Shown here one piece after another: positions 1-64,000 of a DNA stretch of 64,000 nt. Location: the NCBI GenBank assembly GCA_002422025.1, contig DISV01000005.1, forward strand, positions 203,518 to 267,517, in the 5' to 3' direction. The stretch is from Patescibacteria group bacterium UBA6201 (GTDB lineage: Bacteria > Patescibacteriota > Minisyncoccia > Phycocordibacterales > UBA918). Every line of letters begins with the position of its first letter. The stretch's first letter is position 1. The notes under the pieces were generated by a model. It saw only the letters and a list, made by a program, of their open reading frames with translations, was not told the DNA's origin and did no database searches. Position numbers and translations under genes: made by a program.

Positions 1-1604
1 TCCACCTTAAGCTTTGGTACAGTACGAGGATCACCATTCTTTCTAGCATCTACCACCTCATCTTTGATGCGTCCCTTTTCGTCAACGGTGACTGCAGCGT
101 GTGCGATGTTATATTGCTCTTCCTCATGTGCATTTAGATAGACGATTTCGCCGGTTACAATTCCCTTTTCCACTTTCGCATATGGAGTCTCAATGATACC
201 GAAGCGGTTAACTCTTGAGTACATCGCTAAACGGAGAATCAAACCGATGTTCGGTCCTTCTGGAGTGTGGATTGGACAAAGACGCCCGTAATGACTTGGG
301 TGTACGTCACGTACCTCAAAGCCAGCACGTTCACGAGTAAGTCCACCTGGACCTAGCGCTGAAAGCGTACGAAGACCTTCAAGCTCTCCCAAGAGGTTCT
401 GCTGTGGCATAAACTGCGACAGCTGGTTCGTAGTAAAAAATTCCTTAATAGCAGCCTGAAGCGGACGTGGATTGATGATTTGCATCGGGAGTGATGTCTC
501 AGCCTCGATGGTAGACATACGATCCTGAATGTTGCGCTTCATACGGGTCATACCAACACGTACGCGTTGGATAACCATTTCGCCGAAATAGCGAACACGA
601 CGGAAACCGAGGTGGTCAATATCGTCAGGCAGTGCACCTGGGGTATGGTTTTGTACAATTATATGAGTAAGGATGCTGTGTAGGTCTTCTAAAGAAACAG
701 TGCGGTCATCAGTTGCCTTCTTATCAAGTGGGCGCTTGAAACGCTCGTTGAAGTGATGACGACCAATTTCAGAAAGGTCATAACGTTCTGGAGAAAAAAT
801 AGAATCAACGAACTCGCGAGCGTTCTCAACAGTCGCTAGGTCACCGTCACGAAGACGCTTGTAGATTTCAATATATGAATCATCAGTAGTCTTAGCTGGA
901 TCTTTCGCTAGAGAGGCCTTTATATATTCTTCGCCACGTTCTACACCCTTAACGAGCTTGAGCATCTCTTCCTCGCTTTCGGCACCGAGTACGCGCAAGA
1001 GTGAAGTGATCGGAAATTTCTTCTTGCGGTCAATCTTTACGTAGATACAACCATCGTGTTCAGACTCGATCTCAACCCAGGCGCCACGAGCTGGAATTAT
1101 CTTGGCTCCGAAATGAGTGCGTCCCTTTTGTTCGCTGGCGGTGAAAAAGATACCGTATGAACGGGCTAGTTGGGGTACAACCACACGCTCTACACCATTG
1201 ATGATGAAGGTACCGTGTTCGGTCATTACCGGTACATCAGCTAGGAAAATTTCCTGCTCTTTCTCACTTTCAAAAGTTTTATTCTTAAGAATGATGGTGG
1301 CACGAAGGGGTGCATCGTAGGTTTGCTTGTTCTCTTTAGCAAGTTCAGGGGTGGTCTTAGGCTCTCCCATTTCGTAGCCTTTGAAGACAAGCTCAAATTT
1401 CTTCTCTGAGTAATCAGTGATTGGTGAAAATTCTTTAAATACACCGCGTAGACCCTCGTCAACAAACCACTTGTATGACAAGAGTTGCGGTTCAATTAGA
1501 TTTGGTACTGGGACCATTGGTCCACGATACTTCGTGAAGACCTTGGCCGGCAGGCTACCGATAGCTGTTCCTTCGTGTACCACACTCTTAAGCTTTTTAT
1601 CCAT
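1..1604 (-). CDS. rpoB: DNA-directed RNA polymerase beta subunit, N-terminal ~534 codons (gene continues past window start)
   Basis: Minus-strand translation from ATG at 1604 reads MDKKLKSVVHEGTAIGSLPAKVFTKYRGPMVPVPNLIEPQLLSYKWF... and stays open to position 1. It has the typical RpoB N-terminus. It is absent from the ORF track because no stop lies inside the window. Confidence 0.9.
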   Translation of the reverse strand, partial: MDKKLKSVVHEGTAIGSLPAKVFTKYRGPMVPVPNLIEPQLLSYKWFVDEGLRGVFKEFSPITDYSEKKFELVFKGYEMGEPKTTPELAKENKQTYDAPLRATIILKNKTFESEKEQEIFLADVPVMTEHGTFIINGVERVVVPQLARSYGIFFTASEQKGRTHFGAKIIPARGAWVEIESEHDGCIYVKIDRKKKFPITSLLRVLGAESEEEMLKLVKGVERGEEYIKASLAKDPAKTTDDSYIEIYKRLRDGDLATVENAREFVDSIFSPERYDLSEIGRHHFNERFKRPLDKKATDDRTVSLEDLHSILTHIIVQNHTPGALPDDIDHLGFRRVRYFGEMVIQRVRVGMTRMKRNIQDRMSTIEAETSLPMQIINPRPLQAAIKEFFTTNQLSQFMPQQNLLGELEGLRTLSALGPGGLTRERAGFEVRDVHPSHYGRLCPIHTPEGPNIGLILRLAMYSRVNRFGIIETPYAKVEKGIVTGEIVYLNAHEEEQYNIAHAAVTVDEKGRIKDEVVDARKNGDPRTVPKLKV

Positions 1605-1726
1605 ATCCTTTGTGTAATAAAACTTATAATCCACACGCCATAACACGCAAAAGACGGCACAGAGTGCCGTTTGTCTAAAAATTTGCGGTTACTTATTTTT
1701 TATAAACATTACCCCCAGATGTTTAT

Positions 1727-1854
1727 TAGACTTTTTCAAGATTAGCGCATCTGCACTGGTTTCAGAATTTTGACTTGTCACCTTAGTTTGTCTAAGGCTC
1801 TGTCGCCAAAACTCTTCCAACCAGCACATCTGCATCTAATTTTAAAAAAGTCTA
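1727..1854 (+). repeat. Copy B of a 128-bp repeated structured element (see findings). Its closing arms are tagactttttcaagatta and taattttaaaaaagtcta.
   Basis: ~85% identical to copy A over ~110 nt with the same helix layout. Confidence 0.6.
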
Positions 1855-2246
1855 TCGCTCTAAGATTCAGGTGGCTAAAACCGCAACACAATCGCCCTCA
1901 AATCACAAGTGGATAAAACATAACAGAAAATTAAGTTTATTGCAACCCTCACTACTTAATAAGTTAAGGTTTTGCTAGAAAATTTGGAATAAGGAAAACA
2001 CTAGGTGATTTAAAGGTTTTTTTTGATGAAACTTGCCAGAGGACGGCAAAACAAAATTACCTTATCAAGTGTGGGGACATGGCCCTTTTTGGGGAAAACT
2101 AGCTTGACGACTCTTATTCTCGTCACTTCCTATAACTAATGGATTTATGACGGGCCTATATATTTATATTGCTAATTATATTAAATGTTGTATAACAAAG
2201 TTAGATATCGTAGAACACAAACAAACACTTCTGCAGGAGGGATTGA

Positions 2247-2591
2247 ATGATTATCGTCATTAAAGCCAATACTGAACGCGAGCTCAATCGCCTGGTAACT
2301 GTAACCAATTTACCAGACGGTGTGTACCTTGAATTGGATGACAGTAGTGGGAGTCTTGTGTATCAGGTTTTTACTATCCTGGGTGGAAAAAGAGAAGAAA
2401 AAGGAAATGAAACTGATGCCACGCTGTCACTTGCAGATGCGGTCAGTAAATTTAAGATCGAATACATTCTCGTTACGGCGACGGGCGTCGATGTCAATGA
2501 GCTTACAGCAAGCCTGGTGCTCGCTAATCACAACAGCATTGCTTATAGTGTTGAGGAGTTTGTCTCACACAAAGTTCGTCCGCTTAACTAA
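2247..2591 (+). CDS. hypothetical protein (114 aa)
   Basis: ORF with GGAGGG SD 6 nt upstream of ATG, followed by an rho-independent-like hairpin. No recognisable motif. Confidence 0.5.
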   Translation: MIIVIKANTERELNRLVTVTNLPDGVYLELDDSSGSLVYQVFTILGGKREEKGNETDATLSLADAVSKFKIEYILVTATGVDVNELTASLVLANHNSIAYSVEEFVSHKVRPLN

Positions 2592-2610
2592 CCTCATAGG
2601 TCGCGAATCT

Positions 2611-2655
2611 AAAAAGGCCGCTTGCTTTTCCTTACATCGCGGCCTTTTTCTTTTT
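2611..2655 (+). terminator. hairpin aaaaaggccgc...gcggccttttt followed by a T-run
   Basis: 11-bp stem then ttttcttttt, downstream of the 2247-2591 ORF. Confidence 0.5.
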
Positions 2656-2695
2656 AAAAAGTAAGTTCGAGGCAGGGCCTCGAACTTACTTTTTT
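2656..2695. terminator. bidirectional hairpin gtaagTTCGAGGCagGGCCTCGAActtac flanked by A-run and T-run
   Basis: Perfect 12-bp stem overlapping the trmD stop codon. The same core hairpin recurs at 18972-18992. Confidence 0.55.
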
Positions 2696-3354
2696 GATCG
2701 CTCTTGTTCAATTTCTTTGTGGCGTCCAGAGAGGTATATGGGCGGAACCTGGTACTTTTTCTTCTTATATTCAAGAATTTCAGGACGAGTATACATTTCG
2801 CCAGAGGAAACACGTTGGTCTTCTAACGACTCAAACGTTCCCAAGACTCCTGGGACTTCACGAGACACTGCATCAATTATAGAAAGAGCAGGCAGTTCAC
2901 CTCCAGTTAACACATAATCACCCACCGAAACTTCATCAGCTTTCAGAATATTTTTAACTCTTGCATCGATACCTTCGTATCTGCCACTAATCAAAACTAC
3001 ATGTTCAAATTTACCTGCTAGGTCCTTGGCCATCTTTTGGTCAAACTTCACTCCTCGGGGGGACATTAATAAAGTTTTTACTTTACTTTTTTTTCGGCCA
3101 ACGGCCATATCCCATGCTTTCAAAATTGGCTCAGCCTTCATAACCATTCCCGGCCCTCCACCATATGGCCGGTCGTCTACCTTTCGATGTTTGTCGGTAG
3201 CATAATCACGTGGGTTGTAGTAGGTGATGGAGATTTTTTTGCCACGTACCTTAGCCCCCTTCCCCTTCTCAGTCTTTTGGGCACGACCTAAAACCCCAGC
3301 GTCGGTATACGCTTGGCAGATATCTGGGAAGATGGTGATGACGTGGAAGTTCAT
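2686..3354 (-). CDS. trmD: tRNA (guanine37-N1)-methyltransferase
   Basis: MNFHVITIFPDICQAY... is a TrmD N-terminus and the knot region is recognisable. ATG at 3354 chosen over the longer track ORF whose 22 extra residues have no TrmD counterpart. Confidence 0.85.
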   Translation of the reverse strand: MNFHVITIFPDICQAYTDAGVLGRAQKTEKGKGAKVRGKKISITYYNPRDYATDKHRKVDDRPYGGGPGMVMKAEPILKAWDMAVGRKKSKVKTLLMSPRGVKFDQKMAKDLAGKFEHVVLISGRYEGIDARVKNILKADEVSVGDYVLTGGELPALSIIDAVSREVPGVLGTFESLEDQRVSSGEMYTRPEILEYKKKKYQVPPIYLSGRHKEIEQERSKK

Positions 3355-3583
3355 AATGGTACTTGGCACTAAGCTCTTAGTGCTTGGTCCGTCGTCGATG
3401 TTTGAAATGCTATCACACAAGCGGGCGGAATCGAAGATTCCGCCCGCTTGTGTTAAATATCTTAAAGCTTCTAAAAGTATTAAACTGAGGAAAATTCTAG
3501 GCGTGCGAGGAAAATAATGCGAGTGGGACGGTTTAGTCCAGCGAACATTATTTTCTGAAGCACAACAACGAATTTTTCCAGTT

Positions 3584-3937
3584 TTATATCTTTAGGTCAT
3601 CGATTGCCTGATCCAAAGACTTTGGCTCACTTGGTGTAGCTTCATCAGCACTTGGTGCCATTGAAGCAGCCATATCCTGACTGACTCGGCCTCCTTCTGG
3701 TTCGTTAATCTTTAGGTTAACGCGAGCATCATGCTTCATTCCAACAACACGAAGAAGAGTACGGATTGCTTTAGCAGTGTTCCCAGAGCGACCGATTATC
3801 TTACCCATATCTTCAGCATGCACATCGAGAGTCAAGAGTACTCCCATCTCATCTACGGTACGGTTGGTCTTTACTGATTCCGGATGGTCGACCAGAGATT
3901 TTACTAGAGTCTCTAAAAATTGCTGATCTTCTTGCAT
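3584..3937 (-). CDS. KH-domain RNA-binding protein (YlqC/KhpA-like)
   Basis: GKIIGRSGNTAKAIRTLL is a KH GXXG loop. Its position between rpsP and trmD matches the conserved rpsP-ylqC-(rimM)-trmD context. Confidence 0.75.
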   Translation of the reverse strand: MQEDQQFLETLVKSLVDHPESVKTNRTVDEMGVLLTLDVHAEDMGKIIGRSGNTAKAIRTLLRVVGMKHDARVNLKINEPEGGRVSQDMAASMAPSADEATPSEPKSLDQAIDDLKI

Positions 3938-4038
3938 ATCTTGATTTGTTAGTCGGGGTAAAGCGTCCGGCGAACCGGCCGTTAGTTAAATGGTAACAGT
4001 CGGCAAATAAAGCGCAATCAACAGATGTGAGTATCCTT

Positions 4039-4086
4039 CTCTATATCATATAAGATACACCAGAGTGTATCTTATATGATATAGAG
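4039..4086. repeat. 48-bp perfect AT-rich palindrome ctctatatcatataagatacac-caga-gtgtatcttatatgatatagag
   Basis: 22-bp arms with a 4-nt centre. Related copies at 18783-18827 and 44704-44723. Confidence 0.8.
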
Positions 4087-4144
4087 AATAGTTTAGGCGA
4101 AGTGGATCTGTGAGTGTGTCTTAGTCTGATGGACTTCTGGTGGA

Positions 4145-4585
4145 CTATTGGGTTTCAGTGGTAGCTTCTGTAGTTTCTTCAGTTGGTGTTGCTTCTTCAG
4201 TAGGAGCTTCTTCTACTACTTCTTCAGCGGGTGCTTCGGCAGCAGCTTTGGCTGCTTCCTCGGCTGCTGCTTTAGCCTCTGCCTCAGCCTTTACTTTGGC
4301 CTCATCAATTATTGGTGACTTTTTCGGTAGGGCGTTGATTTTCTTCCCCTCAATTATTTTGTTTGTGACCATTAGGTTGTGAACAGTTGGAGAGACTTGT
4401 ACACCCTTACTTATCCAATCTTTAGCGCGCTCGCCGTCGATCTTAAAAAGATTAGTTTTGGCGCTGTATGAGCCCAAGGTGTCAACCTGCTTGTTACTCT
4501 TTGGACCGCTACGAGAATCAGTAACCACCACTCGGAAAGAGGGATCATTCTTGCGGCCAACTCGTTGTAAACGCATCTTTAACAT
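4145..4585 (-). CDS. rpsP: 30S ribosomal protein S16 with Ala/Glu/Thr-rich C-terminal extension
   Basis: MLKMRLQRVGRKNDPSFRVVV matches the S16 N-terminus MVKIRLARxGxKKRPFYRIVV. Start at 4585 rather than the upstream track start. Confidence 0.85.
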   Translation of the reverse strand: MLKMRLQRVGRKNDPSFRVVVTDSRSGPKSNKQVDTLGSYSAKTNLFKIDGERAKDWISKGVQVSPTVHNLMVTNKIIEGKKINALPKKSPIIDEAKVKAEAEAKAAAEEAAKAAAEAPAEEVVEEAPTEEATPTEETTEATTETQ

Positions 4586-4675
4586 ATAGTGGCACAAAGA
4601 TACCAAATTAGCGTTAATTGTCAACACTGAACTGGCCTTAAGACCAGTATTATGCTACGCTACGACCTATAACAT

Positions 4676-6658
4676 ATGTCAAACAACGACACTTTCGAAG
4701 GGGTGATTGCCGTGAGGGGTAAAGGTACAGGTTTCGTTTCTAAGCCAGATCTAGAAGAGGACATTTTGATTGAAACCAGCAATCTAGGTTTTGCTCTGGA
4801 TGGTGATTTGGTGCGTATTTCCCTACTAGAAGCGGTCGAAGGAAAACGTCAGGAAGGTAAGGTGCTAGAAGTAATAGAATCAGCTCACGAGGAATTTATT
4901 GGAGTAGTCAAAGACCGTGCTCCCGAAACTGCTGCCATCAGCAATCACTTTCTTCGTGAGCAAGCAGAAAAGAAAAGTCAGTATTATTTACTGCCAGATA
5001 ATCGGCGTATTCATGTACGTTTCTCGTTAGGGGAAGACGCAAAGGATATGGTGGGAAAAAAGGTAGCGGTGAAAATTGCTAACTGGAATGATGCAACTAT
5101 GGACCCGCAAGGAGTCGTTACTGAGGTCTTGGGACGTGCTGGTGATCATGAAACTGAGATGCAGGCAATTATCCGTGGTGGCGGGTTTTCAGAGAATTTT
5201 CCCGAGGCAGTCTCTCAGGCAGCTAAAGACCTTTACGATAGTCAGGAAAAAATATTTAAAGATGCGCTAGTAGACCCAAAGCGTAAAGATGTCCGCGGTG
5301 TCACCACCTTTACAATTGACCCACTTGACGCCAAGGATTTTGATGATGCTCTTTCATTCCAAAAGCTCCCGAACGGTAACTTCGAGATCGGTGTGCATAT
5401 TGCAGATGTGTCACATTATGTGCAGGAGGGTGAAATAATTGATATGGAAGCGCGCGAGAGAGGTACATCTATTTATCTAGTAGATAGAGTAATTCCGATG
5501 TTGCCCGAGGTGCTTTCTAATGATCTTTGTTCGTTGCGCCCTAACGAAGACCGATTGGCCTTTTCTGCTATCTTTGAAATATCTGGAGAGGCTAAAGTGG
5601 TTGGAGAATGGTACGGGCAGACAGTTATACACTCTGACCGACGTTTTAGTTATGAAGAGGCCCAAGAAATTCTCGATAAAGGCGAAGGAGACTACCTAGG
5701 TGAATTATCTAAGATGATGGAATTGTCTCGTGTCATACGCAAAGAACGTTTTAAGGAAGGAGCCATTGCTTTTGAGCAACCTGAAGTAAGGTTTGAACTT
5801 GATGAGGCCGGTAAGCCGATTCGCGCGTATACAAAACATCGCACCGAGACGATGTTGATGATTGAGGACTACATGCTTCTTGCGAACCAAAGTGTCGCAA
5901 CATATATCTATAAATTATCAAAAGATAAAAAGCGTGACGCCGCTTTCATTTATCGTATTCACGATTTACCAAATCCGGAGAAGATTGAGGATTTAGGTAT
6001 ATTTATTCGAGCACTTGGTTACGATTTTCGCACCGAAAATGGAATAGTAGATGCTAAAGATATTAATAAGCTTCTGAAAGATATTGAGGGTAAACCAGAG
6101 GAAGCCTTAATTAAGACTGCGACTATACGCTCGATGGCTAAGGCAGTTTATTCGACCAAGAACATTGGTCACTTCGGTCTCGCCTTTAAATATTACACAC
6201 ACTTCACTTCCCCAATTCGTCGTTATCCAGACTTGATGGCACATCGGTTACTCCGTCGTCATTTGGACAACTCCCCAATTGCTGGACAAGAAATTGCGCG
6301 CTTTGAAAAGCTTTCTATTCAGTCCTCCGAGCGAGAAATGGAAGCTACCCGTGCAGAGCGAGATAGTATCAAGTACAAGCAAGTAGAGTTTATGGCACCA
6401 AAGGTAGGGCAAGAATTTGATGGAATCATTTCTGGAGTGTCCGATTGGGGTATCTACGTGGAAGAAAAGGAGTCAAAGTCAGAAGGTATGGTACGGCTAT
6501 CCTCAATACGTGGTGACTATTACGAACACCTGGCGGGAGCGTACGCCATAAAGGGTCAAAAAACCGGTAATGTGTATCGACTTGGTGATACTGTCCGCTT
6601 CAAGGTTGTTAAAGCCAACTTGGAAGAGAAACAATTAGATTACGAACTAGTTAAATAA
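4676..6658 (+). CDS. rnr: ribonuclease R / RNB-family 3'-5' exoribonuclease with C-terminal S1 domain
   Basis: FTIDPLDAKDFDDALSF RNB motif, 660 aa, N-terminal cold-shock-like region and C-terminal S1-like region. Confidence 0.85.
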   Translation: MSNNDTFEGVIAVRGKGTGFVSKPDLEEDILIETSNLGFALDGDLVRISLLEAVEGKRQEGKVLEVIESAHEEFIGVVKDRAPETAAISNHFLREQAEKKSQYYLLPDNRRIHVRFSLGEDAKDMVGKKVAVKIANWNDATMDPQGVVTEVLGRAGDHETEMQAIIRGGGFSENFPEAVSQAAKDLYDSQEKIFKDALVDPKRKDVRGVTTFTIDPLDAKDFDDALSFQKLPNGNFEIGVHIADVSHYVQEGEIIDMEARERGTSIYLVDRVIPMLPEVLSNDLCSLRPNEDRLAFSAIFEISGEAKVVGEWYGQTVIHSDRRFSYEEAQEILDKGEGDYLGELSKMMELSRVIRKERFKEGAIAFEQPEVRFELDEAGKPIRAYTKHRTETMLMIEDYMLLANQSVATYIYKLSKDKKRDAAFIYRIHDLPNPEKIEDLGIFIRALGYDFRTENGIVDAKDINKLLKDIEGKPEEALIKTATIRSMAKAVYSTKNIGHFGLAFKYYTHFTSPIRRYPDLMAHRLLRRHLDNSPIAGQEIARFEKLSIQSSEREMEATRAERDSIKYKQVEFMAPKVGQEFDGIISGVSDWGIYVEEKESKSEGMVRLSSIRGDYYEHLAGAYAIKGQKTGNVYRLGDTVRFKVVKANLEEKQLDYELVK

Positions 6659-6778
6659 GAGTAAACCCGATTCCCTTTTGAAGGGGAATAAAAAACATAA
6701 CTTAAATAGGTTGTCAATCTATAGTAACCTTTTGATTCTTGATATTGTTTAGGTAGATAGGAAGGAGGTGATATAACC

Positions 6779-7042
6779 ATGTTTCACCTGAACGTGAGCC
6801 TACTCTTAAGGGACAAAGACGAATTAAAACGGTTCCTTGATCTCGTAAACAATACTCCAGGAGTTAAGAGTGGAAATAATCCACCAGACTTTTTCAGTTG
6901 GGATTCTTGCAAATTTGCTTGGGTCAAACTTGAAAGTCAATTCCTGAATGCGACAAATCTGTCAAAAGTGCTACAAAAAGACGGGTATGCCGCAGATGTT
7001 TACGATGCAGAAGAATTCGAACCAAGGGAGGTAATGTCGTGA
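6779..7042 (+). CDS. hypothetical small protein (87 aa)
   Basis: Strong SD ggaaggaggtg 8 nt upstream, followed by a terminator hairpin. No motif recognised. Confidence 0.5.
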   Translation: MFHLNVSLLLRDKDELKRFLDLVNNTPGVKSGNNPPDFFSWDSCKFAWVKLESQFLNATNLSKVLQKDGYAADVYDAEEFEPREVMS

Positions 7043-7062
7043 TTGTCATTTGGCACAGTGAC

Positions 7063-7104
7063 AAAAAGCCCGGAAAACAAATAATTATTCCGGGCTTTTT
7101 TATT
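7063..7104. terminator. bidirectional terminator aaaaagcccggaa...ttccgggctttttta
   Basis: GC stem with flanking A-run and T-run. Sits between the convergent 6779 ORF and smc. Confidence 0.7.
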
Positions 7105-9349
7105 TTGCTACTGCTAGAGCATCATCAAGTTTAACTGAAAGTAATTTAGATACACCGTCCCCTGTCATTGTTACGCCGTAAAGAATAGAAGCTCGCGACA
7201 TTGTCTCGCGATTATGTGTGATGAGTATCAACTGTGATTTTTTTGACAGAGCCTCGATCATATCTCCATAGCGTCGACTATTGGCTTCATCAAGTGCTGC
7301 ATCTGTTTCATCAAGAATCACAAATAGTGGTGGATTAACTTGACTCATAGCAAAGATAAGAGCGATTGAAGTAAGTGCTCTTTCACCACCCGATAGCATA
7401 TCTAGACCCTTCACCCTTTTGTTCGGAAGTTTGACACCGATCTCTATACCAGTTTCAGTTTTTCCTGAATCAGTTTCTTCTACGTCGTTCTCCCCATCTT
7501 CCAATTCTCCCTTGCGTCTACGAGGTTCTATTTTAACTTGGGACAGTGTCGCTTCCCCACCCCCGAACATCAAAGTAAAGAAACGATTAAACTCAGTGCT
7601 AATTTTCGTGATACCTTCACCAAATCTTTCATCAAGTTGCGCTTCAAGTTCAACAATTAATTCCTCTAATTTCGCTACCGACGTAGTGAGGTCAGCAATT
7701 TCTCTCTCTAAAAAATCATCGCGGTCTTTTACCGTTTTGTACTCAGTCTCCAGTTCTACATTCGCACCTCCTAATTCTTCTAGGCGAATCTTTAACTTTT
7801 CTAGTTCGTGACGGCGGTCACGTTGTTTGGTACGATCTTCTTTTTCAATCTCTGCCTTGGTAGCATCTACTTTATGTTCAAGATACAGTGTTGCATCACG
7901 GCCCAATAGTGCCACTGCTTCTTGTAGTTCACGTTTGAAATCTTCTCGGTCACGTTCAACTCCAGTTTTCTCAAATTCTAAACGTGAAAGTTCAGTCTCA
8001 GCTTCGCGCCTCTCGTTTACTAGTTTAAAGACTTCTCTCTCTGCTTCTCGGCTCTCACTCTGATCAGACTCGATAGAAGAACGTATTTCTTGATATGCTT
8101 TCTCGGCCTCCACTACATCTGCTTCTGCAGACTGCAATTTTTTATCTAGTAGAACCTTTTGCTTTTTGAGATCTTCGTGTTCAGTCTCCTCAGCCTTATT
8201 ACTACCTGGTGTTTCAATTGCTCGAGTTAGAAATTGTCGCAGTGAATGGACTAGGTCGCTGAGCGAACGACGTAAGTGAGATAAATCATCGCTTTTAATT
8301 GCTTGATCAACACCTTTTTCAAGTGTGGTCACAAACTTATCGATATCAGAATACGGAATATTAATGTTAGCAACATCACCCTGTTTCCGCTTATTGTCAG
8401 CGATTCTTCTTTCAATAAAGTTTATTTGACCCTCAAGGGCACCAACTTCTCTAAGTAGTGATTGGTGTGACTCTCGGGTAGCTGAAAGCATTCTCTCAGC
8501 AGACATTAACTGATCGCGCTTAGCATCATGTTTTTTTGACTCAAGAATGTCTCTAGCGATAGAAAGAGCCACTTCTATCTCCTTAATTTTATTCGAAAGA
8601 GGATCAAGTAAAGTAGTAATATGGTTTTGTGAACCGGCTAAATAAATATCTTCACGCTTAAGGTATTCAGAATAAGCATCTCTAAGTTTTTCTCTTATCT
8701 CAGCCGCTCTCTCAAGTTTCTTCACCTGCTTCTCTAAAAATCGTAGATGGGGGGCAACTTCACGGCGCAAGCCCTCTACCTTTTCTATATTCTCCTTGGT
8801 TTTTTGTAGTTTCTTTTCAGCTTCAATTTTTTTGTATTGATAAGATTTGAGTCCCAAAGCATCCTCAATCATTTCACGGCGCTCTTTATTGCTAGCAGAA
8901 AGTATTCTGTCAGCCTCGCCCTGTGAGATGATGTGGTGTCCTGAAGGGCCAATATTGGCAGCGGCCAAGACCTCTTGTACGTCTTTGAGTCGAACCACGC
9001 TGCCATTTATTAAGTATTCATTTTGTCCATCACGGTGTACAACTCTTTCTAGATTAATTTCATCAAAATCAAGTGGAAAAACTCGTTTTTGATTATCAAG
9101 CGTGATGCTAACCGACGCTCTGTTATTTCTTGATACTTGATCCGAGCCTCCCCAAATCAAATCCTCACCCTTTTTGCCACGCATTTTTGAAGGCGACTGC
9201 TCTCCTAAGACGAAGCGAAAACCTTCAGCCACATTAGACTTCCCAGAACCATTTGGTCCTACAATGCCAGTAATTGACGAAGAAAATTCCAGCTCGCTCT
9301 TCTTAGCGAATGATTTGAAACCGTTGATGGTAAGGTGTTTGAGATACAT
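7100..9349 (-). CDS. smc: SMC-family chromosome condensation ATPase, short form (749 aa)
   Basis: N-terminal Walker A GIVGPNGSGKSNVAEGFRFVLGEQS. C-terminal signature LSGGERALTSIALIFAM and Walker B LFVILDETDAALD. Coiled-coil middle, much shorter than canonical ~1180 aa. Confidence 0.8.
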   Translation of the reverse strand: MYLKHLTINGFKSFAKKSELEFSSSITGIVGPNGSGKSNVAEGFRFVLGEQSPSKMRGKKGEDLIWGGSDQVSRNNRASVSITLDNQKRVFPLDFDEINLERVVHRDGQNEYLINGSVVRLKDVQEVLAAANIGPSGHHIISQGEADRILSASNKERREMIEDALGLKSYQYKKIEAEKKLQKTKENIEKVEGLRREVAPHLRFLEKQVKKLERAAEIREKLRDAYSEYLKREDIYLAGSQNHITTLLDPLSNKIKEIEVALSIARDILESKKHDAKRDQLMSAERMLSATRESHQSLLREVGALEGQINFIERRIADNKRKQGDVANINIPYSDIDKFVTTLEKGVDQAIKSDDLSHLRRSLSDLVHSLRQFLTRAIETPGSNKAEETEHEDLKKQKVLLDKKLQSAEADVVEAEKAYQEIRSSIESDQSESREAEREVFKLVNERREAETELSRLEFEKTGVERDREDFKRELQEAVALLGRDATLYLEHKVDATKAEIEKEDRTKQRDRRHELEKLKIRLEELGGANVELETEYKTVKDRDDFLEREIADLTTSVAKLEELIVELEAQLDERFGEGITKISTEFNRFFTLMFGGGEATLSQVKIEPRRRKGELEDGENDVEETDSGKTETGIEIGVKLPNKRVKGLDMLSGGERALTSIALIFAMSQVNPPLFVILDETDAALDEANSRRYGDMIEALSKKSQLILITHNRETMSRASILYGVTMTGDGVSKLLSVKLDDALAVAK

Positions 9350-9358
9350 CTTCAGACG

Positions 9359-9796
9359 TTATTGTGGGTCGGCACAAGAAGTGACCCCGATAGTTTTACT
9401 GTCAGTCCACCCAGCTGCTGTTGCGTCTTGTTCACGCTCAGCGATAGTCCAGAGTCGATAATATTGAGTGTCATTAGTAACAGATGGAGTAGCACAAGAG
9501 TTTTCATATGTATAGACATTTACACCAGCATTTACAGGATCGGTAGGTACAGAAAGTAGCAATCCAACTGTGACTAAGTCATTAAGATTAGAAGGATAAT
9601 TACCATATGTAACCCCATAAGCTTGCAGGGCAGCACCAAGTTGTTGGATGTCAGCGTGTCTGGCGGTGTCTCTAGCCTTTTTTCTTGAATCTTCAAATGA
9701 AGTAAAGACAATCAGTGAGAGTATTCCAATGATTGCTATTACTACAATAATTTCTATTAAGGTAAAACCCTGATTAGTTTTTAGATTGCTTTTCAT
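9359..9796 (-). CDS. type IV pilin / pseudopilin (prepilin-type N-terminal cleavage/methylation domain)
   Basis: MKSNLKTNQG|FTLIEIIVVIAIIGIL gives a class III signal with Phe+1 and Glu+5. Confidence 0.85.
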   Translation of the reverse strand: MKSNLKTNQGFTLIEIIVVIAIIGILSLIVFTSFEDSRKKARDTARHADIQQLGAALQAYGVTYGNYPSNLNDLVTVGLLLSVPTDPVNAGVNVYTYENSCATPSVTNDTQYYRLWTIAEREQDATAAGWTDSKTIGVTSCADPQ

Positions 9797-19200: not shown

Positions 19201-20814
19201 TTATTTCCAGCTCCGATCCGCGTACTTCGCTACCAGCGCTTCGACTTTTTTTCGGTTTTCCACGTCGGTCTCTGACATACCGGCATTCTGCCCGTAAAGG
19301 GAGAAGCCTAGTATGCTACCCTTCTTCACTACAAGGATGTAGGCGATGAAGAGTGCCCAGAGAGTAAGTACAGCGTAGAAGAGGAAGGTTAGGAATGCTC
19401 CAGCCTCAAAACCAGTATATGGAACTTGAGTAAGAGCGATTACTAGAGCCTGATCGCGCTTTTCGTAGACAGCGATGTCATCAACATCGACATCCACCTT
19501 ACAAGTACGACTTCCGCCATCTACACCTTCAGCTTTCATTCTAAATTCAGTAGATTGGTTGATGACCACATCGATTTCACCGTCCAGGTACTTCTTACGC
19601 TTAGAAGAGCTGTAGTCATCAGTGTCGAAAATGGTGTTGCCACGATCGTCCTTGATTACAATCTCGTCCACGTTAGTGGTTTCCCAAGAAAGTGTTACTT
19701 TCTCACCACGCTTTACACGGTCTTTAGAGATATCGAGCTCACAGCGAGGAGTCTTCTCATCTTCCTCTTCCTCAATTTCCACACGCACAGTACAGGTATC
19801 AGAACCATTTGTACCAGTGACAGTAAGGGTAAAAGTAATATCATCGTCTATTTCCACGGTCTTTGATCCATCAGCTGATACGTTACCAATACCCTGGTCG
19901 ATACTAACAGAGGTTGCGTTTGTGGTGTCCCATGTAAGAGTGACATCATCACCCTCTTCAACTACGTCGTCAGACACACGCAGGTAGTTACAAATTGGCG
20001 CTTCTGCAGCACTTTTAGTGATAGTTACAGTACAAGTATCATTACCACCAGCACCGACCGCAGTGAGCGTAAAGGTGACAGTTGAATTAACAAATACATT
20101 TTTAGACCCATCAGCAGAAACGTTTCCTACTCCGTTATCAATTGATACTGAAGTAGCGTTAGTAGTTGTCCAAGTAAGGACTACGTTGCCACCATTGTAT
20201 GGCACGGTATTTCTATCGGCTGTGAATGAGTCACAGGTTGCAGCGGGTGTTTGAGGTGGAGGACTTACTGTTACAGACGCTGTACAGCTAGCATTACCAC
20301 CAGCACCAACCGCAGTTAGAGTAAAAGTTGTATTACTCGTTACTGAAACGTTACTCGATCCACTGGTACCAACTGAACCAATACTAGTGATACTTACTGA
20401 TGTAGCGTTACTGGTGCTCCACGATAGAGTCACAGTACCACCGCCATAAGGTAAGCTAGTAGGGCTTGCAGTCAGGTAGTTACAGGTCGCAGGTGTTGGA
20501 GGAGGAGTGTATGGAGGAGGAGTGTATACAGGAGTGTTGTTATTTCCCCCACTCTCAGTGGTGCTACCACCATTGTTATTCCCTCCCTCACAACAACCGC
20601 TATCTCCACCATAACTACCATCGCTGTTGTTTCCACCACCAGTACTACCACCACTACCACCTCCGTCAAAGGCAGCGGCCTTATCAGCTGAAGTACTCAA
20701 TGAATCAACTGAGCTACCAATTTGAGGTAGTTGCGGCAGAACCACGAACATCATCAACGACAACGTTACAATAGCTGAAGCTCCGTAGATTGATATTTTA
20801 ATACTATTGGTCAT
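19201..20814 (-). CDS. surface protein with N-terminal signal/anchor, G/S/N-rich linker, PPxYTPPP stretch and 4 tandem Cys-containing Ig-like repeats. The C-terminus has a VPYTG motif followed by a TM segment and a KK tail.
   Basis: Repeats CNYLTASP...TLSWSTSNATSVSI...TFTLTAVGAGGNASCT recur four times. C-terminus is LTQVPYTGFEAG+hydrophobic+KKGS. Confidence 0.7.
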   Translation of the reverse strand: MTNSIKISIYGASAIVTLSLMMFVVLPQLPQIGSSVDSLSTSADKAAAFDGGGSGGSTGGGNNSDGSYGGDSGCCEGGNNNGGSTTESGGNNNTPVYTPPPYTPPPTPATCNYLTASPTSLPYGGGTVTLSWSTSNATSVSITSIGSVGTSGSSNVSVTSNTTFTLTAVGAGGNASCTASVTVSPPPQTPAATCDSFTADRNTVPYNGGNVVLTWTTTNATSVSIDNGVGNVSADGSKNVFVNSTVTFTLTAVGAGGNDTCTVTITKSAAEAPICNYLRVSDDVVEEGDDVTLTWDTTNATSVSIDQGIGNVSADGSKTVEIDDDITFTLTVTGTNGSDTCTVRVEIEEEEDEKTPRCELDISKDRVKRGEKVTLSWETTNVDEIVIKDDRGNTIFDTDDYSSSKRKKYLDGEIDVVINQSTEFRMKAEGVDGGSRTCKVDVDVDDIAVYEKRDQALVIALTQVPYTGFEAGAFLTFLFYAVLTLWALFIAYILVVKKGSILGFSLYGQNAGMSETDVENRKKVEALVAKYADRSWK

Positions 20815-20955
20815 ATTTTTTGAATAAATATTTTATAAAGTTTTGTAACTACCGGATCATCCCGGATATTGAGGTTTAATCATTTAAGCTCCAATATCCA
20901 AGATGATTAGAAATGCTGTGGGGAAGACATAAATGTCTTCCCCACAGGTTCTGAA

Positions 20956-21246
20956 TCATCTGCAACCCCATTCCCTTTTGGATTGTGCGAGCGAGCGTTT
21001 GTCGACCGGGCCGAAGTATGTCGTGCATTGTGCCCAGTCCACAATCGTTTCGAGGCGGTATTCGCAACAGTCAGTCCTGCGCGTGCCCTTCATTTCGCCG
21101 TTCATGTACGAGGCCCTGCAACCGCCCATGTTTCGGTCGCTCTTCGCGCTCCAGGTCGCGCACTGCGACCGGGAAGCCGCTGTAGCGATAGTGGCGTTGC
21201 TGATGCTACCGAGAACGAGTAGGCAGAGTGCGAGTGTTTTGATCAT
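20956..21246 (-). CDS. small secreted Cys-rich protein (96 aa, signal peptide, 6 Cys in mature part)
   Basis: MIKTLALCLLVLGSISNATIATAAS signal. SD aggagaag 6 nt upstream. Confidence 0.55.
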   Translation of the reverse strand: MIKTLALCLLVLGSISNATIATAASRSQCATWSAKSDRNMGGCRASYMNGEMKGTRRTDCCEYRLETIVDWAQCTTYFGPVDKRSLAQSKREWGCR

Positions 21247-21267
21247 AATCTTCTCCTGTCTCCTGTT

Positions 21268-21675
21268 TCAGTACATCGTGTAGGTTTTTCCGGACACCGT
21301 AACTGGGGGTGTCCAGATGACGCGATTCACGCACGAGGCGAAAACCGCCACCTGTTCGCCAGGCCGCCTCGACATCGTTATGCAGCGCTTGGTGACGGTT
21401 GGAAGAGGGGTGCTCTTCCAGGTTCCTTTGACGATGACCGGCTCCCACCAGCGCGTGCGCTGGCCTTTGTAGTAGCCGACGTCGAGCTGGTCCCAGTAGC
21501 CGTGACATACGGTTACCTTAATTTTGTTGGGAGTATGGTCGGTACCCTTGTAGGTTCGACCGTCGGTCGAGCGATTGCACTCGATGTCATTTGTGCGACA
21601 GGCATATGCCTTGCTGCAACCTACTGACATATAGAGTGCCATCACTGCGATGATAGCAAGAAGAATAGAACGCAT
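21268..21675 (-). CDS. small secreted/lipo- Cys-rich protein (135 aa)
   Basis: MRSILLAIIAVMALYMSVGC signal with a possible lipobox. Perfect SD aggagg 4 nt upstream. 6 Cys. Confidence 0.55.
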   Translation of the reverse strand: MRSILLAIIAVMALYMSVGCSKAYACRTNDIECNRSTDGRTYKGTDHTPNKIKVTVCHGYWDQLDVGYYKGQRTRWWEPVIVKGTWKSTPLPTVTKRCITMSRRPGEQVAVFASCVNRVIWTPPVTVSGKTYTMY

Positions 21676-21801
21676 GGCGTCCTCCTAAGGTTGTTGGGTT
21701 GACTGATTTTTCGAAGAACGAAAAGAGCAGAGAGGGGTCTTGGTTAATATAACTCCTAACCCCAGATTCTCTACAGAATAGCATATTAGAAGTGAAATGT
21801 C

Positions 21802-21828
21802 AAGGCCGCTCCCTTTGGGAGCGGCCTT
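21802..21828. terminator. hairpin aaggccgctccctttgggagcggcctt
   Basis: 12-bp stem between the sortase stop and the Cys-rich gene promoter region. Confidence 0.6.
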
Positions 21829-21857
21829 TAATTAAGGAAAGTTTTAAAAGACTAGAT

Positions 21858-22529
21858 TTAAAGCGCTTTTTTTGAAACTAGGACCGCCTCTACGATAAAA
21901 CGGTCTTCCTTAGCGCCGAAAGTGTTACAAGTAGCCAAGGTTAAGCGCGCCCCGTTACTAGTGGTAGGGATTGATACACTGCTGGCCTTAGCTTGGTATA
22001 CCTTGTCTACACGGTAAGTATATTCAGTATCTCCTGACTTCAAAGTGATGGTATCTCCCCAGGTCATATTTTGAATACCATTAAAAGCCTGAAAGTTTTT
22101 GTTAAATACATTGTTTAGGTAGCTCGAATGACCAAGAATGAGCATATTGCCATTTTCGTCATTGAGGTCAGCTGAATCAGGGTGACGTACGACTCCCTTG
22201 AGCAAGGCAGCATCCAAATCAGGGATAGACCGTGATGTAGGGTTTAGGACGCTTACAGTGCGATTTAGACTGCCTAGAGTGATAGTTATTGGTCGCGGGT
22301 CACGAATATCCTCTAGTGCAGATGGAACCTCCTCAGTTTTCTCAGCAAAAGTAGATTCTTGATCTTCTACCGTTGTCTCTTCGTCAGTAGCAACCTCCTC
22401 AGATGGAGCCTCTGGCACGAAATCGATAAAATACAAAAAGCCGTAGCCAATCATCATTACAATAAAGAACACGCCCAGAAAAGCGCTGGCGCTAGGTAAG
22501 ATTTGGTTGAAAAAGTAAGAGAAATTCAT
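21858..22529 (-). CDS. sortase family transpeptidase
   Basis: N-terminal TM, the conserved His in LILGHS, the catalytic TLxTC as LTLATCNTFGAKEDRFIVEA. ATG at 22529 (the track start at 22532 is a TTG). Confidence 0.8.
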   Translation of the reverse strand: MNFSYFFNQILPSASAFLGVFFIVMMIGYGFLYFIDFVPEAPSEEVATDEETTVEDQESTFAEKTEEVPSALEDIRDPRPITITLGSLNRTVSVLNPTSRSIPDLDAALLKGVVRHPDSADLNDENGNMLILGHSSYLNNVFNKNFQAFNGIQNMTWGDTITLKSGDTEYTYRVDKVYQAKASSVSIPTTSNGARLTLATCNTFGAKEDRFIVEAVLVSKKAL

Positions 22530-22554
22530 CAAAATTGACTAATATTTGTCCGAA

Positions 22555-22583
22555 TATAATACACTAAAACACAATTTTGTCAA
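22555..22583 (-). promoter_or_regulatory. sigma70-like promoter TTGACA-N16-TATTAT for the sortase gene
   Basis: The minus strand reads TTGACAaaattgtgttttagtgTATTAT ~25 nt upstream of ATG. Confidence 0.45.
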
Positions 22584-22621
22584 CTTGATTCACAGTCAAT
22601 ATAACAATCGAACCATTGAGT

Positions 22622-22955
22622 GGGGGTTGACCCCCACACCAGTTTTGTTATTGAAGACTTGCTTTTATCCTACGCTTAAGCTGAGCTAGGGCGTTACCGT
22701 CCTTTTTTAAGGACCACTCCCTGTGTCTTGCGTCATTTTCTAGCAAAAAAGCTTCGTAGTACCGTAGAGTAAAGGGTTCCCTCCCTTTCGTAGCAGGACT
22801 CTGACCTTGATTATGTTCAGCAAGTCTTCGTCTCAAGTCAGTAGTTGAACCTAGGTATAGTTGATTATCCCTTTGACTTTTAAGGATATATACATAAAAC
22901 ATCATTATATTATGATCTGATTCGTGACTATAACAAAACTGGTGTGGGGGTTGAC
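22622..22955. mobile_element. GIY-YIG gene cassette bracketed by 26-bp inverted repeats (IR-L 22626-22651 GTTGACCCCCACACCAGTTTTGTTAT; IR-R 22930-22955 ATAACAAAACTGGTGTGGGGGTTGAC)
   Basis: The IRs match 25/26. IR-L overlaps the stop codon. IR-R supplies an outward TTGACA -35 for the 23010 gene and an inward TTGTTA -35 for the GIY-YIG gene. Confidence 0.55.
22648..22905 (-). CDS. GIY-YIG nuclease domain protein (UPF0213/YhbQ-like, 85 aa)
   Basis: FYVYILKSQRDNQLYLGSTTDLRRRLAEHNQG is a GIY-YIG motif. Confidence 0.8.
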   Translation of the reverse strand: MMFYVYILKSQRDNQLYLGSTTDLRRRLAEHNQGQSPATKGREPFTLRYYEAFLLENDARHREWSLKKDGNALAQLKRRIKASLQ

Positions 22956-23009
22956 AAATTGATAAAAATAGGTATCATTGTGACAACTTCAGCAGATTAA
23001 CTTAACACT

Positions 23010-23759
23010 ATGAGCGATACCAATAATACAGAAAGGAACGAACAGATGGTAAGGATTATGGCCGTCGTTGGCTTTGTTGTGTTGATTTGTCTCTTGGCAT
23101 GGCTTGCTGTACAGGTTGTGCGCTTCGTACCAGTAGCCTTCTCTTCCCTGGCGGACATATTTGAACAGAATCAGCGTGATTACGCAGAGAATGTTAATGA
23201 GAATGGTGGCGAGGACACCATTGTTGTAGAAAATACTGAAACTAACCAAGACTCAGAAGTTGAGGATGAAGTGGTAGTTGAGGGAGACAACACAGTAGCC
23301 ACTTCTAGTACTCCAGTTGTTGTTGCCACAACTACTCCGGTAGCAACAACTCCTACACCGATTCAATATAAAACTGTGACCACATATAAGAAGCCGGTTT
23401 CAGACCCTAACGGTAAAACTGACCTCGCTATGACTTTCACTGGTGTTGGTAGTCTAAATTCTAATCAGCACTTTGTGCCAGGTAGCCTGCCAGACAGGGG
23501 TCAGGGTGCATTGCAGTTTGTGGTTAAGAACGTAGGTACTAAGACATCTATTGACTGGAGCTTCAAGCTCGATTTGCCAAATGGTGCCACAATGACTTCA
23601 AGTGTTCAGAAGCCACTCTTGCCAAGCGAGAGTTCAACACTGACTGTCACCTTTGAGATGAATAATGACGATTGGCATGATATCAATGGAACAGTAGTTG
23701 GGGGCGGAGACATAAATCTTGCCAACAATAGCTTTGTTGCAAAGGTTGCCAAACGATAA
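23010..23759 (+). CDS. membrane-anchored hypothetical surface protein (N-terminal TM, acidic and Thr-rich linker, beta-rich C-terminal domain)
   Basis: Hydrophobic segment IMAVVGFVVLICLLAWLAV. Promoter TTGACA-N16-TATCAT at 22951-22978. Confidence 0.55.
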   Translation: MSDTNNTERNEQMVRIMAVVGFVVLICLLAWLAVQVVRFVPVAFSSLADIFEQNQRDYAENVNENGGEDTIVVENTETNQDSEVEDEVVVEGDNTVATSSTPVVVATTTPVATTPTPIQYKTVTTYKKPVSDPNGKTDLAMTFTGVGSLNSNQHFVPGSLPDRGQGALQFVVKNVGTKTSIDWSFKLDLPNGATMTSSVQKPLLPSESSTLTVTFEMNNDDWHDINGTVVGGGDINLANNSFVAKVAKR

Positions 23760-23778
23760 ATAAAAATAAAAGTTAAAC

Positions 23779-23812
23779 AAAAGGCGGCGGGGCAAGACCC
23801 CGCCGCCTTTTG
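23779..23812. terminator. bidirectional terminator aaaaggcggcggggcaagaccccgccgcctttt
   Basis: GC stem between the convergent 23010 gene and gyrB. Confidence 0.75.
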
Positions 23813-23834
23813 TTTGTTGCGTCCCACTCTAAGT

Positions 23835-25892
23835 CTAAATATCCAAGTTGGCGGTGCGGGCGTTTGACTGAATGAATGATTTACGATTGGCCACATCGGT
23901 ACCCATCAACACGTCAAATACACGGTCTGCCTCCTCAGCATCGTCAATGGTGACCTGCTTTAAGACACGATTCTCAGGGTTCATGGTAGTCTCCCAGAGT
24001 TCCTCGGCATTCATCTCTCCAAGTCCCTTATAGCGTTGGATGCGGGCTTTTGAGCTTTTCTTTGCTGCTACCTCTGGCTCCACCTCCTCGCCTTCTTCTA
24101 CTAGCCCTTCAGGCGCATCTAGCTCAATTTCTTCGTCTTCCACACCTACGATGGCAAACTTCTCAGCATCGGTATAAGCATAACTAACTTCCTTCCCTTT
24201 CTGAATTTTGTATAGTGGCGGTTGAGCAATATAGATAAAGCCACCATCAATAAGTGGACGGAAGTGCCGGAAGAAGAGAGTAAGCAGCAATGTGCGGATG
24301 TGTGCGCCGTCCACGTCGGCATCTGTAGCGATAATAAGTTTGTGATAGCGTAATCTTTCAATATCGAATACGTCACCGATGGCAGTACCGAGCGCTACAA
24401 CAAGGTTTTTAATTTGCTCGCTCGCAAGCATCTTATCAAGACGAGCTCGTTCAACGTTGAGGATTTTACCTCGGAGGGGCAACACCGCCTGAGTTTTACG
24501 ATCGCGCCCCATCTTTGCGGAACCACCTGCAGAGTCTCCCTCCACAACGAAGAGTTCAGAATCCTCTGCGCGCTTGGACTGACAGTCAGCTAACTTTCCT
24601 GGTAGCGACATCCCTTCAAGTGCACCTTTACGAAGTACGCTGTCCTTTGCAGCTTTGGCAGCCTTACGGGCTTTAACCGCAATAATCACCTTGTTCATTA
24701 TTGCTTTAGCGTCATCAGGATTCTCTTCCAAAAACATATTGAAGGACTCACTGAAAACCGACTCCACTGCACCTCGTGCCTCTACTGAGCCGAGCTTAGC
24801 CTTGGTCTGACCTTCGAACTGTATTTCTGGCATCTTCACAGAAACCACAACAGTGATTCCTTCAAGAACATCATCTCCAGTAAAGGCCTCATCCTTTTCT
24901 TTTAGATAATTATTCTTCTTAGCGTAGTTGTTAAGAGTACGAGTGAGAGATGTCTTAAAGCCGGTAATGTGAGTACCGTGCTCGGGATTATAGATGTTGT
25001 TAGCGAAGGCAGAAATGCGCGGGGTGATGTCGTCTACATACTGAAGGGCAATTTCCACAGAGAAGACGCTCGGTACTGGTTCGAGCTTTTCTACATAAAA
25101 AATGTTCTTGTGAACTGCTTTTTGGTGTTGGTTGTTGAATGCAACCAAGGAGCGCAATCCTTCCTCAAAGTAGAAGCTCATTGAAGTAGCTTCGATGCCG
25201 AGGTCCCCAAGGTATAACTGGCCCTTGAGCTCAAGAGCGTCCATTGCTTCTTCTGATAACTCACGCGCGTCAATCACGCTGATGCGTAGAGCCTTTACTA
25301 AGTATGCTTGTTGGCGCAGGTGGCTAACGATACGTTTGTAGTCGTAGTTGATCTCTTTAAAAATTGAAACATCAGCCTTGAAAGTAATGACAGTCCCATG
25401 TTCATCTGACTTACCAACTTTCTTCACTGCATATTTAGGCTTTCCGATCTGGTATTCCTGCATGTAATACCCACCATCACGGTGAATTTCTGCAATCATG
25501 TGCTCAGACAACGCGTTTACCACCGAGCTACCTACTCCGTGCAATCCACCAGATACTTTATATCCACTCTCTTCTCCTCCGAACTTACCTCCTGCGTGTA
25601 GAGTGCAGAGAATAGTCTCAAGAGCAGATACACCGCTTTGTTTATGTTTATCTACCGGGATACCTCGGCCATTGTCTGATACTCGGATGTAGTTGTCAGG
25701 TAAAAGTGTTACTTCAATACGGTTGGCGTGGCCACCCATAGCTTCGTCGCGGGAGTTATCAAAAATCTCCCAAATAAGGTGGTGAAGACCATCTGGGCCG
25801 GTGGTACCAATGTACATTCCGGGACGTTTTCTAACTGGCTCTAAGCCCTCTAAAACACTGATTGCTGACGCGTCGTAACTACCTTTAGCCAT
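23835..25892 (-). CDS. gyrB: DNA gyrase subunit B (type IIA topoisomerase ATPase subunit)
   Basis: LEGLEPVRKRPGMYIGTTGPDGLHHLIWEIFDNSRDEAMGG, TOPRIM EGDSAGGSAK, C-terminal tail. Confidence 0.85.
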   Translation of the reverse strand: MAKGSYDASAISVLEGLEPVRKRPGMYIGTTGPDGLHHLIWEIFDNSRDEAMGGHANRIEVTLLPDNYIRVSDNGRGIPVDKHKQSGVSALETILCTLHAGGKFGGEESGYKVSGGLHGVGSSVVNALSEHMIAEIHRDGGYYMQEYQIGKPKYAVKKVGKSDEHGTVITFKADVSIFKEINYDYKRIVSHLRQQAYLVKALRISVIDARELSEEAMDALELKGQLYLGDLGIEATSMSFYFEEGLRSLVAFNNQHQKAVHKNIFYVEKLEPVPSVFSVEIALQYVDDITPRISAFANNIYNPEHGTHITGFKTSLTRTLNNYAKKNNYLKEKDEAFTGDDVLEGITVVVSVKMPEIQFEGQTKAKLGSVEARGAVESVFSESFNMFLEENPDDAKAIMNKVIIAVKARKAAKAAKDSVLRKGALEGMSLPGKLADCQSKRAEDSELFVVEGDSAGGSAKMGRDRKTQAVLPLRGKILNVERARLDKMLASEQIKNLVVALGTAIGDVFDIERLRYHKLIIATDADVDGAHIRTLLLTLFFRHFRPLIDGGFIYIAQPPLYKIQKGKEVSYAYTDAEKFAIVGVEDEEIELDAPEGLVEEGEEVEPEVAAKKSSKARIQRYKGLGEMNAEELWETTMNPENRVLKQVTIDDAEEADRVFDVLMGTDVANRKSFIQSNARTANLDI

Positions 25893-25973
25893 AGAATAAG
25901 AAACAATATTAAGTCCTTGTATTATAGCATATTATGACAGAAACTACTCACCAAAAAGCCTACAATTTCTTTA

Positions 25974-27863
25974 TTATCGCACCTCGAATCCTTGTTCACG
26001 AGCGGCCTGATAGACTTCGTCCATAACGGCATTAATCTCGTTATCAGTCAGTGTTTTTTCACTAGATTGGAAAACTAATCGGAATGCATATGAAACCTTA
26101 CCGTCTTTCTTAAATTCATCAAACAATGTGGTACGGACCCGGAGGGGGCCAGTCTTTTGGCTCAGTAGTTCTTCAATATCCTTGATAGCAACACCCTCAT
26201 CTACCCACATTGCAATATCGCGAGTAATAGATGGATAGGAAGAGAAAGGTTTGTAGGTCAGTGCTGGTTTTGACACATTTTTTTTGTATTCAGTGACCAG
26301 AGGAAGTACCTTTAGTATTTCACCAAGATTAATTTCTGCTGTACCGTCTGTAGCGGTTGGAGATACTTCAATACCTAACGCATCAGATAAGCCCTTCAAG
26401 GCATCAATAATAATAGGGTCATCTGTCTTTGGCTTGTATCCAGAAGGGCTTTGTACTCCGAGTGTAAGAAGTAGTTCTTCTCCCGATTCATTAAAAACTG
26501 TACCGATTTCAAATATTCTAATTTGTCGAACACCAAGCAGATCAGCGTTTGGTGCATTCTTAATCAAAGCTTCCTTGATGTTTGTTTTTAAATCTCCACG
26601 TAGGTACCCTTTATCTGAGGCAAAAGCATTAGTCAGCTTAACCTTATCTTTGTTGCGGAAGGAGCTAGTATAAATTTCTGAAAAACCCTTTTCTATCAGT
26701 ACTTCTCTAATTATTTCACTGTAGCAAAAGCGTTGATTTATCTCTGTTTGTTTGATTGGCTCTGGAATTACTGCACTTACGTGTTGATAGCCATAGATAC
26801 GGCCAATTTCTTCGATAATGTCCTCAGCAATATTTAGGTCAGTGCGCTCAAATGGAGGAGTAATCTCAAAGTCCTCTCCATCAACTGTAAACTTCCAACC
26901 GAATCTATCAATTACAGCAGTTACGTCACTAATTGTTAGTGATAGTCCAAGGACGCTGTTGATTTTTGCTAAAGAGACAGAGACTGACCTTATCTCTCTT
27001 GTTGGCTCTTTTACCTCGCTGTAGCCCACTAATTTCCCTCCAGCCACGTCCATTACCAGTTCTACTACTGCCTTAAGTCCGTAAGGTACCATCTCTGGCA
27101 CAACGCCATTTTCGTAACGAGATGAAGCGTCGGAGCGAAGTTTAAGACGAGCGGCTGATTTGCGTGTACTAACTGGGTCCCAATTAGCTGCCTCTATAAA
27201 AATATCTGTAGTTGAATCATTTATTCCTGATTCCATTCCGCCTTTTATGCCGGCAATACTTAAAGGTCGCTTATCTGCCAAGGCGGCGATTATCGTATCT
27301 TCTTCACTGAAGGTGTATTCACTTTCATCTAGGGCTTTTAACTTTTCCCCGTCTCTTGCCTGGCGAACCAACACACCTTCGCCGATTACATTTGCGTCAA
27401 AAGCATGAGAGGGTTGTCCAAGATCAAACATCACGTAGTTACTAGCATCGACGATGTTGTTAATGCTACGCTGTCCGATTGCTTCTAGAGCGCTTTTCAA
27501 CCATTCGGGTGACGGACCAACTTTCACTCCCTGAATCAAGGCCCCAGCAAAGTAATTGCAGGATTTTGATTCGACTTCGATATGTACTTGGTTGCTTAGT
27601 GGAAGAAGATCAGGTTTTGAAAGTAACTGGTCTGTCTTAAATGGTAATTTAAGAATTACTGACAAATCTTTGGCGATACCTCTGTGTGATAATCCCCACA
27701 TGGCTTTGTCAGGTAAAACCTTAACATCTAAAACAGTATCACCACCGACTTCTTCAACACTGTCGATTTCCCACGCGTGAAAGGTTAAGGCTTCACCCAC
27801 TACATCAGGCTTGGGTAACTTGCCGTCAAAATATTTGTTTAGCCAGTTATAGGATACAAGCAT
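25974..27863 (-). CDS. pheT: phenylalanyl-tRNA synthetase beta subunit (short form)
   Basis: MLVSYNWLNKYF start, B3/B4 and B5 regions. 629 aa, lacking the long N-terminal domains. Directly follows pheS. Confidence 0.8.
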   Translation of the reverse strand: MLVSYNWLNKYFDGKLPKPDVVGEALTFHAWEIDSVEEVGGDTVLDVKVLPDKAMWGLSHRGIAKDLSVILKLPFKTDQLLSKPDLLPLSNQVHIEVESKSCNYFAGALIQGVKVGPSPEWLKSALEAIGQRSINNIVDASNYVMFDLGQPSHAFDANVIGEGVLVRQARDGEKLKALDESEYTFSEEDTIIAALADKRPLSIAGIKGGMESGINDSTTDIFIEAANWDPVSTRKSAARLKLRSDASSRYENGVVPEMVPYGLKAVVELVMDVAGGKLVGYSEVKEPTREIRSVSVSLAKINSVLGLSLTISDVTAVIDRFGWKFTVDGEDFEITPPFERTDLNIAEDIIEEIGRIYGYQHVSAVIPEPIKQTEINQRFCYSEIIREVLIEKGFSEIYTSSFRNKDKVKLTNAFASDKGYLRGDLKTNIKEALIKNAPNADLLGVRQIRIFEIGTVFNESGEELLLTLGVQSPSGYKPKTDDPIIIDALKGLSDALGIEVSPTATDGTAEINLGEILKVLPLVTEYKKNVSKPALTYKPFSSYPSITRDIAMWVDEGVAIKDIEELLSQKTGPLRVRTTLFDEFKKDGKVSYAFRLVFQSSEKTLTDNEINAVMDEVYQAAREQGFEVR

Positions 27864-27864
27864 T

Positions 27865-28581
27865 TTAGAATTGATTAACTACACGTAAATCGCCAGTATA
27901 GAAAAGACGTACGTCATCAACACCATACTTCATCATCGCGAGACGGTCCATTCCCATTCCAAAAGCAAAACCTTGATAGACTTCTGGATCAATTCCAGCA
28001 TTGCGAAGGACATTTGGATGAACCATTCCTGCACCCATAATCTCAATCCATCGCCCCTTAAGTTTTTCTGGTGCATCATCACCCGTAAGGCGCATATCTA
28101 CTTCTACACCAGGTTCGACGAATGGAAAGAAGCTAGGACGAAGACGTACTTCGGTACTACCACCAAAGAAATGTGAAAAAAAGAATTCTAAAGTACCCTT
28201 AAGATGAGCAAGTGATACCCCCTTATCTACCATTAGTCCTTCAAGTTGGTAAAATTGCGCCTCATGAGTGGCATCTGTCGCTTCATTGCGAAAGACCTTA
28301 CCAGGCACAATAATACGGATTGGTGGTTCGTGTGACTCCATGTAGCGCACTTGTACTGGAGAGGTGTGGGTACGCAAGACATGATCGGGCTTTCCCTCAA
28401 TATAAAAAGTGTCCTGCATGTCACGTGATGGGTGATCTTTTGGGACATTAAGTAAATCAAAATTATAATGTGTCTCCTCCATTTCTGGTCCTTCAGCAAA
28501 CACGAATCCAAGTTCAGAAAAAATACTGTTTACTTCAGTAATTATGTGCGACAAGGGATGTTTATGACCTTTCTGTTCCAT
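27865..28581 (-). CDS. pheS: phenylalanyl-tRNA synthetase alpha subunit (short form)
   Basis: Class II motifs FRNEATDATHEAQFYQLEG and FFPFVEPGVEVD, and GMGMDRLAM. Confidence 0.85.
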   Translation of the reverse strand: MEQKGHKHPLSHIITEVNSIFSELGFVFAEGPEMEETHYNFDLLNVPKDHPSRDMQDTFYIEGKPDHVLRTHTSPVQVRYMESHEPPIRIIVPGKVFRNEATDATHEAQFYQLEGLMVDKGVSLAHLKGTLEFFFSHFFGGSTEVRLRPSFFPFVEPGVEVDMRLTGDDAPEKLKGRWIEIMGAGMVHPNVLRNAGIDPEVYQGFAFGMGMDRLAMMKYGVDDVRLFYTGDLRVVNQF

Positions 28582-28792
28582 AAAATTTTATACCATCTTC
28601 AAAATCAATGCTTGGACATTAACATATTTCTTAATTTCGTGCGAAAAATAAACTGAAGCTTGGGTCATATCTAAATATGGTGAAGGCGAAGTAAAGTTCC
28701 ACGGCGACATTGTTTGATTCATCAAACAAGAAGTGCCTTGTGGTGCCAAACATTAGGAATGTGAGTTCATTGGTTAATTGTAGAGGGTAATA

Positions 28793-29929
28793 CTATAACC
28801 AATTCTGGCTAATCTGTATCTGGTATATATACTCCCCATCATAGACGTAAATACCACCATTGTATACTCGTACTTCCAAGTTTTGACCCAACAGGAGTGA
28901 TTGGCGGTTCTGCCAACCGCGGTCATCGATTTCGACCACATAGATACCACTTTCACTTCCAAGTATTACAAGATCAGTACTGTTTGGGAAGAAGTCGAAG
29001 TAATCAACTTCCTTGCCTCCTCGGTCCATCAAAATGGTAGGATCGCAACTATCTGGATCAGTCACGGTTTGTACCTCAAGTAGCAAATCGTCTTCCGCAC
29101 CCATTGCTTGGGCTACGTTTACCACACTAGCTGTAGAACGAGTACTAGTAGCTGATGGTTCATAATGTGGGAAAGGAGCAGCGCAGTAGTAGTAAGGCAT
29201 ATTGTTTGCCGCTCCAACGAAACGTGCGTAGATTTCACCCTCTTCTTCAAATAACATTACTCCTTGCCACTCCTTCGTAGTGGTTGCAGTGGGTTCACTT
29301 GAAGTTGCGGTAGTAAAGGTGGTTTGTACTCTCTCCACTAGGCCAGGAGTACCTGCTTCAATTGATTTAGGAGTGGAGGTAAATAGTTCTAATAAATTCG
29401 CAAATTCTGGATTGGCCTGCATAGTTTTTGAGTTGGCTCGTGGTTCCAGAAGATACTGGTTAACAAACTCTACTTTACCCTGCAAGGTAGAGCTCGAAGT
29501 TACGACATTAACTCCCGCTTGTGTACGCCATGGGGTGATGATAGCAACTTCTGGTACTAGCGGTAGGTTAAAAGCCTGAGCTTCGGTGACTAAGTGTGAG
29601 TAGACGGGTAATTCCTTGACCCAAGTATGGTGTCCCTCTTTAGTTACATGAACTTTATGAGTTCCCTCGGGAAATCCTTGCGCATAAAAAGCCCTTCTAA
29701 AAACACGAGTTTCTCTTACTAACTCATCGTTGATAAATATTTGGGCACCAGTGCGTTCGGCGGCTATATATAGTCCGCCAGTACTAACTAGGCCAGTTTT
29801 CCCAAACTCAAAACGGTATCCATTAGCATAAAGGAAGAGAAAAGGAAGAGCAGCTACGAAAATTCCGGTCAGTAAATAAAAAAACAGGTAGCGATGTCGA
29901 TATGAAAGGGGTTTGACGTGTGGAGTCAT
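28793..29929 (-). CDS. membrane-anchored PEGA-domain protein
   Basis: N-terminal TM plus a PEGA-like motif FPEGTHKVHVTKEGHHTWVKELPV. Confidence 0.5.
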   Translation of the reverse strand: MTPHVKPLSYRHRYLFFYLLTGIFVAALPFLFLYANGYRFEFGKTGLVSTGGLYIAAERTGAQIFINDELVRETRVFRRAFYAQGFPEGTHKVHVTKEGHHTWVKELPVYSHLVTEAQAFNLPLVPEVAIITPWRTQAGVNVVTSSSTLQGKVEFVNQYLLEPRANSKTMQANPEFANLLELFTSTPKSIEAGTPGLVERVQTTFTTATSSEPTATTTKEWQGVMLFEEEGEIYARFVGAANNMPYYYCAAPFPHYEPSATSTRSTASVVNVAQAMGAEDDLLLEVQTVTDPDSCDPTILMDRGGKEVDYFDFFPNSTDLVILGSESGIYVVEIDDRGWQNRQSLLLGQNLEVRVYNGGIYVYDGEYIYQIQISQNWL

Positions 29930-30035
29930 AATTTTAGGTTCAAGGTTCTAGGTATCAGTTTCTAGGAAGTATGTGTTTAGTATATGGGGACAATGGAAGA
30001 TGATAAGGGCGTAGCCTTATAATAATCTCTATATT

Positions 30036-31598
30036 CTAACCAAAGTCGCTTCGCGACTTTGGTGTTACCCAAAAGCCCATATAGCGTCCGAACATCAGTC
30101 TGGTCTGGGCATCTAGTCCAGGTAATGAACTAAACACAATCATTGTTATTGGCACTAGTATCCACTGCAAGGCCATTACTACGTAAGCAAATCGGGATCG
30201 ACCTTCAGGACGCTTTGGAATTAGTGATAGTGATATTACGGCAGATATAACCAGACCAAACATGGCCAAAATCAAAAGGTTTCTAACTACAATGGGCAAG
30301 TTATATGATAACACTGTTTCGTGAAAGACTCGACCACCGAGGAAGATTGGAGCCCAACCAAGTATAAAGAGCATAATCGGGTTGGTAACTAGCGACCAAT
30401 ATCCCTCAGCTTGCTGGAGAGTAATTTTTATTCTCCTACCCAGCGGGATATTCTTGTTTTTAGTGAAGTGATAGACAATATATACGAAGTTTTCTACTCC
30501 GTATGTCCAACGACGGTGTTGCATGTAGATATTCTTGATTGTGCCGTAAAGGGTTGGCGCGGTATTGGCATCCATTGAAACTGGATAAGACAAAGGAATA
30601 ACCTCGTATTCCCCATCGTTTGCCAACATCAGATTCCAGTAAATTCGTGAATCTTCACTTACCATATTTCGCTGCCAGTAGCCCACCTCATAAAGTGCTT
30701 GAAAAGGTACTGAATGAGAAGAAAAAGTGGCCATTCTTTCTGGTCGTTCCTGTTGAACCATTTCCCAAAAAGTACTGGACATTGCTACTACTCTCGACAA
30801 TGAACTGGCACGCCAGAGATTGTTATTGAAAAGTGGTACTGGTTGGAAAGAACTTTTAAGAGGGCGCTCTGCCGTCATAAAATGCCAGATTAAACAATTG
30901 AAGTAATCTGGGTAGAGAACCGTATCAATATCAAAGTTTGATACCAAGACGTGTGTGTAAGGGATTTTCTTCGTGTCTAATATGAGTTTTCTAGCTTGTT
31001 CGACGGCGTAAGTAACGTTCGAGCCTTTGCCTGCCATTTCTCCAGGCACATTGGCTGGATGAATCGTTACGATAAAATCGCCAAATTCACTACCGTACTT
31101 TTCCTTTAATGTCTCTGCGGTTCTTTGTGCTTCGACACCAGCTCGTTCTTCGGCCGCTAAAATAACGCTTATTTTCTTCTTGTCATAGTGCACTTTCGAT
31201 AAGGAAACTATCGTTGCCTCAGCTACCTCGATTGGTTCTTTGTAGAAAGGAAGTACTACAATGTGGTGCATGTGGTCATATTCAAAACGCTCCAACATCT
31301 CTGACCAGTTCAGGGACATGTGGTGGCGTAGTCGTCTCCAGTTGTGACGAAGGTGATAGGAAAGAAATGCGGTCTTTAGTACCCAATAAATTGCGAAGGC
31401 GATGATGAAATAAGCAGCCAAAAATGGCGCATAAAAGGAAGCCAACACTACCCCAATTAAAGTGGCCCATGAAGCCAGTCCAGGTATTATTTCAAGAAGC
31501 CGGTAGAGTGCCCAGTTCTTACCTGTGAGTTCAGTAGCACGACCCACATGAAAGTCAGGTCTTTTAGCGTACGGTAGTAGATGTCCTTCTGTAGCCAT
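30036..31598 (-). CDS. integral-membrane family-2 glycosyltransferase (processive beta-glycan synthase-like)
   Basis: Multiple TM segments flank a GT-A domain. QHRRW motif (QxxRW) at the C-terminal side. Confidence 0.6.
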   Translation of the reverse strand: MATEGHLLPYAKRPDFHVGRATELTGKNWALYRLLEIIPGLASWATLIGVVLASFYAPFLAAYFIIAFAIYWVLKTAFLSYHLRHNWRRLRHHMSLNWSEMLERFEYDHMHHIVVLPFYKEPIEVAEATIVSLSKVHYDKKKISVILAAEERAGVEAQRTAETLKEKYGSEFGDFIVTIHPANVPGEMAGKGSNVTYAVEQARKLILDTKKIPYTHVLVSNFDIDTVLYPDYFNCLIWHFMTAERPLKSSFQPVPLFNNNLWRASSLSRVVAMSSTFWEMVQQERPERMATFSSHSVPFQALYEVGYWQRNMVSEDSRIYWNLMLANDGEYEVIPLSYPVSMDANTAPTLYGTIKNIYMQHRRWTYGVENFVYIVYHFTKNKNIPLGRRIKITLQQAEGYWSLVTNPIMLFILGWAPIFLGGRVFHETVLSYNLPIVVRNLLILAMFGLVISAVISLSLIPKRPEGRSRFAYVVMALQWILVPITMIVFSSLPGLDAQTRLMFGRYMGFWVTPKSRSDFG

Positions 31599-31678
31599 AA
31601 TTTCAATGCCACTATACCCCTTAGTTATAGCTATTGCAAAGCAAAAACTTTTCTGGGTTGCAAAATAATAAGTAACCT

Positions 31679-31711
31679 GAGCCGGCTGTCAGGCTTCCGC
31701 TGACGACCTAC
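31679..31711 (-). repeat. 33-bp partial duplicate of the tRNA-Thr 3' half (T-arm plus acceptor 3' strand), with altered T-loop
   Basis: gagccggctgtcaggcttccgctgacgacctac compared with gagagccggctgtcaggcttgaactgacgacctac of the tRNA gene 115 bp away. Confidence 0.6.
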
Positions 31712-31826
31712 TTTGTCAAACGAGTAGTCATATGGAAGCTTGCTTACATATGAGCTACGAGTGCAGACAAAGAAAGCTATGCTTACGGTTTACATCCATA
31801 TGATATCCGTATCATAAAAATGTGAG

Positions 31827-31899
31827 AGCCGGCTGTCAGGCTTGAACTGACGACCTACGGTTTACAAAACCGTTGCTCTACCAACTGAGCTAAGCCGGC
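31827..31899 (-). tRNA. tRNA-Thr (anticodon UGU); CCA not encoded
   Basis: GCCGGCT-TA-GCTC-AGTTGGTA-GAGC-A-ACGGT-TTTGTAA-ACCGT-AGGTC-GTCAG-TTCAAGC-CTGAC-AGCCGGC-T folds as a canonical cloverleaf. Palindromic TTGTATTATAATACAA with -10 TATAAT upstream. Confidence 0.85.
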
Positions 31900-32042
31900 T
31901 CTCACATTTTTATGACCGAATGAACGATGGTTGTATTATAATACAAAACTTTGCAACACTCTCTTGGAGTGTTGCAACTCCACAGCTGTTCTATCTTAAC
32001 TCATCTACAAGTATAGGATATTAGTACAGTTTGTTAAATTTT

Positions 32043-32465
32043 TCAATCGTTCATTGAACGTTCTTTTAGGCCCTCCTTCTCCTTCTCAGATAATGCTGTC
32101 GATTTTTTGTGCATAGCGATATGGTGAAGGTGATTATCTCTATCACTACCTACTACTACCTTAGCAATATTTTTGTTTTTTCTACGCAAATCGTGAAGCT
32201 TATTTTCAATAAAGCTGATTACAAAAAGCGTGGCACCGAGCCCTTGATGTAAAAGATAGTGTAAGAATAACCTAAAAGAAGAAGCACCAAAATACTTCTT
32301 CCAAAGGGCCCAACTGTTTCCCCTTTTAGATATCTGTTGGTCTAAATAGTGTCGGAAAGTGCTAAGAAAAATTCGTCTCCCTTTCGCTGCCTCAGCCTTA
32401 AAGACAATAAAAAGTATGAGTGACAAGACACCGCTTACTGCCATTATGTAAAACGAGATTAGCAT
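32043..32465 (-). CDS. hypothetical membrane protein (140 aa)
   Basis: Two hydrophobic segments. No motif. Confidence 0.4.
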   Translation of the reverse strand: MLISFYIMAVSGVLSLILFIVFKAEAAKGRRIFLSTFRHYLDQQISKRGNSWALWKKYFGASSFRLFLHYLLHQGLGATLFVISFIENKLHDLRRKNKNIAKVVVGSDRDNHLHHIAMHKKSTALSEKEKEGLKERSMND

Positions 32466-32512
32466 AGGGGGAGTATAGCACGAAGGGTTTGTGCGAGGCT
32501 TTCTGGAGAGAC

Positions 32513-33097
32513 TTACTTAACCGATACTCTCTTGAACTCGACGATAGAAACCTTTTCTCCAAATTTTTGAATTGCTCCGTTAACCATTTCACCGATTGTA
32601 GTATCAGGATTCTTGATGAAAGGTTGTTCAAGTAGAATTTGTTCCTTAAAGTAGTTGTTCAACTTCCCTTCCATTATTTTCTCATGCATTTCTACAGGCT
32701 TGTCCTTGATGTCTTCAGCAAAAACTTCTTTTGCCTTGGTCATTGCTTCCTCGCTTACTTCTTCTCTTGAGAGAAATTTTGGATTAAGAGCAGCAACATG
32801 CATCGCTATATCCTTTGCCAAGGCAGTAAATTCTTCGTTCTTAGAGACGAAATCAGTTTCGGATGCAAGAAGCACCATAGCAGCGACTTCATTGGTGTTA
32901 TGAACATAAACTCCAACTGTTCCAGCACCTAAGGTGCGGTCTGACTTTTTATCAGCAGCTTCCTTTCGCTTTTGTTTTAAGATTATCAAAGCTTTTTCCT
33001 TGTCACCACCAGCTTCTTCTAAGGCTTTTTTACACTGCATTACAGAAATACCTGTCTGATCTCGCAATTCCTTGATAACTGATGAGTTTATTTCCAT
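32513..33097 (-). CDS. tsf: elongation factor Ts (short form)
   Basis: ELRDQTGISVMQCKKALEEAGGDKEKAL UBA-like N-terminus. Follows rpsB. Confidence 0.85.
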   Translation of the reverse strand: MEINSSVIKELRDQTGISVMQCKKALEEAGGDKEKALIILKQKRKEAADKKSDRTLGAGTVGVYVHNTNEVAAMVLLASETDFVSKNEEFTALAKDIAMHVAALNPKFLSREEVSEEAMTKAKEVFAEDIKDKPVEMHEKIMEGKLNNYFKEQILLEQPFIKNPDTTIGEMVNGAIQKFGEKVSIVEFKRVSVK

Positions 33098-33156
33098 AGA
33101 AAAAATGATTATAAGTTAGTAACAAAATTCGGTCAGAGATGTACGCTAGGCACACA

Positions 33157-33909
33157 CTACTGTGCAAGTGTACGACGAGGACGTGTGGTGTCAGTCTTAG
33201 CTGGAGTAAAGCTAGCCTTACCTTCCTTGTAAGAGTCTACTAGCTCATCAAGCACCAAAGAAACGCTGGTACGCAAAGTATCGTTAACTACGATTGGGTA
33301 ATTAATCTCTTTAACATTACTGTCAGAGCTCATGATACCGATGATCGGAATGTTCTTTTCAATAGCCTCAGCCACTGCCAATTTATCGTAACGTGGGTCA
33401 ACAATGACAAGCATGTCTGGATTCTTCTCAATCGCTCGAATACCACCGAAGTTGTGGGAGAGTTTTTCTAGCTCACGATTAAGTACTACACGCTCTTTCT
33501 TGGTGTACTTACGTTCCATCTCGCCACTTTCACCCATACCGATAAGTTCGAACAAACGTGACACTCGCTTTCTGATTTCAGTCCAGTTAGTAATCATTCC
33601 ACCCACCCATCGGTTTACAACGTAAGGAGCTTCGATTGATTCTGCTCGTGTCTTCACAAGTTTTGCAACTTCTTCTTTAGTACCGACGAATACTACTACC
33701 TTACCGTTACTAGCCATTTGCTTAATGGCCTCTTTTGCATTATTTAGGAGAGTAGCTGATTGCTCAAGATCAAAGATATCGTTACCTTCTTTTGCACCAA
33801 ATAGGTAAGGCTTCATTGAAGGATGACGTCGGCTTTTTTTGAAACCAAAATGAGCCCCAGCTGCGAATAAGCGGTCGATTAAATTTTGGTCGTTAGAAAT
33901 GATTGACAT
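33157..33909 (-). CDS. rpsB: 30S ribosomal protein S2
   Basis: LFAAGAHFGFKKSRRHPSMKPYLFGAKEGNDIFDL. Confidence 0.9.
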   Translation of the reverse strand: MSIISNDQNLIDRLFAAGAHFGFKKSRRHPSMKPYLFGAKEGNDIFDLEQSATLLNNAKEAIKQMASNGKVVVFVGTKEEVAKLVKTRAESIEAPYVVNRWVGGMITNWTEIRKRVSRLFELIGMGESGEMERKYTKKERVVLNRELEKLSHNFGGIRAIEKNPDMLVIVDPRYDKLAVAEAIEKNIPIIGIMSSDSNVKEINYPIVVNDTLRTSVSLVLDELVDSYKEGKASFTPAKTDTTRPRRTLAQ

Positions 33910-33948
33910 ATTTCAGAGTAAAGTTCGCCGATATTAACACGATATGCC

Positions 33949-34929
33949 TTAATCTGCAACCTGCTTACCTTCACTAGCATTCTTCATAGCTTCAATGATG
34001 ATATCTAGCTTTCCAGCCATTATTTCCTCCAGGTTATGCCAAGATTCCTTAATTCGGTGGTCAGTAACGCGACTTTGAGGGAAGTTATAAGTACGAATCT
34101 TTTCGCTACGATCCCCTGTTCCAATCTGGTTCTTGCGCACCTCAGCGTGCTTTCTTGCCTCCTCCTCCTCGTGAAGCATCTCTAATTTTGCCACTAGTAA
34201 AGTCATTGCTTTCTCTCGATTCTTAAGTTGAGAACGCTCTGATTGTGACCTCACATCTATCCCTGTTGGCTTATGAATTAGTCGTACGGCCGACTCAACT
34301 TTGTTAACGTTCTGTCCTCCAGCTCCTCCAGCTCTTGAATACTCCATATCAATATCAGACTGGTTGATTTCCAGAAGTGGTTTGTGGCGAAGTGGTAGAA
34401 CTGCCACAGAACAAGTCGAAGTATGGATTCGTCCAGCCTTCTCAGTTACTGGAATCCTTTGTACACGGTGTACGCCAGTCTCATGTCTAAATGCTTCGTA
34501 AGCTGCCGGACTCAAGATTTCAAAAGACGCCTCCTTATACCCACCAGACGTAGCCTTGGACTCATGGTTTACACTCTTGCTCCAACCTTGTGTTTCAGCA
34601 TAAGTTAAATAAGCATTAGCCAATTCCTCCGCAAAAAGTGCCGCCTCGTCGCCACCTGCTCCGGCACGTACTTCTAAGACTAGACCATAGGGCTTCTCAT
34701 CTTCCTCTTTGCCGGACTCGATTATACGTTCCATCTCATCAAATTGATTTTGGAGGGTTTGTTTGAGCTCTGTAATCTCTGCTTTGGCCAACTCGGCCAT
34801 TTCTGGATCGGTCGCAGCCAACTCCTCAGCTTCTCGAAGTTTATCTAGATACGAGTCAAACTGTGTACTTAAAAATTGAGTACGTTGGTTTTCTCGAAAT
34901 TTATTTAATTTATTTGCGTCGAATTCCAT
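33949..34929 (-). CDS. prfA: peptide chain release factor 1 (short form)
   Basis: GGQ motif [18 protein letters not shown]. The RF1-type PVT tripeptide in [17 protein letters not shown]. Confidence 0.8.
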
Positions 34930-34987
34930 ATGTCAGGACATATTACCCTATTAAAGGCTCCGCACAAGAACCTAAGCGCCTCTCAAA

Positions 34988-35033
34988 ATAAAACAGGTTT
35001 GGTTATCATTGATGATAACCAAACCTGTTTTAC
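34988..35033. terminator. long perfect hairpin aaaacaggtttggttatcat...atgataaccaaacctgtttt
   Basis: ~20-bp stem downstream of rpmE. Confidence 0.6.
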
Positions 35034-35054
35034 ACACGTCAGGCTCAAAAATTC

Positions 35055-35324
35055 TTATTTACCTTTCTTTCCAGCCTTTGCAGCTCGTGCCTTAAACTTT
35101 TCTAGACGTCCAGCAGTGTCCATAACTTTCTCTTGTCCAGTATAGAAAGGGTGAGAGGCGCTAGATACGTCAACACGTACCAAAGGATACTCTTTGCCAT
35201 CAGTCCACTTATCTGTTTCAGTACCTTCAATGTTGATGGTAGAACCTAGTAAAAAGCGCTCGCCGTTAGAGTTGTCGACGAAGATGACTGGTCGGTAGTT
35301 TTCTGGGTGGATTTCCTTTTTCAT
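35055..35324 (-). CDS. rpmE: 50S ribosomal protein L31 (type B, no CxxC)
   Basis: [17 protein letters not shown]...HPFYTGQEK. Confidence 0.85.
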
Positions 35325-35408
35325 ATAAGTGGAAGAACTATAGCAAATAATTTCAAAAAATCAACTAGGTCTAAAACTATCCAATTTTCTAGGGCGGTCA
35401 GAAAAGAC

Positions 35409-36812
35409 CTACCCAGCATCAAGTGTGCGAATCTCGGCCTCCAAACGAGCCTTCTTTTGCATTACCTGGTCCCCGTAAAAGTGGTTTCTTGGATTGTTAA
35501 TACCATTCCATCCAGAATAGTAACGTATTGCTGCTGTCCATTCAGCATCATAGCCACCGGCTGCAGCACCATTGTCCCTCATTAAGAGTGAAGTCGCCAA
35601 GAAGGCATCTTGGTTTCTAAATGGATTCGATGGGGCGTCAATTCCTAGTAGTTGTCGAATGGAGTCTTGAGATGAGTTGTAAACATAAACATCATTTCCA
35701 GTATTAACATACCCTCCGTAGAGTGCCCAAGTGGACGGGATGAACTGAGAAGGTCCCATTGCTCCACCCCAACCGTATGAAAAAGGACAGGATACTTTTT
35801 GAGTATTAATATCAAACCCTAAAACATCAGCCATAACGGTGAAGACTGGAACACTACCAGGACCCATGGCTGTTCGACCATTGGCAATCTGGTTATAGGT
35901 ACATTGACCAATATTGGAGCCAAATTCAGATTCTTGCTCCAATATAGCTAAAATAAATGATGGAGAAACGCCAGTTTTGGCGCCTGCGAACTTTGCTAAT
36001 TGGACTGCCTCAGTGAAAGGGATGCGTCCACCGCCACCGGCAAGATCGAATAAAGCCGCTCTAAGCTGGGAGGCAGTTCTTTGTGATTGTGCCAGGTGCT
36101 CTTGATAAACCGCCTCCTGCCCCTTTGTTACTTCTAGTATCGTGCTCTTCTCTGCCTCTTTTTGTTCTATTGTAGCTTTCTGCGCCTCTTGTAACTGTCT
36201 TTGGCGGGCCTCTTCTAGTTGTTTCTCCTCCAAAGCTGTCATTTGATCTTCCGTGTCTCGTTTTATTTCGGCCAACACTTGTACGGATTCGCGGAGTGAA
36301 TTGTTTATAGTACGGTAGTCCTCAAAGTCAGCGAAAAACTCAGAAAAATTGCGATTAGCAAGCATTAATTCAGCGAGGGAGTTGTCATCAATTTCTTGGG
36401 TTTTTCTGATTAAGGAACTGATGGACTGCTTTTGCTTTTCGGAACGCTCATCCAGTACGGAGACTACAGCCACTTTGTCACCAATTTGGTCATTTAGTTG
36501 GCGGATAGCGAGAGACCTAGCCTGAATACCGAGTTGTGATTTCTTTATTTCTGCTTCAAGGAGACCGACGTCACGCTCCAATGACTGTCTCTCGGCCTGT
36601 TTTAGCTCCACTAATCTTTGTTGCGCGAGAATTTGTTGATCTATTTGACTGAGCAAGGCCTTACAAGCAGTCTTGTCTGACTCGCTAGCAGTAGCACCAC
36701 TTATTTGTGAACAGTATTCCACTGACACGGCTGACAACGCGTTCTCGGGTGCGCCAAAAGTCACCAGAAAACAAAATACTAAAAACAGAATTCCCTTCTT
36801 CATTCCGTACAT
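35409..36812 (-). CDS. secreted coiled-coil protein with C-terminal lytic transglycosylase-like (SLT/lysozyme-fold) domain
   Basis: Signal peptide, ~200 aa coiled coil, ILEQESEFG ... GAMGPSQFIPSTW resembling the SLT ES...GLMQxMPxT motifs. Confidence 0.5.
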   Translation of the reverse strand: MYGMKKGILFLVFCFLVTFGAPENALSAVSVEYCSQISGATASESDKTACKALLSQIDQQILAQQRLVELKQAERQSLERDVGLLEAEIKKSQLGIQARSLAIRQLNDQIGDKVAVVSVLDERSEKQKQSISSLIRKTQEIDDNSLAELMLANRNFSEFFADFEDYRTINNSLRESVQVLAEIKRDTEDQMTALEEKQLEEARQRQLQEAQKATIEQKEAEKSTILEVTKGQEAVYQEHLAQSQRTASQLRAALFDLAGGGGRIPFTEAVQLAKFAGAKTGVSPSFILAILEQESEFGSNIGQCTYNQIANGRTAMGPGSVPVFTVMADVLGFDINTQKVSCPFSYGWGGAMGPSQFIPSTWALYGGYVNTGNDVYVYNSSQDSIRQLLGIDAPSNPFRNQDAFLATSLLMRDNGAAAGGYDAEWTAAIRYYSGWNGINNPRNHFYGDQVMQKKARLEAEIRTLDAG

Positions 36813-36820
36813 TATAACAA

Positions 36821-36853
36821 CAAAGCGCGGGCACTAAAAGTGTCCGCGCTTTG
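36821..36853 (-). terminator. hairpin caaagcgcgggcac-taaaa-gtgtccgcgctttg
   Basis: Downstream of rplY on the minus strand with a T-rich tail. Confidence 0.55.
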
Positions 36854-36876
36854 TATGTGGTATTGTCTTAATAAAA

Positions 36877-37515
36877 TTATTTATCAGATCCCTCTTCTGC
36901 AGCTTCCTTACCCTTTTGTTCTACTTCGATAGCACCCATATCGAGAGCGGCTGGTTCCTCAACTTCTTCCTTAGCCTCAGCTACAAATGCTACAGTCTCT
37001 TCTTCATCATTCTCAATTTTCACACCTGTTGGGACATTGAGGTCCTTTACGAGAATTGAATCTTCAAAAGTATGTAGAGAGCTTACATCAACCACAATTT
37101 CATGTGGAAGGTTGGCAGGCTTACAAGTCACTTCAACTTCATGAAGGGCCTTAGTAAGTGATCCGCCAAGTTTGATAGCTGGTGCTTCACCGGTAAACTC
37201 TAGTGGTATGTTAACAGTAACCTCCTTCCCTTTCTCAATAGCGTAAAAGTCAACATGCTCAATTAATCCCTTTACTGGGCTATAGGCCACTTCTTGCACA
37301 AGTACCTCAGAGTCTTCACCGACGCCAGTAAGTACTAATACACTGGATTCTCCAGCTTCGTGAAAGACTTTTTCAAATTCCTTAGCGTCAAGCATTATGG
37401 TCATGGCCTCATGCTTTGGTCCGTAGACTACGGCTGGAAGCTTACCACTCGCCCGAAGAGCTTGCAGCTTTTTACCCTTCTCAGTACGTTCGCTCGCCTT
37501 CAATGTAAATGTCAT
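36877..37515 (-). CDS. rplY: 50S ribosomal protein L25 / general stress protein Ctc with acidic C-terminal tail
   Basis: LKASERTEKGKKLQALRASGKLPAVVYG. Confidence 0.85.
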   Translation of the reverse strand: MTFTLKASERTEKGKKLQALRASGKLPAVVYGPKHEAMTIMLDAKEFEKVFHEAGESSVLVLTGVGEDSEVLVQEVAYSPVKGLIEHVDFYAIEKGKEVTVNIPLEFTGEAPAIKLGGSLTKALHEVEVTCKPANLPHEIVVDVSSLHTFEDSILVKDLNVPTGVKIENDEEETVAFVAEAKEEVEEPAALDMGAIEVEQKGKEAAEEGSDK

Positions 37516-37597
37516 GGTGGAGCAATACTACCATACAATAAGTCTTTTTCAACAGTTGGACCTATTAAAACTACTCGGTGGCGGTTACACTATAAAT

Positions 37598-38605
37598 ATG
37601 TCTGAAGTATATGATTTTGTGGCCATCGGCGACATCACAACCGATGCTTTTATAGAGCTATCTAAGAAGGACGCACGAGTAGTCTGTGATATAGAGGGCA
37701 AGCCTTGTCAGTTGCAGATGAATTTCGGAGATAAACTTCCATACGAAAATGTAAAGGTCGTGCCTGCCGTTGGTAATAGCCCTAACGCTGCGGTATCAGC
37801 TCATCGACTAGGTTTACGTGCCGGATTAGTTACTAATCTTGGTCATGATAGAAATGGCAAAGATTGTCTCGATGCCCTGCGGCGTGAAAATGTTTCAACC
37901 GAGTTTGTGAGGGTTCATGAACGCAAAATATCTAATTATCACTACGTACTACGTCTCGGAGCTGAGCGTACAATCCTCATTAAACACGAGACATACCCCT
38001 ACACCTTACCTGACTTTAAAGTACCACCAAGATATTTATACTTTTCGTCTATTGGCGAAAATGGCGTTGCTTTCCATCATGAGATTGCCGAGTACGTAAA
38101 AAAACATCCTGAGACAAAGTTAGTTTTTCAGCCTGGTACTTTCCAAATCAGATTAGGAAAAGATGAATTAAGGGATTTGTACGCTGTTACCGATATCTTT
38201 TTTTGTAACAAAGAGGAAGCGCAAACAATTCTGGGTACAAAAGAAGACCATTTTCCAAAACTCTTGAAGGATTTGAAAGCATTAGGTCCCCGTCTACCAG
38301 TTATTACTGATGGACCAAAAGGAGCCTATGTAGAAGACGAGAATGGTGTTACTTGGCACATGCCGATGTATCCGGATCCGAAAGAGCCGGTTGACAGAAC
38401 TGGTGCAGGAGACTCCTTCGCCTCTACTTTCACTGCGGCCATAATATTAGGTAAGACCCCAGCTGAAGCCCTATCGTGGGGACCAATCAACTCAATGTCT
38501 GTAGTTCAGTATGTTGGTGCTCAAGAAGGACTACTAACAAGAGAACAATTAGAAAAACATCTTAAGGAAGCCCCAGCTTCTTATAAACCAACTAAGGTCG
38601 TATAG
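37598..38605 (+). CDS. PfkB-family carbohydrate kinase (ribokinase-like)
   Basis: N-terminal GDITTDAF and C-terminal DRTGAGDSFASTF PfkB signature. ATG at 37598 preferred, since the longer track ORF would overlap the divergent rplY start. Confidence 0.7.
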   Translation: MSEVYDFVAIGDITTDAFIELSKKDARVVCDIEGKPCQLQMNFGDKLPYENVKVVPAVGNSPNAAVSAHRLGLRAGLVTNLGHDRNGKDCLDALRRENVSTEFVRVHERKISNYHYVLRLGAERTILIKHETYPYTLPDFKVPPRYLYFSSIGENGVAFHHEIAEYVKKHPETKLVFQPGTFQIRLGKDELRDLYAVTDIFFCNKEEAQTILGTKEDHFPKLLKDLKALGPRLPVITDGPKGAYVEDENGVTWHMPMYPDPKEPVDRTGAGDSFASTFTAAIILGKTPAEALSWGPINSMSVVQYVGAQEGLLTREQLEKHLKEAPASYKPTKVV

Positions 38606-39597
38606 CCACCTCCGAAACTCTTTTTAGCTACGCTGACAATGGAGTCCTTATCCATCTGATAGTGTTTAATCAATTCTTCTGGTTCACCAGATTGTCCGAA
38701 TTGATTTTTGACGCCTACGCGTTCGATACGAGCTGGTCTCACTCCGCTTAGATATTCTGCAACAGCACCTCCCAGTCCACCAGTAATCTGATGTTCTTCA
38801 ACAGTTATTAGCAAATCGTGATGCTCAGATAATTCCAGTACAGCCTTCTCGTCCAGTGGTTTAATAGTTGGTAAATGAAGTAGTGAAACACCAAAGCCAG
38901 CCTCGTCGAGCTCCTTTGCGGCTAATAAGGCTTCATATACTAGTGAACCGGTTGTAATTAAGCCGATTGTACTCTTTCGGTGTTCTGTCATCTCAACTAG
39001 TAGTTGCCCCTTACCAAATTCAAACGGACTATCTTCAGTTGTTACTACCGGTACAGGCGAACGGCCAAGACGGATATAAACTGGACCTTTGTACTCAGCT
39101 GCCCACAACACTGCCTTCTTAGCCTCATAAATATCGCAAGGTGCCAACACTACTATATTTGGTATCACTCTCATAATGGCAATGTCTTCAATTGCTTGAT
39201 GAGTAGCACCATCTGGTCCTACTGAGACGCCACTATGGGCTCCAATTATTTTTACATTCTGATCATTGTATGCAACGGTGGTACGTATCTGCTCCCAACT
39301 ACGTCCAGGTGAAAACATCGCATATGAAGCAATGAAAGGAATTTTACCTACAGCAGCTAATCCTGAAGCCACTGAGGCCATGTTTTGTTCAGCAACACCA
39401 CATTGTATAAAGCGCTCAGGAAATTTTTCAGCAAACAGGTTCACTCTTGTTGATTCAGTTAGGTCGGCAGAGAGGGCTACTACCTCTTGGTTTTTTTCAC
39501 CGGCCTCTAATAAGCCGTCACCAAAGCCGTCACGATTAGGAATTCGCTCGATGTCATCTTTAAAAAGTTTTGAGCTTAAATGTGAGGCTATTTTCAT
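38581..39597 (-). CDS. transketolase, C-terminal (pyrimidine-binding plus C-terminal domain) subunit
   Basis: Split transketolase. FIQCGVAEQNMASVASGLA, 338 aa. Confidence 0.8.
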   Translation of the reverse strand: MKIASHLSSKLFKDDIERIPNRDGFGDGLLEAGEKNQEVVALSADLTESTRVNLFAEKFPERFIQCGVAEQNMASVASGLAAVGKIPFIASYAMFSPGRSWEQIRTTVAYNDQNVKIIGAHSGVSVGPDGATHQAIEDIAIMRVIPNIVVLAPCDIYEAKKAVLWAAEYKGPVYIRLGRSPVPVVTTEDSPFEFGKGQLLVEMTEHRKSTIGLITTGSLVYEALLAAKELDEAGFGVSLLHLPTIKPLDEKAVLELSEHHDLLITVEEHQITGGLGGAVAEYLSGVRPARIERVGVKNQFGQSGEPEELIKHYQMDKDSIVSVAKKSFGGGYTTLVGL

Positions 39598-39601
39598 ATA
39601 A

Positions 39602-40501
39602 CTAATCTAGATCATGATTCTTGATACTGCCGGATAGTGTTCGTAGTTGCCTCAAGGCCTCCTTTCCTTGATCTGGTTTTTTTACTTTATCTTCCGGACC
39701 TTTGCCAGGAGGGTTGCCGTGCCAATGGTAGTCTCGTTCAAAGATACTAACTCCCTTACCAGGGATTGTGTGGGCAATAATTACTGATGGCTGGCTATAG
39801 ACCGCCTGAGCCTTTCCTATTGCATCAGCCACCATCCGCATATTGTGTCCATCTACTTCCTGAACGTCAAAGTTAAAAGATTCAAATTTATCACGGAGAG
39901 GTTCGAGTGGCATTACGTCTTCAGTATTGCCATCAATCTGAATACCATTTCGATCGATGATAGCAATCAGGTTATGAAGTTTTTCTTTGCCTGCCAAAAG
40001 TACTGCCTCCCAAGTCTGCCCTTCCTGAAGTTCACCGTCACTCATTAGACAATAAACATACTGTGAAGTGTATTCGTTATCCATTCTTAGTGCTAAGGCC
40101 ATACCAATAGCCTGAGAGAGACCACTCCCCAGCGGGCCTGATGTAGTTTCAATACCAGGTAGTGAACCACGATGAGGATGACCTTGAAGTCTCGAGCCAA
40201 ACTGGCGCAAAGTCAAAAGCTCATCAACGGGAAAATAACCACGATGGGCCAAGGTCGCATAAAGAACCGGACAAATGTGACCATTACTGAGGACTAGACG
40301 GTCTCGTAGCGCCCAATCTGGGTCATTTGGATTATGTTTTAAAATATTGAAATAAAGGAGGGTAAAGATGTCAGCCATACCAAGAGGACCCGCAGTATGT
40401 CCACTTCCCGCTGCCATTAACATTTCGATAATGCTTTGCCGAATATTATTGGCTGTCAATTCTAAAGATAGAACTTCCTTATCAGATAGATAATACATCA
40501 C
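39602..40501 (-). CDS. transketolase, N-terminal (TPP-binding) subunit
   Basis: GSGHTAGPLGMADIF and GDGELQEGQTWEA motifs, 299 aa. Adjacent to the C-terminal subunit gene. Confidence 0.8.
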   Translation of the reverse strand: MMYYLSDKEVLSLELTANNIRQSIIEMLMAAGSGHTAGPLGMADIFTLLYFNILKHNPNDPDWALRDRLVLSNGHICPVLYATLAHRGYFPVDELLTLRQFGSRLQGHPHRGSLPGIETTSGPLGSGLSQAIGMALALRMDNEYTSQYVYCLMSDGELQEGQTWEAVLLAGKEKLHNLIAIIDRNGIQIDGNTEDVMPLEPLRDKFESFNFDVQEVDGHNMRMVADAIGKAQAVYSQPSVIIAHTIPGKGVSIFERDYHWHGNPPGKGPEDKVKKPDQGKEALRQLRTLSGSIKNHDLD

Positions 40502-40525
40502 TAGAATTATAACTCAGCGCGACTT

Positions 40526-41173
40526 TTATTCCGATACAATTTTCAACAGTTTTTCGTACTGCGCTTTTGGATTGGTCACTTTAAGAATATTTGAGCCGAC
40601 AGCAAAACGGTCGGCTCCGGCATTCTTCAAACTTAAAATATTTTCTTCATTTACAGCACCGTCAACGCTTAAGATTTGATTGGGATATAGCGCACGCAAG
40701 GTTGCAATTCTCTCTAGGACACGAACATCAAAAGGTTGACCTTGGCTACCAATTTCATCTATGCCCATCAATTGAACAAAGTCTACTGAATCTATGTATG
40801 GGTATAGTTCCTCAAGTGAAGTGCTGTTATTTAATGCTAAACCGATCTCACAAGTCAGCTTTGCTTTTAAATTAAAAATTTCATTTCGATCAACAAAACT
40901 TTCAAGGTGAAATATTAGTTTAGACGCCCCTACTTTTAGCCACCTGGTGCCGGCCATCAGTCCGTCCCGAACCATTAAATCCACCTCGAACAGTCTCCCG
41001 CCCAGGTATTCTCTTACTTCCTCTACGTCACCGCTTGGATCGTATGGCCAGGAAACATCTTTAACAAACTCACCGTCTACCACATCTATCTGTATAGTCT
41101 CAGCAAAAGAAAGCAGTTCTAACTTTTCTTTTAAGTCATCCAGTGACTTTGGAATTATGGCAGGAATTATCAT
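40526..41173 (-). CDS. rpe: ribulose-phosphate 3-epimerase-like protein
   Basis: IQIDVVDGEFV and LMGIDEIGSQGQPF resemble the Rpe DVMDGxFVPN / GFGGQxF motifs. Confidence 0.65.
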   Translation of the reverse strand: MIIPAIIPKSLDDLKEKLELLSFAETIQIDVVDGEFVKDVSWPYDPSGDVEEVREYLGGRLFEVDLMVRDGLMAGTRWLKVGASKLIFHLESFVDRNEIFNLKAKLTCEIGLALNNSTSLEELYPYIDSVDFVQLMGIDEIGSQGQPFDVRVLERIATLRALYPNQILSVDGAVNEENILSLKNAGADRFAVGSNILKVTNPKAQYEKLLKIVSE

Positions 41174-41700
41174 ACATCTACTTCGAGTGTGCAGAGGGTG
41201 TCATCTCCCGTGTTAGCAGCAGTGGTCTTGTCTAAGAGACAGTCCTTGTTATTTCCCTCCATAAAGTATCTGATTGTGTATGCCTTGCCGTAATTTTGAT
41301 GAATATAAACCATTCCTTCATATTCAGTCCCTCCTCCTTGTCCGAACATAATAGTCTCACCGGCTGGAATCATACCCATATAGTGAGGAGTGATAGCATC
41401 AGAAATTGCTGTTCTTTCGAGGTTACCACTACCGTTGGCCCAACAAGCATTGTCTGGGTAATCCCCAAGGCACATAGTGGCAGTGGCTCCACTACCGAAT
41501 CGTGGATAATGACCCGTATCTGAATAATAAAGGTCAAAGGCTTTTTGGTACTCCTTGATTTGTGCGACTCGAGCGACATTTCGTGAATGTTCACGACTAT
41601 CAGAAAGAGCCACCATTACTATTGCTGCAATAATTCCAATAATTGCAACAACTACCAAAAGTTCTATTAAAGTGAAGCCAGTCCGTGATGAGTTTCGCAT
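41170..41700 (-). CDS. type IV pilin-like protein (prepilin N-terminal domain)
   Basis: MRNSSRTG|FTLIELLVVVAIIGII. Inserted between rpiB and rpe. Confidence 0.85.
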   Translation of the reverse strand: MRNSSRTGFTLIELLVVVAIIGIIAAIVMVALSDSREHSRNVARVAQIKEYQKAFDLYYSDTGHYPRFGSGATATMCLGDYPDNACWANGSGNLERTAISDAITPHYMGMIPAGETIMFGQGGGTEYEGMVYIHQNYGKAYTIRYFMEGNNKDCLLDKTTAANTGDDTLCTLEVDV

Positions 41701-41741
41701 AAATAGATTCTAAATGTGTTTCTCTCTAAGTACAACGCGAT

Positions 41742-42194
41742 TTATACACCACTGTCTATTTTACTGATTCGTCGTTCGTGACGTTCTTCACTAGAAAACG
41801 GAGTATTCAACCAAAGTTCCACTGCCCTTTTGGCTGTTTCCTCATCCAAGAACCGAGCCCCTAATGAAAGTACATTTGTGTCATTATGTTCTCTAGAAAG
41901 AGTGATTATCTCATCTGGACCACCGTAATAAACGGCCGCGCGGATACCAGAATAGCGGTTTGCTAAGATAGCCTCGCCCTGTCCAGACCCTCCTAGTAGG
42001 ATAGCTTTTGCATCAGTGCCTTCTGTTTTTAGATTACTTATTGCTACCGATATAAAATCAGGATAGTCGTCATTTTCGTCATATGAAAATGCACCGCAGT
42101 CCACCACTTCGTAACTAAGTTCCTCAGTCAAGAATGTGATCAAGGCATTTTTTAGTTCAAAACCTGCGTGATCAGTAGCAATAAAAATTTTCAT
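41742..42194 (-). CDS. rpiB: ribose-5-phosphate isomerase B
   Basis: MKIFIATDHAGFELK ... LLGGSGQGEAILANRYSGIRAA (RpiB/LacAB family). Confidence 0.85.
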   Translation of the reverse strand: MKIFIATDHAGFELKNALITFLTEELSYEVVDCGAFSYDENDDYPDFISVAISNLKTEGTDAKAILLGGSGQGEAILANRYSGIRAAVYYGGPDEIITLSREHNDTNVLSLGARFLDEETAKRAVELWLNTPFSSEERHERRISKIDSGV

Positions 42195-42235
42195 CGTGGT
42201 AGATATTATTGATAGTTTGCTTTCGCTAGAAAATC

Positions 42236-43273
42236 CTAAGTGGATTTAAGGTTAGCAAGAACAACGCTGATATGTTCAGTAAGGGTGTGTACGTATGATG
42301 CTTCATTATCATACCAGGCCAATACTTTCACCAGATTACCATCTACGACTTGAGTCATACCAAGATCGGCAATAGCACCAAAACGAGCACCAATAATATC
42401 AGAAGAAACCAGTGGCTCATTGGTAACTGCAAATACTCTTTTCCAACGGTCAGTGAGTGCAGCCTTAGTTAAGGCAGCATTTACTTCCTCAACTGAGGTC
42501 TCTCTTGAAGCAATGAAAGTAACGTCAACAATCGAGCCGACTGGTACCGGAACGCGGATTGAGATGCCATCAAACTTCCCTGCCAAATCTGGATAAGCCA
42601 AAGTAGTGGCAATAGCTGCGCCAGTAGTGGATGGAATGATATTTTGTGCAGCCGCCCTACCTTCTCGTAAATCCTTTTTACTTGGACCATCAACAAGTGA
42701 CTGTGATGCTGTGTAAGCATGCACCGTGTTTAAAATAGCTTTGTCTATACCAATGGCCTCTTTGAGGATTCCAATCAAGGGCGATGCGGCATTCGTAGTA
42801 CAGGAAGCATTTGAAGTAATCTCACAGGTCTTAAAAGCCTCCTCGTTAGCACCAATTAAGACCGTAGCACCTCTTATGTCAGACTGTGCAGGATCATCTT
42901 TTACTGGCGCTGTAATCACTACTCTTTTGGCCCCGGCCGTAATATGCGCCTTAGCTTTTTCATAACTCGTAAAGACGCCAGTTGACTCAACAACGAGATC
43001 AATATCTTGTACTTTCCAGGGAAGTAGAGTTGGGTCCTTTTCGTGGGAAAGAGACAGTTTCCGACCATTTACACTTAAACTATCACCGTCAACTTTAACA
43101 GAAAATTGTGAGTGACCGTAAACGGTGTCGTACTTCAAAAGATAGGCCAGGTTTTCTGCCTGTCCCAAATCGTTAATTGCAACTACTTCATAGTCACTTC
43201 GTCCTTCTGTCATACGAAAAAACGTACGACCAATCCTACCAAAACCATTAATAGCCACTTTGAACTTTGCCAT
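42236..43273 (-). CDS. gap: glyceraldehyde-3-phosphate dehydrogenase, type I
   Basis: VAINGFGRIGR Rossmann start and the active site SNASCTTNAASP. Confidence 0.9.
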   Translation of the reverse strand: MAKFKVAINGFGRIGRTFFRMTEGRSDYEVVAINDLGQAENLAYLLKYDTVYGHSQFSVKVDGDSLSVNGRKLSLSHEKDPTLLPWKVQDIDLVVESTGVFTSYEKAKAHITAGAKRVVITAPVKDDPAQSDIRGATVLIGANEEAFKTCEITSNASCTTNAASPLIGILKEAIGIDKAILNTVHAYTASQSLVDGPSKKDLREGRAAAQNIIPSTTGAAIATTLAYPDLAGKFDGISIRVPVPVGSIVDVTFIASRETSVEEVNAALTKAALTDRWKRVFAVTNEPLVSSDIIGARFGAIADLGMTQVVDGNLVKVLAWYDNEASYVHTLTEHISVVLANLKST

Positions 43274-43326
43274 ACCTTTCTATATTACAACAAAGCCGAA
43301 CAAATTAGGTGTTGATAGCATTTTTC

Positions 43327-44055
43327 TTACTTATAGGAAGGTACTTTGGGCTGACTATATTCTATTTCAATCTCCTCAAATCGTTCTATTTGTGAGACTA
43401 GGATTGAACCTTGTTTAACTGACTCCAAAACGGCTAAGAAACCTACGATGTACGTATGCTTCTCGGTTGAATCTGCTATTAGTTCACTAAACTTCAGTCG
43501 CAGTTGACTCTCTACTCGCTTATGTAGTCGGTCTATCATTTCTTCAAGTGAAATAACTTTTCTTACTTGCACCTTAGGTCTGGCTGTCTTAACTGGCAAA
43601 TCAGACATTACTCTATAGATTGCTTCGTGCAAAGCAGTCTTTGTACAAAACTCATCTGGTAAAAAAAGAGGTTTTTTATCTGGTACGTATTGTCGCTCAT
43701 GCATCACTCTCTGACCGAAAGCTTCCGATACTGTATCAGCGGCTACGCGATAAATTTGGTACAGACGTAGTCTCTCCTCTAGTTCTTCGATGCTACTTTC
43801 CTCCTCCTCTGATAATTCTAGAACTGGGAGAAGAGATTTGGATTTAATAAGAAGCAAAGTAGCTGCCAAGGCTACAAAGTTGGCTGTACCAGGGAGAGAC
43901 ATTTCCTGCATCTTCGACACTTCAGCCATGTATTCGTCAGTCACAGTGGCGAGCGAGAAATCGTTAATCAGCAACTTACGCCGCTCAACCAGGTCGATTA
44001 AGAGTTCTAACGGCCCTTCGAAGATAGGGGTTTTGATAGAGAAATTTGTGACCAT
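43327..44055 (-). CDS. scpA: segregation and condensation protein A
   Basis: IFEGPLELLIDLVERRKLLINDFSLATVTDEYM matches the ScpA N-terminus. Confidence 0.8.
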   Translation of the reverse strand: MVTNFSIKTPIFEGPLELLIDLVERRKLLINDFSLATVTDEYMAEVSKMQEMSLPGTANFVALAATLLLIKSKSLLPVLELSEEEESSIEELEERLRLYQIYRVAADTVSEAFGQRVMHERQYVPDKKPLFLPDEFCTKTALHEAIYRVMSDLPVKTARPKVQVRKVISLEEMIDRLHKRVESQLRLKFSELIADSTEKHTYIVGFLAVLESVKQGSILVSQIERFEEIEIEYSQPKVPSYK

Positions 44056-44069
44056 TTACAAGAATGATA

Positions 44070-44702
44070 TCACGCCAGAGATGCAAAATAACCGTTTTCT
44101 AGCATGTACTTACTGAGCACTTCATTGAAACGTTTTATATAGGAAAATTCACTGACATATTTGTCTTTAATGCTTCGGCTTTGAGAGAAGGTTACATTGT
44201 TTTGTATACAAATAGCCTTTCCATTTTCGTTTATTAAATGGAATAAAGGTTCAATTTTATCAATAGCTTTTACAAACTTCGATTCAATGGTGATTTGATC
44301 GTCATATTCCTTTAAACACGTCGATGCGGATTTTCTGATAATTTCTGGCAAAAGTTCCAACACCTCTTTCTGAGCATCATATTCCTTAGCTCTGTCAGTG
44401 TCAGTTTTTAAGTATCCAATTGTGTCACCAGTGAGAATCTCGTCTATATCGTGATAAAGAGTCATTTGTTGAATACGAGCATAATTCCAGGTATCAGTTT
44501 CCTCTAATGGTAAAAAATAATCAATTAATGCCATCATTCCATATACATGCTCTGCCACAGACTCAGTGTCTATTACTTCAGTGCGCTGATGGTGGTATCG
44601 GATGACTCGCTTCATTCTAAAGATTTCCTGAATTTTTCTGAATTCTTCCCACACAAACGTATCGTCCTCCAATATTCTTTTTCGGGTTTCTTCTAAAGTC
44701 AT
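44070..44702 (-). CDS. HD-domain phosphohydrolase (YfbR-like 5'-deoxynucleotidase family)
   Basis: ESVAEHVYGMMAL ... LYHDIDEILTGD HD motif. Confidence 0.7.
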   Translation of the reverse strand: MTLEETRKRILEDDTFVWEEFRKIQEIFRMKRVIRYHHQRTEVIDTESVAEHVYGMMALIDYFLPLEETDTWNYARIQQMTLYHDIDEILTGDTIGYLKTDTDRAKEYDAQKEVLELLPEIIRKSASTCLKEYDDQITIESKFVKAIDKIEPLFHLINENGKAICIQNNVTFSQSRSIKDKYVSEFSYIKRFNEVLSKYMLENGYFASLA

Positions 44703-44703
44703 A

Positions 44704-44723
44704 GTGTATCTTATATGATATAC
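44704..44723. repeat. half-copy (single arm) of the AT-rich palindrome: gtgtatcttatatgatatac
   Basis: Identical to the right arm at 4065-4086. Lies 1-4 nt upstream of the HD gene ATG. Confidence 0.7.
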
Positions 44724-44730
44724 GAACTAA

Positions 44731-44770
44731 TTTAGCCCTACTGTCATTGATGATAGTAGGTAGGGCTAAA
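44731..44770 (-). terminator. hairpin tttagccctact...agtag(gtag)ggctaaa
   Basis: Downstream of pepA. Confidence 0.5.
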
Positions 44771-44771
44771 T

Positions 44772-46169
44772 TTAAAACTTCTCAATTAACTTAATTAAGA
44801 GTCGTACCGGTTCACCAGTTGAACCTCTAGCCAACTTATCATGAGCGGCCGCGTCCATTCGTGGAGCGATATCAAGGTGAGCCCAGGGTACACTCTTCGG
44901 TGCAAAAAATGACAAAAAGGCACCCCCTTCAATCGCTCCCCCAAACTTTGAGAAATTTGGATGAATGTTTATTACATCGGCACGGGTCTTGGTGAGCGGC
45001 GCTTTGTGTTCATCCCAGAGTGGTAATGGCCACACATAATCTCCACTTTCTTCACCAAAAATCTTCAAAGTATCTGCCAACTTATCGTCAGTACCCATAA
45101 CGGCACTGGCTACCTGACCTAGTGCCACCAGTGAGGCACCAGTTAAAGTTGCTACATCAACAATAACTCTCGGTTCATAGCGCTTCGCATAAGATAGAGC
45201 GTCAGCCAAGATTAACCGGCCTTCAGCGTCGGTGTGAAGTACTTCAATCGTCTTACCAGAATGAGAGTTGATTATGTCTCCCGCGCGCATCGACTTTTCT
45301 GATACAGCATTTTCAGCAATTGGAATTAGTCCGATTACATTTTTCTTAAGTCCCAGCTTGGCAGCAGCTAGTATCGATAGTGCTACTGAAGAGCCACCAG
45401 ACATGTCCATATGCATTTCGTGCATTGACCCTGAAGGCTTCATATTAAGTCCACCTGTGTCGTACGTGACCCCTTTTCCAATTAATACGATTGGTTTTTC
45501 CCCGCTCTTTCCACCCTTATATTCCATAATGACAAAACGCGGCAGATCATCAGCTCCTTTCCCTACTGCCCATAGCGCGTGTAGACCCTCCTTTCTAATT
45601 CGCTTGTCGTCAAAGACCGTTACGTTAACTTTTGTGCCTTTTGCTAACTTTTGTATAGTTTCGCCAAACACTTTTGGGGTCATATCGTCTCCAGGTGTAT
45701 TGGCTATATCACGAGCTGTATTAACATACTCACCCACAGTTAAGCCGCGAGCTATTATCTTTTTATCCGACAAACCGCACAACAAAACTTCTTTAAGTAG
45801 AGTTTTATTTTCTGGCTTTGATTTGTACTTTAAGAACTCGTAGCCAGCAATGATTAGATTTTCCACCAAAGTTGAAATCACCCAATCCTGTCCGAAGGTA
45901 GTGAGTTTTGCAAATTCTTTTGCACTCGGTACATCAAGTGCTAGCAGTTCTATCTTATGACTTTGGGCAGTTCTAGCTATGTCTCGTACTATAGCTATAA
46001 ACTTTCTCGGAGTAACATCAGCTGGTTTACCTATCTTGAAACGAAGTTCAGTAGCGCCATCTTTAGTTTCAACAAAACGATGACCCTGCTTGTCTCCAAG
46101 TAAGACTAGTCGAGTGTATTTTTTTGGTGCGTCTTGTACTTTTTTGTTACTTGTCGTTACCTTCATCAT
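44772..46169 (-). CDS. pepA: leucyl aminopeptidase (M17)
   Basis: NTPGDDMTP and LHTDAEGRLILADALSYA M17 signatures. Confidence 0.85.
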   Translation of the reverse strand: MMKVTTSNKKVQDAPKKYTRLVLLGDKQGHRFVETKDGATELRFKIGKPADVTPRKFIAIVRDIARTAQSHKIELLALDVPSAKEFAKLTTFGQDWVISTLVENLIIAGYEFLKYKSKPENKTLLKEVLLCGLSDKKIIARGLTVGEYVNTARDIANTPGDDMTPKVFGETIQKLAKGTKVNVTVFDDKRIRKEGLHALWAVGKGADDLPRFVIMEYKGGKSGEKPIVLIGKGVTYDTGGLNMKPSGSMHEMHMDMSGGSSVALSILAAAKLGLKKNVIGLIPIAENAVSEKSMRAGDIINSHSGKTIEVLHTDAEGRLILADALSYAKRYEPRVIVDVATLTGASLVALGQVASAVMGTDDKLADTLKIFGEESGDYVWPLPLWDEHKAPLTKTRADVINIHPNFSKFGGAIEGGAFLSFFAPKSVPWAHLDIAPRMDAAAHDKLARGSTGEPVRLLIKLIEKF

Positions 46170-47505
46170 CAGTTTTGCTTAGCAGAGTGTCGATGCGATT
46201 CATGTCACGTGGGAACAGTGTTGCTTCTTTAACATTTTGAACTCCACAGAATTTTGCGGTGAGGCGCTCAAGTCCCATTCCCCAACCACCATGTGGAGGG
46301 ATTCCGTAATTAAAGGCTTGTAGGTAAAAGCTGAAGTTTTCAGGATTTAAACCTTTGGCAATAGCCTTTTGCTTTAGCATTTCAACATCATGTACACGTT
46401 GACCGCCTGTAGTAATTTCAACACCTCTGAATAAGAGGTCAAAACTCTTGGTAAAGCCTGGATCACTCTCGTCTTCGTAAGTATAGAAGGGTCGCTTACT
46501 CACCGGATAGTGAGTGATGAAAATAAAATCACTTCCTAACTCGTCGTGAGCATATTCACATAACCAGCGTTCATCTTCAGGCTCTAGGTCAGGCTCTGAA
46601 GTTTTATCAGTCCCAGTGCGCTCCTTGATAAGTGCTTGAGCTTCCCGCAACTTCATATGTGGGAAAATATCACCCTCAGGTAATTTTGGCAATTCGATAT
46701 TGAGTGTAGCTAAATCATCGACATTTCTGGAACCTAATGCTTCGCTAATATATTTCATTAAACCAGTTTCTACACGCATTATGTCAGTATGATCTTTGAT
46801 GAATCCCATTTCGGCATCAAGTGAAGTGTACTCACTTAAGTGTCTTGTGGTAGAACTCTTCTCAGCACGAAAGGCTGTAGCAAAAGTAAAAACACGCTCA
46901 AATACCCCCACCATTATCTGCTTGTAGAGTTGTGGAGAAGTGGCCAAGAAGGCATCCTTGTTGTAAAAATATCCAACCTTAAATACTTCAGCGCCGCCTT
47001 CGGCATCTCCTCCTACTAGCTTGGGAGCTTGAAACTCAGTAAAACCCTCTTGGCGCATATATTCACCGTAAGATCGAGTGATTGTGGCCTGTACGTTAAA
47101 TATTGCCCGTTCCCTTTTTCGTTTTAAGGTAATTGGTCTATTGTCTAAAAGCGTATCGATATTGAGTTCGCTGTCCAAATCAAAAGGTAAGGCTTTAGCT
47201 TGATTCAAAATTTCGATACTAGTGATTTCCAACTCAATGTCACCGTTCGGAACCTTATCATTAACCATCTTTTCAGGACGCTTGTTGACAATCCCCTTAA
47301 CAAAAAGACTACTTTCTGGTGAGGCGTTTTTGGCTACCTCCAAAACTTCCGGCTTACCAAATACTACCGCCTGTACAACACCAGTGCGATCACGCAAATC
47401 AAAGAAGGCCATTTTTCCCTGGTCGCGACGCACATCAACCATGGCACCGATAAGTACTTCACTACCAATTTTATCTTTTAGTTCTTTAATTAAAGTTCTT
47501 TCCAT
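46147..47505 (-). CDS. aspS: aspartyl-tRNA synthetase, archaeal/eukaryotic type (class IIb, probably non-discriminating)
   Basis: 452 aa with N-terminal OB fold, FRAE..STTRHLSEYTSLDAEM, GGWGMGLERL, terminal LFPRD. AsnRS cannot be fully excluded. Confidence 0.65.
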   Translation of the reverse strand: MERTLIKELKDKIGSEVLIGAMVDVRRDQGKMAFFDLRDRTGVVQAVVFGKPEVLEVAKNASPESSLFVKGIVNKRPEKMVNDKVPNGDIELEITSIEILNQAKALPFDLDSELNIDTLLDNRPITLKRKRERAIFNVQATITRSYGEYMRQEGFTEFQAPKLVGGDAEGGAEVFKVGYFYNKDAFLATSPQLYKQIMVGVFERVFTFATAFRAEKSSTTRHLSEYTSLDAEMGFIKDHTDIMRVETGLMKYISEALGSRNVDDLATLNIELPKLPEGDIFPHMKLREAQALIKERTGTDKTSEPDLEPEDERWLCEYAHDELGSDFIFITHYPVSKRPFYTYEDESDPGFTKSFDLLFRGVEITTGGQRVHDVEMLKQKAIAKGLNPENFSFYLQAFNYGIPPHGGWGMGLERLTAKFCGVQNVKEATLFPRDMNRIDTLLSKTDDEGNDK

Positions 47506-47507
47506 AA

Positions 47508-48446
47508 TTATAAAGTTACACCGATTTTCTTGTGGATTTCGATCATTTTAGCACTCGCTCGCTCGCGCGCCTTTTCTGCGCCGTCCCTTAGAACCGATTT
47601 TACCTGCTCATCGGTTATGTTGGCTCGCTTCTCACGCATTGGTGCTATCAGTGCCTCAATATCATTGAGTAAAGCCTCCTTGAGATTCTTATAGCTACCT
47701 TTGTTCTCTTCATAAAGTTTTTCTAGCTCTGCTTCTGAACGAAATAGTTTGTGAATTGAGTATACATTCCGAGGGCGCTCACCTGTAGAGTCCGTTACAA
47801 TACTCATCACTGCCTTTTGTACCTCTTCCTTACTACCAAATAGTGGAATGGTGTTCTTGTAACTTTTGGACATTTTGGCGCCGTCCGTACCTGGAATCAC
47901 TCCGACTCCCTCAAGAATCATTTCTTGAGGAGCAGTGAAGGTGTCTCCGTAAGCGAGATTAAATTTATTAGCAGCCTCTCTAGTGTATTCAACGTGTTGT
48001 TTTTGGTCTTGCCCCACCGGCACCACTTCGGTGTCATACAAAAGAATGTCAGCCGCCATCAACATTGGGTAATTGAATAGGCCGGCGTTTGCTTCTAACC
48101 CTTTAGCCACCTTGTCCTTATAGGCATGTGCTAATTCTAGAAATGGAACGGTGACCAAGCACTCAAATATCCAAGCCAGCTCTGTATGTTCTGGTACATC
48201 AGATTGTTTAAAGATTATTGCCTCATTAGGGTCAACCCCCGCTGCCAAGTAGTCTCTAACCACATCCTTAGTGTTTTGTCGCAGTAAAGAAGGCTCCTTA
48301 ATGGTAGTTAAGGCATGATAGTCCACAACCATTAAATGGCTGTCGTAATCCTTATATAAGTCAACAAAAGGCTTCAGTGCCCCAAAATAATTGCCTAAGT
48401 GGAGTGCACCAGATGGTTGCAATCCGGTCAAGAGTCGCTTTTTCAT
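47508..48446 (-). CDS. trpS: tryptophanyl-tRNA synthetase
   Basis: LTGLQPSGALHLGNYFGA HIGH region and KMSKS. Confidence 0.85.
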   Translation of the reverse strand: MKKRLLTGLQPSGALHLGNYFGALKPFVDLYKDYDSHLMVVDYHALTTIKEPSLLRQNTKDVVRDYLAAGVDPNEAIIFKQSDVPEHTELAWIFECLVTVPFLELAHAYKDKVAKGLEANAGLFNYPMLMAADILLYDTEVVPVGQDQKQHVEYTREAANKFNLAYGDTFTAPQEMILEGVGVIPGTDGAKMSKSYKNTIPLFGSKEEVQKAVMSIVTDSTGERPRNVYSIHKLFRSEAELEKLYEENKGSYKNLKEALLNDIEALIAPMREKRANITDEQVKSVLRDGAEKARERASAKMIEIHKKIGVTL

Positions 48447-48491
48447 CCTGAAATACTAGCAGAAATAGGTGGAAACACGAAATGCCTTGCA

Positions 48492-48618
48492 TAGATTGTT
48501 TAAAAATGGATGCAGATGTGCTAGTTGGAAGAATTTTAGTGACGGAGCCTTAGATAAACTAAGGTGATAGAGCTAAAATTCTGAAACTAGTGCAGACGCG
48601 CCATTTTTAAACAATCTA
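48492..48618 (-). repeat. Copy A of the 128-bp repeated structured element. Its outer arms are a perfect 18-bp inverted repeat (tagattgtttaaaaatgg / ccatttttaaacaatcta). It sits between the HK stop codon and trpS.
   Basis: The arms are seen directly. ~85% identical to copy B. Confidence 0.6.
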
Positions 48619-50325
48619 AGCCCACTTTGCTTCAATGCCGTTGAGTGGCATCACAAAGGTAAAAGTGGAACCTTTATTTTCTCCTGGTGAAGTTACGGTA
48701 ATATCGCCCCCCATCCCCCTAGCCATCGTGCGAGCTATGTAGAGACCGAGTCCTGTACCGGTCACGTTTATTTCATTAGCGTTCTTGGCACGCTCAAATT
48801 TCTGGAAAAGAGTTTTTAGGTTCTCTGGCGAGATACCGATACCATGGTCAGTCACGTCAACATAGGCTGTCTTTGTTTGTAAATCTTTTCTAACAACCAC
48901 TGTTATAGTGCCTGTCTCCTTTGTGTACTTAAGTGCGTTATCTATAAGGTTTTGTACTATTTGTCTAGACTTACCAATATCAAGTTTTACTGCAGCACTG
49001 CCTTCAATGTTAGGCTTAAATTCAAGAGTAATACCTTTTTTAGCCGCTACTGGTAATAGTTCAACCACCACTTCCTCTGCTAATTTTTTAAGGTCGTAAT
49101 CGGCAATCTCGTATTTCATATTACCGGCTTCGATACGTGACACATTGAGGTAATCTTCAATTGAGAGTGCCATATGACGTGAAGCGTCTGATACGTGTGT
49201 CAGAACTTCTTTAACCTTTGGACTGACTTCGCCGTAAGATCCTTCAATAATCATCGAAATGTATCCACGTACGGAAGTCAGAGGACTTCTTAGCTGATGT
49301 GATGCTATCGATACGAATTCAGACTTCATTTTATCTAGCCGTTCTAGACGCATGTTAACTCCAGCTAGTTCGGTGGCCAGTCTCTGTGCTAGTTGTTTTT
49401 GTTGAATCTCGTTCTTAGTACTCCTAACTAATAAGGTACCGAGTATTAATACCAGGACAAAAGTAATTACTGATACTACTCGAACCGTGTCCAGACTTTG
49501 AAGAAAAATAATACTAAAGGTAAGTATTGCCAAGGCTACTAGAAGTAGTTGTGAAGTGACTATGTTCGTTTTAAAAGCATTAAATTGAGTAATCAAGGCA
49601 GCAATGATGGCAACCATAACTGGCATACCAAATATTCCATATTGTCCTATTGTCCAATTCTCGAAGAAGCTTCCGGCTATATTACCGAATGAGAAGATGC
49701 CGAGAAAAAGTATGATAGCGATGGTAGTAAATATTGAAAGATTACGCTTTTTCCCTTCGTCAGCAGTGGTTAATAGATAGATAACCAGCCTAGCCACAAT
49801 TGCCAAAGCAATAATTAGTTGAACAAAATAACTATAGAACACCAATGGCCCCTCTGTAACCTCCCTCCAACAATTTGTTAAGTTGAAGTTCTCAATCATC
49901 AAAGAAGTCTGTGTGAATAAAATTATTGGCAATATAAGTACCACAAAAGGTATTAGCCAACTTAAAGGAAGAGGTTTTTCATATAGTACATTGTGAGAAA
50001 ACGCAAAGGCAGTTAAATAAATGATTGGCTCCAAAAGAATAAGGACAGACCAAACAAACATAATTGTCTGAGGTGAATCATTGGCCCATAGTATTAAGTC
50101 ACCGAAAGTCCATATTGAAAATAAAAGTACAGTCAAAAAGAACAGTTGATTCTGCTTACGTTTTCTGTCATTGAAATAAATTATGAACGCTAACGGTAAG
50201 GCCAATAGTACCGGTAAGATGTGTGAGTAATAGATCAGCGGGTCAAAGACGTTTTCAGAAATAATCAACCAAGACGTAGGTGCCCACTCACAAAATGTTG
50301 CATAGTCTACTAGTGGAGGAACCAT
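48616..50325 (-). CDS. sensor histidine kinase with large N-terminal polytopic membrane domain
   Basis: H-box SHQLRSPLTSVRGY. HATPase N/G boxes NLIDNALKYT and GTGLGLYIA. ~7 TM segments. No response regulator adjacent. Confidence 0.8.
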   Translation of the reverse strand: MVPPLVDYATFCEWAPTSWLIISENVFDPLIYYSHILPVLLALPLAFIIYFNDRKRKQNQLFFLTVLLFSIWTFGDLILWANDSPQTIMFVWSVLILLEPIIYLTAFAFSHNVLYEKPLPLSWLIPFVVLILPIILFTQTSLMIENFNLTNCWREVTEGPLVFYSYFVQLIIALAIVARLVIYLLTTADEGKKRNLSIFTTIAIILFLGIFSFGNIAGSFFENWTIGQYGIFGMPVMVAIIAALITQFNAFKTNIVTSQLLLVALAILTFSIIFLQSLDTVRVVSVITFVLVLILGTLLVRSTKNEIQQKQLAQRLATELAGVNMRLERLDKMKSEFVSIASHQLRSPLTSVRGYISMIIEGSYGEVSPKVKEVLTHVSDASRHMALSIEDYLNVSRIEAGNMKYEIADYDLKKLAEEVVVELLPVAAKKGITLEFKPNIEGSAAVKLDIGKSRQIVQNLIDNALKYTKETGTITVVVRKDLQTKTAYVDVTDHGIGISPENLKTLFQKFERAKNANEINVTGTGLGLYIARTMARGMGGDITVTSPGENKGSTFTFVMPLNGIEAKWA

Positions 50326-50335
50326 AGCTTTATTA

Positions 50336-50893
50336 TTACACAGCGTTGGCGTACTCCCTTTGTAAAAATTGTGGAATGTATGGCATATAACTCAAGTATG
50401 TTTGTCTTGGCAAAGAGTGAATAGATCGAATTATCTTTCTACAATTTTTTGCGCCACATTTACATACACCGGGTAGTCTCCAAAACCTGTCTCCTTCAGT
50501 GATACTGTAATCAATTGTTATATGCTCATTCTCCTTAATGGGTTTTAAGGCGACAATATTCACTGAACCTTTTATGGCACAGTTTGGGTCACAGGAGTGA
50601 TTAAGATATAAGAGCGGGTTATCATCCTTTGGATCTATCCAAAGTTCCCTATCTAATCCTATAGCGTTCGGAAGTTCTACCGAATCTTCGGGGCCACTGA
50701 TTTTTAAAGGGACTTTCTTTCCTTTAATTATAAAAATAGTTTCCCCCTTGTTAATATTCTTTTTAGCAAATAGTCCATACCCCAGACCGACCCGGACATC
50801 TTCTGCTGATGCGGCGTAGACTTTTTTATTTTTAATTTTAGAGATCTTCTTCGGTAAATTCTGAGAGGGGTTTCGTTTCATAAGAAAAGTCAT
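50336..50893 (-). CDS. SET-domain protein (putative protein lysine methyltransferase)
   Basis: N-terminal GLGYGLFAKKNINKGETI, NHSCDPNC, HITIDYS and post-SET CKCGAKNC. Confidence 0.75.
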   Translation of the reverse strand: MTFLMKRNPSQNLPKKISKIKNKKVYAASAEDVRVGLGYGLFAKKNINKGETIFIIKGKKVPLKISGPEDSVELPNAIGLDRELWIDPKDDNPLLYLNHSCDPNCAIKGSVNIVALKPIKENEHITIDYSITEGDRFWRLPGVCKCGAKNCRKIIRSIHSLPRQTYLSYMPYIPQFLQREYANAV

Positions 50894-51055
50894 CTTCTAT
50901 GATGTAGCGATTGTAAGTTACTGCCACAGACAAAAGAATACAAAAAACTAGTATGATGATTAAAATTTGATTGATAGTGGTAGACATAATCAACGTAGTC
51001 ATCTTAGCATCAAATAGTTTTGCTTCAGCTGCTTTTCAACAGCATAATCCTACTG

Positions 51056-51370
51056 TTACATTTCACTAGTTATTACAGCACCCACTGCTAAGGCGAGTGA
51101 AACAAGTTGCCAATTGGTTGGCACTTCACCATACCGAAACCAGCCAAGAGCATAAAGACCAATGAGTGTCATCGCTGCATATATAACACCGACTTGGGCT
51201 AGAGACTTGCCTTGCATGATGTATGCCCACAAAGGTGCGGTAAGGGCGTATAAGCACGCCCCCGCTAGCACCATATATGATATGGTCTGACCGCTCTCAG
51301 CGGCTTGCTTAAGTAGGTCATCACCCCACAGTAATAATGAAACGGCCAAGATTACTGCAACCCAAATCAT
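51056..51370 (-). CDS. small multidrug resistance (SMR/EmrE-SugE family) transporter
   Basis: 104 aa with 4 TM helices and a conserved Glu in TM1 (WGDDLL). Confidence 0.65.
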   Translation of the reverse strand: MIWVAVILAVSLLLWGDDLLKQAAESGQTISYMVLAGACLYALTAPLWAYIMQGKSLAQVGVIYAAMTLIGLYALGWFRYGEVPTNWQLVSLALAVGAVITSEM

Positions 51371-51380
51371 AGGAATCCTC

Positions 51381-51887
51381 TTATATTATAAACATTACCG
51401 CTAGCGGTAACACAAACCAAAGGAAAGCCAGCTCCTCTGTCAGTAAGGATTCTGGAATTGGTGTACCAATGTCAATGATTTCTCCGACCGGCAAATAGTG
51501 GAGAAAAAGCGTCATCACTAATATCATAGCGGCGAAAGCAAAAAGAATTTTTTTGCCTAATGATTCGAATGTGCCCTCTAGGTATTCTCGTGGCATCAGA
51601 CGGGAAAAGAGTATGGTTCCAAGAACAGATAGCGTCACAAAGATTGCTACCGATATTATCGCTTCACTCTTATCGGAACCAGCTTGTTCTATCAAGCTGT
51701 TAGTAAAAGGAAAGAAGGAATGCAAAAACAAACCAAAATACATGCCCATCATTACATTGATGAGACTTTGCCGTCCCTTAAGCATTGCATATCCGAGCGC
51801 AATAGCAAAACTGGCTAACAAGAGTATCCATCCTTGAATGAATGAAAGGACATCAGCAAATTCCATATGAAAATTGTAGCACCACAC
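51381..51887 (-). CDS. hypothetical integral membrane protein
   Basis: 4-5 hydrophobic segments. No motif. Confidence 0.4.
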   Translation of the reverse strand: MWCYNFHMEFADVLSFIQGWILLLASFAIALGYAMLKGRQSLINVMMGMYFGLFLHSFFPFTNSLIEQAGSDKSEAIISVAIFVTLSVLGTILFSRLMPREYLEGTFESLGKKILFAFAAMILVMTLFLHYLPVGEIIDIGTPIPESLLTEELAFLWFVLPLAVMFII

Positions 51888-51935
51888 TCAAGTCAGGAAG
51901 TAGTCCGGAGTTAATAAGTTTTATTGTCATATAAA

Positions 51936-51965
51936 CAAAGTGCGGACCAAAAGGCCCGCACTTTG
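51936..51965 (-). terminator. hairpin caaagtgcggacc-aaaa-ggcccgcactttg
   Basis: Downstream of dnaJ, T-rich tail on the minus strand. Confidence 0.6.
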
Positions 51966-51985
51966 TTGCTAAAAACTCAAAACCT

Positions 51986-53059
51986 CTATATCCCCTCTCC
52001 TTTTAATTCCTCAATCAATTTTTTGGCATTTCGGGAAAGCTTGGTCGGCAATTCAATATCAATCTTCACCAAGAAGTCACCGCGGCGATTGCCGACCGGT
52101 ACCCCTTTTTCCTTAATTCGGAGCACTTCACCGTGTTGAACACTTGCTGGGACACTGATAGTTACAGGACCATCAAGTGTCTCAATTTTATACTCTGCGC
52201 CGAGTAGCGCGTCTGTTAGTTTAACTGGGAGTGTTTGATAAAGGTTATTACCCTCACGCTTTATATGTTTATCTGGTTGAACATGAATCTTAATGTACAG
52301 GTCTCCAGGTATAGCACCTTGGAGTGCCTCACCTTGTCCCACCATTCTGATTACCTCACCGTCACTGATACCAGCAGGCACTTTAATTTTTATCTCAACC
52401 GGTGATCTCTTAACCCCAGTTCCAGCACAACTAGCACATTTTTCTTTTGGCACTTCACCTCGACCCTTACATTCTGCACACTCCCTCACAGTGGTGAAGC
52501 TACCAAGTACACTTTGTCTAGACTCTCTAACTTTCCCTTGCCCATTACATACTTTGCAAGTGGTCATTTCAGTACCAACCTTAGCACCAGTACCTTCACA
52601 GGTCTCGCAAACATTGTGTTTATTTAAGACCACTGTTCGTTCAGTACCAAAGACCGCTTCACGGAAAGGTAGCTCAATGTCTATAGATACATCGTTGCCA
52701 CGCTTTTGTCGTCTGGCGCCGAAACCACCCCCAAAGACATCTCCAAAGTTTTCGAAAATGTCTCCAATATCAAATTCCATTCCATTGAATCCGCCGGCTT
52801 GTGACCAGTTAAATCCTCCAAAGCCTTGGTTTCCTCCACCTCCGCCGCCACCGTTAAAGGCTCGGCCGTAGGTATCATATTCAGCCCGCTTCTTGTCGTC
52901 AGCAAGTACTGAATATGCCTCACTTACCTCTTTAAACTTAGCTTCATCCCCTGTCTTTTTGTCGGGATGATACTGAGCAGCTAGCTTACGGAAAGCCTTC
53001 TTGATCTCATCTTTTGTGGCCTTTTTTTCAATGCCAAGAATTTGATAGTAGTCTTTCAT
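51986..53059 (-). CDS. dnaJ: chaperone DnaJ
   Basis: J domain with HPD, Gly-rich linker, four CxxCxGxG repeats. Confidence 0.9.
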   Translation of the reverse strand: MKDYYQILGIEKKATKDEIKKAFRKLAAQYHPDKKTGDEAKFKEVSEAYSVLADDKKRAEYDTYGRAFNGGGGGGGNQGFGGFNWSQAGGFNGMEFDIGDIFENFGDVFGGGFGARRQKRGNDVSIDIELPFREAVFGTERTVVLNKHNVCETCEGTGAKVGTEMTTCKVCNGQGKVRESRQSVLGSFTTVRECAECKGRGEVPKEKCASCAGTGVKRSPVEIKIKVPAGISDGEVIRMVGQGEALQGAIPGDLYIKIHVQPDKHIKREGNNLYQTLPVKLTDALLGAEYKIETLDGPVTISVPASVQHGEVLRIKEKGVPVGNRRGDFLVKIDIELPTKLSRNAKKLIEELKGEGI

Positions 53060-53126
53060 TTTAAGATTAGAGATTTAGCGTCCCGACATTCTAATAGAAT
53101 GTCTCCTACCACCTTATACGATGATT

Positions 53127-55007
53127 CTACTCCTTTTTGTCAGTATTGTCCCCAGCTGGTTCCTCGCTCTGTTCCCCAGCTGGTTTTTCTGGTTGTGCTT
53201 CAGAGCTTTGCTGTTGCAAGAGTTCACCAATCTTAGATAGCTCTGCTGATAGTTCTTGAGTTTTTGTTTCTATATCAGCTACCGCATCTTTATCCTTAAC
53301 CTCTTGCACTTCCTTTATTTTTGCTTCAATAGAAGTCTTCAAGTCAGCCGGAACTTTCTCTACATAGTCACGAAGTGACTTTTCGGCAGTGTACACAGTC
53401 TGGTCGGCTAGGTTTCGAGCTTCAACCAACTTCTTCTTGCTCTCGTCATCAGCCTGGTGGGCCTCGGCGTCCTTTTTCATTCTTTCGATATCCTCAGGTG
53501 TGAGGCCAGAGCTAGCTTCGATACGGATAGACTGCTCCTTTCCAGTTGCCTTGTCTTTTGCAGTTACTTTTAATACACCGTTTGAGTCAACATCGAAGGC
53601 CACTTCGATTTGTGGTACTCCTCTCGGCGCTGGTGGAATTCCGTCTAGAATAAAGCGACCGAGCGACTTGTTGTCGCTTGCTAATGCTCGCTCTCCTTGC
53701 ACGATGTGAATCTCAGTTGTGGTCTGATTATCAGCTGCAGTAGAGAAGATCTGTGACTTCTGAGTTGGAATATGGGAGTTCTTCTCAATTAACTTTGTGT
53801 TTACTCCACCCATAGTTTCAATACCGAGGGATAGTGGAATAACGTCCACCAAAGTAATGTCTTGAACATCTCCTTGGAAGATACCAGCCTGAATAGCCGC
53901 ACCGAGCGCTACCACTTCGTCAGGGTTAATAGATTTGTTTGGCTCTTTGCCAAAGTATTCCTTTACCTTATCAACAATCTTTGGCATACGAGTCTGTCCA
54001 CCAACCATGATGATTTCATCAATCTCTTCTTTCTTAAATGGTGAGGCTTCAAGGGCACGCTTAGTGATTTCCATCGCCCGGTCAATGAACTCATTGGCGA
54101 TTTCATCAAGCTTAGCGCGTGTGAGCTTCAAAAGCATGTGCTTAGGCCCTTCCGAACCTGAAGTGATGAACGGAATATTAATTTCAGTCTCTAGTGAAGA
54201 CGATAGCTCAAGTTTTGCCTTTTCAGCTGCCTCGTCGAGACGTTGCAAAGCGAGTTTGTCAGAGCTGAGGTCAATTCCCTCACTCTTCTTAAACTCAGCA
54301 ATCAACCAGCGAACAATTTCCTGATCAATGTCACGTCCACCCATATGAGCATCTCCGTCAGTAGACTTCACTTCTACTACGTCGTCACCAACCTCCAGTA
54401 CTGTGACATCGAAAGTACCACCTCCGAAGTCAAAAACCACTAGCTTTTCATCCTTCTTCTTATTAAATCCGTAGGCAAGTGCGGCAGCGGTTGGCTCATT
54501 GATGATACGCTTCACCTCAAGTCCAGCAATCTTTCCAGCATCTTGAGTAGCCTTTCTTTGTGCGTCATTAAAGTAGGCTGGAACAGTAATAACTGCTTCA
54601 GTTACCTTTTCACCAAGTCTAGCTTCAGCGTCGGCCTTTAGCTTACCTAGAATCATCGCTGAAACCTCTTCTGGACGATAGTCCTTCTCAGCCATTTTGA
54701 CCTGCACCCCACCATCAGGCCCCTCCTTTACTTCATACGGCACGATGGCTTTGTCCTTCTGGACAGCTTCCTCTTTGAAAGCGTGTCCCATGAAGCGCTT
54801 GATACCATAGATAGTATTAAACGGGTTTGTGACAGCCTGACGCTTAGCAATCTGACCCACCAAACGCTCATTGGTTTTAGATATAGCAACAATTGATGGA
54901 GTGGTACGTCCACCTTCTGCGTTTTCAATTATTTTTGGCTCACCTGCCTCAATAAAGGCTACGGCTGAGTTAGTTGTTCCAAGGTCAATACCAATTATTT
55001 TAGCCAT
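53127..55007 (-). CDS. dnaK: chaperone DnaK (Hsp70)
   Basis: [21 protein letters not shown], acidic C-terminus. Confidence 0.95.
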
Positions 55008-55053
55008 ATATAGTTCTTAGTTATTAGTACTTAGCTCTTAGTAAAGATTTCTT

Positions 55054-55653
55054 TTATTCCACAGTAACTTTGGCGTGGCGTATTATCTTATCTCCCATTT
55101 TATATCCTTTCAGTACCACATCCTTCACTACGCTTCCGTTACCGTTATCTGCCAAAGCCTCGTGTAGATTTGGATCAAACTCATCTCCAGTTTTTCCAAA
55201 CCCTACTGCACCATAATTCCTCAATATGGATGAAAGTTGCAGGTAAATGCCTTGAAGTCCCTTTTTAAGGTTCTCAGGCGCTGTTTCAAAAGCAGGATCT
55301 TGCAAGGCCATATCGAAACTATCACAAAGCGGAAGAATATCCTCAATGAGTCCAGCAGTCATTCTGGCACGGTCATTAACTTTCTCTTCATCAAGCCTAC
55401 GACGCGCGTTCAAGAAGTCCGCCTTGGCTCTTTGAAGCTCTTCAAGCGCTGACATTTTATCTTTCTCTGCTAATTTCAGTTTCTCTCGGAGTCGTTTCAG
55501 TTTGTCAGCACTGTTTTCTTCCTCAATCTCTAATGATTCGTCTTCGATATCATCTTCGTCCTCCATTTCAAGCTCCAAATCTTCATTTTCATTCCGTAAC
55601 ATCACCATACATTTAACATTATAACTGGAGTGAGAGTGGTTGTCAAAATGCAC
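55054..55653 (-). CDS. grpE: nucleotide exchange factor GrpE
   Basis: Acidic N-terminus, coiled coil, C-terminal DEFDPNLHEAL...KGYKMGDKIIRHAKV. Its start overlaps the upstream gene stop (TAATG). Confidence 0.8.
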   Translation of the reverse strand: MHFDNHSHSSYNVKCMVMLRNENEDLELEMEDEDDIEDESLEIEEENSADKLKRLREKLKLAEKDKMSALEELQRAKADFLNARRRLDEEKVNDRARMTAGLIEDILPLCDSFDMALQDPAFETAPENLKKGLQGIYLQLSSILRNYGAVGFGKTGDEFDPNLHEALADNGNGSVVKDVVLKGYKMGDKIIRHAKVTVE

Positions 55654-56528
55654 TACTTAGTCACATACTTGATGCCTGACTCAGTCCATTTTTTTAGAAC
55701 GTAATCTAAATACCCGTCTATTAAAACAGGTGGACACATTTCTGAAAGTTCCAAGCCGGCGCTTGTAAATAAACAGTTGCCGATAGGTAGCCTGAATTCG
55801 TTTACATTCTTATTTGCTTTCGACAACTTCAGTTCAAATTTGTTACCTAAGTAACTTACATCACATTGCTCTTCTGTAGAGACATTCTTGAAGCCAAAAG
55901 CACCATCAAATTTTATTAAACCAATTGAATCTAAGTGTAACAAAGTTCCGAAGTCCACACCATTATCGTTGTACAATTTTTCCTTGGAATCAAACACTAA
56001 TGGTGCCGGTCCATTAACGTCCCAAATGAAGTTACAGAGTGATGAAAACATGTCTGCATCACTTTTGTCCAAAGTTGCTAGTAGTTGAATGGTGCGCTTA
56101 CTATACGAACCTGGATAATTCGCTTCTCCAGCCAACACTCGGGACCATAGCTCTTGCATCTGGTCATTAGAAATAAGTCTCGCTTTATCGAAAAATGCAA
56201 CGAGCCAGTCTTTCTCAATTTTTTCAGGGCTTGCTTCCTGAGTAAGTAACGGCAGTGCCTTGATTGTTACAGATTCAATATTCTTTTGTCTTTCTGACTC
56301 TTCGGTAATCATTCTAGATAGTGCTCTTTGTTCAAGTTCTGTAGCTTCTATTGTAGCTTCTGTTTGTGCACGAGTACGCACTTTTGTGGCGTATGCTTCT
56401 GCATCAGCAATTCTTTTGATCTGACCAGGCCGAAATACTCCTCCCACAGCATCAGAAACACGATTCACTAAAGTAGTTGCTGTGTCTGCAAACTTGCCGA
56501 GGTTTATTAATGATATTTCGTTCTTCAT
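55653..56528 (-). CDS. hypothetical protein (291 aa) in the position usually held by hrcA
   Basis: No HrcA motifs. Translationally coupled to grpE. Confidence 0.45.
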   Translation of the reverse strand: MKNEISLINLGKFADTATTLVNRVSDAVGGVFRPGQIKRIADAEAYATKVRTRAQTEATIEATELEQRALSRMITEESERQKNIESVTIKALPLLTQEASPEKIEKDWLVAFFDKARLISNDQMQELWSRVLAGEANYPGSYSKRTIQLLATLDKSDADMFSSLCNFIWDVNGPAPLVFDSKEKLYNDNGVDFGTLLHLDSIGLIKFDGAFGFKNVSTEEQCDVSYLGNKFELKLSKANKNVNEFRLPIGNCLFTSAGLELSEMCPPVLIDGYLDYVLKKWTESGIKYVTK

Positions 56529-56538
56529 ATTTTGTTTA

Positions 56539-56565
56539 CAAAAGCCGCTCTAAAGAGCGGCTTTT
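56539..56565 (-). terminator. hairpin aaaagccgctctaaagagcggctttt
   Basis: After the rpsI stop, with a T-run on the minus strand. Confidence 0.7.
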
Positions 56566-56573
56566 GTGAGATA

Positions 56574-57011
56574 TTAACGTTTTGACCACTGTGGGGCTCG
56601 ACGTGCTTTGCGAAGTCCAAACTTCTTTCTTTCTACTGAGCGAGGGTCTCGTTTTAGGAAACCTGCCTTCTTAAGTAGACCACGACGATCGGCCTTCTCT
56701 AGAAGAAGAGCACGAGCGATACCAAGCTTTACAGCATCTGCCTGTGCAGAAAGACCGCTACCAGACACCTTCACAGTTACAGTGTAATCACCAAGACCAA
56801 GGTCTTTAGTTCCCAAAACTGCCATCACTTCGTTGATGTGAGATTGGTGCTTGAAGTACTCCTCAATCTTCTTGTCGTTAATAACAACTGTAGTTGCTTT
56901 GGCAGGAGTGAGACGTACACGAGCAGTGGAAGTCTTGCGACGTCCAATACCTTCGTTGTAGCGCTCGCTAGAAGCTGTTGCTTTCTTAGTTGTTTTTGTT
57001 TCGGTAGCCAT
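56574..57011 (-). CDS. rpsI: 30S ribosomal protein S9
   Basis: GRRKTSTARVRL ... ends KARRAPQWSKR. Confidence 0.9.
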   Translation of the reverse strand: MATETKTTKKATASSERYNEGIGRRKTSTARVRLTPAKATTVVINDKKIEEYFKHQSHINEVMAVLGTKDLGLGDYTVTVKVSGSGLSAQADAVKLGIARALLLEKADRRGLLKKAGFLKRDPRSVERKKFGLRKARRAPQWSKR

Positions 57012-57012
57012 A

Positions 57013-57390
57013 TTATTCGCTGATTACTAGGTTATGCAAAGTTGGTTTGCGAAGTTTGTTCTTCGGTAGCATACCACTGATAGTACGACGCAATACTTCT
57101 GCGTAACCAAGACGCTTTCCTAGGTGATCTAGGGTTTCTGAACGAAGTCCTCCTGGGTAACCAGAGTAGCTCTGGTAAGTATTACCCTTTTTGTTCTCAG
57201 GAATATCCATCTTTGATGCATTTTCAATCTTCACTGTGACTTCTGCAATCATGTTTTTAGCAAAGTCTGGAGAGTCCTTACCAACTAAAACACTAGCCGC
57301 TTCAGTCGCAATGCGACCAAGGCGCTTGCCGGTGGCGTCTATAACGTATTCTCTTTTTTGATTTTCAGTCTCCATATTATACAAATTCAA
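57013..57390 (-). CDS. rplM: 50S ribosomal protein L13
   Basis: REYVIDATGKRLGRIATEAASVL. Confidence 0.85.
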   Translation of the reverse strand: MNLYNMETENQKREYVIDATGKRLGRIATEAASVLVGKDSPDFAKNMIAEVTVKIENASKMDIPENKKGNTYQSYSGYPGGLRSETLDHLGKRLGYAEVLRRTISGMLPKNKLRKPTLHNLVISE

Positions 57391-57730
57391 TTACGGCCTC
57401 ATCACGTCCAGCCAAAGTTCGGCCCATCTTGATGATGCGAGTATAACCTCCCTCTCTATCCTGGTACTTAGGAGCAAGTTCATCAAAGAGCGCCTTGATA
57501 ACTTCAGCTCTTGGTTCACCCAAGCTTGAGGCTGCCATACGGCGTGAAGCGACTGAGTTCTTCTTACCCATAGTCACCAAACGTTCAGCAAAAGGACGAA
57601 GTTCCTTAGCCTTAGCCTCAGTGGTCTTAATCTTACCCTTAACGATAAGGTCAGCAGCCAAACCACGCAAAAGAGCCGTGCGCCCTCGGCGGGTTCTTCC
57701 TAGCTTTCTCTTTGTGGATGCGTGCATCAT
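57377..57730 (-). CDS. rplQ: 50S ribosomal protein L17
   Basis: KLGRTRRGRTALLRGLAADLI. Confidence 0.85.
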   Translation of the reverse strand: MMHASTKRKLGRTRRGRTALLRGLAADLIVKGKIKTTEAKAKELRPFAERLVTMGKKNSVASRRMAASSLGEPRAEVIKALFDELAPKYQDREGGYTRIIKMGRTLAGRDEAVIEFV

Positions 57731-57746
57731 AAACTAAAATTTAACG

Positions 57747-58706
57747 TTATTCGGCCAATGTTAGACCCATCCCCTTAAGGAGTGAGACAATCTCATCTAG
57801 TCCTTTTGGACCAATCCCATCAAGCGAGAGGATATCATCTTTTTTCTTTCTCACAAGCCCTCCGACAGTACGGATGGAAGCTTCCTCAAGAGCAGTCATT
57901 GTTCTAGGAGACAAATCTACGTTTTCAATACGAGTCTTTAAAACATCTGGGTCTACCTCAGCGTCACCAGTTGATGTTGATTCAGTAGCAGCTACAGCTG
58001 GTTCTTCTGATACATCCTTGAAACCAGTGATAGCCTTGAGCTGATGAATCATAATTTCGATAGACTTCTCTACCGCTTCCTTAGGAGACATAGTACCGTC
58101 AGTCTCCACGAAGAATCGTAGACGATTGAAATCAGTACGATCACCCACACGCATGTTCTCTACTTCGTAGTTAACACGTCGAATAGGAGTGAAGACAGCA
58201 TCCATAGCGATAGCGCCGATGTCTACTTTCTCTTTCTGGTGAACTTCGCGAGGTACGTAGCCTAGACCCTTAGCTACTGTCAATTCAATATCAAGAGTAA
58301 CTCCCTTACCGGTGATTTCAGCGATAAGCTGGTCAGGGTTTAGAATTTCAATCTGGCTTGGGGCTTCAATATCACCAGCAGTCACAATACCAGCCTTAGA
58401 AGACTTCAAACGCATAGTAACTGGCTCTTCAGAGTGAAGAGCGAGACGAATGCGCTTAATATTAAGTAGCATTGTGATTACGTCCTCACGCACACCATCA
58501 ATAGCATCAAATTCGTGCTTTACACCGTCAATCTTTACGTGAGTAACAGCCGCTCCAGGGAGGGATGAAAGGATGATACGACGAAGACTGTTTCCGAGAG
58601 TGTGACCATAGCCCGGATAAAGACCATCGATTTCGTAGATACCCTGATATTCTTCTTCCTTAACAACACGTGGCTTGCTTGGGAGAGTTACATTTGTTTC
58701 CAACAT
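57747..58706 (-). CDS. rpoA: DNA-directed RNA polymerase alpha subunit
   Basis: [24 protein letters not shown] and a C-terminal CTD. Confidence 0.9.
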   Translation of the reverse strand: [319 protein letters not shown]

Positions 58707-58751
58707 AGAGAGTTTTATAAATTGACACTAATAAATTTTCAGCCAAAGGTG

Positions 58752-59360
58752 CTAGCGGCTGTAGAACTCAAACACCTGTTCAGGATCAAAGAGAGTTTCA
58801 GACGGCTCGTAAATCGGACGGGATTCCACCTTTCCTTCGAGCTTCTTTACATCAAACTTCAGCCAGGCGGGAGTGATACCAGTGTGACTCTCATCAAGGG
58901 TAACAAAAAGGGCAGATGAGCGACTACCTTCACGGACGGAAACAGTGTCTCCAATTTTTAGTTGGTGAGAAGGAATAGTGAACTTACGACCGTTAACGGT
59001 TAGGTGACCATGAGAAGCCATCTGACGAGCTAGACGACGAGTCTTAGCGAGACCTAGACGGTAAGCGACGTTATCGAGTCGTGACTCAAGTCGTGACATT
59101 AAAAATTGGATAGGCTCTGCGCTCTTCTCTAGAGACTCATCGACGTACTTACGCAACTGCTTTTCAGTGATACCGTAGGTAAATCGCATCTTCTGCTTTT
59201 CAAGCAACTGCCGTTTGAAGTCGCTCATTTGTCCAGGACGGACATTCTTCTTCTTTTGACCGACACGAGCAGCAGACACAGCAAATTTCTGTGTTTGGGT
59301 TTTTTCGAATATTGGAGCGCCGAGACGCTTAGCAATTTTAAATTTAGGACCTATTTTCAT
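58752..59360 (-). CDS. rpsD: 30S ribosomal protein S4
   Basis: MKIGPKFKIAKRLG ... S4 domain. Confidence 0.9.
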   Translation of the reverse strand: MKIGPKFKIAKRLGAPIFEKTQTQKFAVSAARVGQKKKNVRPGQMSDFKRQLLEKQKMRFTYGITEKQLRKYVDESLEKSAEPIQFLMSRLESRLDNVAYRLGLAKTRRLARQMASHGHLTVNGRKFTIPSHQLKIGDTVSVREGSRSSALFVTLDESHTGITPAWLKFDVKKLEGKVESRPIYEPSETLFDPEQVFEFYSR

Positions 59361-59381
59361 AACACAATCATTTAATAGTGA

Positions 59382-59813
59382 CTATACGCGACGTGGCTTT
59401 TTAGCGCGAGGACCGTTATGGGGCACTGGCGTCATATCAATAATCTTCGTGACCGATACTCCCTTTCCGCTAAAAGCACGGAGGGCAGACTCGCGTCCAG
59501 CTCCGATACCGCGAATGATAACCTCAGCATCACGCATCCCCATCTGATTTGCCTTGTCACCGATTATTTCCCCAACTTTTGCTGCGGCAAAAGGCGTAGA
59601 CTTACGTGACCCCTTGAATCCGATAGCTCCGCTAGAGGCTGCGATAAGACTATTACCCTTAAGATCAGCTAAGGTCAGGATGGTGTTATTAAAGGTAGCC
59701 AAGATGTTAAGACGACCAGAAATCACCTTCTTCTTAGGAATACGATTAAGAGCACGGGAAGTTCCCGCTACATCTGATCCCCCACCCTTTTTTATAATTC
59801 TTTTCTTACCCAT
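59382..59813 (-). CDS. rpsK: 30S ribosomal protein S11
   Basis: ATFNNTILTLADLKGN ... GKGVSVTKIIDMTPVPHNGPR. Confidence 0.9.
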   Translation of the reverse strand: MGKKRIIKKGGGSDVAGTSRALNRIPKKKVISGRLNILATFNNTILTLADLKGNSLIAASSGAIGFKGSRKSTPFAAAKVGEIIGDKANQMGMRDAEVIIRGIGAGRESALRAFSGKGVSVTKIIDMTPVPHNGPRAKKPRRV

Positions 59814-59967
59814 AGGAATTTCGTAAATAAAGTTTCAAACTTCAAAATCTTTAAAACCGGATGTATTCGTGGCCTTTGGAGGAAAAATTAGATGGGAGAT
59901 GTATATAGACATACATTGACCAGATAATTTTTCCGAAAAGGCTGCGAGGACGTCGGTTTTGGAGATT

Positions 59968-60345
59968 TTAAGTTTTTTCAAGCTTACGGCGTCCTGATCC
60001 CATCGTCTTCTTAACTCCCTTCAATGTTCGTGCATTCGTCTTGGTGCGCTGTCCACGTGCCGGTAAACGCTTTGCATGACGTGAACCACGGTATGAAGCG
60101 ATATCCTTAAGTCGCTTGATGTCGCTTGATACCTTACGTCTTAATTCTCCTTCGATTGTAAAAGATTCAACCTTTTCACGAACACTGTTTTCTAGCTCCG
60201 GTGAAAGATCTGCTGGCTTAATAGAGGCTTCAATCTTGAGCTCCGCCAAGATTTCTTTGGCGCGAACTAGACCAATACCATAAATAGCGGTAAGGCCGTA
60301 AGAAAGCTGTTTGTTATCTGGAATGTTTATACCTGAGATTCTCAT
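59968..60345 (-). CDS. rpsM: 30S ribosomal protein S13
   Basis: MRISGINIPDNKQLSYGLTAIYGIG. Confidence 0.9.
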   Translation of the reverse strand: MRISGINIPDNKQLSYGLTAIYGIGLVRAKEILAELKIEASIKPADLSPELENSVREKVESFTIEGELRRKVSSDIKRLKDIASYRGSRHAKRLPARGQRTKTNARTLKGVKKTMGSGRRKLEKT

Positions 60346-60425
60346 ATGTGTAGTTGAGAGTGGTTAGTTTTCAGTTTTTAGTGTGCAAAGCATTTATTCA
60401 CTAACAACTGAAAACTAGAAATGAT

Positions 60426-60542
60426 TTATCCTTGTCTCTGCTTATGTCGTGGCTTACGCTTGTTTATGACATAGATGTTCCCACGACGACGCACGATAAT
60501 GTCGTCTGGACTTCTTTTCTTTATTGAAGATTTTACTTTCAT
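60426..60542 (-). CDS. rpmJ: 50S ribosomal protein L36 (38 aa; below the ORF-track size cut-off)
   Basis: Minus-strand translation reads [38 protein letters not shown]. It lies in the canonical slot between infA and rpsM. Confidence 0.85.
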
Positions 60543-60544
60543 AA

Positions 60545-60766
60545 TTAAATGCGTTTGGTTATTCGACCCTTGCCACCGTATGGTTCAGGCACAATCGCCA
60601 CCTTGTCCCCAACGAGCACCCTGATGCGAAATTTACGCATCTTTCCGGAGAGATACGTAAGTACCTTTTCGTTGGTGTCATCTAGAACAACCCGAAAAAG
60701 CGCATTTGGGAGCGCCTCCTCCACTGTTCCGTAGATGAGGTTTTCTTTTTCTGGTGCCGACATCAA
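60545..60766 (-). CDS. infA: translation initiation factor IF-1
   Basis: [44 protein letters not shown]. Confidence 0.9.
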
Positions 60767-60767
60767 A

Positions 60768-60825
60768 CGGGTGTGAGTTTAGCAAATACTTAGTAAAACG
60801 TCAACCCCTACACCAGTTTTGTCGT
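60768..60825 (-). promoter_or_regulatory. solo copy of the 26-bp repeat (60800-60825) providing the -35 of a TTGACG-N17-TAAACT promoter for the infA/ribosomal operon
   Basis: The minus strand reads ggtgtaggggTTGACGttttactaagtatttgcTAAACT 14 nt before the infA ATG. Confidence 0.45.
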
Positions 60826-60985
60826 CGTTATGATTTTACTATTCTTAAGCACCTAGGGTCTTTTTGCTTATGAATTGAGTTTAGAGTTTTACTCTTGGTC
60901 TCTAAACGCAAAATTACGTCAAAATTGGTGTCTTAGTCCAGTCCAGCGCCAGTGTTCTGGCGGGTCAGGATGGACTCGAAGGTAC

Positions 60986-62275
60986 TTATTCTGCGGTCAA
61001 TTCTTCGATTATCTCTATTTCCTCTGGATTGTCTGGGAATGAGCTCTTCCAGAAAGGCTTAATAGTGGCATTTGCCTTCTCAATGGCTGGATAACCGCCG
61101 AGCACAGTATTAAGGACCGTCTGTGAGCCTCCTGCGAGGTCACGCTTCAATTGTTCCTGATCATATGTCCAGATAACTTGTGGACGTCCTAGTAATTTGA
61201 ATGAAAAGGTTTCAGAACCGGAGAAGTTTGTGTCAGCAGCATACTCAAAGGTAAGTGCGGACGGATCAGCAATTTTTACAGACTCATTTTCGTAACCGGG
61301 TATTGTCGCGGCAGCAATGAATGCCGCGAAGTCTTCGTTTTTAAACATTGGCGCTCGGAGAATCGCTTTTTCTTTTAGTAAAACTTTATTGTTACCAATA
61401 TCTTCTCCAGGCAATGCTTGGTAAGTGAAAGTTATTGAAGAGTCATAGAGAATGAAACCGGCTGGACGTTCATTACTTACACGACCCTGTAGAGCCTCAC
61501 GGAGTTCTGTTCTAAGTGACTCAGTGGCAGCTTGTAATTCGGCATCATCAATAGTGAATTTAGGTCCACGGTGTCCACCAGTGAAGTCACTTTGATTAAC
61601 TGCATAGATTGAATCATATAACTCAGTAAGATCGCTTTCCTTAAAACCAGGCACCTTGAATTGAGTATTGGCTGCCAAGTTGTACTCTGGTCCAGCTTCA
61701 TCAGCAAAAACTTGAGCCACTACAGAGCCTGGATTTTCAGAAGTACCACCGGGAACAACTGCAGATTCAGTGATGCGGAAGATTTTCCCGTCCGGAGATT
61801 CAAATCGAGTATTCTTTATAAGACGCTCTTCCCCACTGGTCTTCTTGTAGATTGTTATTTCACCAGTAGCCTGCTCTTCTACTTCCTCTTGTCCTGTAGC
61901 AGTCACTTCTCGTTCACCTTCTGCCTCGAGTGTAAGCACTTCATAAACCAAGTTAGATTCCGAAAGTTGTGAGTTTGCCTCGAAGACTGCGTTAACGGTC
62001 GGTTCTCTCCAGCGCGGGAAAACGGTGACAGTGGTCTGTCCGGTTGCTGCAGCAAAACTAAACACTGCAACGGCCACAACTAAAAGGACCAATGTCCCTG
62101 CGATTAGACCTTTTTTATTTGTGCGTCTTTTGTTTTGACTCTCCGGCGCTGCACGGCGAGGCGCAGGGTTCTCATCAACAGTTCGCTCCATCTCTGAAAC
62201 CTTTTGCGCTGTGGATCTAGCTGGGCGACGTCTTTCCGCCGGCTTTATATCCTGCAAATTCCATTTCTTTTCCAT
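60986..62275 (-). CDS. hypothetical membrane-anchored protein (basic cytoplasmic N-terminus, one TM, large extracytoplasmic domain)
   Basis: RRRPARSTAQKV..., TM LIAGTLVLLVVAVAVFSFAAA. No motif. Confidence 0.45.
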   Translation of the reverse strand: MEKKWNLQDIKPAERRRPARSTAQKVSEMERTVDENPAPRRAAPESQNKRRTNKKGLIAGTLVLLVVAVAVFSFAAATGQTTVTVFPRWREPTVNAVFEANSQLSESNLVYEVLTLEAEGEREVTATGQEEVEEQATGEITIYKKTSGEERLIKNTRFESPDGKIFRITESAVVPGGTSENPGSVVAQVFADEAGPEYNLAANTQFKVPGFKESDLTELYDSIYAVNQSDFTGGHRGPKFTIDDAELQAATESLRTELREALQGRVSNERPAGFILYDSSITFTYQALPGEDIGNNKVLLKEKAILRAPMFKNEDFAAFIAAATIPGYENESVKIADPSALTFEYAADTNFSGSETFSFKLLGRPQVIWTYDQEQLKRDLAGGSQTVLNTVLGGYPAIEKANATIKPFWKSSFPDNPEEIEIIEELTAE

Positions 62276-62276
62276 A

Positions 62277-63404
62277 TTATGTGTATTTTAACATATTTAG
62301 TGATTCCTCTATATATCTATCCTCATAGAGTTTTTTATGAAAGACAAATGCTGAACAAGCAAGTGGATCGGGGCTTGTACCTGTTGGTAAAAAAAACTCA
62401 GTGATAGTACTGTGAACTTGATGCGCCACCCCAGTAGCTGACTTTGAAGCAGTTTCTAATAAAGAAATTAAACTACTTTCAACCAAACTAGTCGAGTGGA
62501 GATACATTTTCTTTGGTAGAGATAGTCCATCTCCAGTATTCTTGAAAAGCGTCGTGAGCTCCTGAAGGGATACATTCTTAGTGGCAGTAGAAACTGCCTT
62601 AGACCGAGGATTAGTAGGCATTTCTATAGCTAGGTAGGTGCTGCTAACCGGCAAACTATCTCTTAACACCATTAACTCCGTGCCTTTCAGAGTAGAATTT
62701 ATAAAACATGCTTCAGTTGTGTTTGGTGCTTTTTCCAGTACAGCTCGAAAATAAATAGACATAAAAGAGTCCATATCAATTTCCGCTTTAGGTAAGATCT
62801 TATCTCTAAGCTTATTTAGTTCATTTACTATTTTTTTTGATGACAAGGTAATCATTTGGCAAAGCTTTACCTCGGTAGCTGTGCTTTTAAAAGGAAAATG
62901 AGTAGGATAACCGTTCACACTGAGTGCTACGGTAGAGTTTGAGAGCATCTCCAAATCTAAATCCTTTGTTAGTAACTGACTTGCGCATGATTTCTTAGCT
63001 TCATTGGCAGCTTTTTTCTCCAACTCAGAAAATAATTTTTGAGTCACTTTAAAGGGCTTTGAAGAGGTTACTGAGACAGTACGGGCTACTGTGTATGCAA
63101 GTGGTGCAGTTATAGCTACCTGAATCAGGGTCGGTAATTTAGTTATCTCTCTTTTCCTTAAAGCGGCAAAACCAGTATTGCTAAGCTCCATAAAGGCATT
63201 TAAAAGAGAAATAGTTAATCTTGATTCTCTACCTTTAGGAGTTTGTGTCGCAGTTATTAACTCTTGGTAGGACCAGACAATTTCTGGTAATGGCTGATCT
63301 TCTTTTGAGAGAACTATTCCGATATTTATAACTGAATCAGAGATGTCTAAAACGACACCTAAGGTCTCGCTACTCTTTTCGCGACCTCCAAATAAAAACA
63401 TCAT
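62277..63404 (-). CDS. hypothetical protein, possibly actin-like ATPase fold (PilM/FtsA-like)
   Basis: The N-terminal LGVVLDISDSVINIGIVL resembles the phosphate-1 start of PilM/FtsA. Weak. It lies one nt from the downstream membrane protein gene. Confidence 0.3.
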   Translation of the reverse strand: MMFLFGGREKSSETLGVVLDISDSVINIGIVLSKEDQPLPEIVWSYQELITATQTPKGRESRLTISLLNAFMELSNTGFAALRKREITKLPTLIQVAITAPLAYTVARTVSVTSSKPFKVTQKLFSELEKKAANEAKKSCASQLLTKDLDLEMLSNSTVALSVNGYPTHFPFKSTATEVKLCQMITLSSKKIVNELNKLRDKILPKAEIDMDSFMSIYFRAVLEKAPNTTEACFINSTLKGTELMVLRDSLPVSSTYLAIEMPTNPRSKAVSTATKNVSLQELTTLFKNTGDGLSLPKKMYLHSTSLVESSLISLLETASKSATGVAHQVHSTITEFFLPTGTSPDPLACSAFVFHKKLYEDRYIEESLNMLKYT

Positions 63405-63495
63405 TTAATTATAAACCTGTTAGGTCATAATTAAATAACCTTGTCTGGATAAAGATGAGTCTAGGTATCGTGGATAATAGACAAACATACACATA

Positions 63496-63524
63496 AACAG
63501 CACGAGTCTTTAGCTCGTGCTGTT
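63496..63524 (-). terminator. hairpin aaacagcacgag-tcttta-gctcgtgctgttt
   Basis: Downstream of the partial alaS, T-rich on the minus strand. Confidence 0.5.
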
Positions 63525-63555
63525 TAATACTCTGCGTTTCTCGTCCTTTAGCTGT

Positions 63556-64000
63556 TTATTCCAATACAGCTTTCACTCGGCGCACTCCGGCAGAAGAAGA
63601 TTCCTCTTTGGTAATCTTAAAAGTTCCTTTGATGTCTTCCAGTTTTTCTACGTGTGGACCACCACAAAGTTCGCGTGAAAATACTTCACCATCATTTCCA
63701 GTAATCGTGTACACCTTTACTTCATCTGGATAGCGGTCCCAGAAACTACCTTCAATGGTAGGGTCGTTTTCAGCAGTGGTTTTTGGCATCATATCAATCC
63801 GCACTGGCCCACCGACCTTTATAGCGTTATTTACAAACTCTTCTACTTTGTCTAAGACATCGCGCTCAACTTTGTCAGTATGAGTAAAGTCGAAACGTAG
63901 GCGCTCTCCCGTGATGTTACTTCCAGCCTGATGAATTCCGTTCCCCAAGAACTTCCTTAGTCCCGCCAGCATCAAGTGCGTTGCAGTGTGGTACTGCACC
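63556..64000 (-). CDS. alaS: alanyl-tRNA synthetase, C-terminal editing-domain end (partial, continues beyond window end), or an AlaX-type editing protein
   Basis: HTATHLMLAGLRKFLG...QAGSN...RLRFDF...ELCGGPHV...GVRRVKAV. The first codon in the window is not a true start. No C-Ala domain follows. Confidence 0.7.
   Translation of the reverse strand, partial: VQYHTATHLMLAGLRKFLGNGIHQAGSNITGERLRFDFTHTDKVERDVLDKVEEFVNNAIKVGGPVRIDMMPKTTAENDPTIEGSFWDRYPDEVKVYTITGNDGEVFSRELCGGPHVEKLEDIKGTFKITKEESSSAGVRRVKAVLE

Follow-up and report, generated by a model that had tools for sequence, protein, structure and literature searches.

A conserved four-gene membrane cassette built around a stand-alone SET protein and an orphan sensor kinase in Patescibacteria

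The SET-domain methyltransferase and the sensor histidine kinase that lie side by side in this DNA are part of a larger unit, a four-gene membrane cassette that is conserved in Paceibacteria-type Patescibacteria. It is apparently undescribed. Its first member is a transporter-like polytopic protein, which belongs to a 7TM family without Pfam match in most relatives and is a 4-TM EamA/SMR-like protein in the clade of the window (the window being the whole 64-kb stretch of DNA that was analysed). The second member is a stand-alone, intact SET/post-SET SAM-dependent methyltransferase. The third is a microprotein of about 50 residues that has a single TM helix and an acidic tail, for which an outward orientation is predicted. 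The fourth is a HisKA-type kinase that lacks an adjacent response regulator and for which an N-out topology with some 9 TM helices is predicted. The loci compared establish the anatomy of the cassette, the conservation of its linkage in both directions, the SET-7TM fusions, the close abutment of the microprotein and kinase genes, and the repeated association with genes of polyamine biosynthesis. As the best reading we propose, with somewhat less than even confidence, that the cassette senses and handles cationic amines and that the SET protein would be an amine N-methyltransferase, the end of a polyamine being favoured over a protein lysine as substrate.

The SET/post-SET protein is encoded at 50336–50893 on the minus strand and has 185 aa; an alternative start at the second methionine (50881) gives 181 aa and is used by the database twin P0001. 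Its N-terminal extension is basic and disordered, and its C-terminus forms a conserved helical tail. It matches the Pfam SET model (PF00856) with 55 bits against a cutoff of 22.4, the whole model from position 1 to 105 being covered, and the motifs GYGLFA, NHSCDPNC, HITIDYS, and CKCGAKNC were all found in the sequence. The NHSC motif (N98–C101; 50591–50602, minus strand) is the SAM-binding, pseudoknot signature of SET domains. Its residue C101 is also part of the post-SET zinc site, together with C144, C146, and C151 of the CxCx4C sequence motif (50441–50464, minus strand). These four zinc cysteines are invariant in both SET alignments, and N98, H99, S100, C101, D128, and Y129 are invariant among 51 SET homologues.

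The post-SET segment of the window aligns with the sequence CNCGAKKCRK of the MLL1 post-SET, and the family profile matches the MLL1 SET domain with an E-value of 2.6e-25 and BurB with 1.1e-15. With the AF2 model (pLDDT 91.8, pTM 0.86) the top Foldseek matches were BurB (E 3.2e-9), NSD1, MLL1, and ASH1L, all with probability 1.0. The SET call of the initial annotation therefore withstands both the profile and the fold comparison, and by sequence and predicted fold the domain is intact, with methyl transfer to a protein lysine as a putative activity. A SET fold does not guarantee a lysine substrate, because BurB, a stand-alone bacterial SET protein, S-methylates free methionine and is thus a small-molecule precedent (PMC12542666). 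Contrary to the initial view that bacterial SET proteins are uncommon, at least 571 species representatives were matched by the subfamily.

The layout of the two genes is as first annotated. The stop codon TAA of the SET gene (50336–50338) is followed by the 10 nt spacer TAATAAAGCT (50326–50335) and then by the kinase ATG at 50325, stop codon and spacer together giving three successive in-frame stops. Within the window clade this spacer comprises 6–10 nt (10 nt in the window, 6 nt in L001, L002, and L083). Only in this clade does SET abut the kinase; in most relatives the microprotein gene lies in between and fills a SET-kinase spacer of about 140–170 nt. Translational coupling of SET and kinase had been claimed, and the 10 nt junction is indeed present in the window, but it is a clade-specific rearrangement, and normally it is the microprotein gene that is coupled to the kinase. 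In the window clade the microprotein gene would have been relocated upstream of SET, which would account for SET lying 10 nt from the kinase. A search of the window and four relatives with Rfam yielded tRNAs only, with no riboswitch in the SET-kinase spacer, and scans for promoters and terminators stayed at chance level.

The unannotated microprotein of the window, MTTLIMSTTINQILIIILVFCILLSVAVTYNRYIIEDDFSYETKPLSEFTEEDL (50838–51002, minus strand), is 54 aa long, and its single TM helix leads into an acidic tail. Its reading frame is situated between the gene of the 104-aa EamA/SMR-like protein and SET, overlaps the 5' end of the SET gene and is missing from the earlier description of the locus. 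With the L002 copy it shares about 80% identity. By HMM the family was found in 102 loci, where its gene usually ends 1–10 nt before the kinase ATG. Among the 69 distinct sequences a serine in the TM helix is 93% conserved, the motif YY[RK]Y[IV][IV]xxD[FY]..FT.EE recurs, and the tail holds about six Asp/Glu within the last 20 residues. Ten representatives of 42–58 aa are present in a library of 1.8 billion proteins, and in L163 and L167 the microprotein was called by independent gene callers.

We considered two roles for the microprotein. First, it could be the precursor peptide of a pheromone system of the agr type, processed and exported by the 7TM protein; a protease signature was not found. 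Second, it could be a stable subunit of the kinase. The latter was judged more likely because the TM helix of the microprotein is genuine and carries a near-invariant serine, because its conserved residues are in juxtamembrane positions and because L143 shows a possible though weak in-frame fusion to the kinase.

The orphan sensor histidine kinase (48616–50325, minus strand, 569 aa) matches Pfam HisKA with 48.3 bits and HATPase_c with 95.3 bits. The match to HisKA_7TM (PF16927) reaches 24.9 bits, under the gathering cutoff of 28.6, and some homologues carry precomputed PF16927 matches; in NCBIfam only sub-threshold matches to PnpS, PhoR, and WalK were obtained, within residues ~326–560. The membrane sensor domain (residues 1–305; 49411–50325, minus strand) has a predicted N-out topology and about 9 predicted TM helices instead of the approximately seven first proposed. 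In the AF2 model the helices comprise residues 29–52, 57–81, 85–115, 121–136, 160–186, 192–221, 224–247, and 255–275, and a helix starting at 279 continues into the DHp domain; hydropathy is consistent with this. An extracytoplasmic beta-hairpin is predicted at 144–158. Invariant residues of the sensor include C12, W14, Y32–S34, W80, W92, C152, E158, G159, N215, Q228, and P235, and H35 is nearly invariant. A profile of the sensor gave no match to PDB sequences. The HisKA (DHp) domain identified by Pfam (residues 333–401; 49123–49329, minus strand) carries the H-box SHQLRSPL with the nearly invariant phospho-acceptor His343 (49297–49299). The HATPase_c domain (residues 454–562; 48640–48966, minus strand) contains the N, G1, F, and G2 boxes, and the motifs DNALKYT, DHGIGI, FQKFER, and GTGLGL were found in the kinase.

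As initially observed, a response regulator is absent nearby. Among all stop-to-stop reading frames of at least 28 aa in the 64-kb window, neither phmmer with five seeds (E ≤ 10) nor a purpose-built receiver HMM (E ≤ 1) detected a receiver domain. Among 111 related loci only three contain a receiver reading frame within 6–10 kb, and in L003 and L115 a stand-alone receiver adjoins the kinase. The orphan status is consequently a trait of the kinase family. The receiver to which the kinase might signal would be encoded elsewhere and could be a single-domain protein.

Conservation of the SET-kinase pair in relatives is strong in both directions. SET is found directly upstream of the kinase in 64 of the 72 kinase-anchored metagenome loci, and conversely SET-anchored loci from Patescibacteria genomes carry the kinase; for retrieval of the latter the 24-sequence SET alignment was used, the 51-sequence alignment being too diverse for this. 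In the pooled distinct loci SET is upstream in 73/83 and the microprotein abuts the kinase in 74/91. These counts bear on the possibility that the SET protein methylates an abundant cytoplasmic protein (a nucleoid-associated or ribosomal protein or an elongation factor) and that its link to the kinase reflects shared transcription in the dnaK-dnaJ...trpS neighbourhood. The cassette often lies within the syntenic block GrpE-DnaK-DnaJ-MEM...TrpRS-AspRS, CPR genomes are small with compact operons, and for small SET proteins of archaea and chlamydiae in vitro methylation of chromatin proteins has been reported. However, the pair is kept despite wholly different flanks (e.g. L003, L004, L006, L011, L020, and L043) and through internal rearrangements (L158, L167, and the window clade), and hardly any locus has a kinase of this family without SET. 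A membrane-tethered fusion with the 7TM protein would also be odd for an enzyme acting on nucleoid or ribosomal proteins. We regard this explanation as unlikely.

The oldest and most widespread partner of the SET family is a transporter-like membrane protein and not the kinase. In the window this partner is an EamA/SMR-like protein of the DMT superfamily (51056–51370, minus strand, 104 aa, 4 TM). It had been taken for an SMR transporter; a small four-helix membrane protein is indeed encoded there, but the SMR model (PF00893) is unmatched and EamA (PF00892) reaches only 22.9 bits against a cutoff of 28.2. Its homologue in L072 exceeds this cutoff with 30.7 bits, and the one in L045 gives a weak Multi_Drug_Res match of 15.8 bits. 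The EamA-like gene takes the slot upstream of SET that is held elsewhere by the 7TM family, and the two exclude each other, 46 loci carrying 7TM, eight EamA-like and none both. An EamA-like gene also adjoins SET in Verrucomicrobiales and Thermodesulfobacteriota, and in six genomes of Sphingomonadales/Alphaproteobacteria 7TM and SET are fused in single reading frames of 387–530 aa. The neighbourhood of the Sphingomonadales fusions is high-GC DNA in which most long reading frames have no Pfam match; one JmjC_2 protein is encoded nearby.

The 7TM family, absent from the window, has no match in Pfam. With hhalign an internal 3-TM repeat was found (probability 56–66%), and in comparison with PDB profiles the sole sensible match was the SemiSWEET 4rng with a non-significant E-value of 0.19 (SWEET/PQ-loop, MtN3, 3+1+3 comparison). 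From its topology, the internal repeat and this non-significant match we infer that the 7TM protein is a transporter. Homology of the 7TM protein to the sensor domain of the kinase or to the EamA-like protein was rejected (hhalign probability 0.3% each). Between dnaJ and the cassette of the window lies the gene of a further polytopic membrane protein, MEM168 (51381–51887, minus strand, 168 aa), without a family match in Pfam and NCBIfam. Homologues of this 'mem' family occupy the same position in at least 20 related loci; MEM168 may be a member of the cassette.

The content of the flanking regions points to handling of polyamines or cationic amines rather than to the generic envelope-stress module initially suggested. 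In L092 the SET slot of the cassette is occupied by a 477-aa protein which had no match in NCBIfam and which a sequence search of the PDB identified as homospermidine synthase (4plp, E 3e-175). A homospermidine synthase gene abuts the 7TM gene in L153, and PvlArgDC adjoins it in L145. Genes for AdoMetDC, DUF2617, and spermidine synthase lie directly upstream of the cassette in L155, and L005 carries agmatinase, a deoxyhypusine-synthase-like gene, and an Orn/Arg decarboxylase. This association was first noticed while browsing neighbourhoods. Altogether a polyamine gene is situated within 150 nt of the cassette in about 5–6 of ~56 distinct loci with enough flank, a rough estimate that ignores phylogenetic non-independence; about 90% of the cassette loci have no adjacent polyamine gene, and none is present in the 64-kb window. 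In Verrucomicrobia the SET and EamA-like genes are part of a polyamine cluster that also comprises PotD/F-like binding proteins, SpeA (734 bits, with the cutoff at 369), a DHS-like gene, agmatine deiminase, and a dCache hybrid kinase. These SET proteins are 32–36% identical to that of the window and may differ from it in function.

In the mechanism that we propose, the kinase and the acidic microprotein together would form a surface sensor of a polycationic amine, for which polyamines are the best candidate, and the transporter-like protein would move the amine or a derivative of it. The cytoplasmic SET protein would operate at the membrane beside the transporter and N-methylate a primary amine. 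Its favoured substrate would be the aminobutyl or aminopropyl end of a polyamine, a mimic of the lysine side chain; alternatively, the substrate could be a lysine of a cassette protein. The full version of this proposal, in which the SET protein is an N-methyltransferase of polyamines or free cationic amines and the cassette forms a complete module for polycations (comprising a transporter of the amine or its methylated product, and an approximately 9-TM kinase with the acidic-tailed microprotein as co-receptor, sensing surface polyamines in ultra-small CPR cells), is possible but doubtful. No SET enzyme methylating polyamines is known, and a literature search found none; moreover, by sequence the family is closer to MLL-type protein lysine methyltransferases than to BurB, which speaks against a polyamine substrate.

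The alternative of a cassette protein as substrate, which follows the initial idea of lysine methylation within a signalling module, would make the SET protein a lysine counterpart of CheR, which acts on chemoreceptors: methylation of a lysine on the linker, DHp or CA part of the kinase, on a loop of the transporter-like protein or on the N-terminus of the microprotein would adjust kinase output. Nearly all characterised SET enzymes are protein lysine methyltransferases, and the profile of the family is nearest to MLL-type SET/post-SET domains. The operon link with the kinase is tight in both directions, with the genes 10 nt apart in the window, and a 7TM fusion would keep SET at the membrane beside the kinase. 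On the other hand, the SET family is far wider than the kinase family and occurs without such a kinase in DPANN archaea, Sphingomonadales, Sphingobacteriaceae, and other lineages. Because two unrelated membrane families alternate upstream of SET, a partner acting as a specific protein substrate is hard to reconcile with the data, and homospermidine synthase is able to replace SET in the cassette. The N-terminus 'MDKKSK' of the microprotein was considered as a histone-tail-like substrate and found no support, since its lysines are conserved to only about 50% and missing from the window copy. The kinase alignment shows no standout invariant cytoplasmic lysine either, and the kinase is at most a hypothetical target of methylation. 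We consider such tuning of the signal improbable, and less likely than the amine reading.

A role as host-histone effector is unlikely, and the doubt already voiced about this framing was correct. By analogy with the histone-methylating nucleomodulins NUE of Chlamydia and RomA of Legionella, an episymbiont could export the SET protein in order to methylate host proteins, and most discussion of bacterial SET proteins takes this view (PMC3980110, PMC2904774). Patescibacteria are often host-attached, and the SET protein of the window has a basic N-terminal extension. Nevertheless, the likely hosts of Paceibacteria are prokaryotes without histone H3/H4 tails, no secretion-system genes were found nearby in the window and related loci, and close homologues, some of them fused to 7TM, occur in free-living Sphingomonadales and Verrucomicrobia. 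With a transporter-like protein and a sensor kinase as conserved partners, export of the SET protein as an effector is very improbable.

The genomes of Patescibacteria are tiny and encode few signalling systems, and these organisms rely on hosts or communities for metabolites. Conservation of a four-gene cassette around an intact SET protein across such a group makes it likely that the cassette is important to them. If the SET protein acted on polyamines, it would be the first polyamine-methylating enzyme with a SET fold, would extend SET chemistry beyond the case of BurB and would show how Patescibacteria sense and process polycations. Methylation of a cassette protein would instead establish the first two-component pathway controlled by lysine methylation. 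Three directly testable families are defined here, namely the unannotated microprotein partnered with a kinase, the 7TM family without Pfam match that is sometimes fused to SET, and the orphan polytopic kinase. The findings also correct the view of prokaryotic SET proteins as chiefly effectors aimed at host histones.

Among known systems, CheR/CheB likewise couples a SAM-dependent methyltransferase to a histidine-kinase pathway. CheR, however, has a class I Rossmann fold and methylates glutamates on MCPs, and neither MCP nor CheA or CheW is encoded at the cassette. The likeness is a functional analogy only. The nucleomodulins (Chlamydia NUE, Legionella RomA/LegAS4) are bacterial SET methyltransferases as well, but they are secreted by intracellular pathogens of eukaryotes, whereas the family described here occurs in a membrane signalling and transport context and also in free-living bacteria and DPANN archaea. 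The HisKA_7TM kinases (PF16927; PMC5847659) have, like the kinase of the window, a polytopic membrane sensor at the N-terminus that is joined directly to DHp/CA; they have seven helices, whereas about nine are predicted here and the PF16927 match is weak.

MgrB (47 aa) and SafA, which act on PhoQ (PMC8404706, PMC10576120), are also single-pass proteins of about 50 aa tied to a membrane sensor kinase, a tie that for the microprotein is a candidate one suggested by the genes. No sequence similarity exists between them and the microprotein. MgrB is a member of the regulon and encoded elsewhere, whereas the microprotein gene lies immediately upstream of the kinase with a junction of 1–10 nt, and microprotein and kinase are conserved together across a phylum-level group. 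PhoQ senses cations and cationic peptides via an acidic surface. In our proposal for the cassette such a surface would be provided by the tail of the microprotein.

BurB of Burkholderia thailandensis (PDB 9l4t, 9l4v; PMC12542666) is, like the SET protein of the window, a bacterial single-domain protein (172 aa compared with 185 aa). The two are about 23% identical, and the profile match is weaker than that to MLL. BurB performs its S-methylation in the DMSP/malleicyprol pathway and is encoded inside a metabolic gene cluster (PMC12542666). No kinase, microprotein or transporter-like partner has been reported for it, in contrast to the SET protein of the window. No bur-type genes were found near SET in the window and related loci either, and we do not assign the family to the BurB type. 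The best sequence-profile match is to the MLL/KMT2-type SET and post-SET domains (e.g. PDB 2w5y, 7u5v), with which the SET protein shares GxG, NHSC, the catalytic tyrosine of DY, the CxCx4C post-SET zinc cluster, and the predicted fold. In contrast to these, the proteins of the present family are prokaryotic, stand alone with 160–185 aa in the context of membrane proteins and without partners of the WDR5/RbBP5/ASH2L type, and are extended beyond the post-SET by a conserved C-terminal tail of about 35 aa, LPxxxYxxYxPYIPxYF.

The SET gene of the window lies in a run of genes that are all encoded on the minus strand. Read in this direction, the run consists of grpE (55054-55653), dnaK (53127-55007), dnaJ (51986-53059), a gene for a polytopic 168-aa membrane protein without Pfam or NCBIfam match (MEM168, 51381-51887), a 104-aa protein with four TM helices (51056-51370), an unannotated single-pass microprotein ORF of 54 aa (50838-51002), the SET protein of 185 aa (50336-50893), a histidine kinase of 569 aa (48616-50325), TrpRS (47508-48446) and a class II Asp/Asn-type tRNA synthetase (46147-47505). 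No NCBIfam equivalog was found for any protein of the cassette run. Between the SET stop codon and the kinase ATG lies TAATAAAGCT, a spacer of 10 nt, and both the coordinates and the Pfam matches agree with the SET–histidine kinase pair described in the initial annotation. The same annotation had placed an SMR transporter and another membrane protein immediately upstream of SET. This has to be corrected, as the 104-aa protein does not match the Pfam SMR model and matches EamA only below the threshold, and the 54-aa microprotein ORF in between had been missed.

Three further features of the locus were noted. The SET stop and two additional in-frame stops (TAA TAA TAA) precede AGCT and the kinase ATG, and no obvious Shine–Dalgarno sequence was seen in this stretch (50326-50338, minus strand). 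MEM168 also follows dnaJ in at least 20 related loci and may be part of either the cassette or the chaperone operon. Directly upstream of grpE, a 291-aa ORF (55653-56528, minus strand) shares one base with the start of grpE.

The assignment of the SET protein was upheld by profile and fold comparisons. The Pfam SET model matched with 55 bits (cutoff 22.4), and the best family-profile match was to the MLL1/KMT2A SET domains (E 2.6e-25), BurB being matched as well (1.1e-15). The AlphaFold2 (AF2) model is confident (pLDDT 91.8), also in the C-terminal tail of about 35 residues with two short helices that is specific to the family; Foldseek ranked BurB first with NSD1, MLL1, and ASH1L close behind. 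A database search yielded 165 homologues from Patescibacteria (Parcubacteria/Paceibacterota, Kaiserbacteria, and others) and DPANN archaea; nearly all are stand-alone and 150-190 aa long. In an alignment of 51 sequences N98, H99, S100, C101, D128, Y129, W138, C144, C146, C151, and R152 are invariant, and these residues constitute the SET signature and the four-cysteine post-SET zinc site. Sequence and modelled fold point to a genuine SET/post-SET methyltransferase that appears to be intact.

Some cassettes contain two SETs, either as tandem genes, as a single SET–SET chain or by addition of a second SET subfamily. Chains of 311-325 aa with two complete SET/post-SET domains were found in the database homologues P0006 and P0007 and in the related loci L024 (9506-10483) and L037 (2249-3184). 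The second subfamily is situated beside the microprotein–kinase pair or between SET and microprotein (L099, 4480-4917, L140, 355-894, and L125, 3906-4445, all on the minus strand; L122, 5419-5826; L026, 10447-10845). The proteins of L099 and L140 were tested and passed the Pfam SET model at 49-57 bits, lacking the post-SET cysteines; those of L125, L122, and L026 were found by phmmer.

The association of SET and kinase was assessed in 80 genome loci retrieved with the SET protein and in 80 metagenome loci retrieved with the kinase sensor. In the SET-anchored loci from Patescibacteria (SET 37-50% identical) a kinase orthologue is located directly downstream on the same strand; in those from other phyla it is absent from the vicinity of SET. 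Conversely, SET lies directly upstream of the kinase in 64 of the 72 metagenome loci with enough upstream sequence, and in 73 of 83 after pooling (93 distinct kinase loci in the de-duplicated set), so that the pair is conserved in both directions. Because the pair is kept where the flanks are unrelated and also survives internal rearrangements, its linkage exceeds the inherited synteny of the dnaK...trpS block.

In most relatives SET and kinase are separated by about 140-170 nt, and in this spacer lies the gene of a microprotein (about 50 aa) with a basic N-terminus, one TM helix with a serine conserved to 93%, and an acidic tail with the motif YY[RK]Y[IV][IV]xxD[FY]..FT.EE. Its stop codon is mostly found 1-10 nt ahead of the kinase ATG. 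The family is present in 102 loci, is also predicted by independent gene callers, and has 10 representatives of 42-58 aa among the 1.8 billion proteins of a sequence library. The coupling to the kinase gene is tight: the microprotein abuts the kinase in 74 of 91 distinct loci and remains with it in the nine kinase loci that lack SET. In the clade of the window (the window, L001, L002, and L083) the homologous ORF is located upstream of SET, which is why SET abuts the kinase there; the window copy is about 80% identical to that of L002 and overlaps the 5' end of SET by 44-56 nt.

In a single case (L143, 1123-2892) a microprotein-like segment is apparently fused in frame to the kinase N-terminus, the match being weak (16.8 bits, E 0.009). 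Longer proteins of 127-144 aa share the 'MDKKSK' N-terminus, the TM helix, and the YYRY anchor of the microprotein and extend into Cys-rich or acidic extracytoplasmic domains (L115, 4659-5042; L027, 6562-6996; L093, 375-782). They may represent a wider single-pass family in these genomes.

The position upstream of SET is filled by either of two small polytopic proteins that are unrelated to each other. The first, termed 7TM, comprises about 190-230 aa with seven predicted TM helices and an internal 3-TM repeat; it has no Pfam match, and a weak match to SemiSWEET is the only structural-sequence lead. The second is the EamA/SMR-like type with four TM helices to which the window protein belongs. 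Of the 59 loci that were informative, 46 contain 7TM, eight the EamA-like protein, none both, and five neither; in a few loci this slot is instead taken by a full EamA transporter with 10 TM helices. In six genomes of Sphingomonadales/Alphaproteobacteria 7TM (N-terminal) and SET (C-terminal) form single ORFs of 387-530 aa (L036, 9344-10582; L051, 9341-10597; L064, 9329-10492; L082, 164-1390; also L042 and L047), and the EamA-like gene adjoins SET in Verrucomicrobiales and in one Thermodesulfobacteriota genome. In other lineages SET is thus tethered to a transporter-like protein by fusion, and from fusions and adjacency together it follows that this SET family is associated most widely with the membrane partner rather than with the kinase. 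A JmjC_2 protein is encoded about 2.7 kb upstream of the fusion in L051.

The kinase matched HisKA (48.3) and HATPase_c (95.3), and HisKA_7TM weakly (24.9 vs. 28.6). About nine TM helices are indicated by the AF2 model (pLDDT 75.9) and hydropathy, two more than the roughly seven initially counted. In the model TM4 is followed by a short beta-hairpin (residues 144-158), and the DHp helix with His343 directly continues the last TM helix. Given the odd number of helices and a cytoplasmic DHp, the N-terminus would face outward; C12 and C152, both invariant, would then lie on the extracytoplasmic side, so that a disulfide between them is possible. The sensor domain is strongly conserved, and no relative of solved structure could be detected for it by sequence. 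As initially stated, there is no response regulator nearby: a receiver domain is not encoded anywhere in the 64-kb window, and 108 of 111 related loci have none. Only L003 (12371-12847, minus strand) and L115 (7831-8223, plus strand) carry a stand-alone receiver immediately beside the kinase, which may point to a single-domain partner whose gene lies at another site.

Polyamine genes are recurrently attached to the cassette. In L092 a homospermidine synthase (4306-5739; E 3e-175 vs. PDB 4plp) occupies the exact slot of SET between 7TM and the microprotein–kinase pair. In L153 a homospermidine synthase (3210-4556) precedes 7TM–SET–microprotein–kinase; in L155 genes for AdoMet decarboxylase, DUF2617, and spermidine synthase (1658-3515) precede two 7TM genes, SET, microprotein, and kinase. 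L005 (4721-9265) contains an agmatinase at a distance of 83 nt from 7TM as well as an Orn/Arg decarboxylase and a deoxyhypusine-synthase-like gene, a pyruvoyl arginine decarboxylase adjoins 7TM in L145 (2118-2630), and L105 and L130 are further loci with polyamine-biosynthesis genes. Gene and arrangement differ among these cases. Within 150 nt of the cassette a polyamine gene is found in about 5-6 of about 56 distinct loci with sufficient flank; well under one would be expected if a genome has about 1000 genes, a handful of them for polyamines, a rough, post hoc estimate that ignores kinship. The Verrucomicrobiales have one or two homologous SET genes and the EamA-like gene inside a polyamine cluster, together with single or doubled PotD/PotF-like binding proteins, a dCache-HAMP-PAS hybrid kinase, the biosynthetic arginine decarboxylase SpeA (734 bits, cutoff 369), a deoxyhypusine/homospermidine-synthase-like gene, and an agmatine deiminase (L045, 4576-14762; L065, 5286-14590; also L050, L057, L063, and L071). 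The 64-kb window contains no polyamine gene.

Functional statements on the cassette are derived from gene neighbourhoods, fusions, and predicted structures. We tentatively favour, at somewhat less than an even chance, that the cassette handles a polycationic amine. This amine would be sensed by the acidic tail of the microprotein and the outer surface of the kinase and transported by 7TM or the EamA-like protein, and SET would N-methylate a primary amine at the cytoplasmic face. The aminobutyl/aminopropyl end of polyamines closely mimics the lysine side chain; that SET is specifically a polyamine N-methyltransferase is possible but doubtful. The initial annotation had suggested lysine methylation as part of a signalling or envelope-stress module; that SET tunes signalling through lysine methylation of a cassette protein we consider rather unlikely. 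The SET fold alone does not fix a protein-lysine substrate, since BurB, a bacterial SET of 172 aa, S-methylates free methionine (PMC12542666). This precedent, the interchange of two unrelated transporter-like families upstream of SET, and the replacement of SET by a polyamine synthase favour a small molecule over a cassette protein as substrate. Against a small molecule speak the strong prior that SET enzymes act as protein lysine methyltransferases and the greater sequence similarity of the family to MLL. An unrelated housekeeping substrate appears improbable.

Compared with known systems, the window enzyme conforms to the SET family in all the features of sequence and fold that define it. 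Neither BurB nor the nucleomodulin effectors are closely related to it, and we regard a function as host effector as very improbable indeed. The microprotein may act like MgrB or SafA upon PhoQ (PMC8404706, PMC10576120), although it shares no homology with them. The kinase is of the standard HisKA type and has an uncharacterised polytopic sensor. Full-text literature searches gave no description of a SET–kinase or SET–polyamine link, in Patescibacteria or elsewhere; consequently, the cassette is classed as a new arrangement, of predicted function, of already known kinds of parts.
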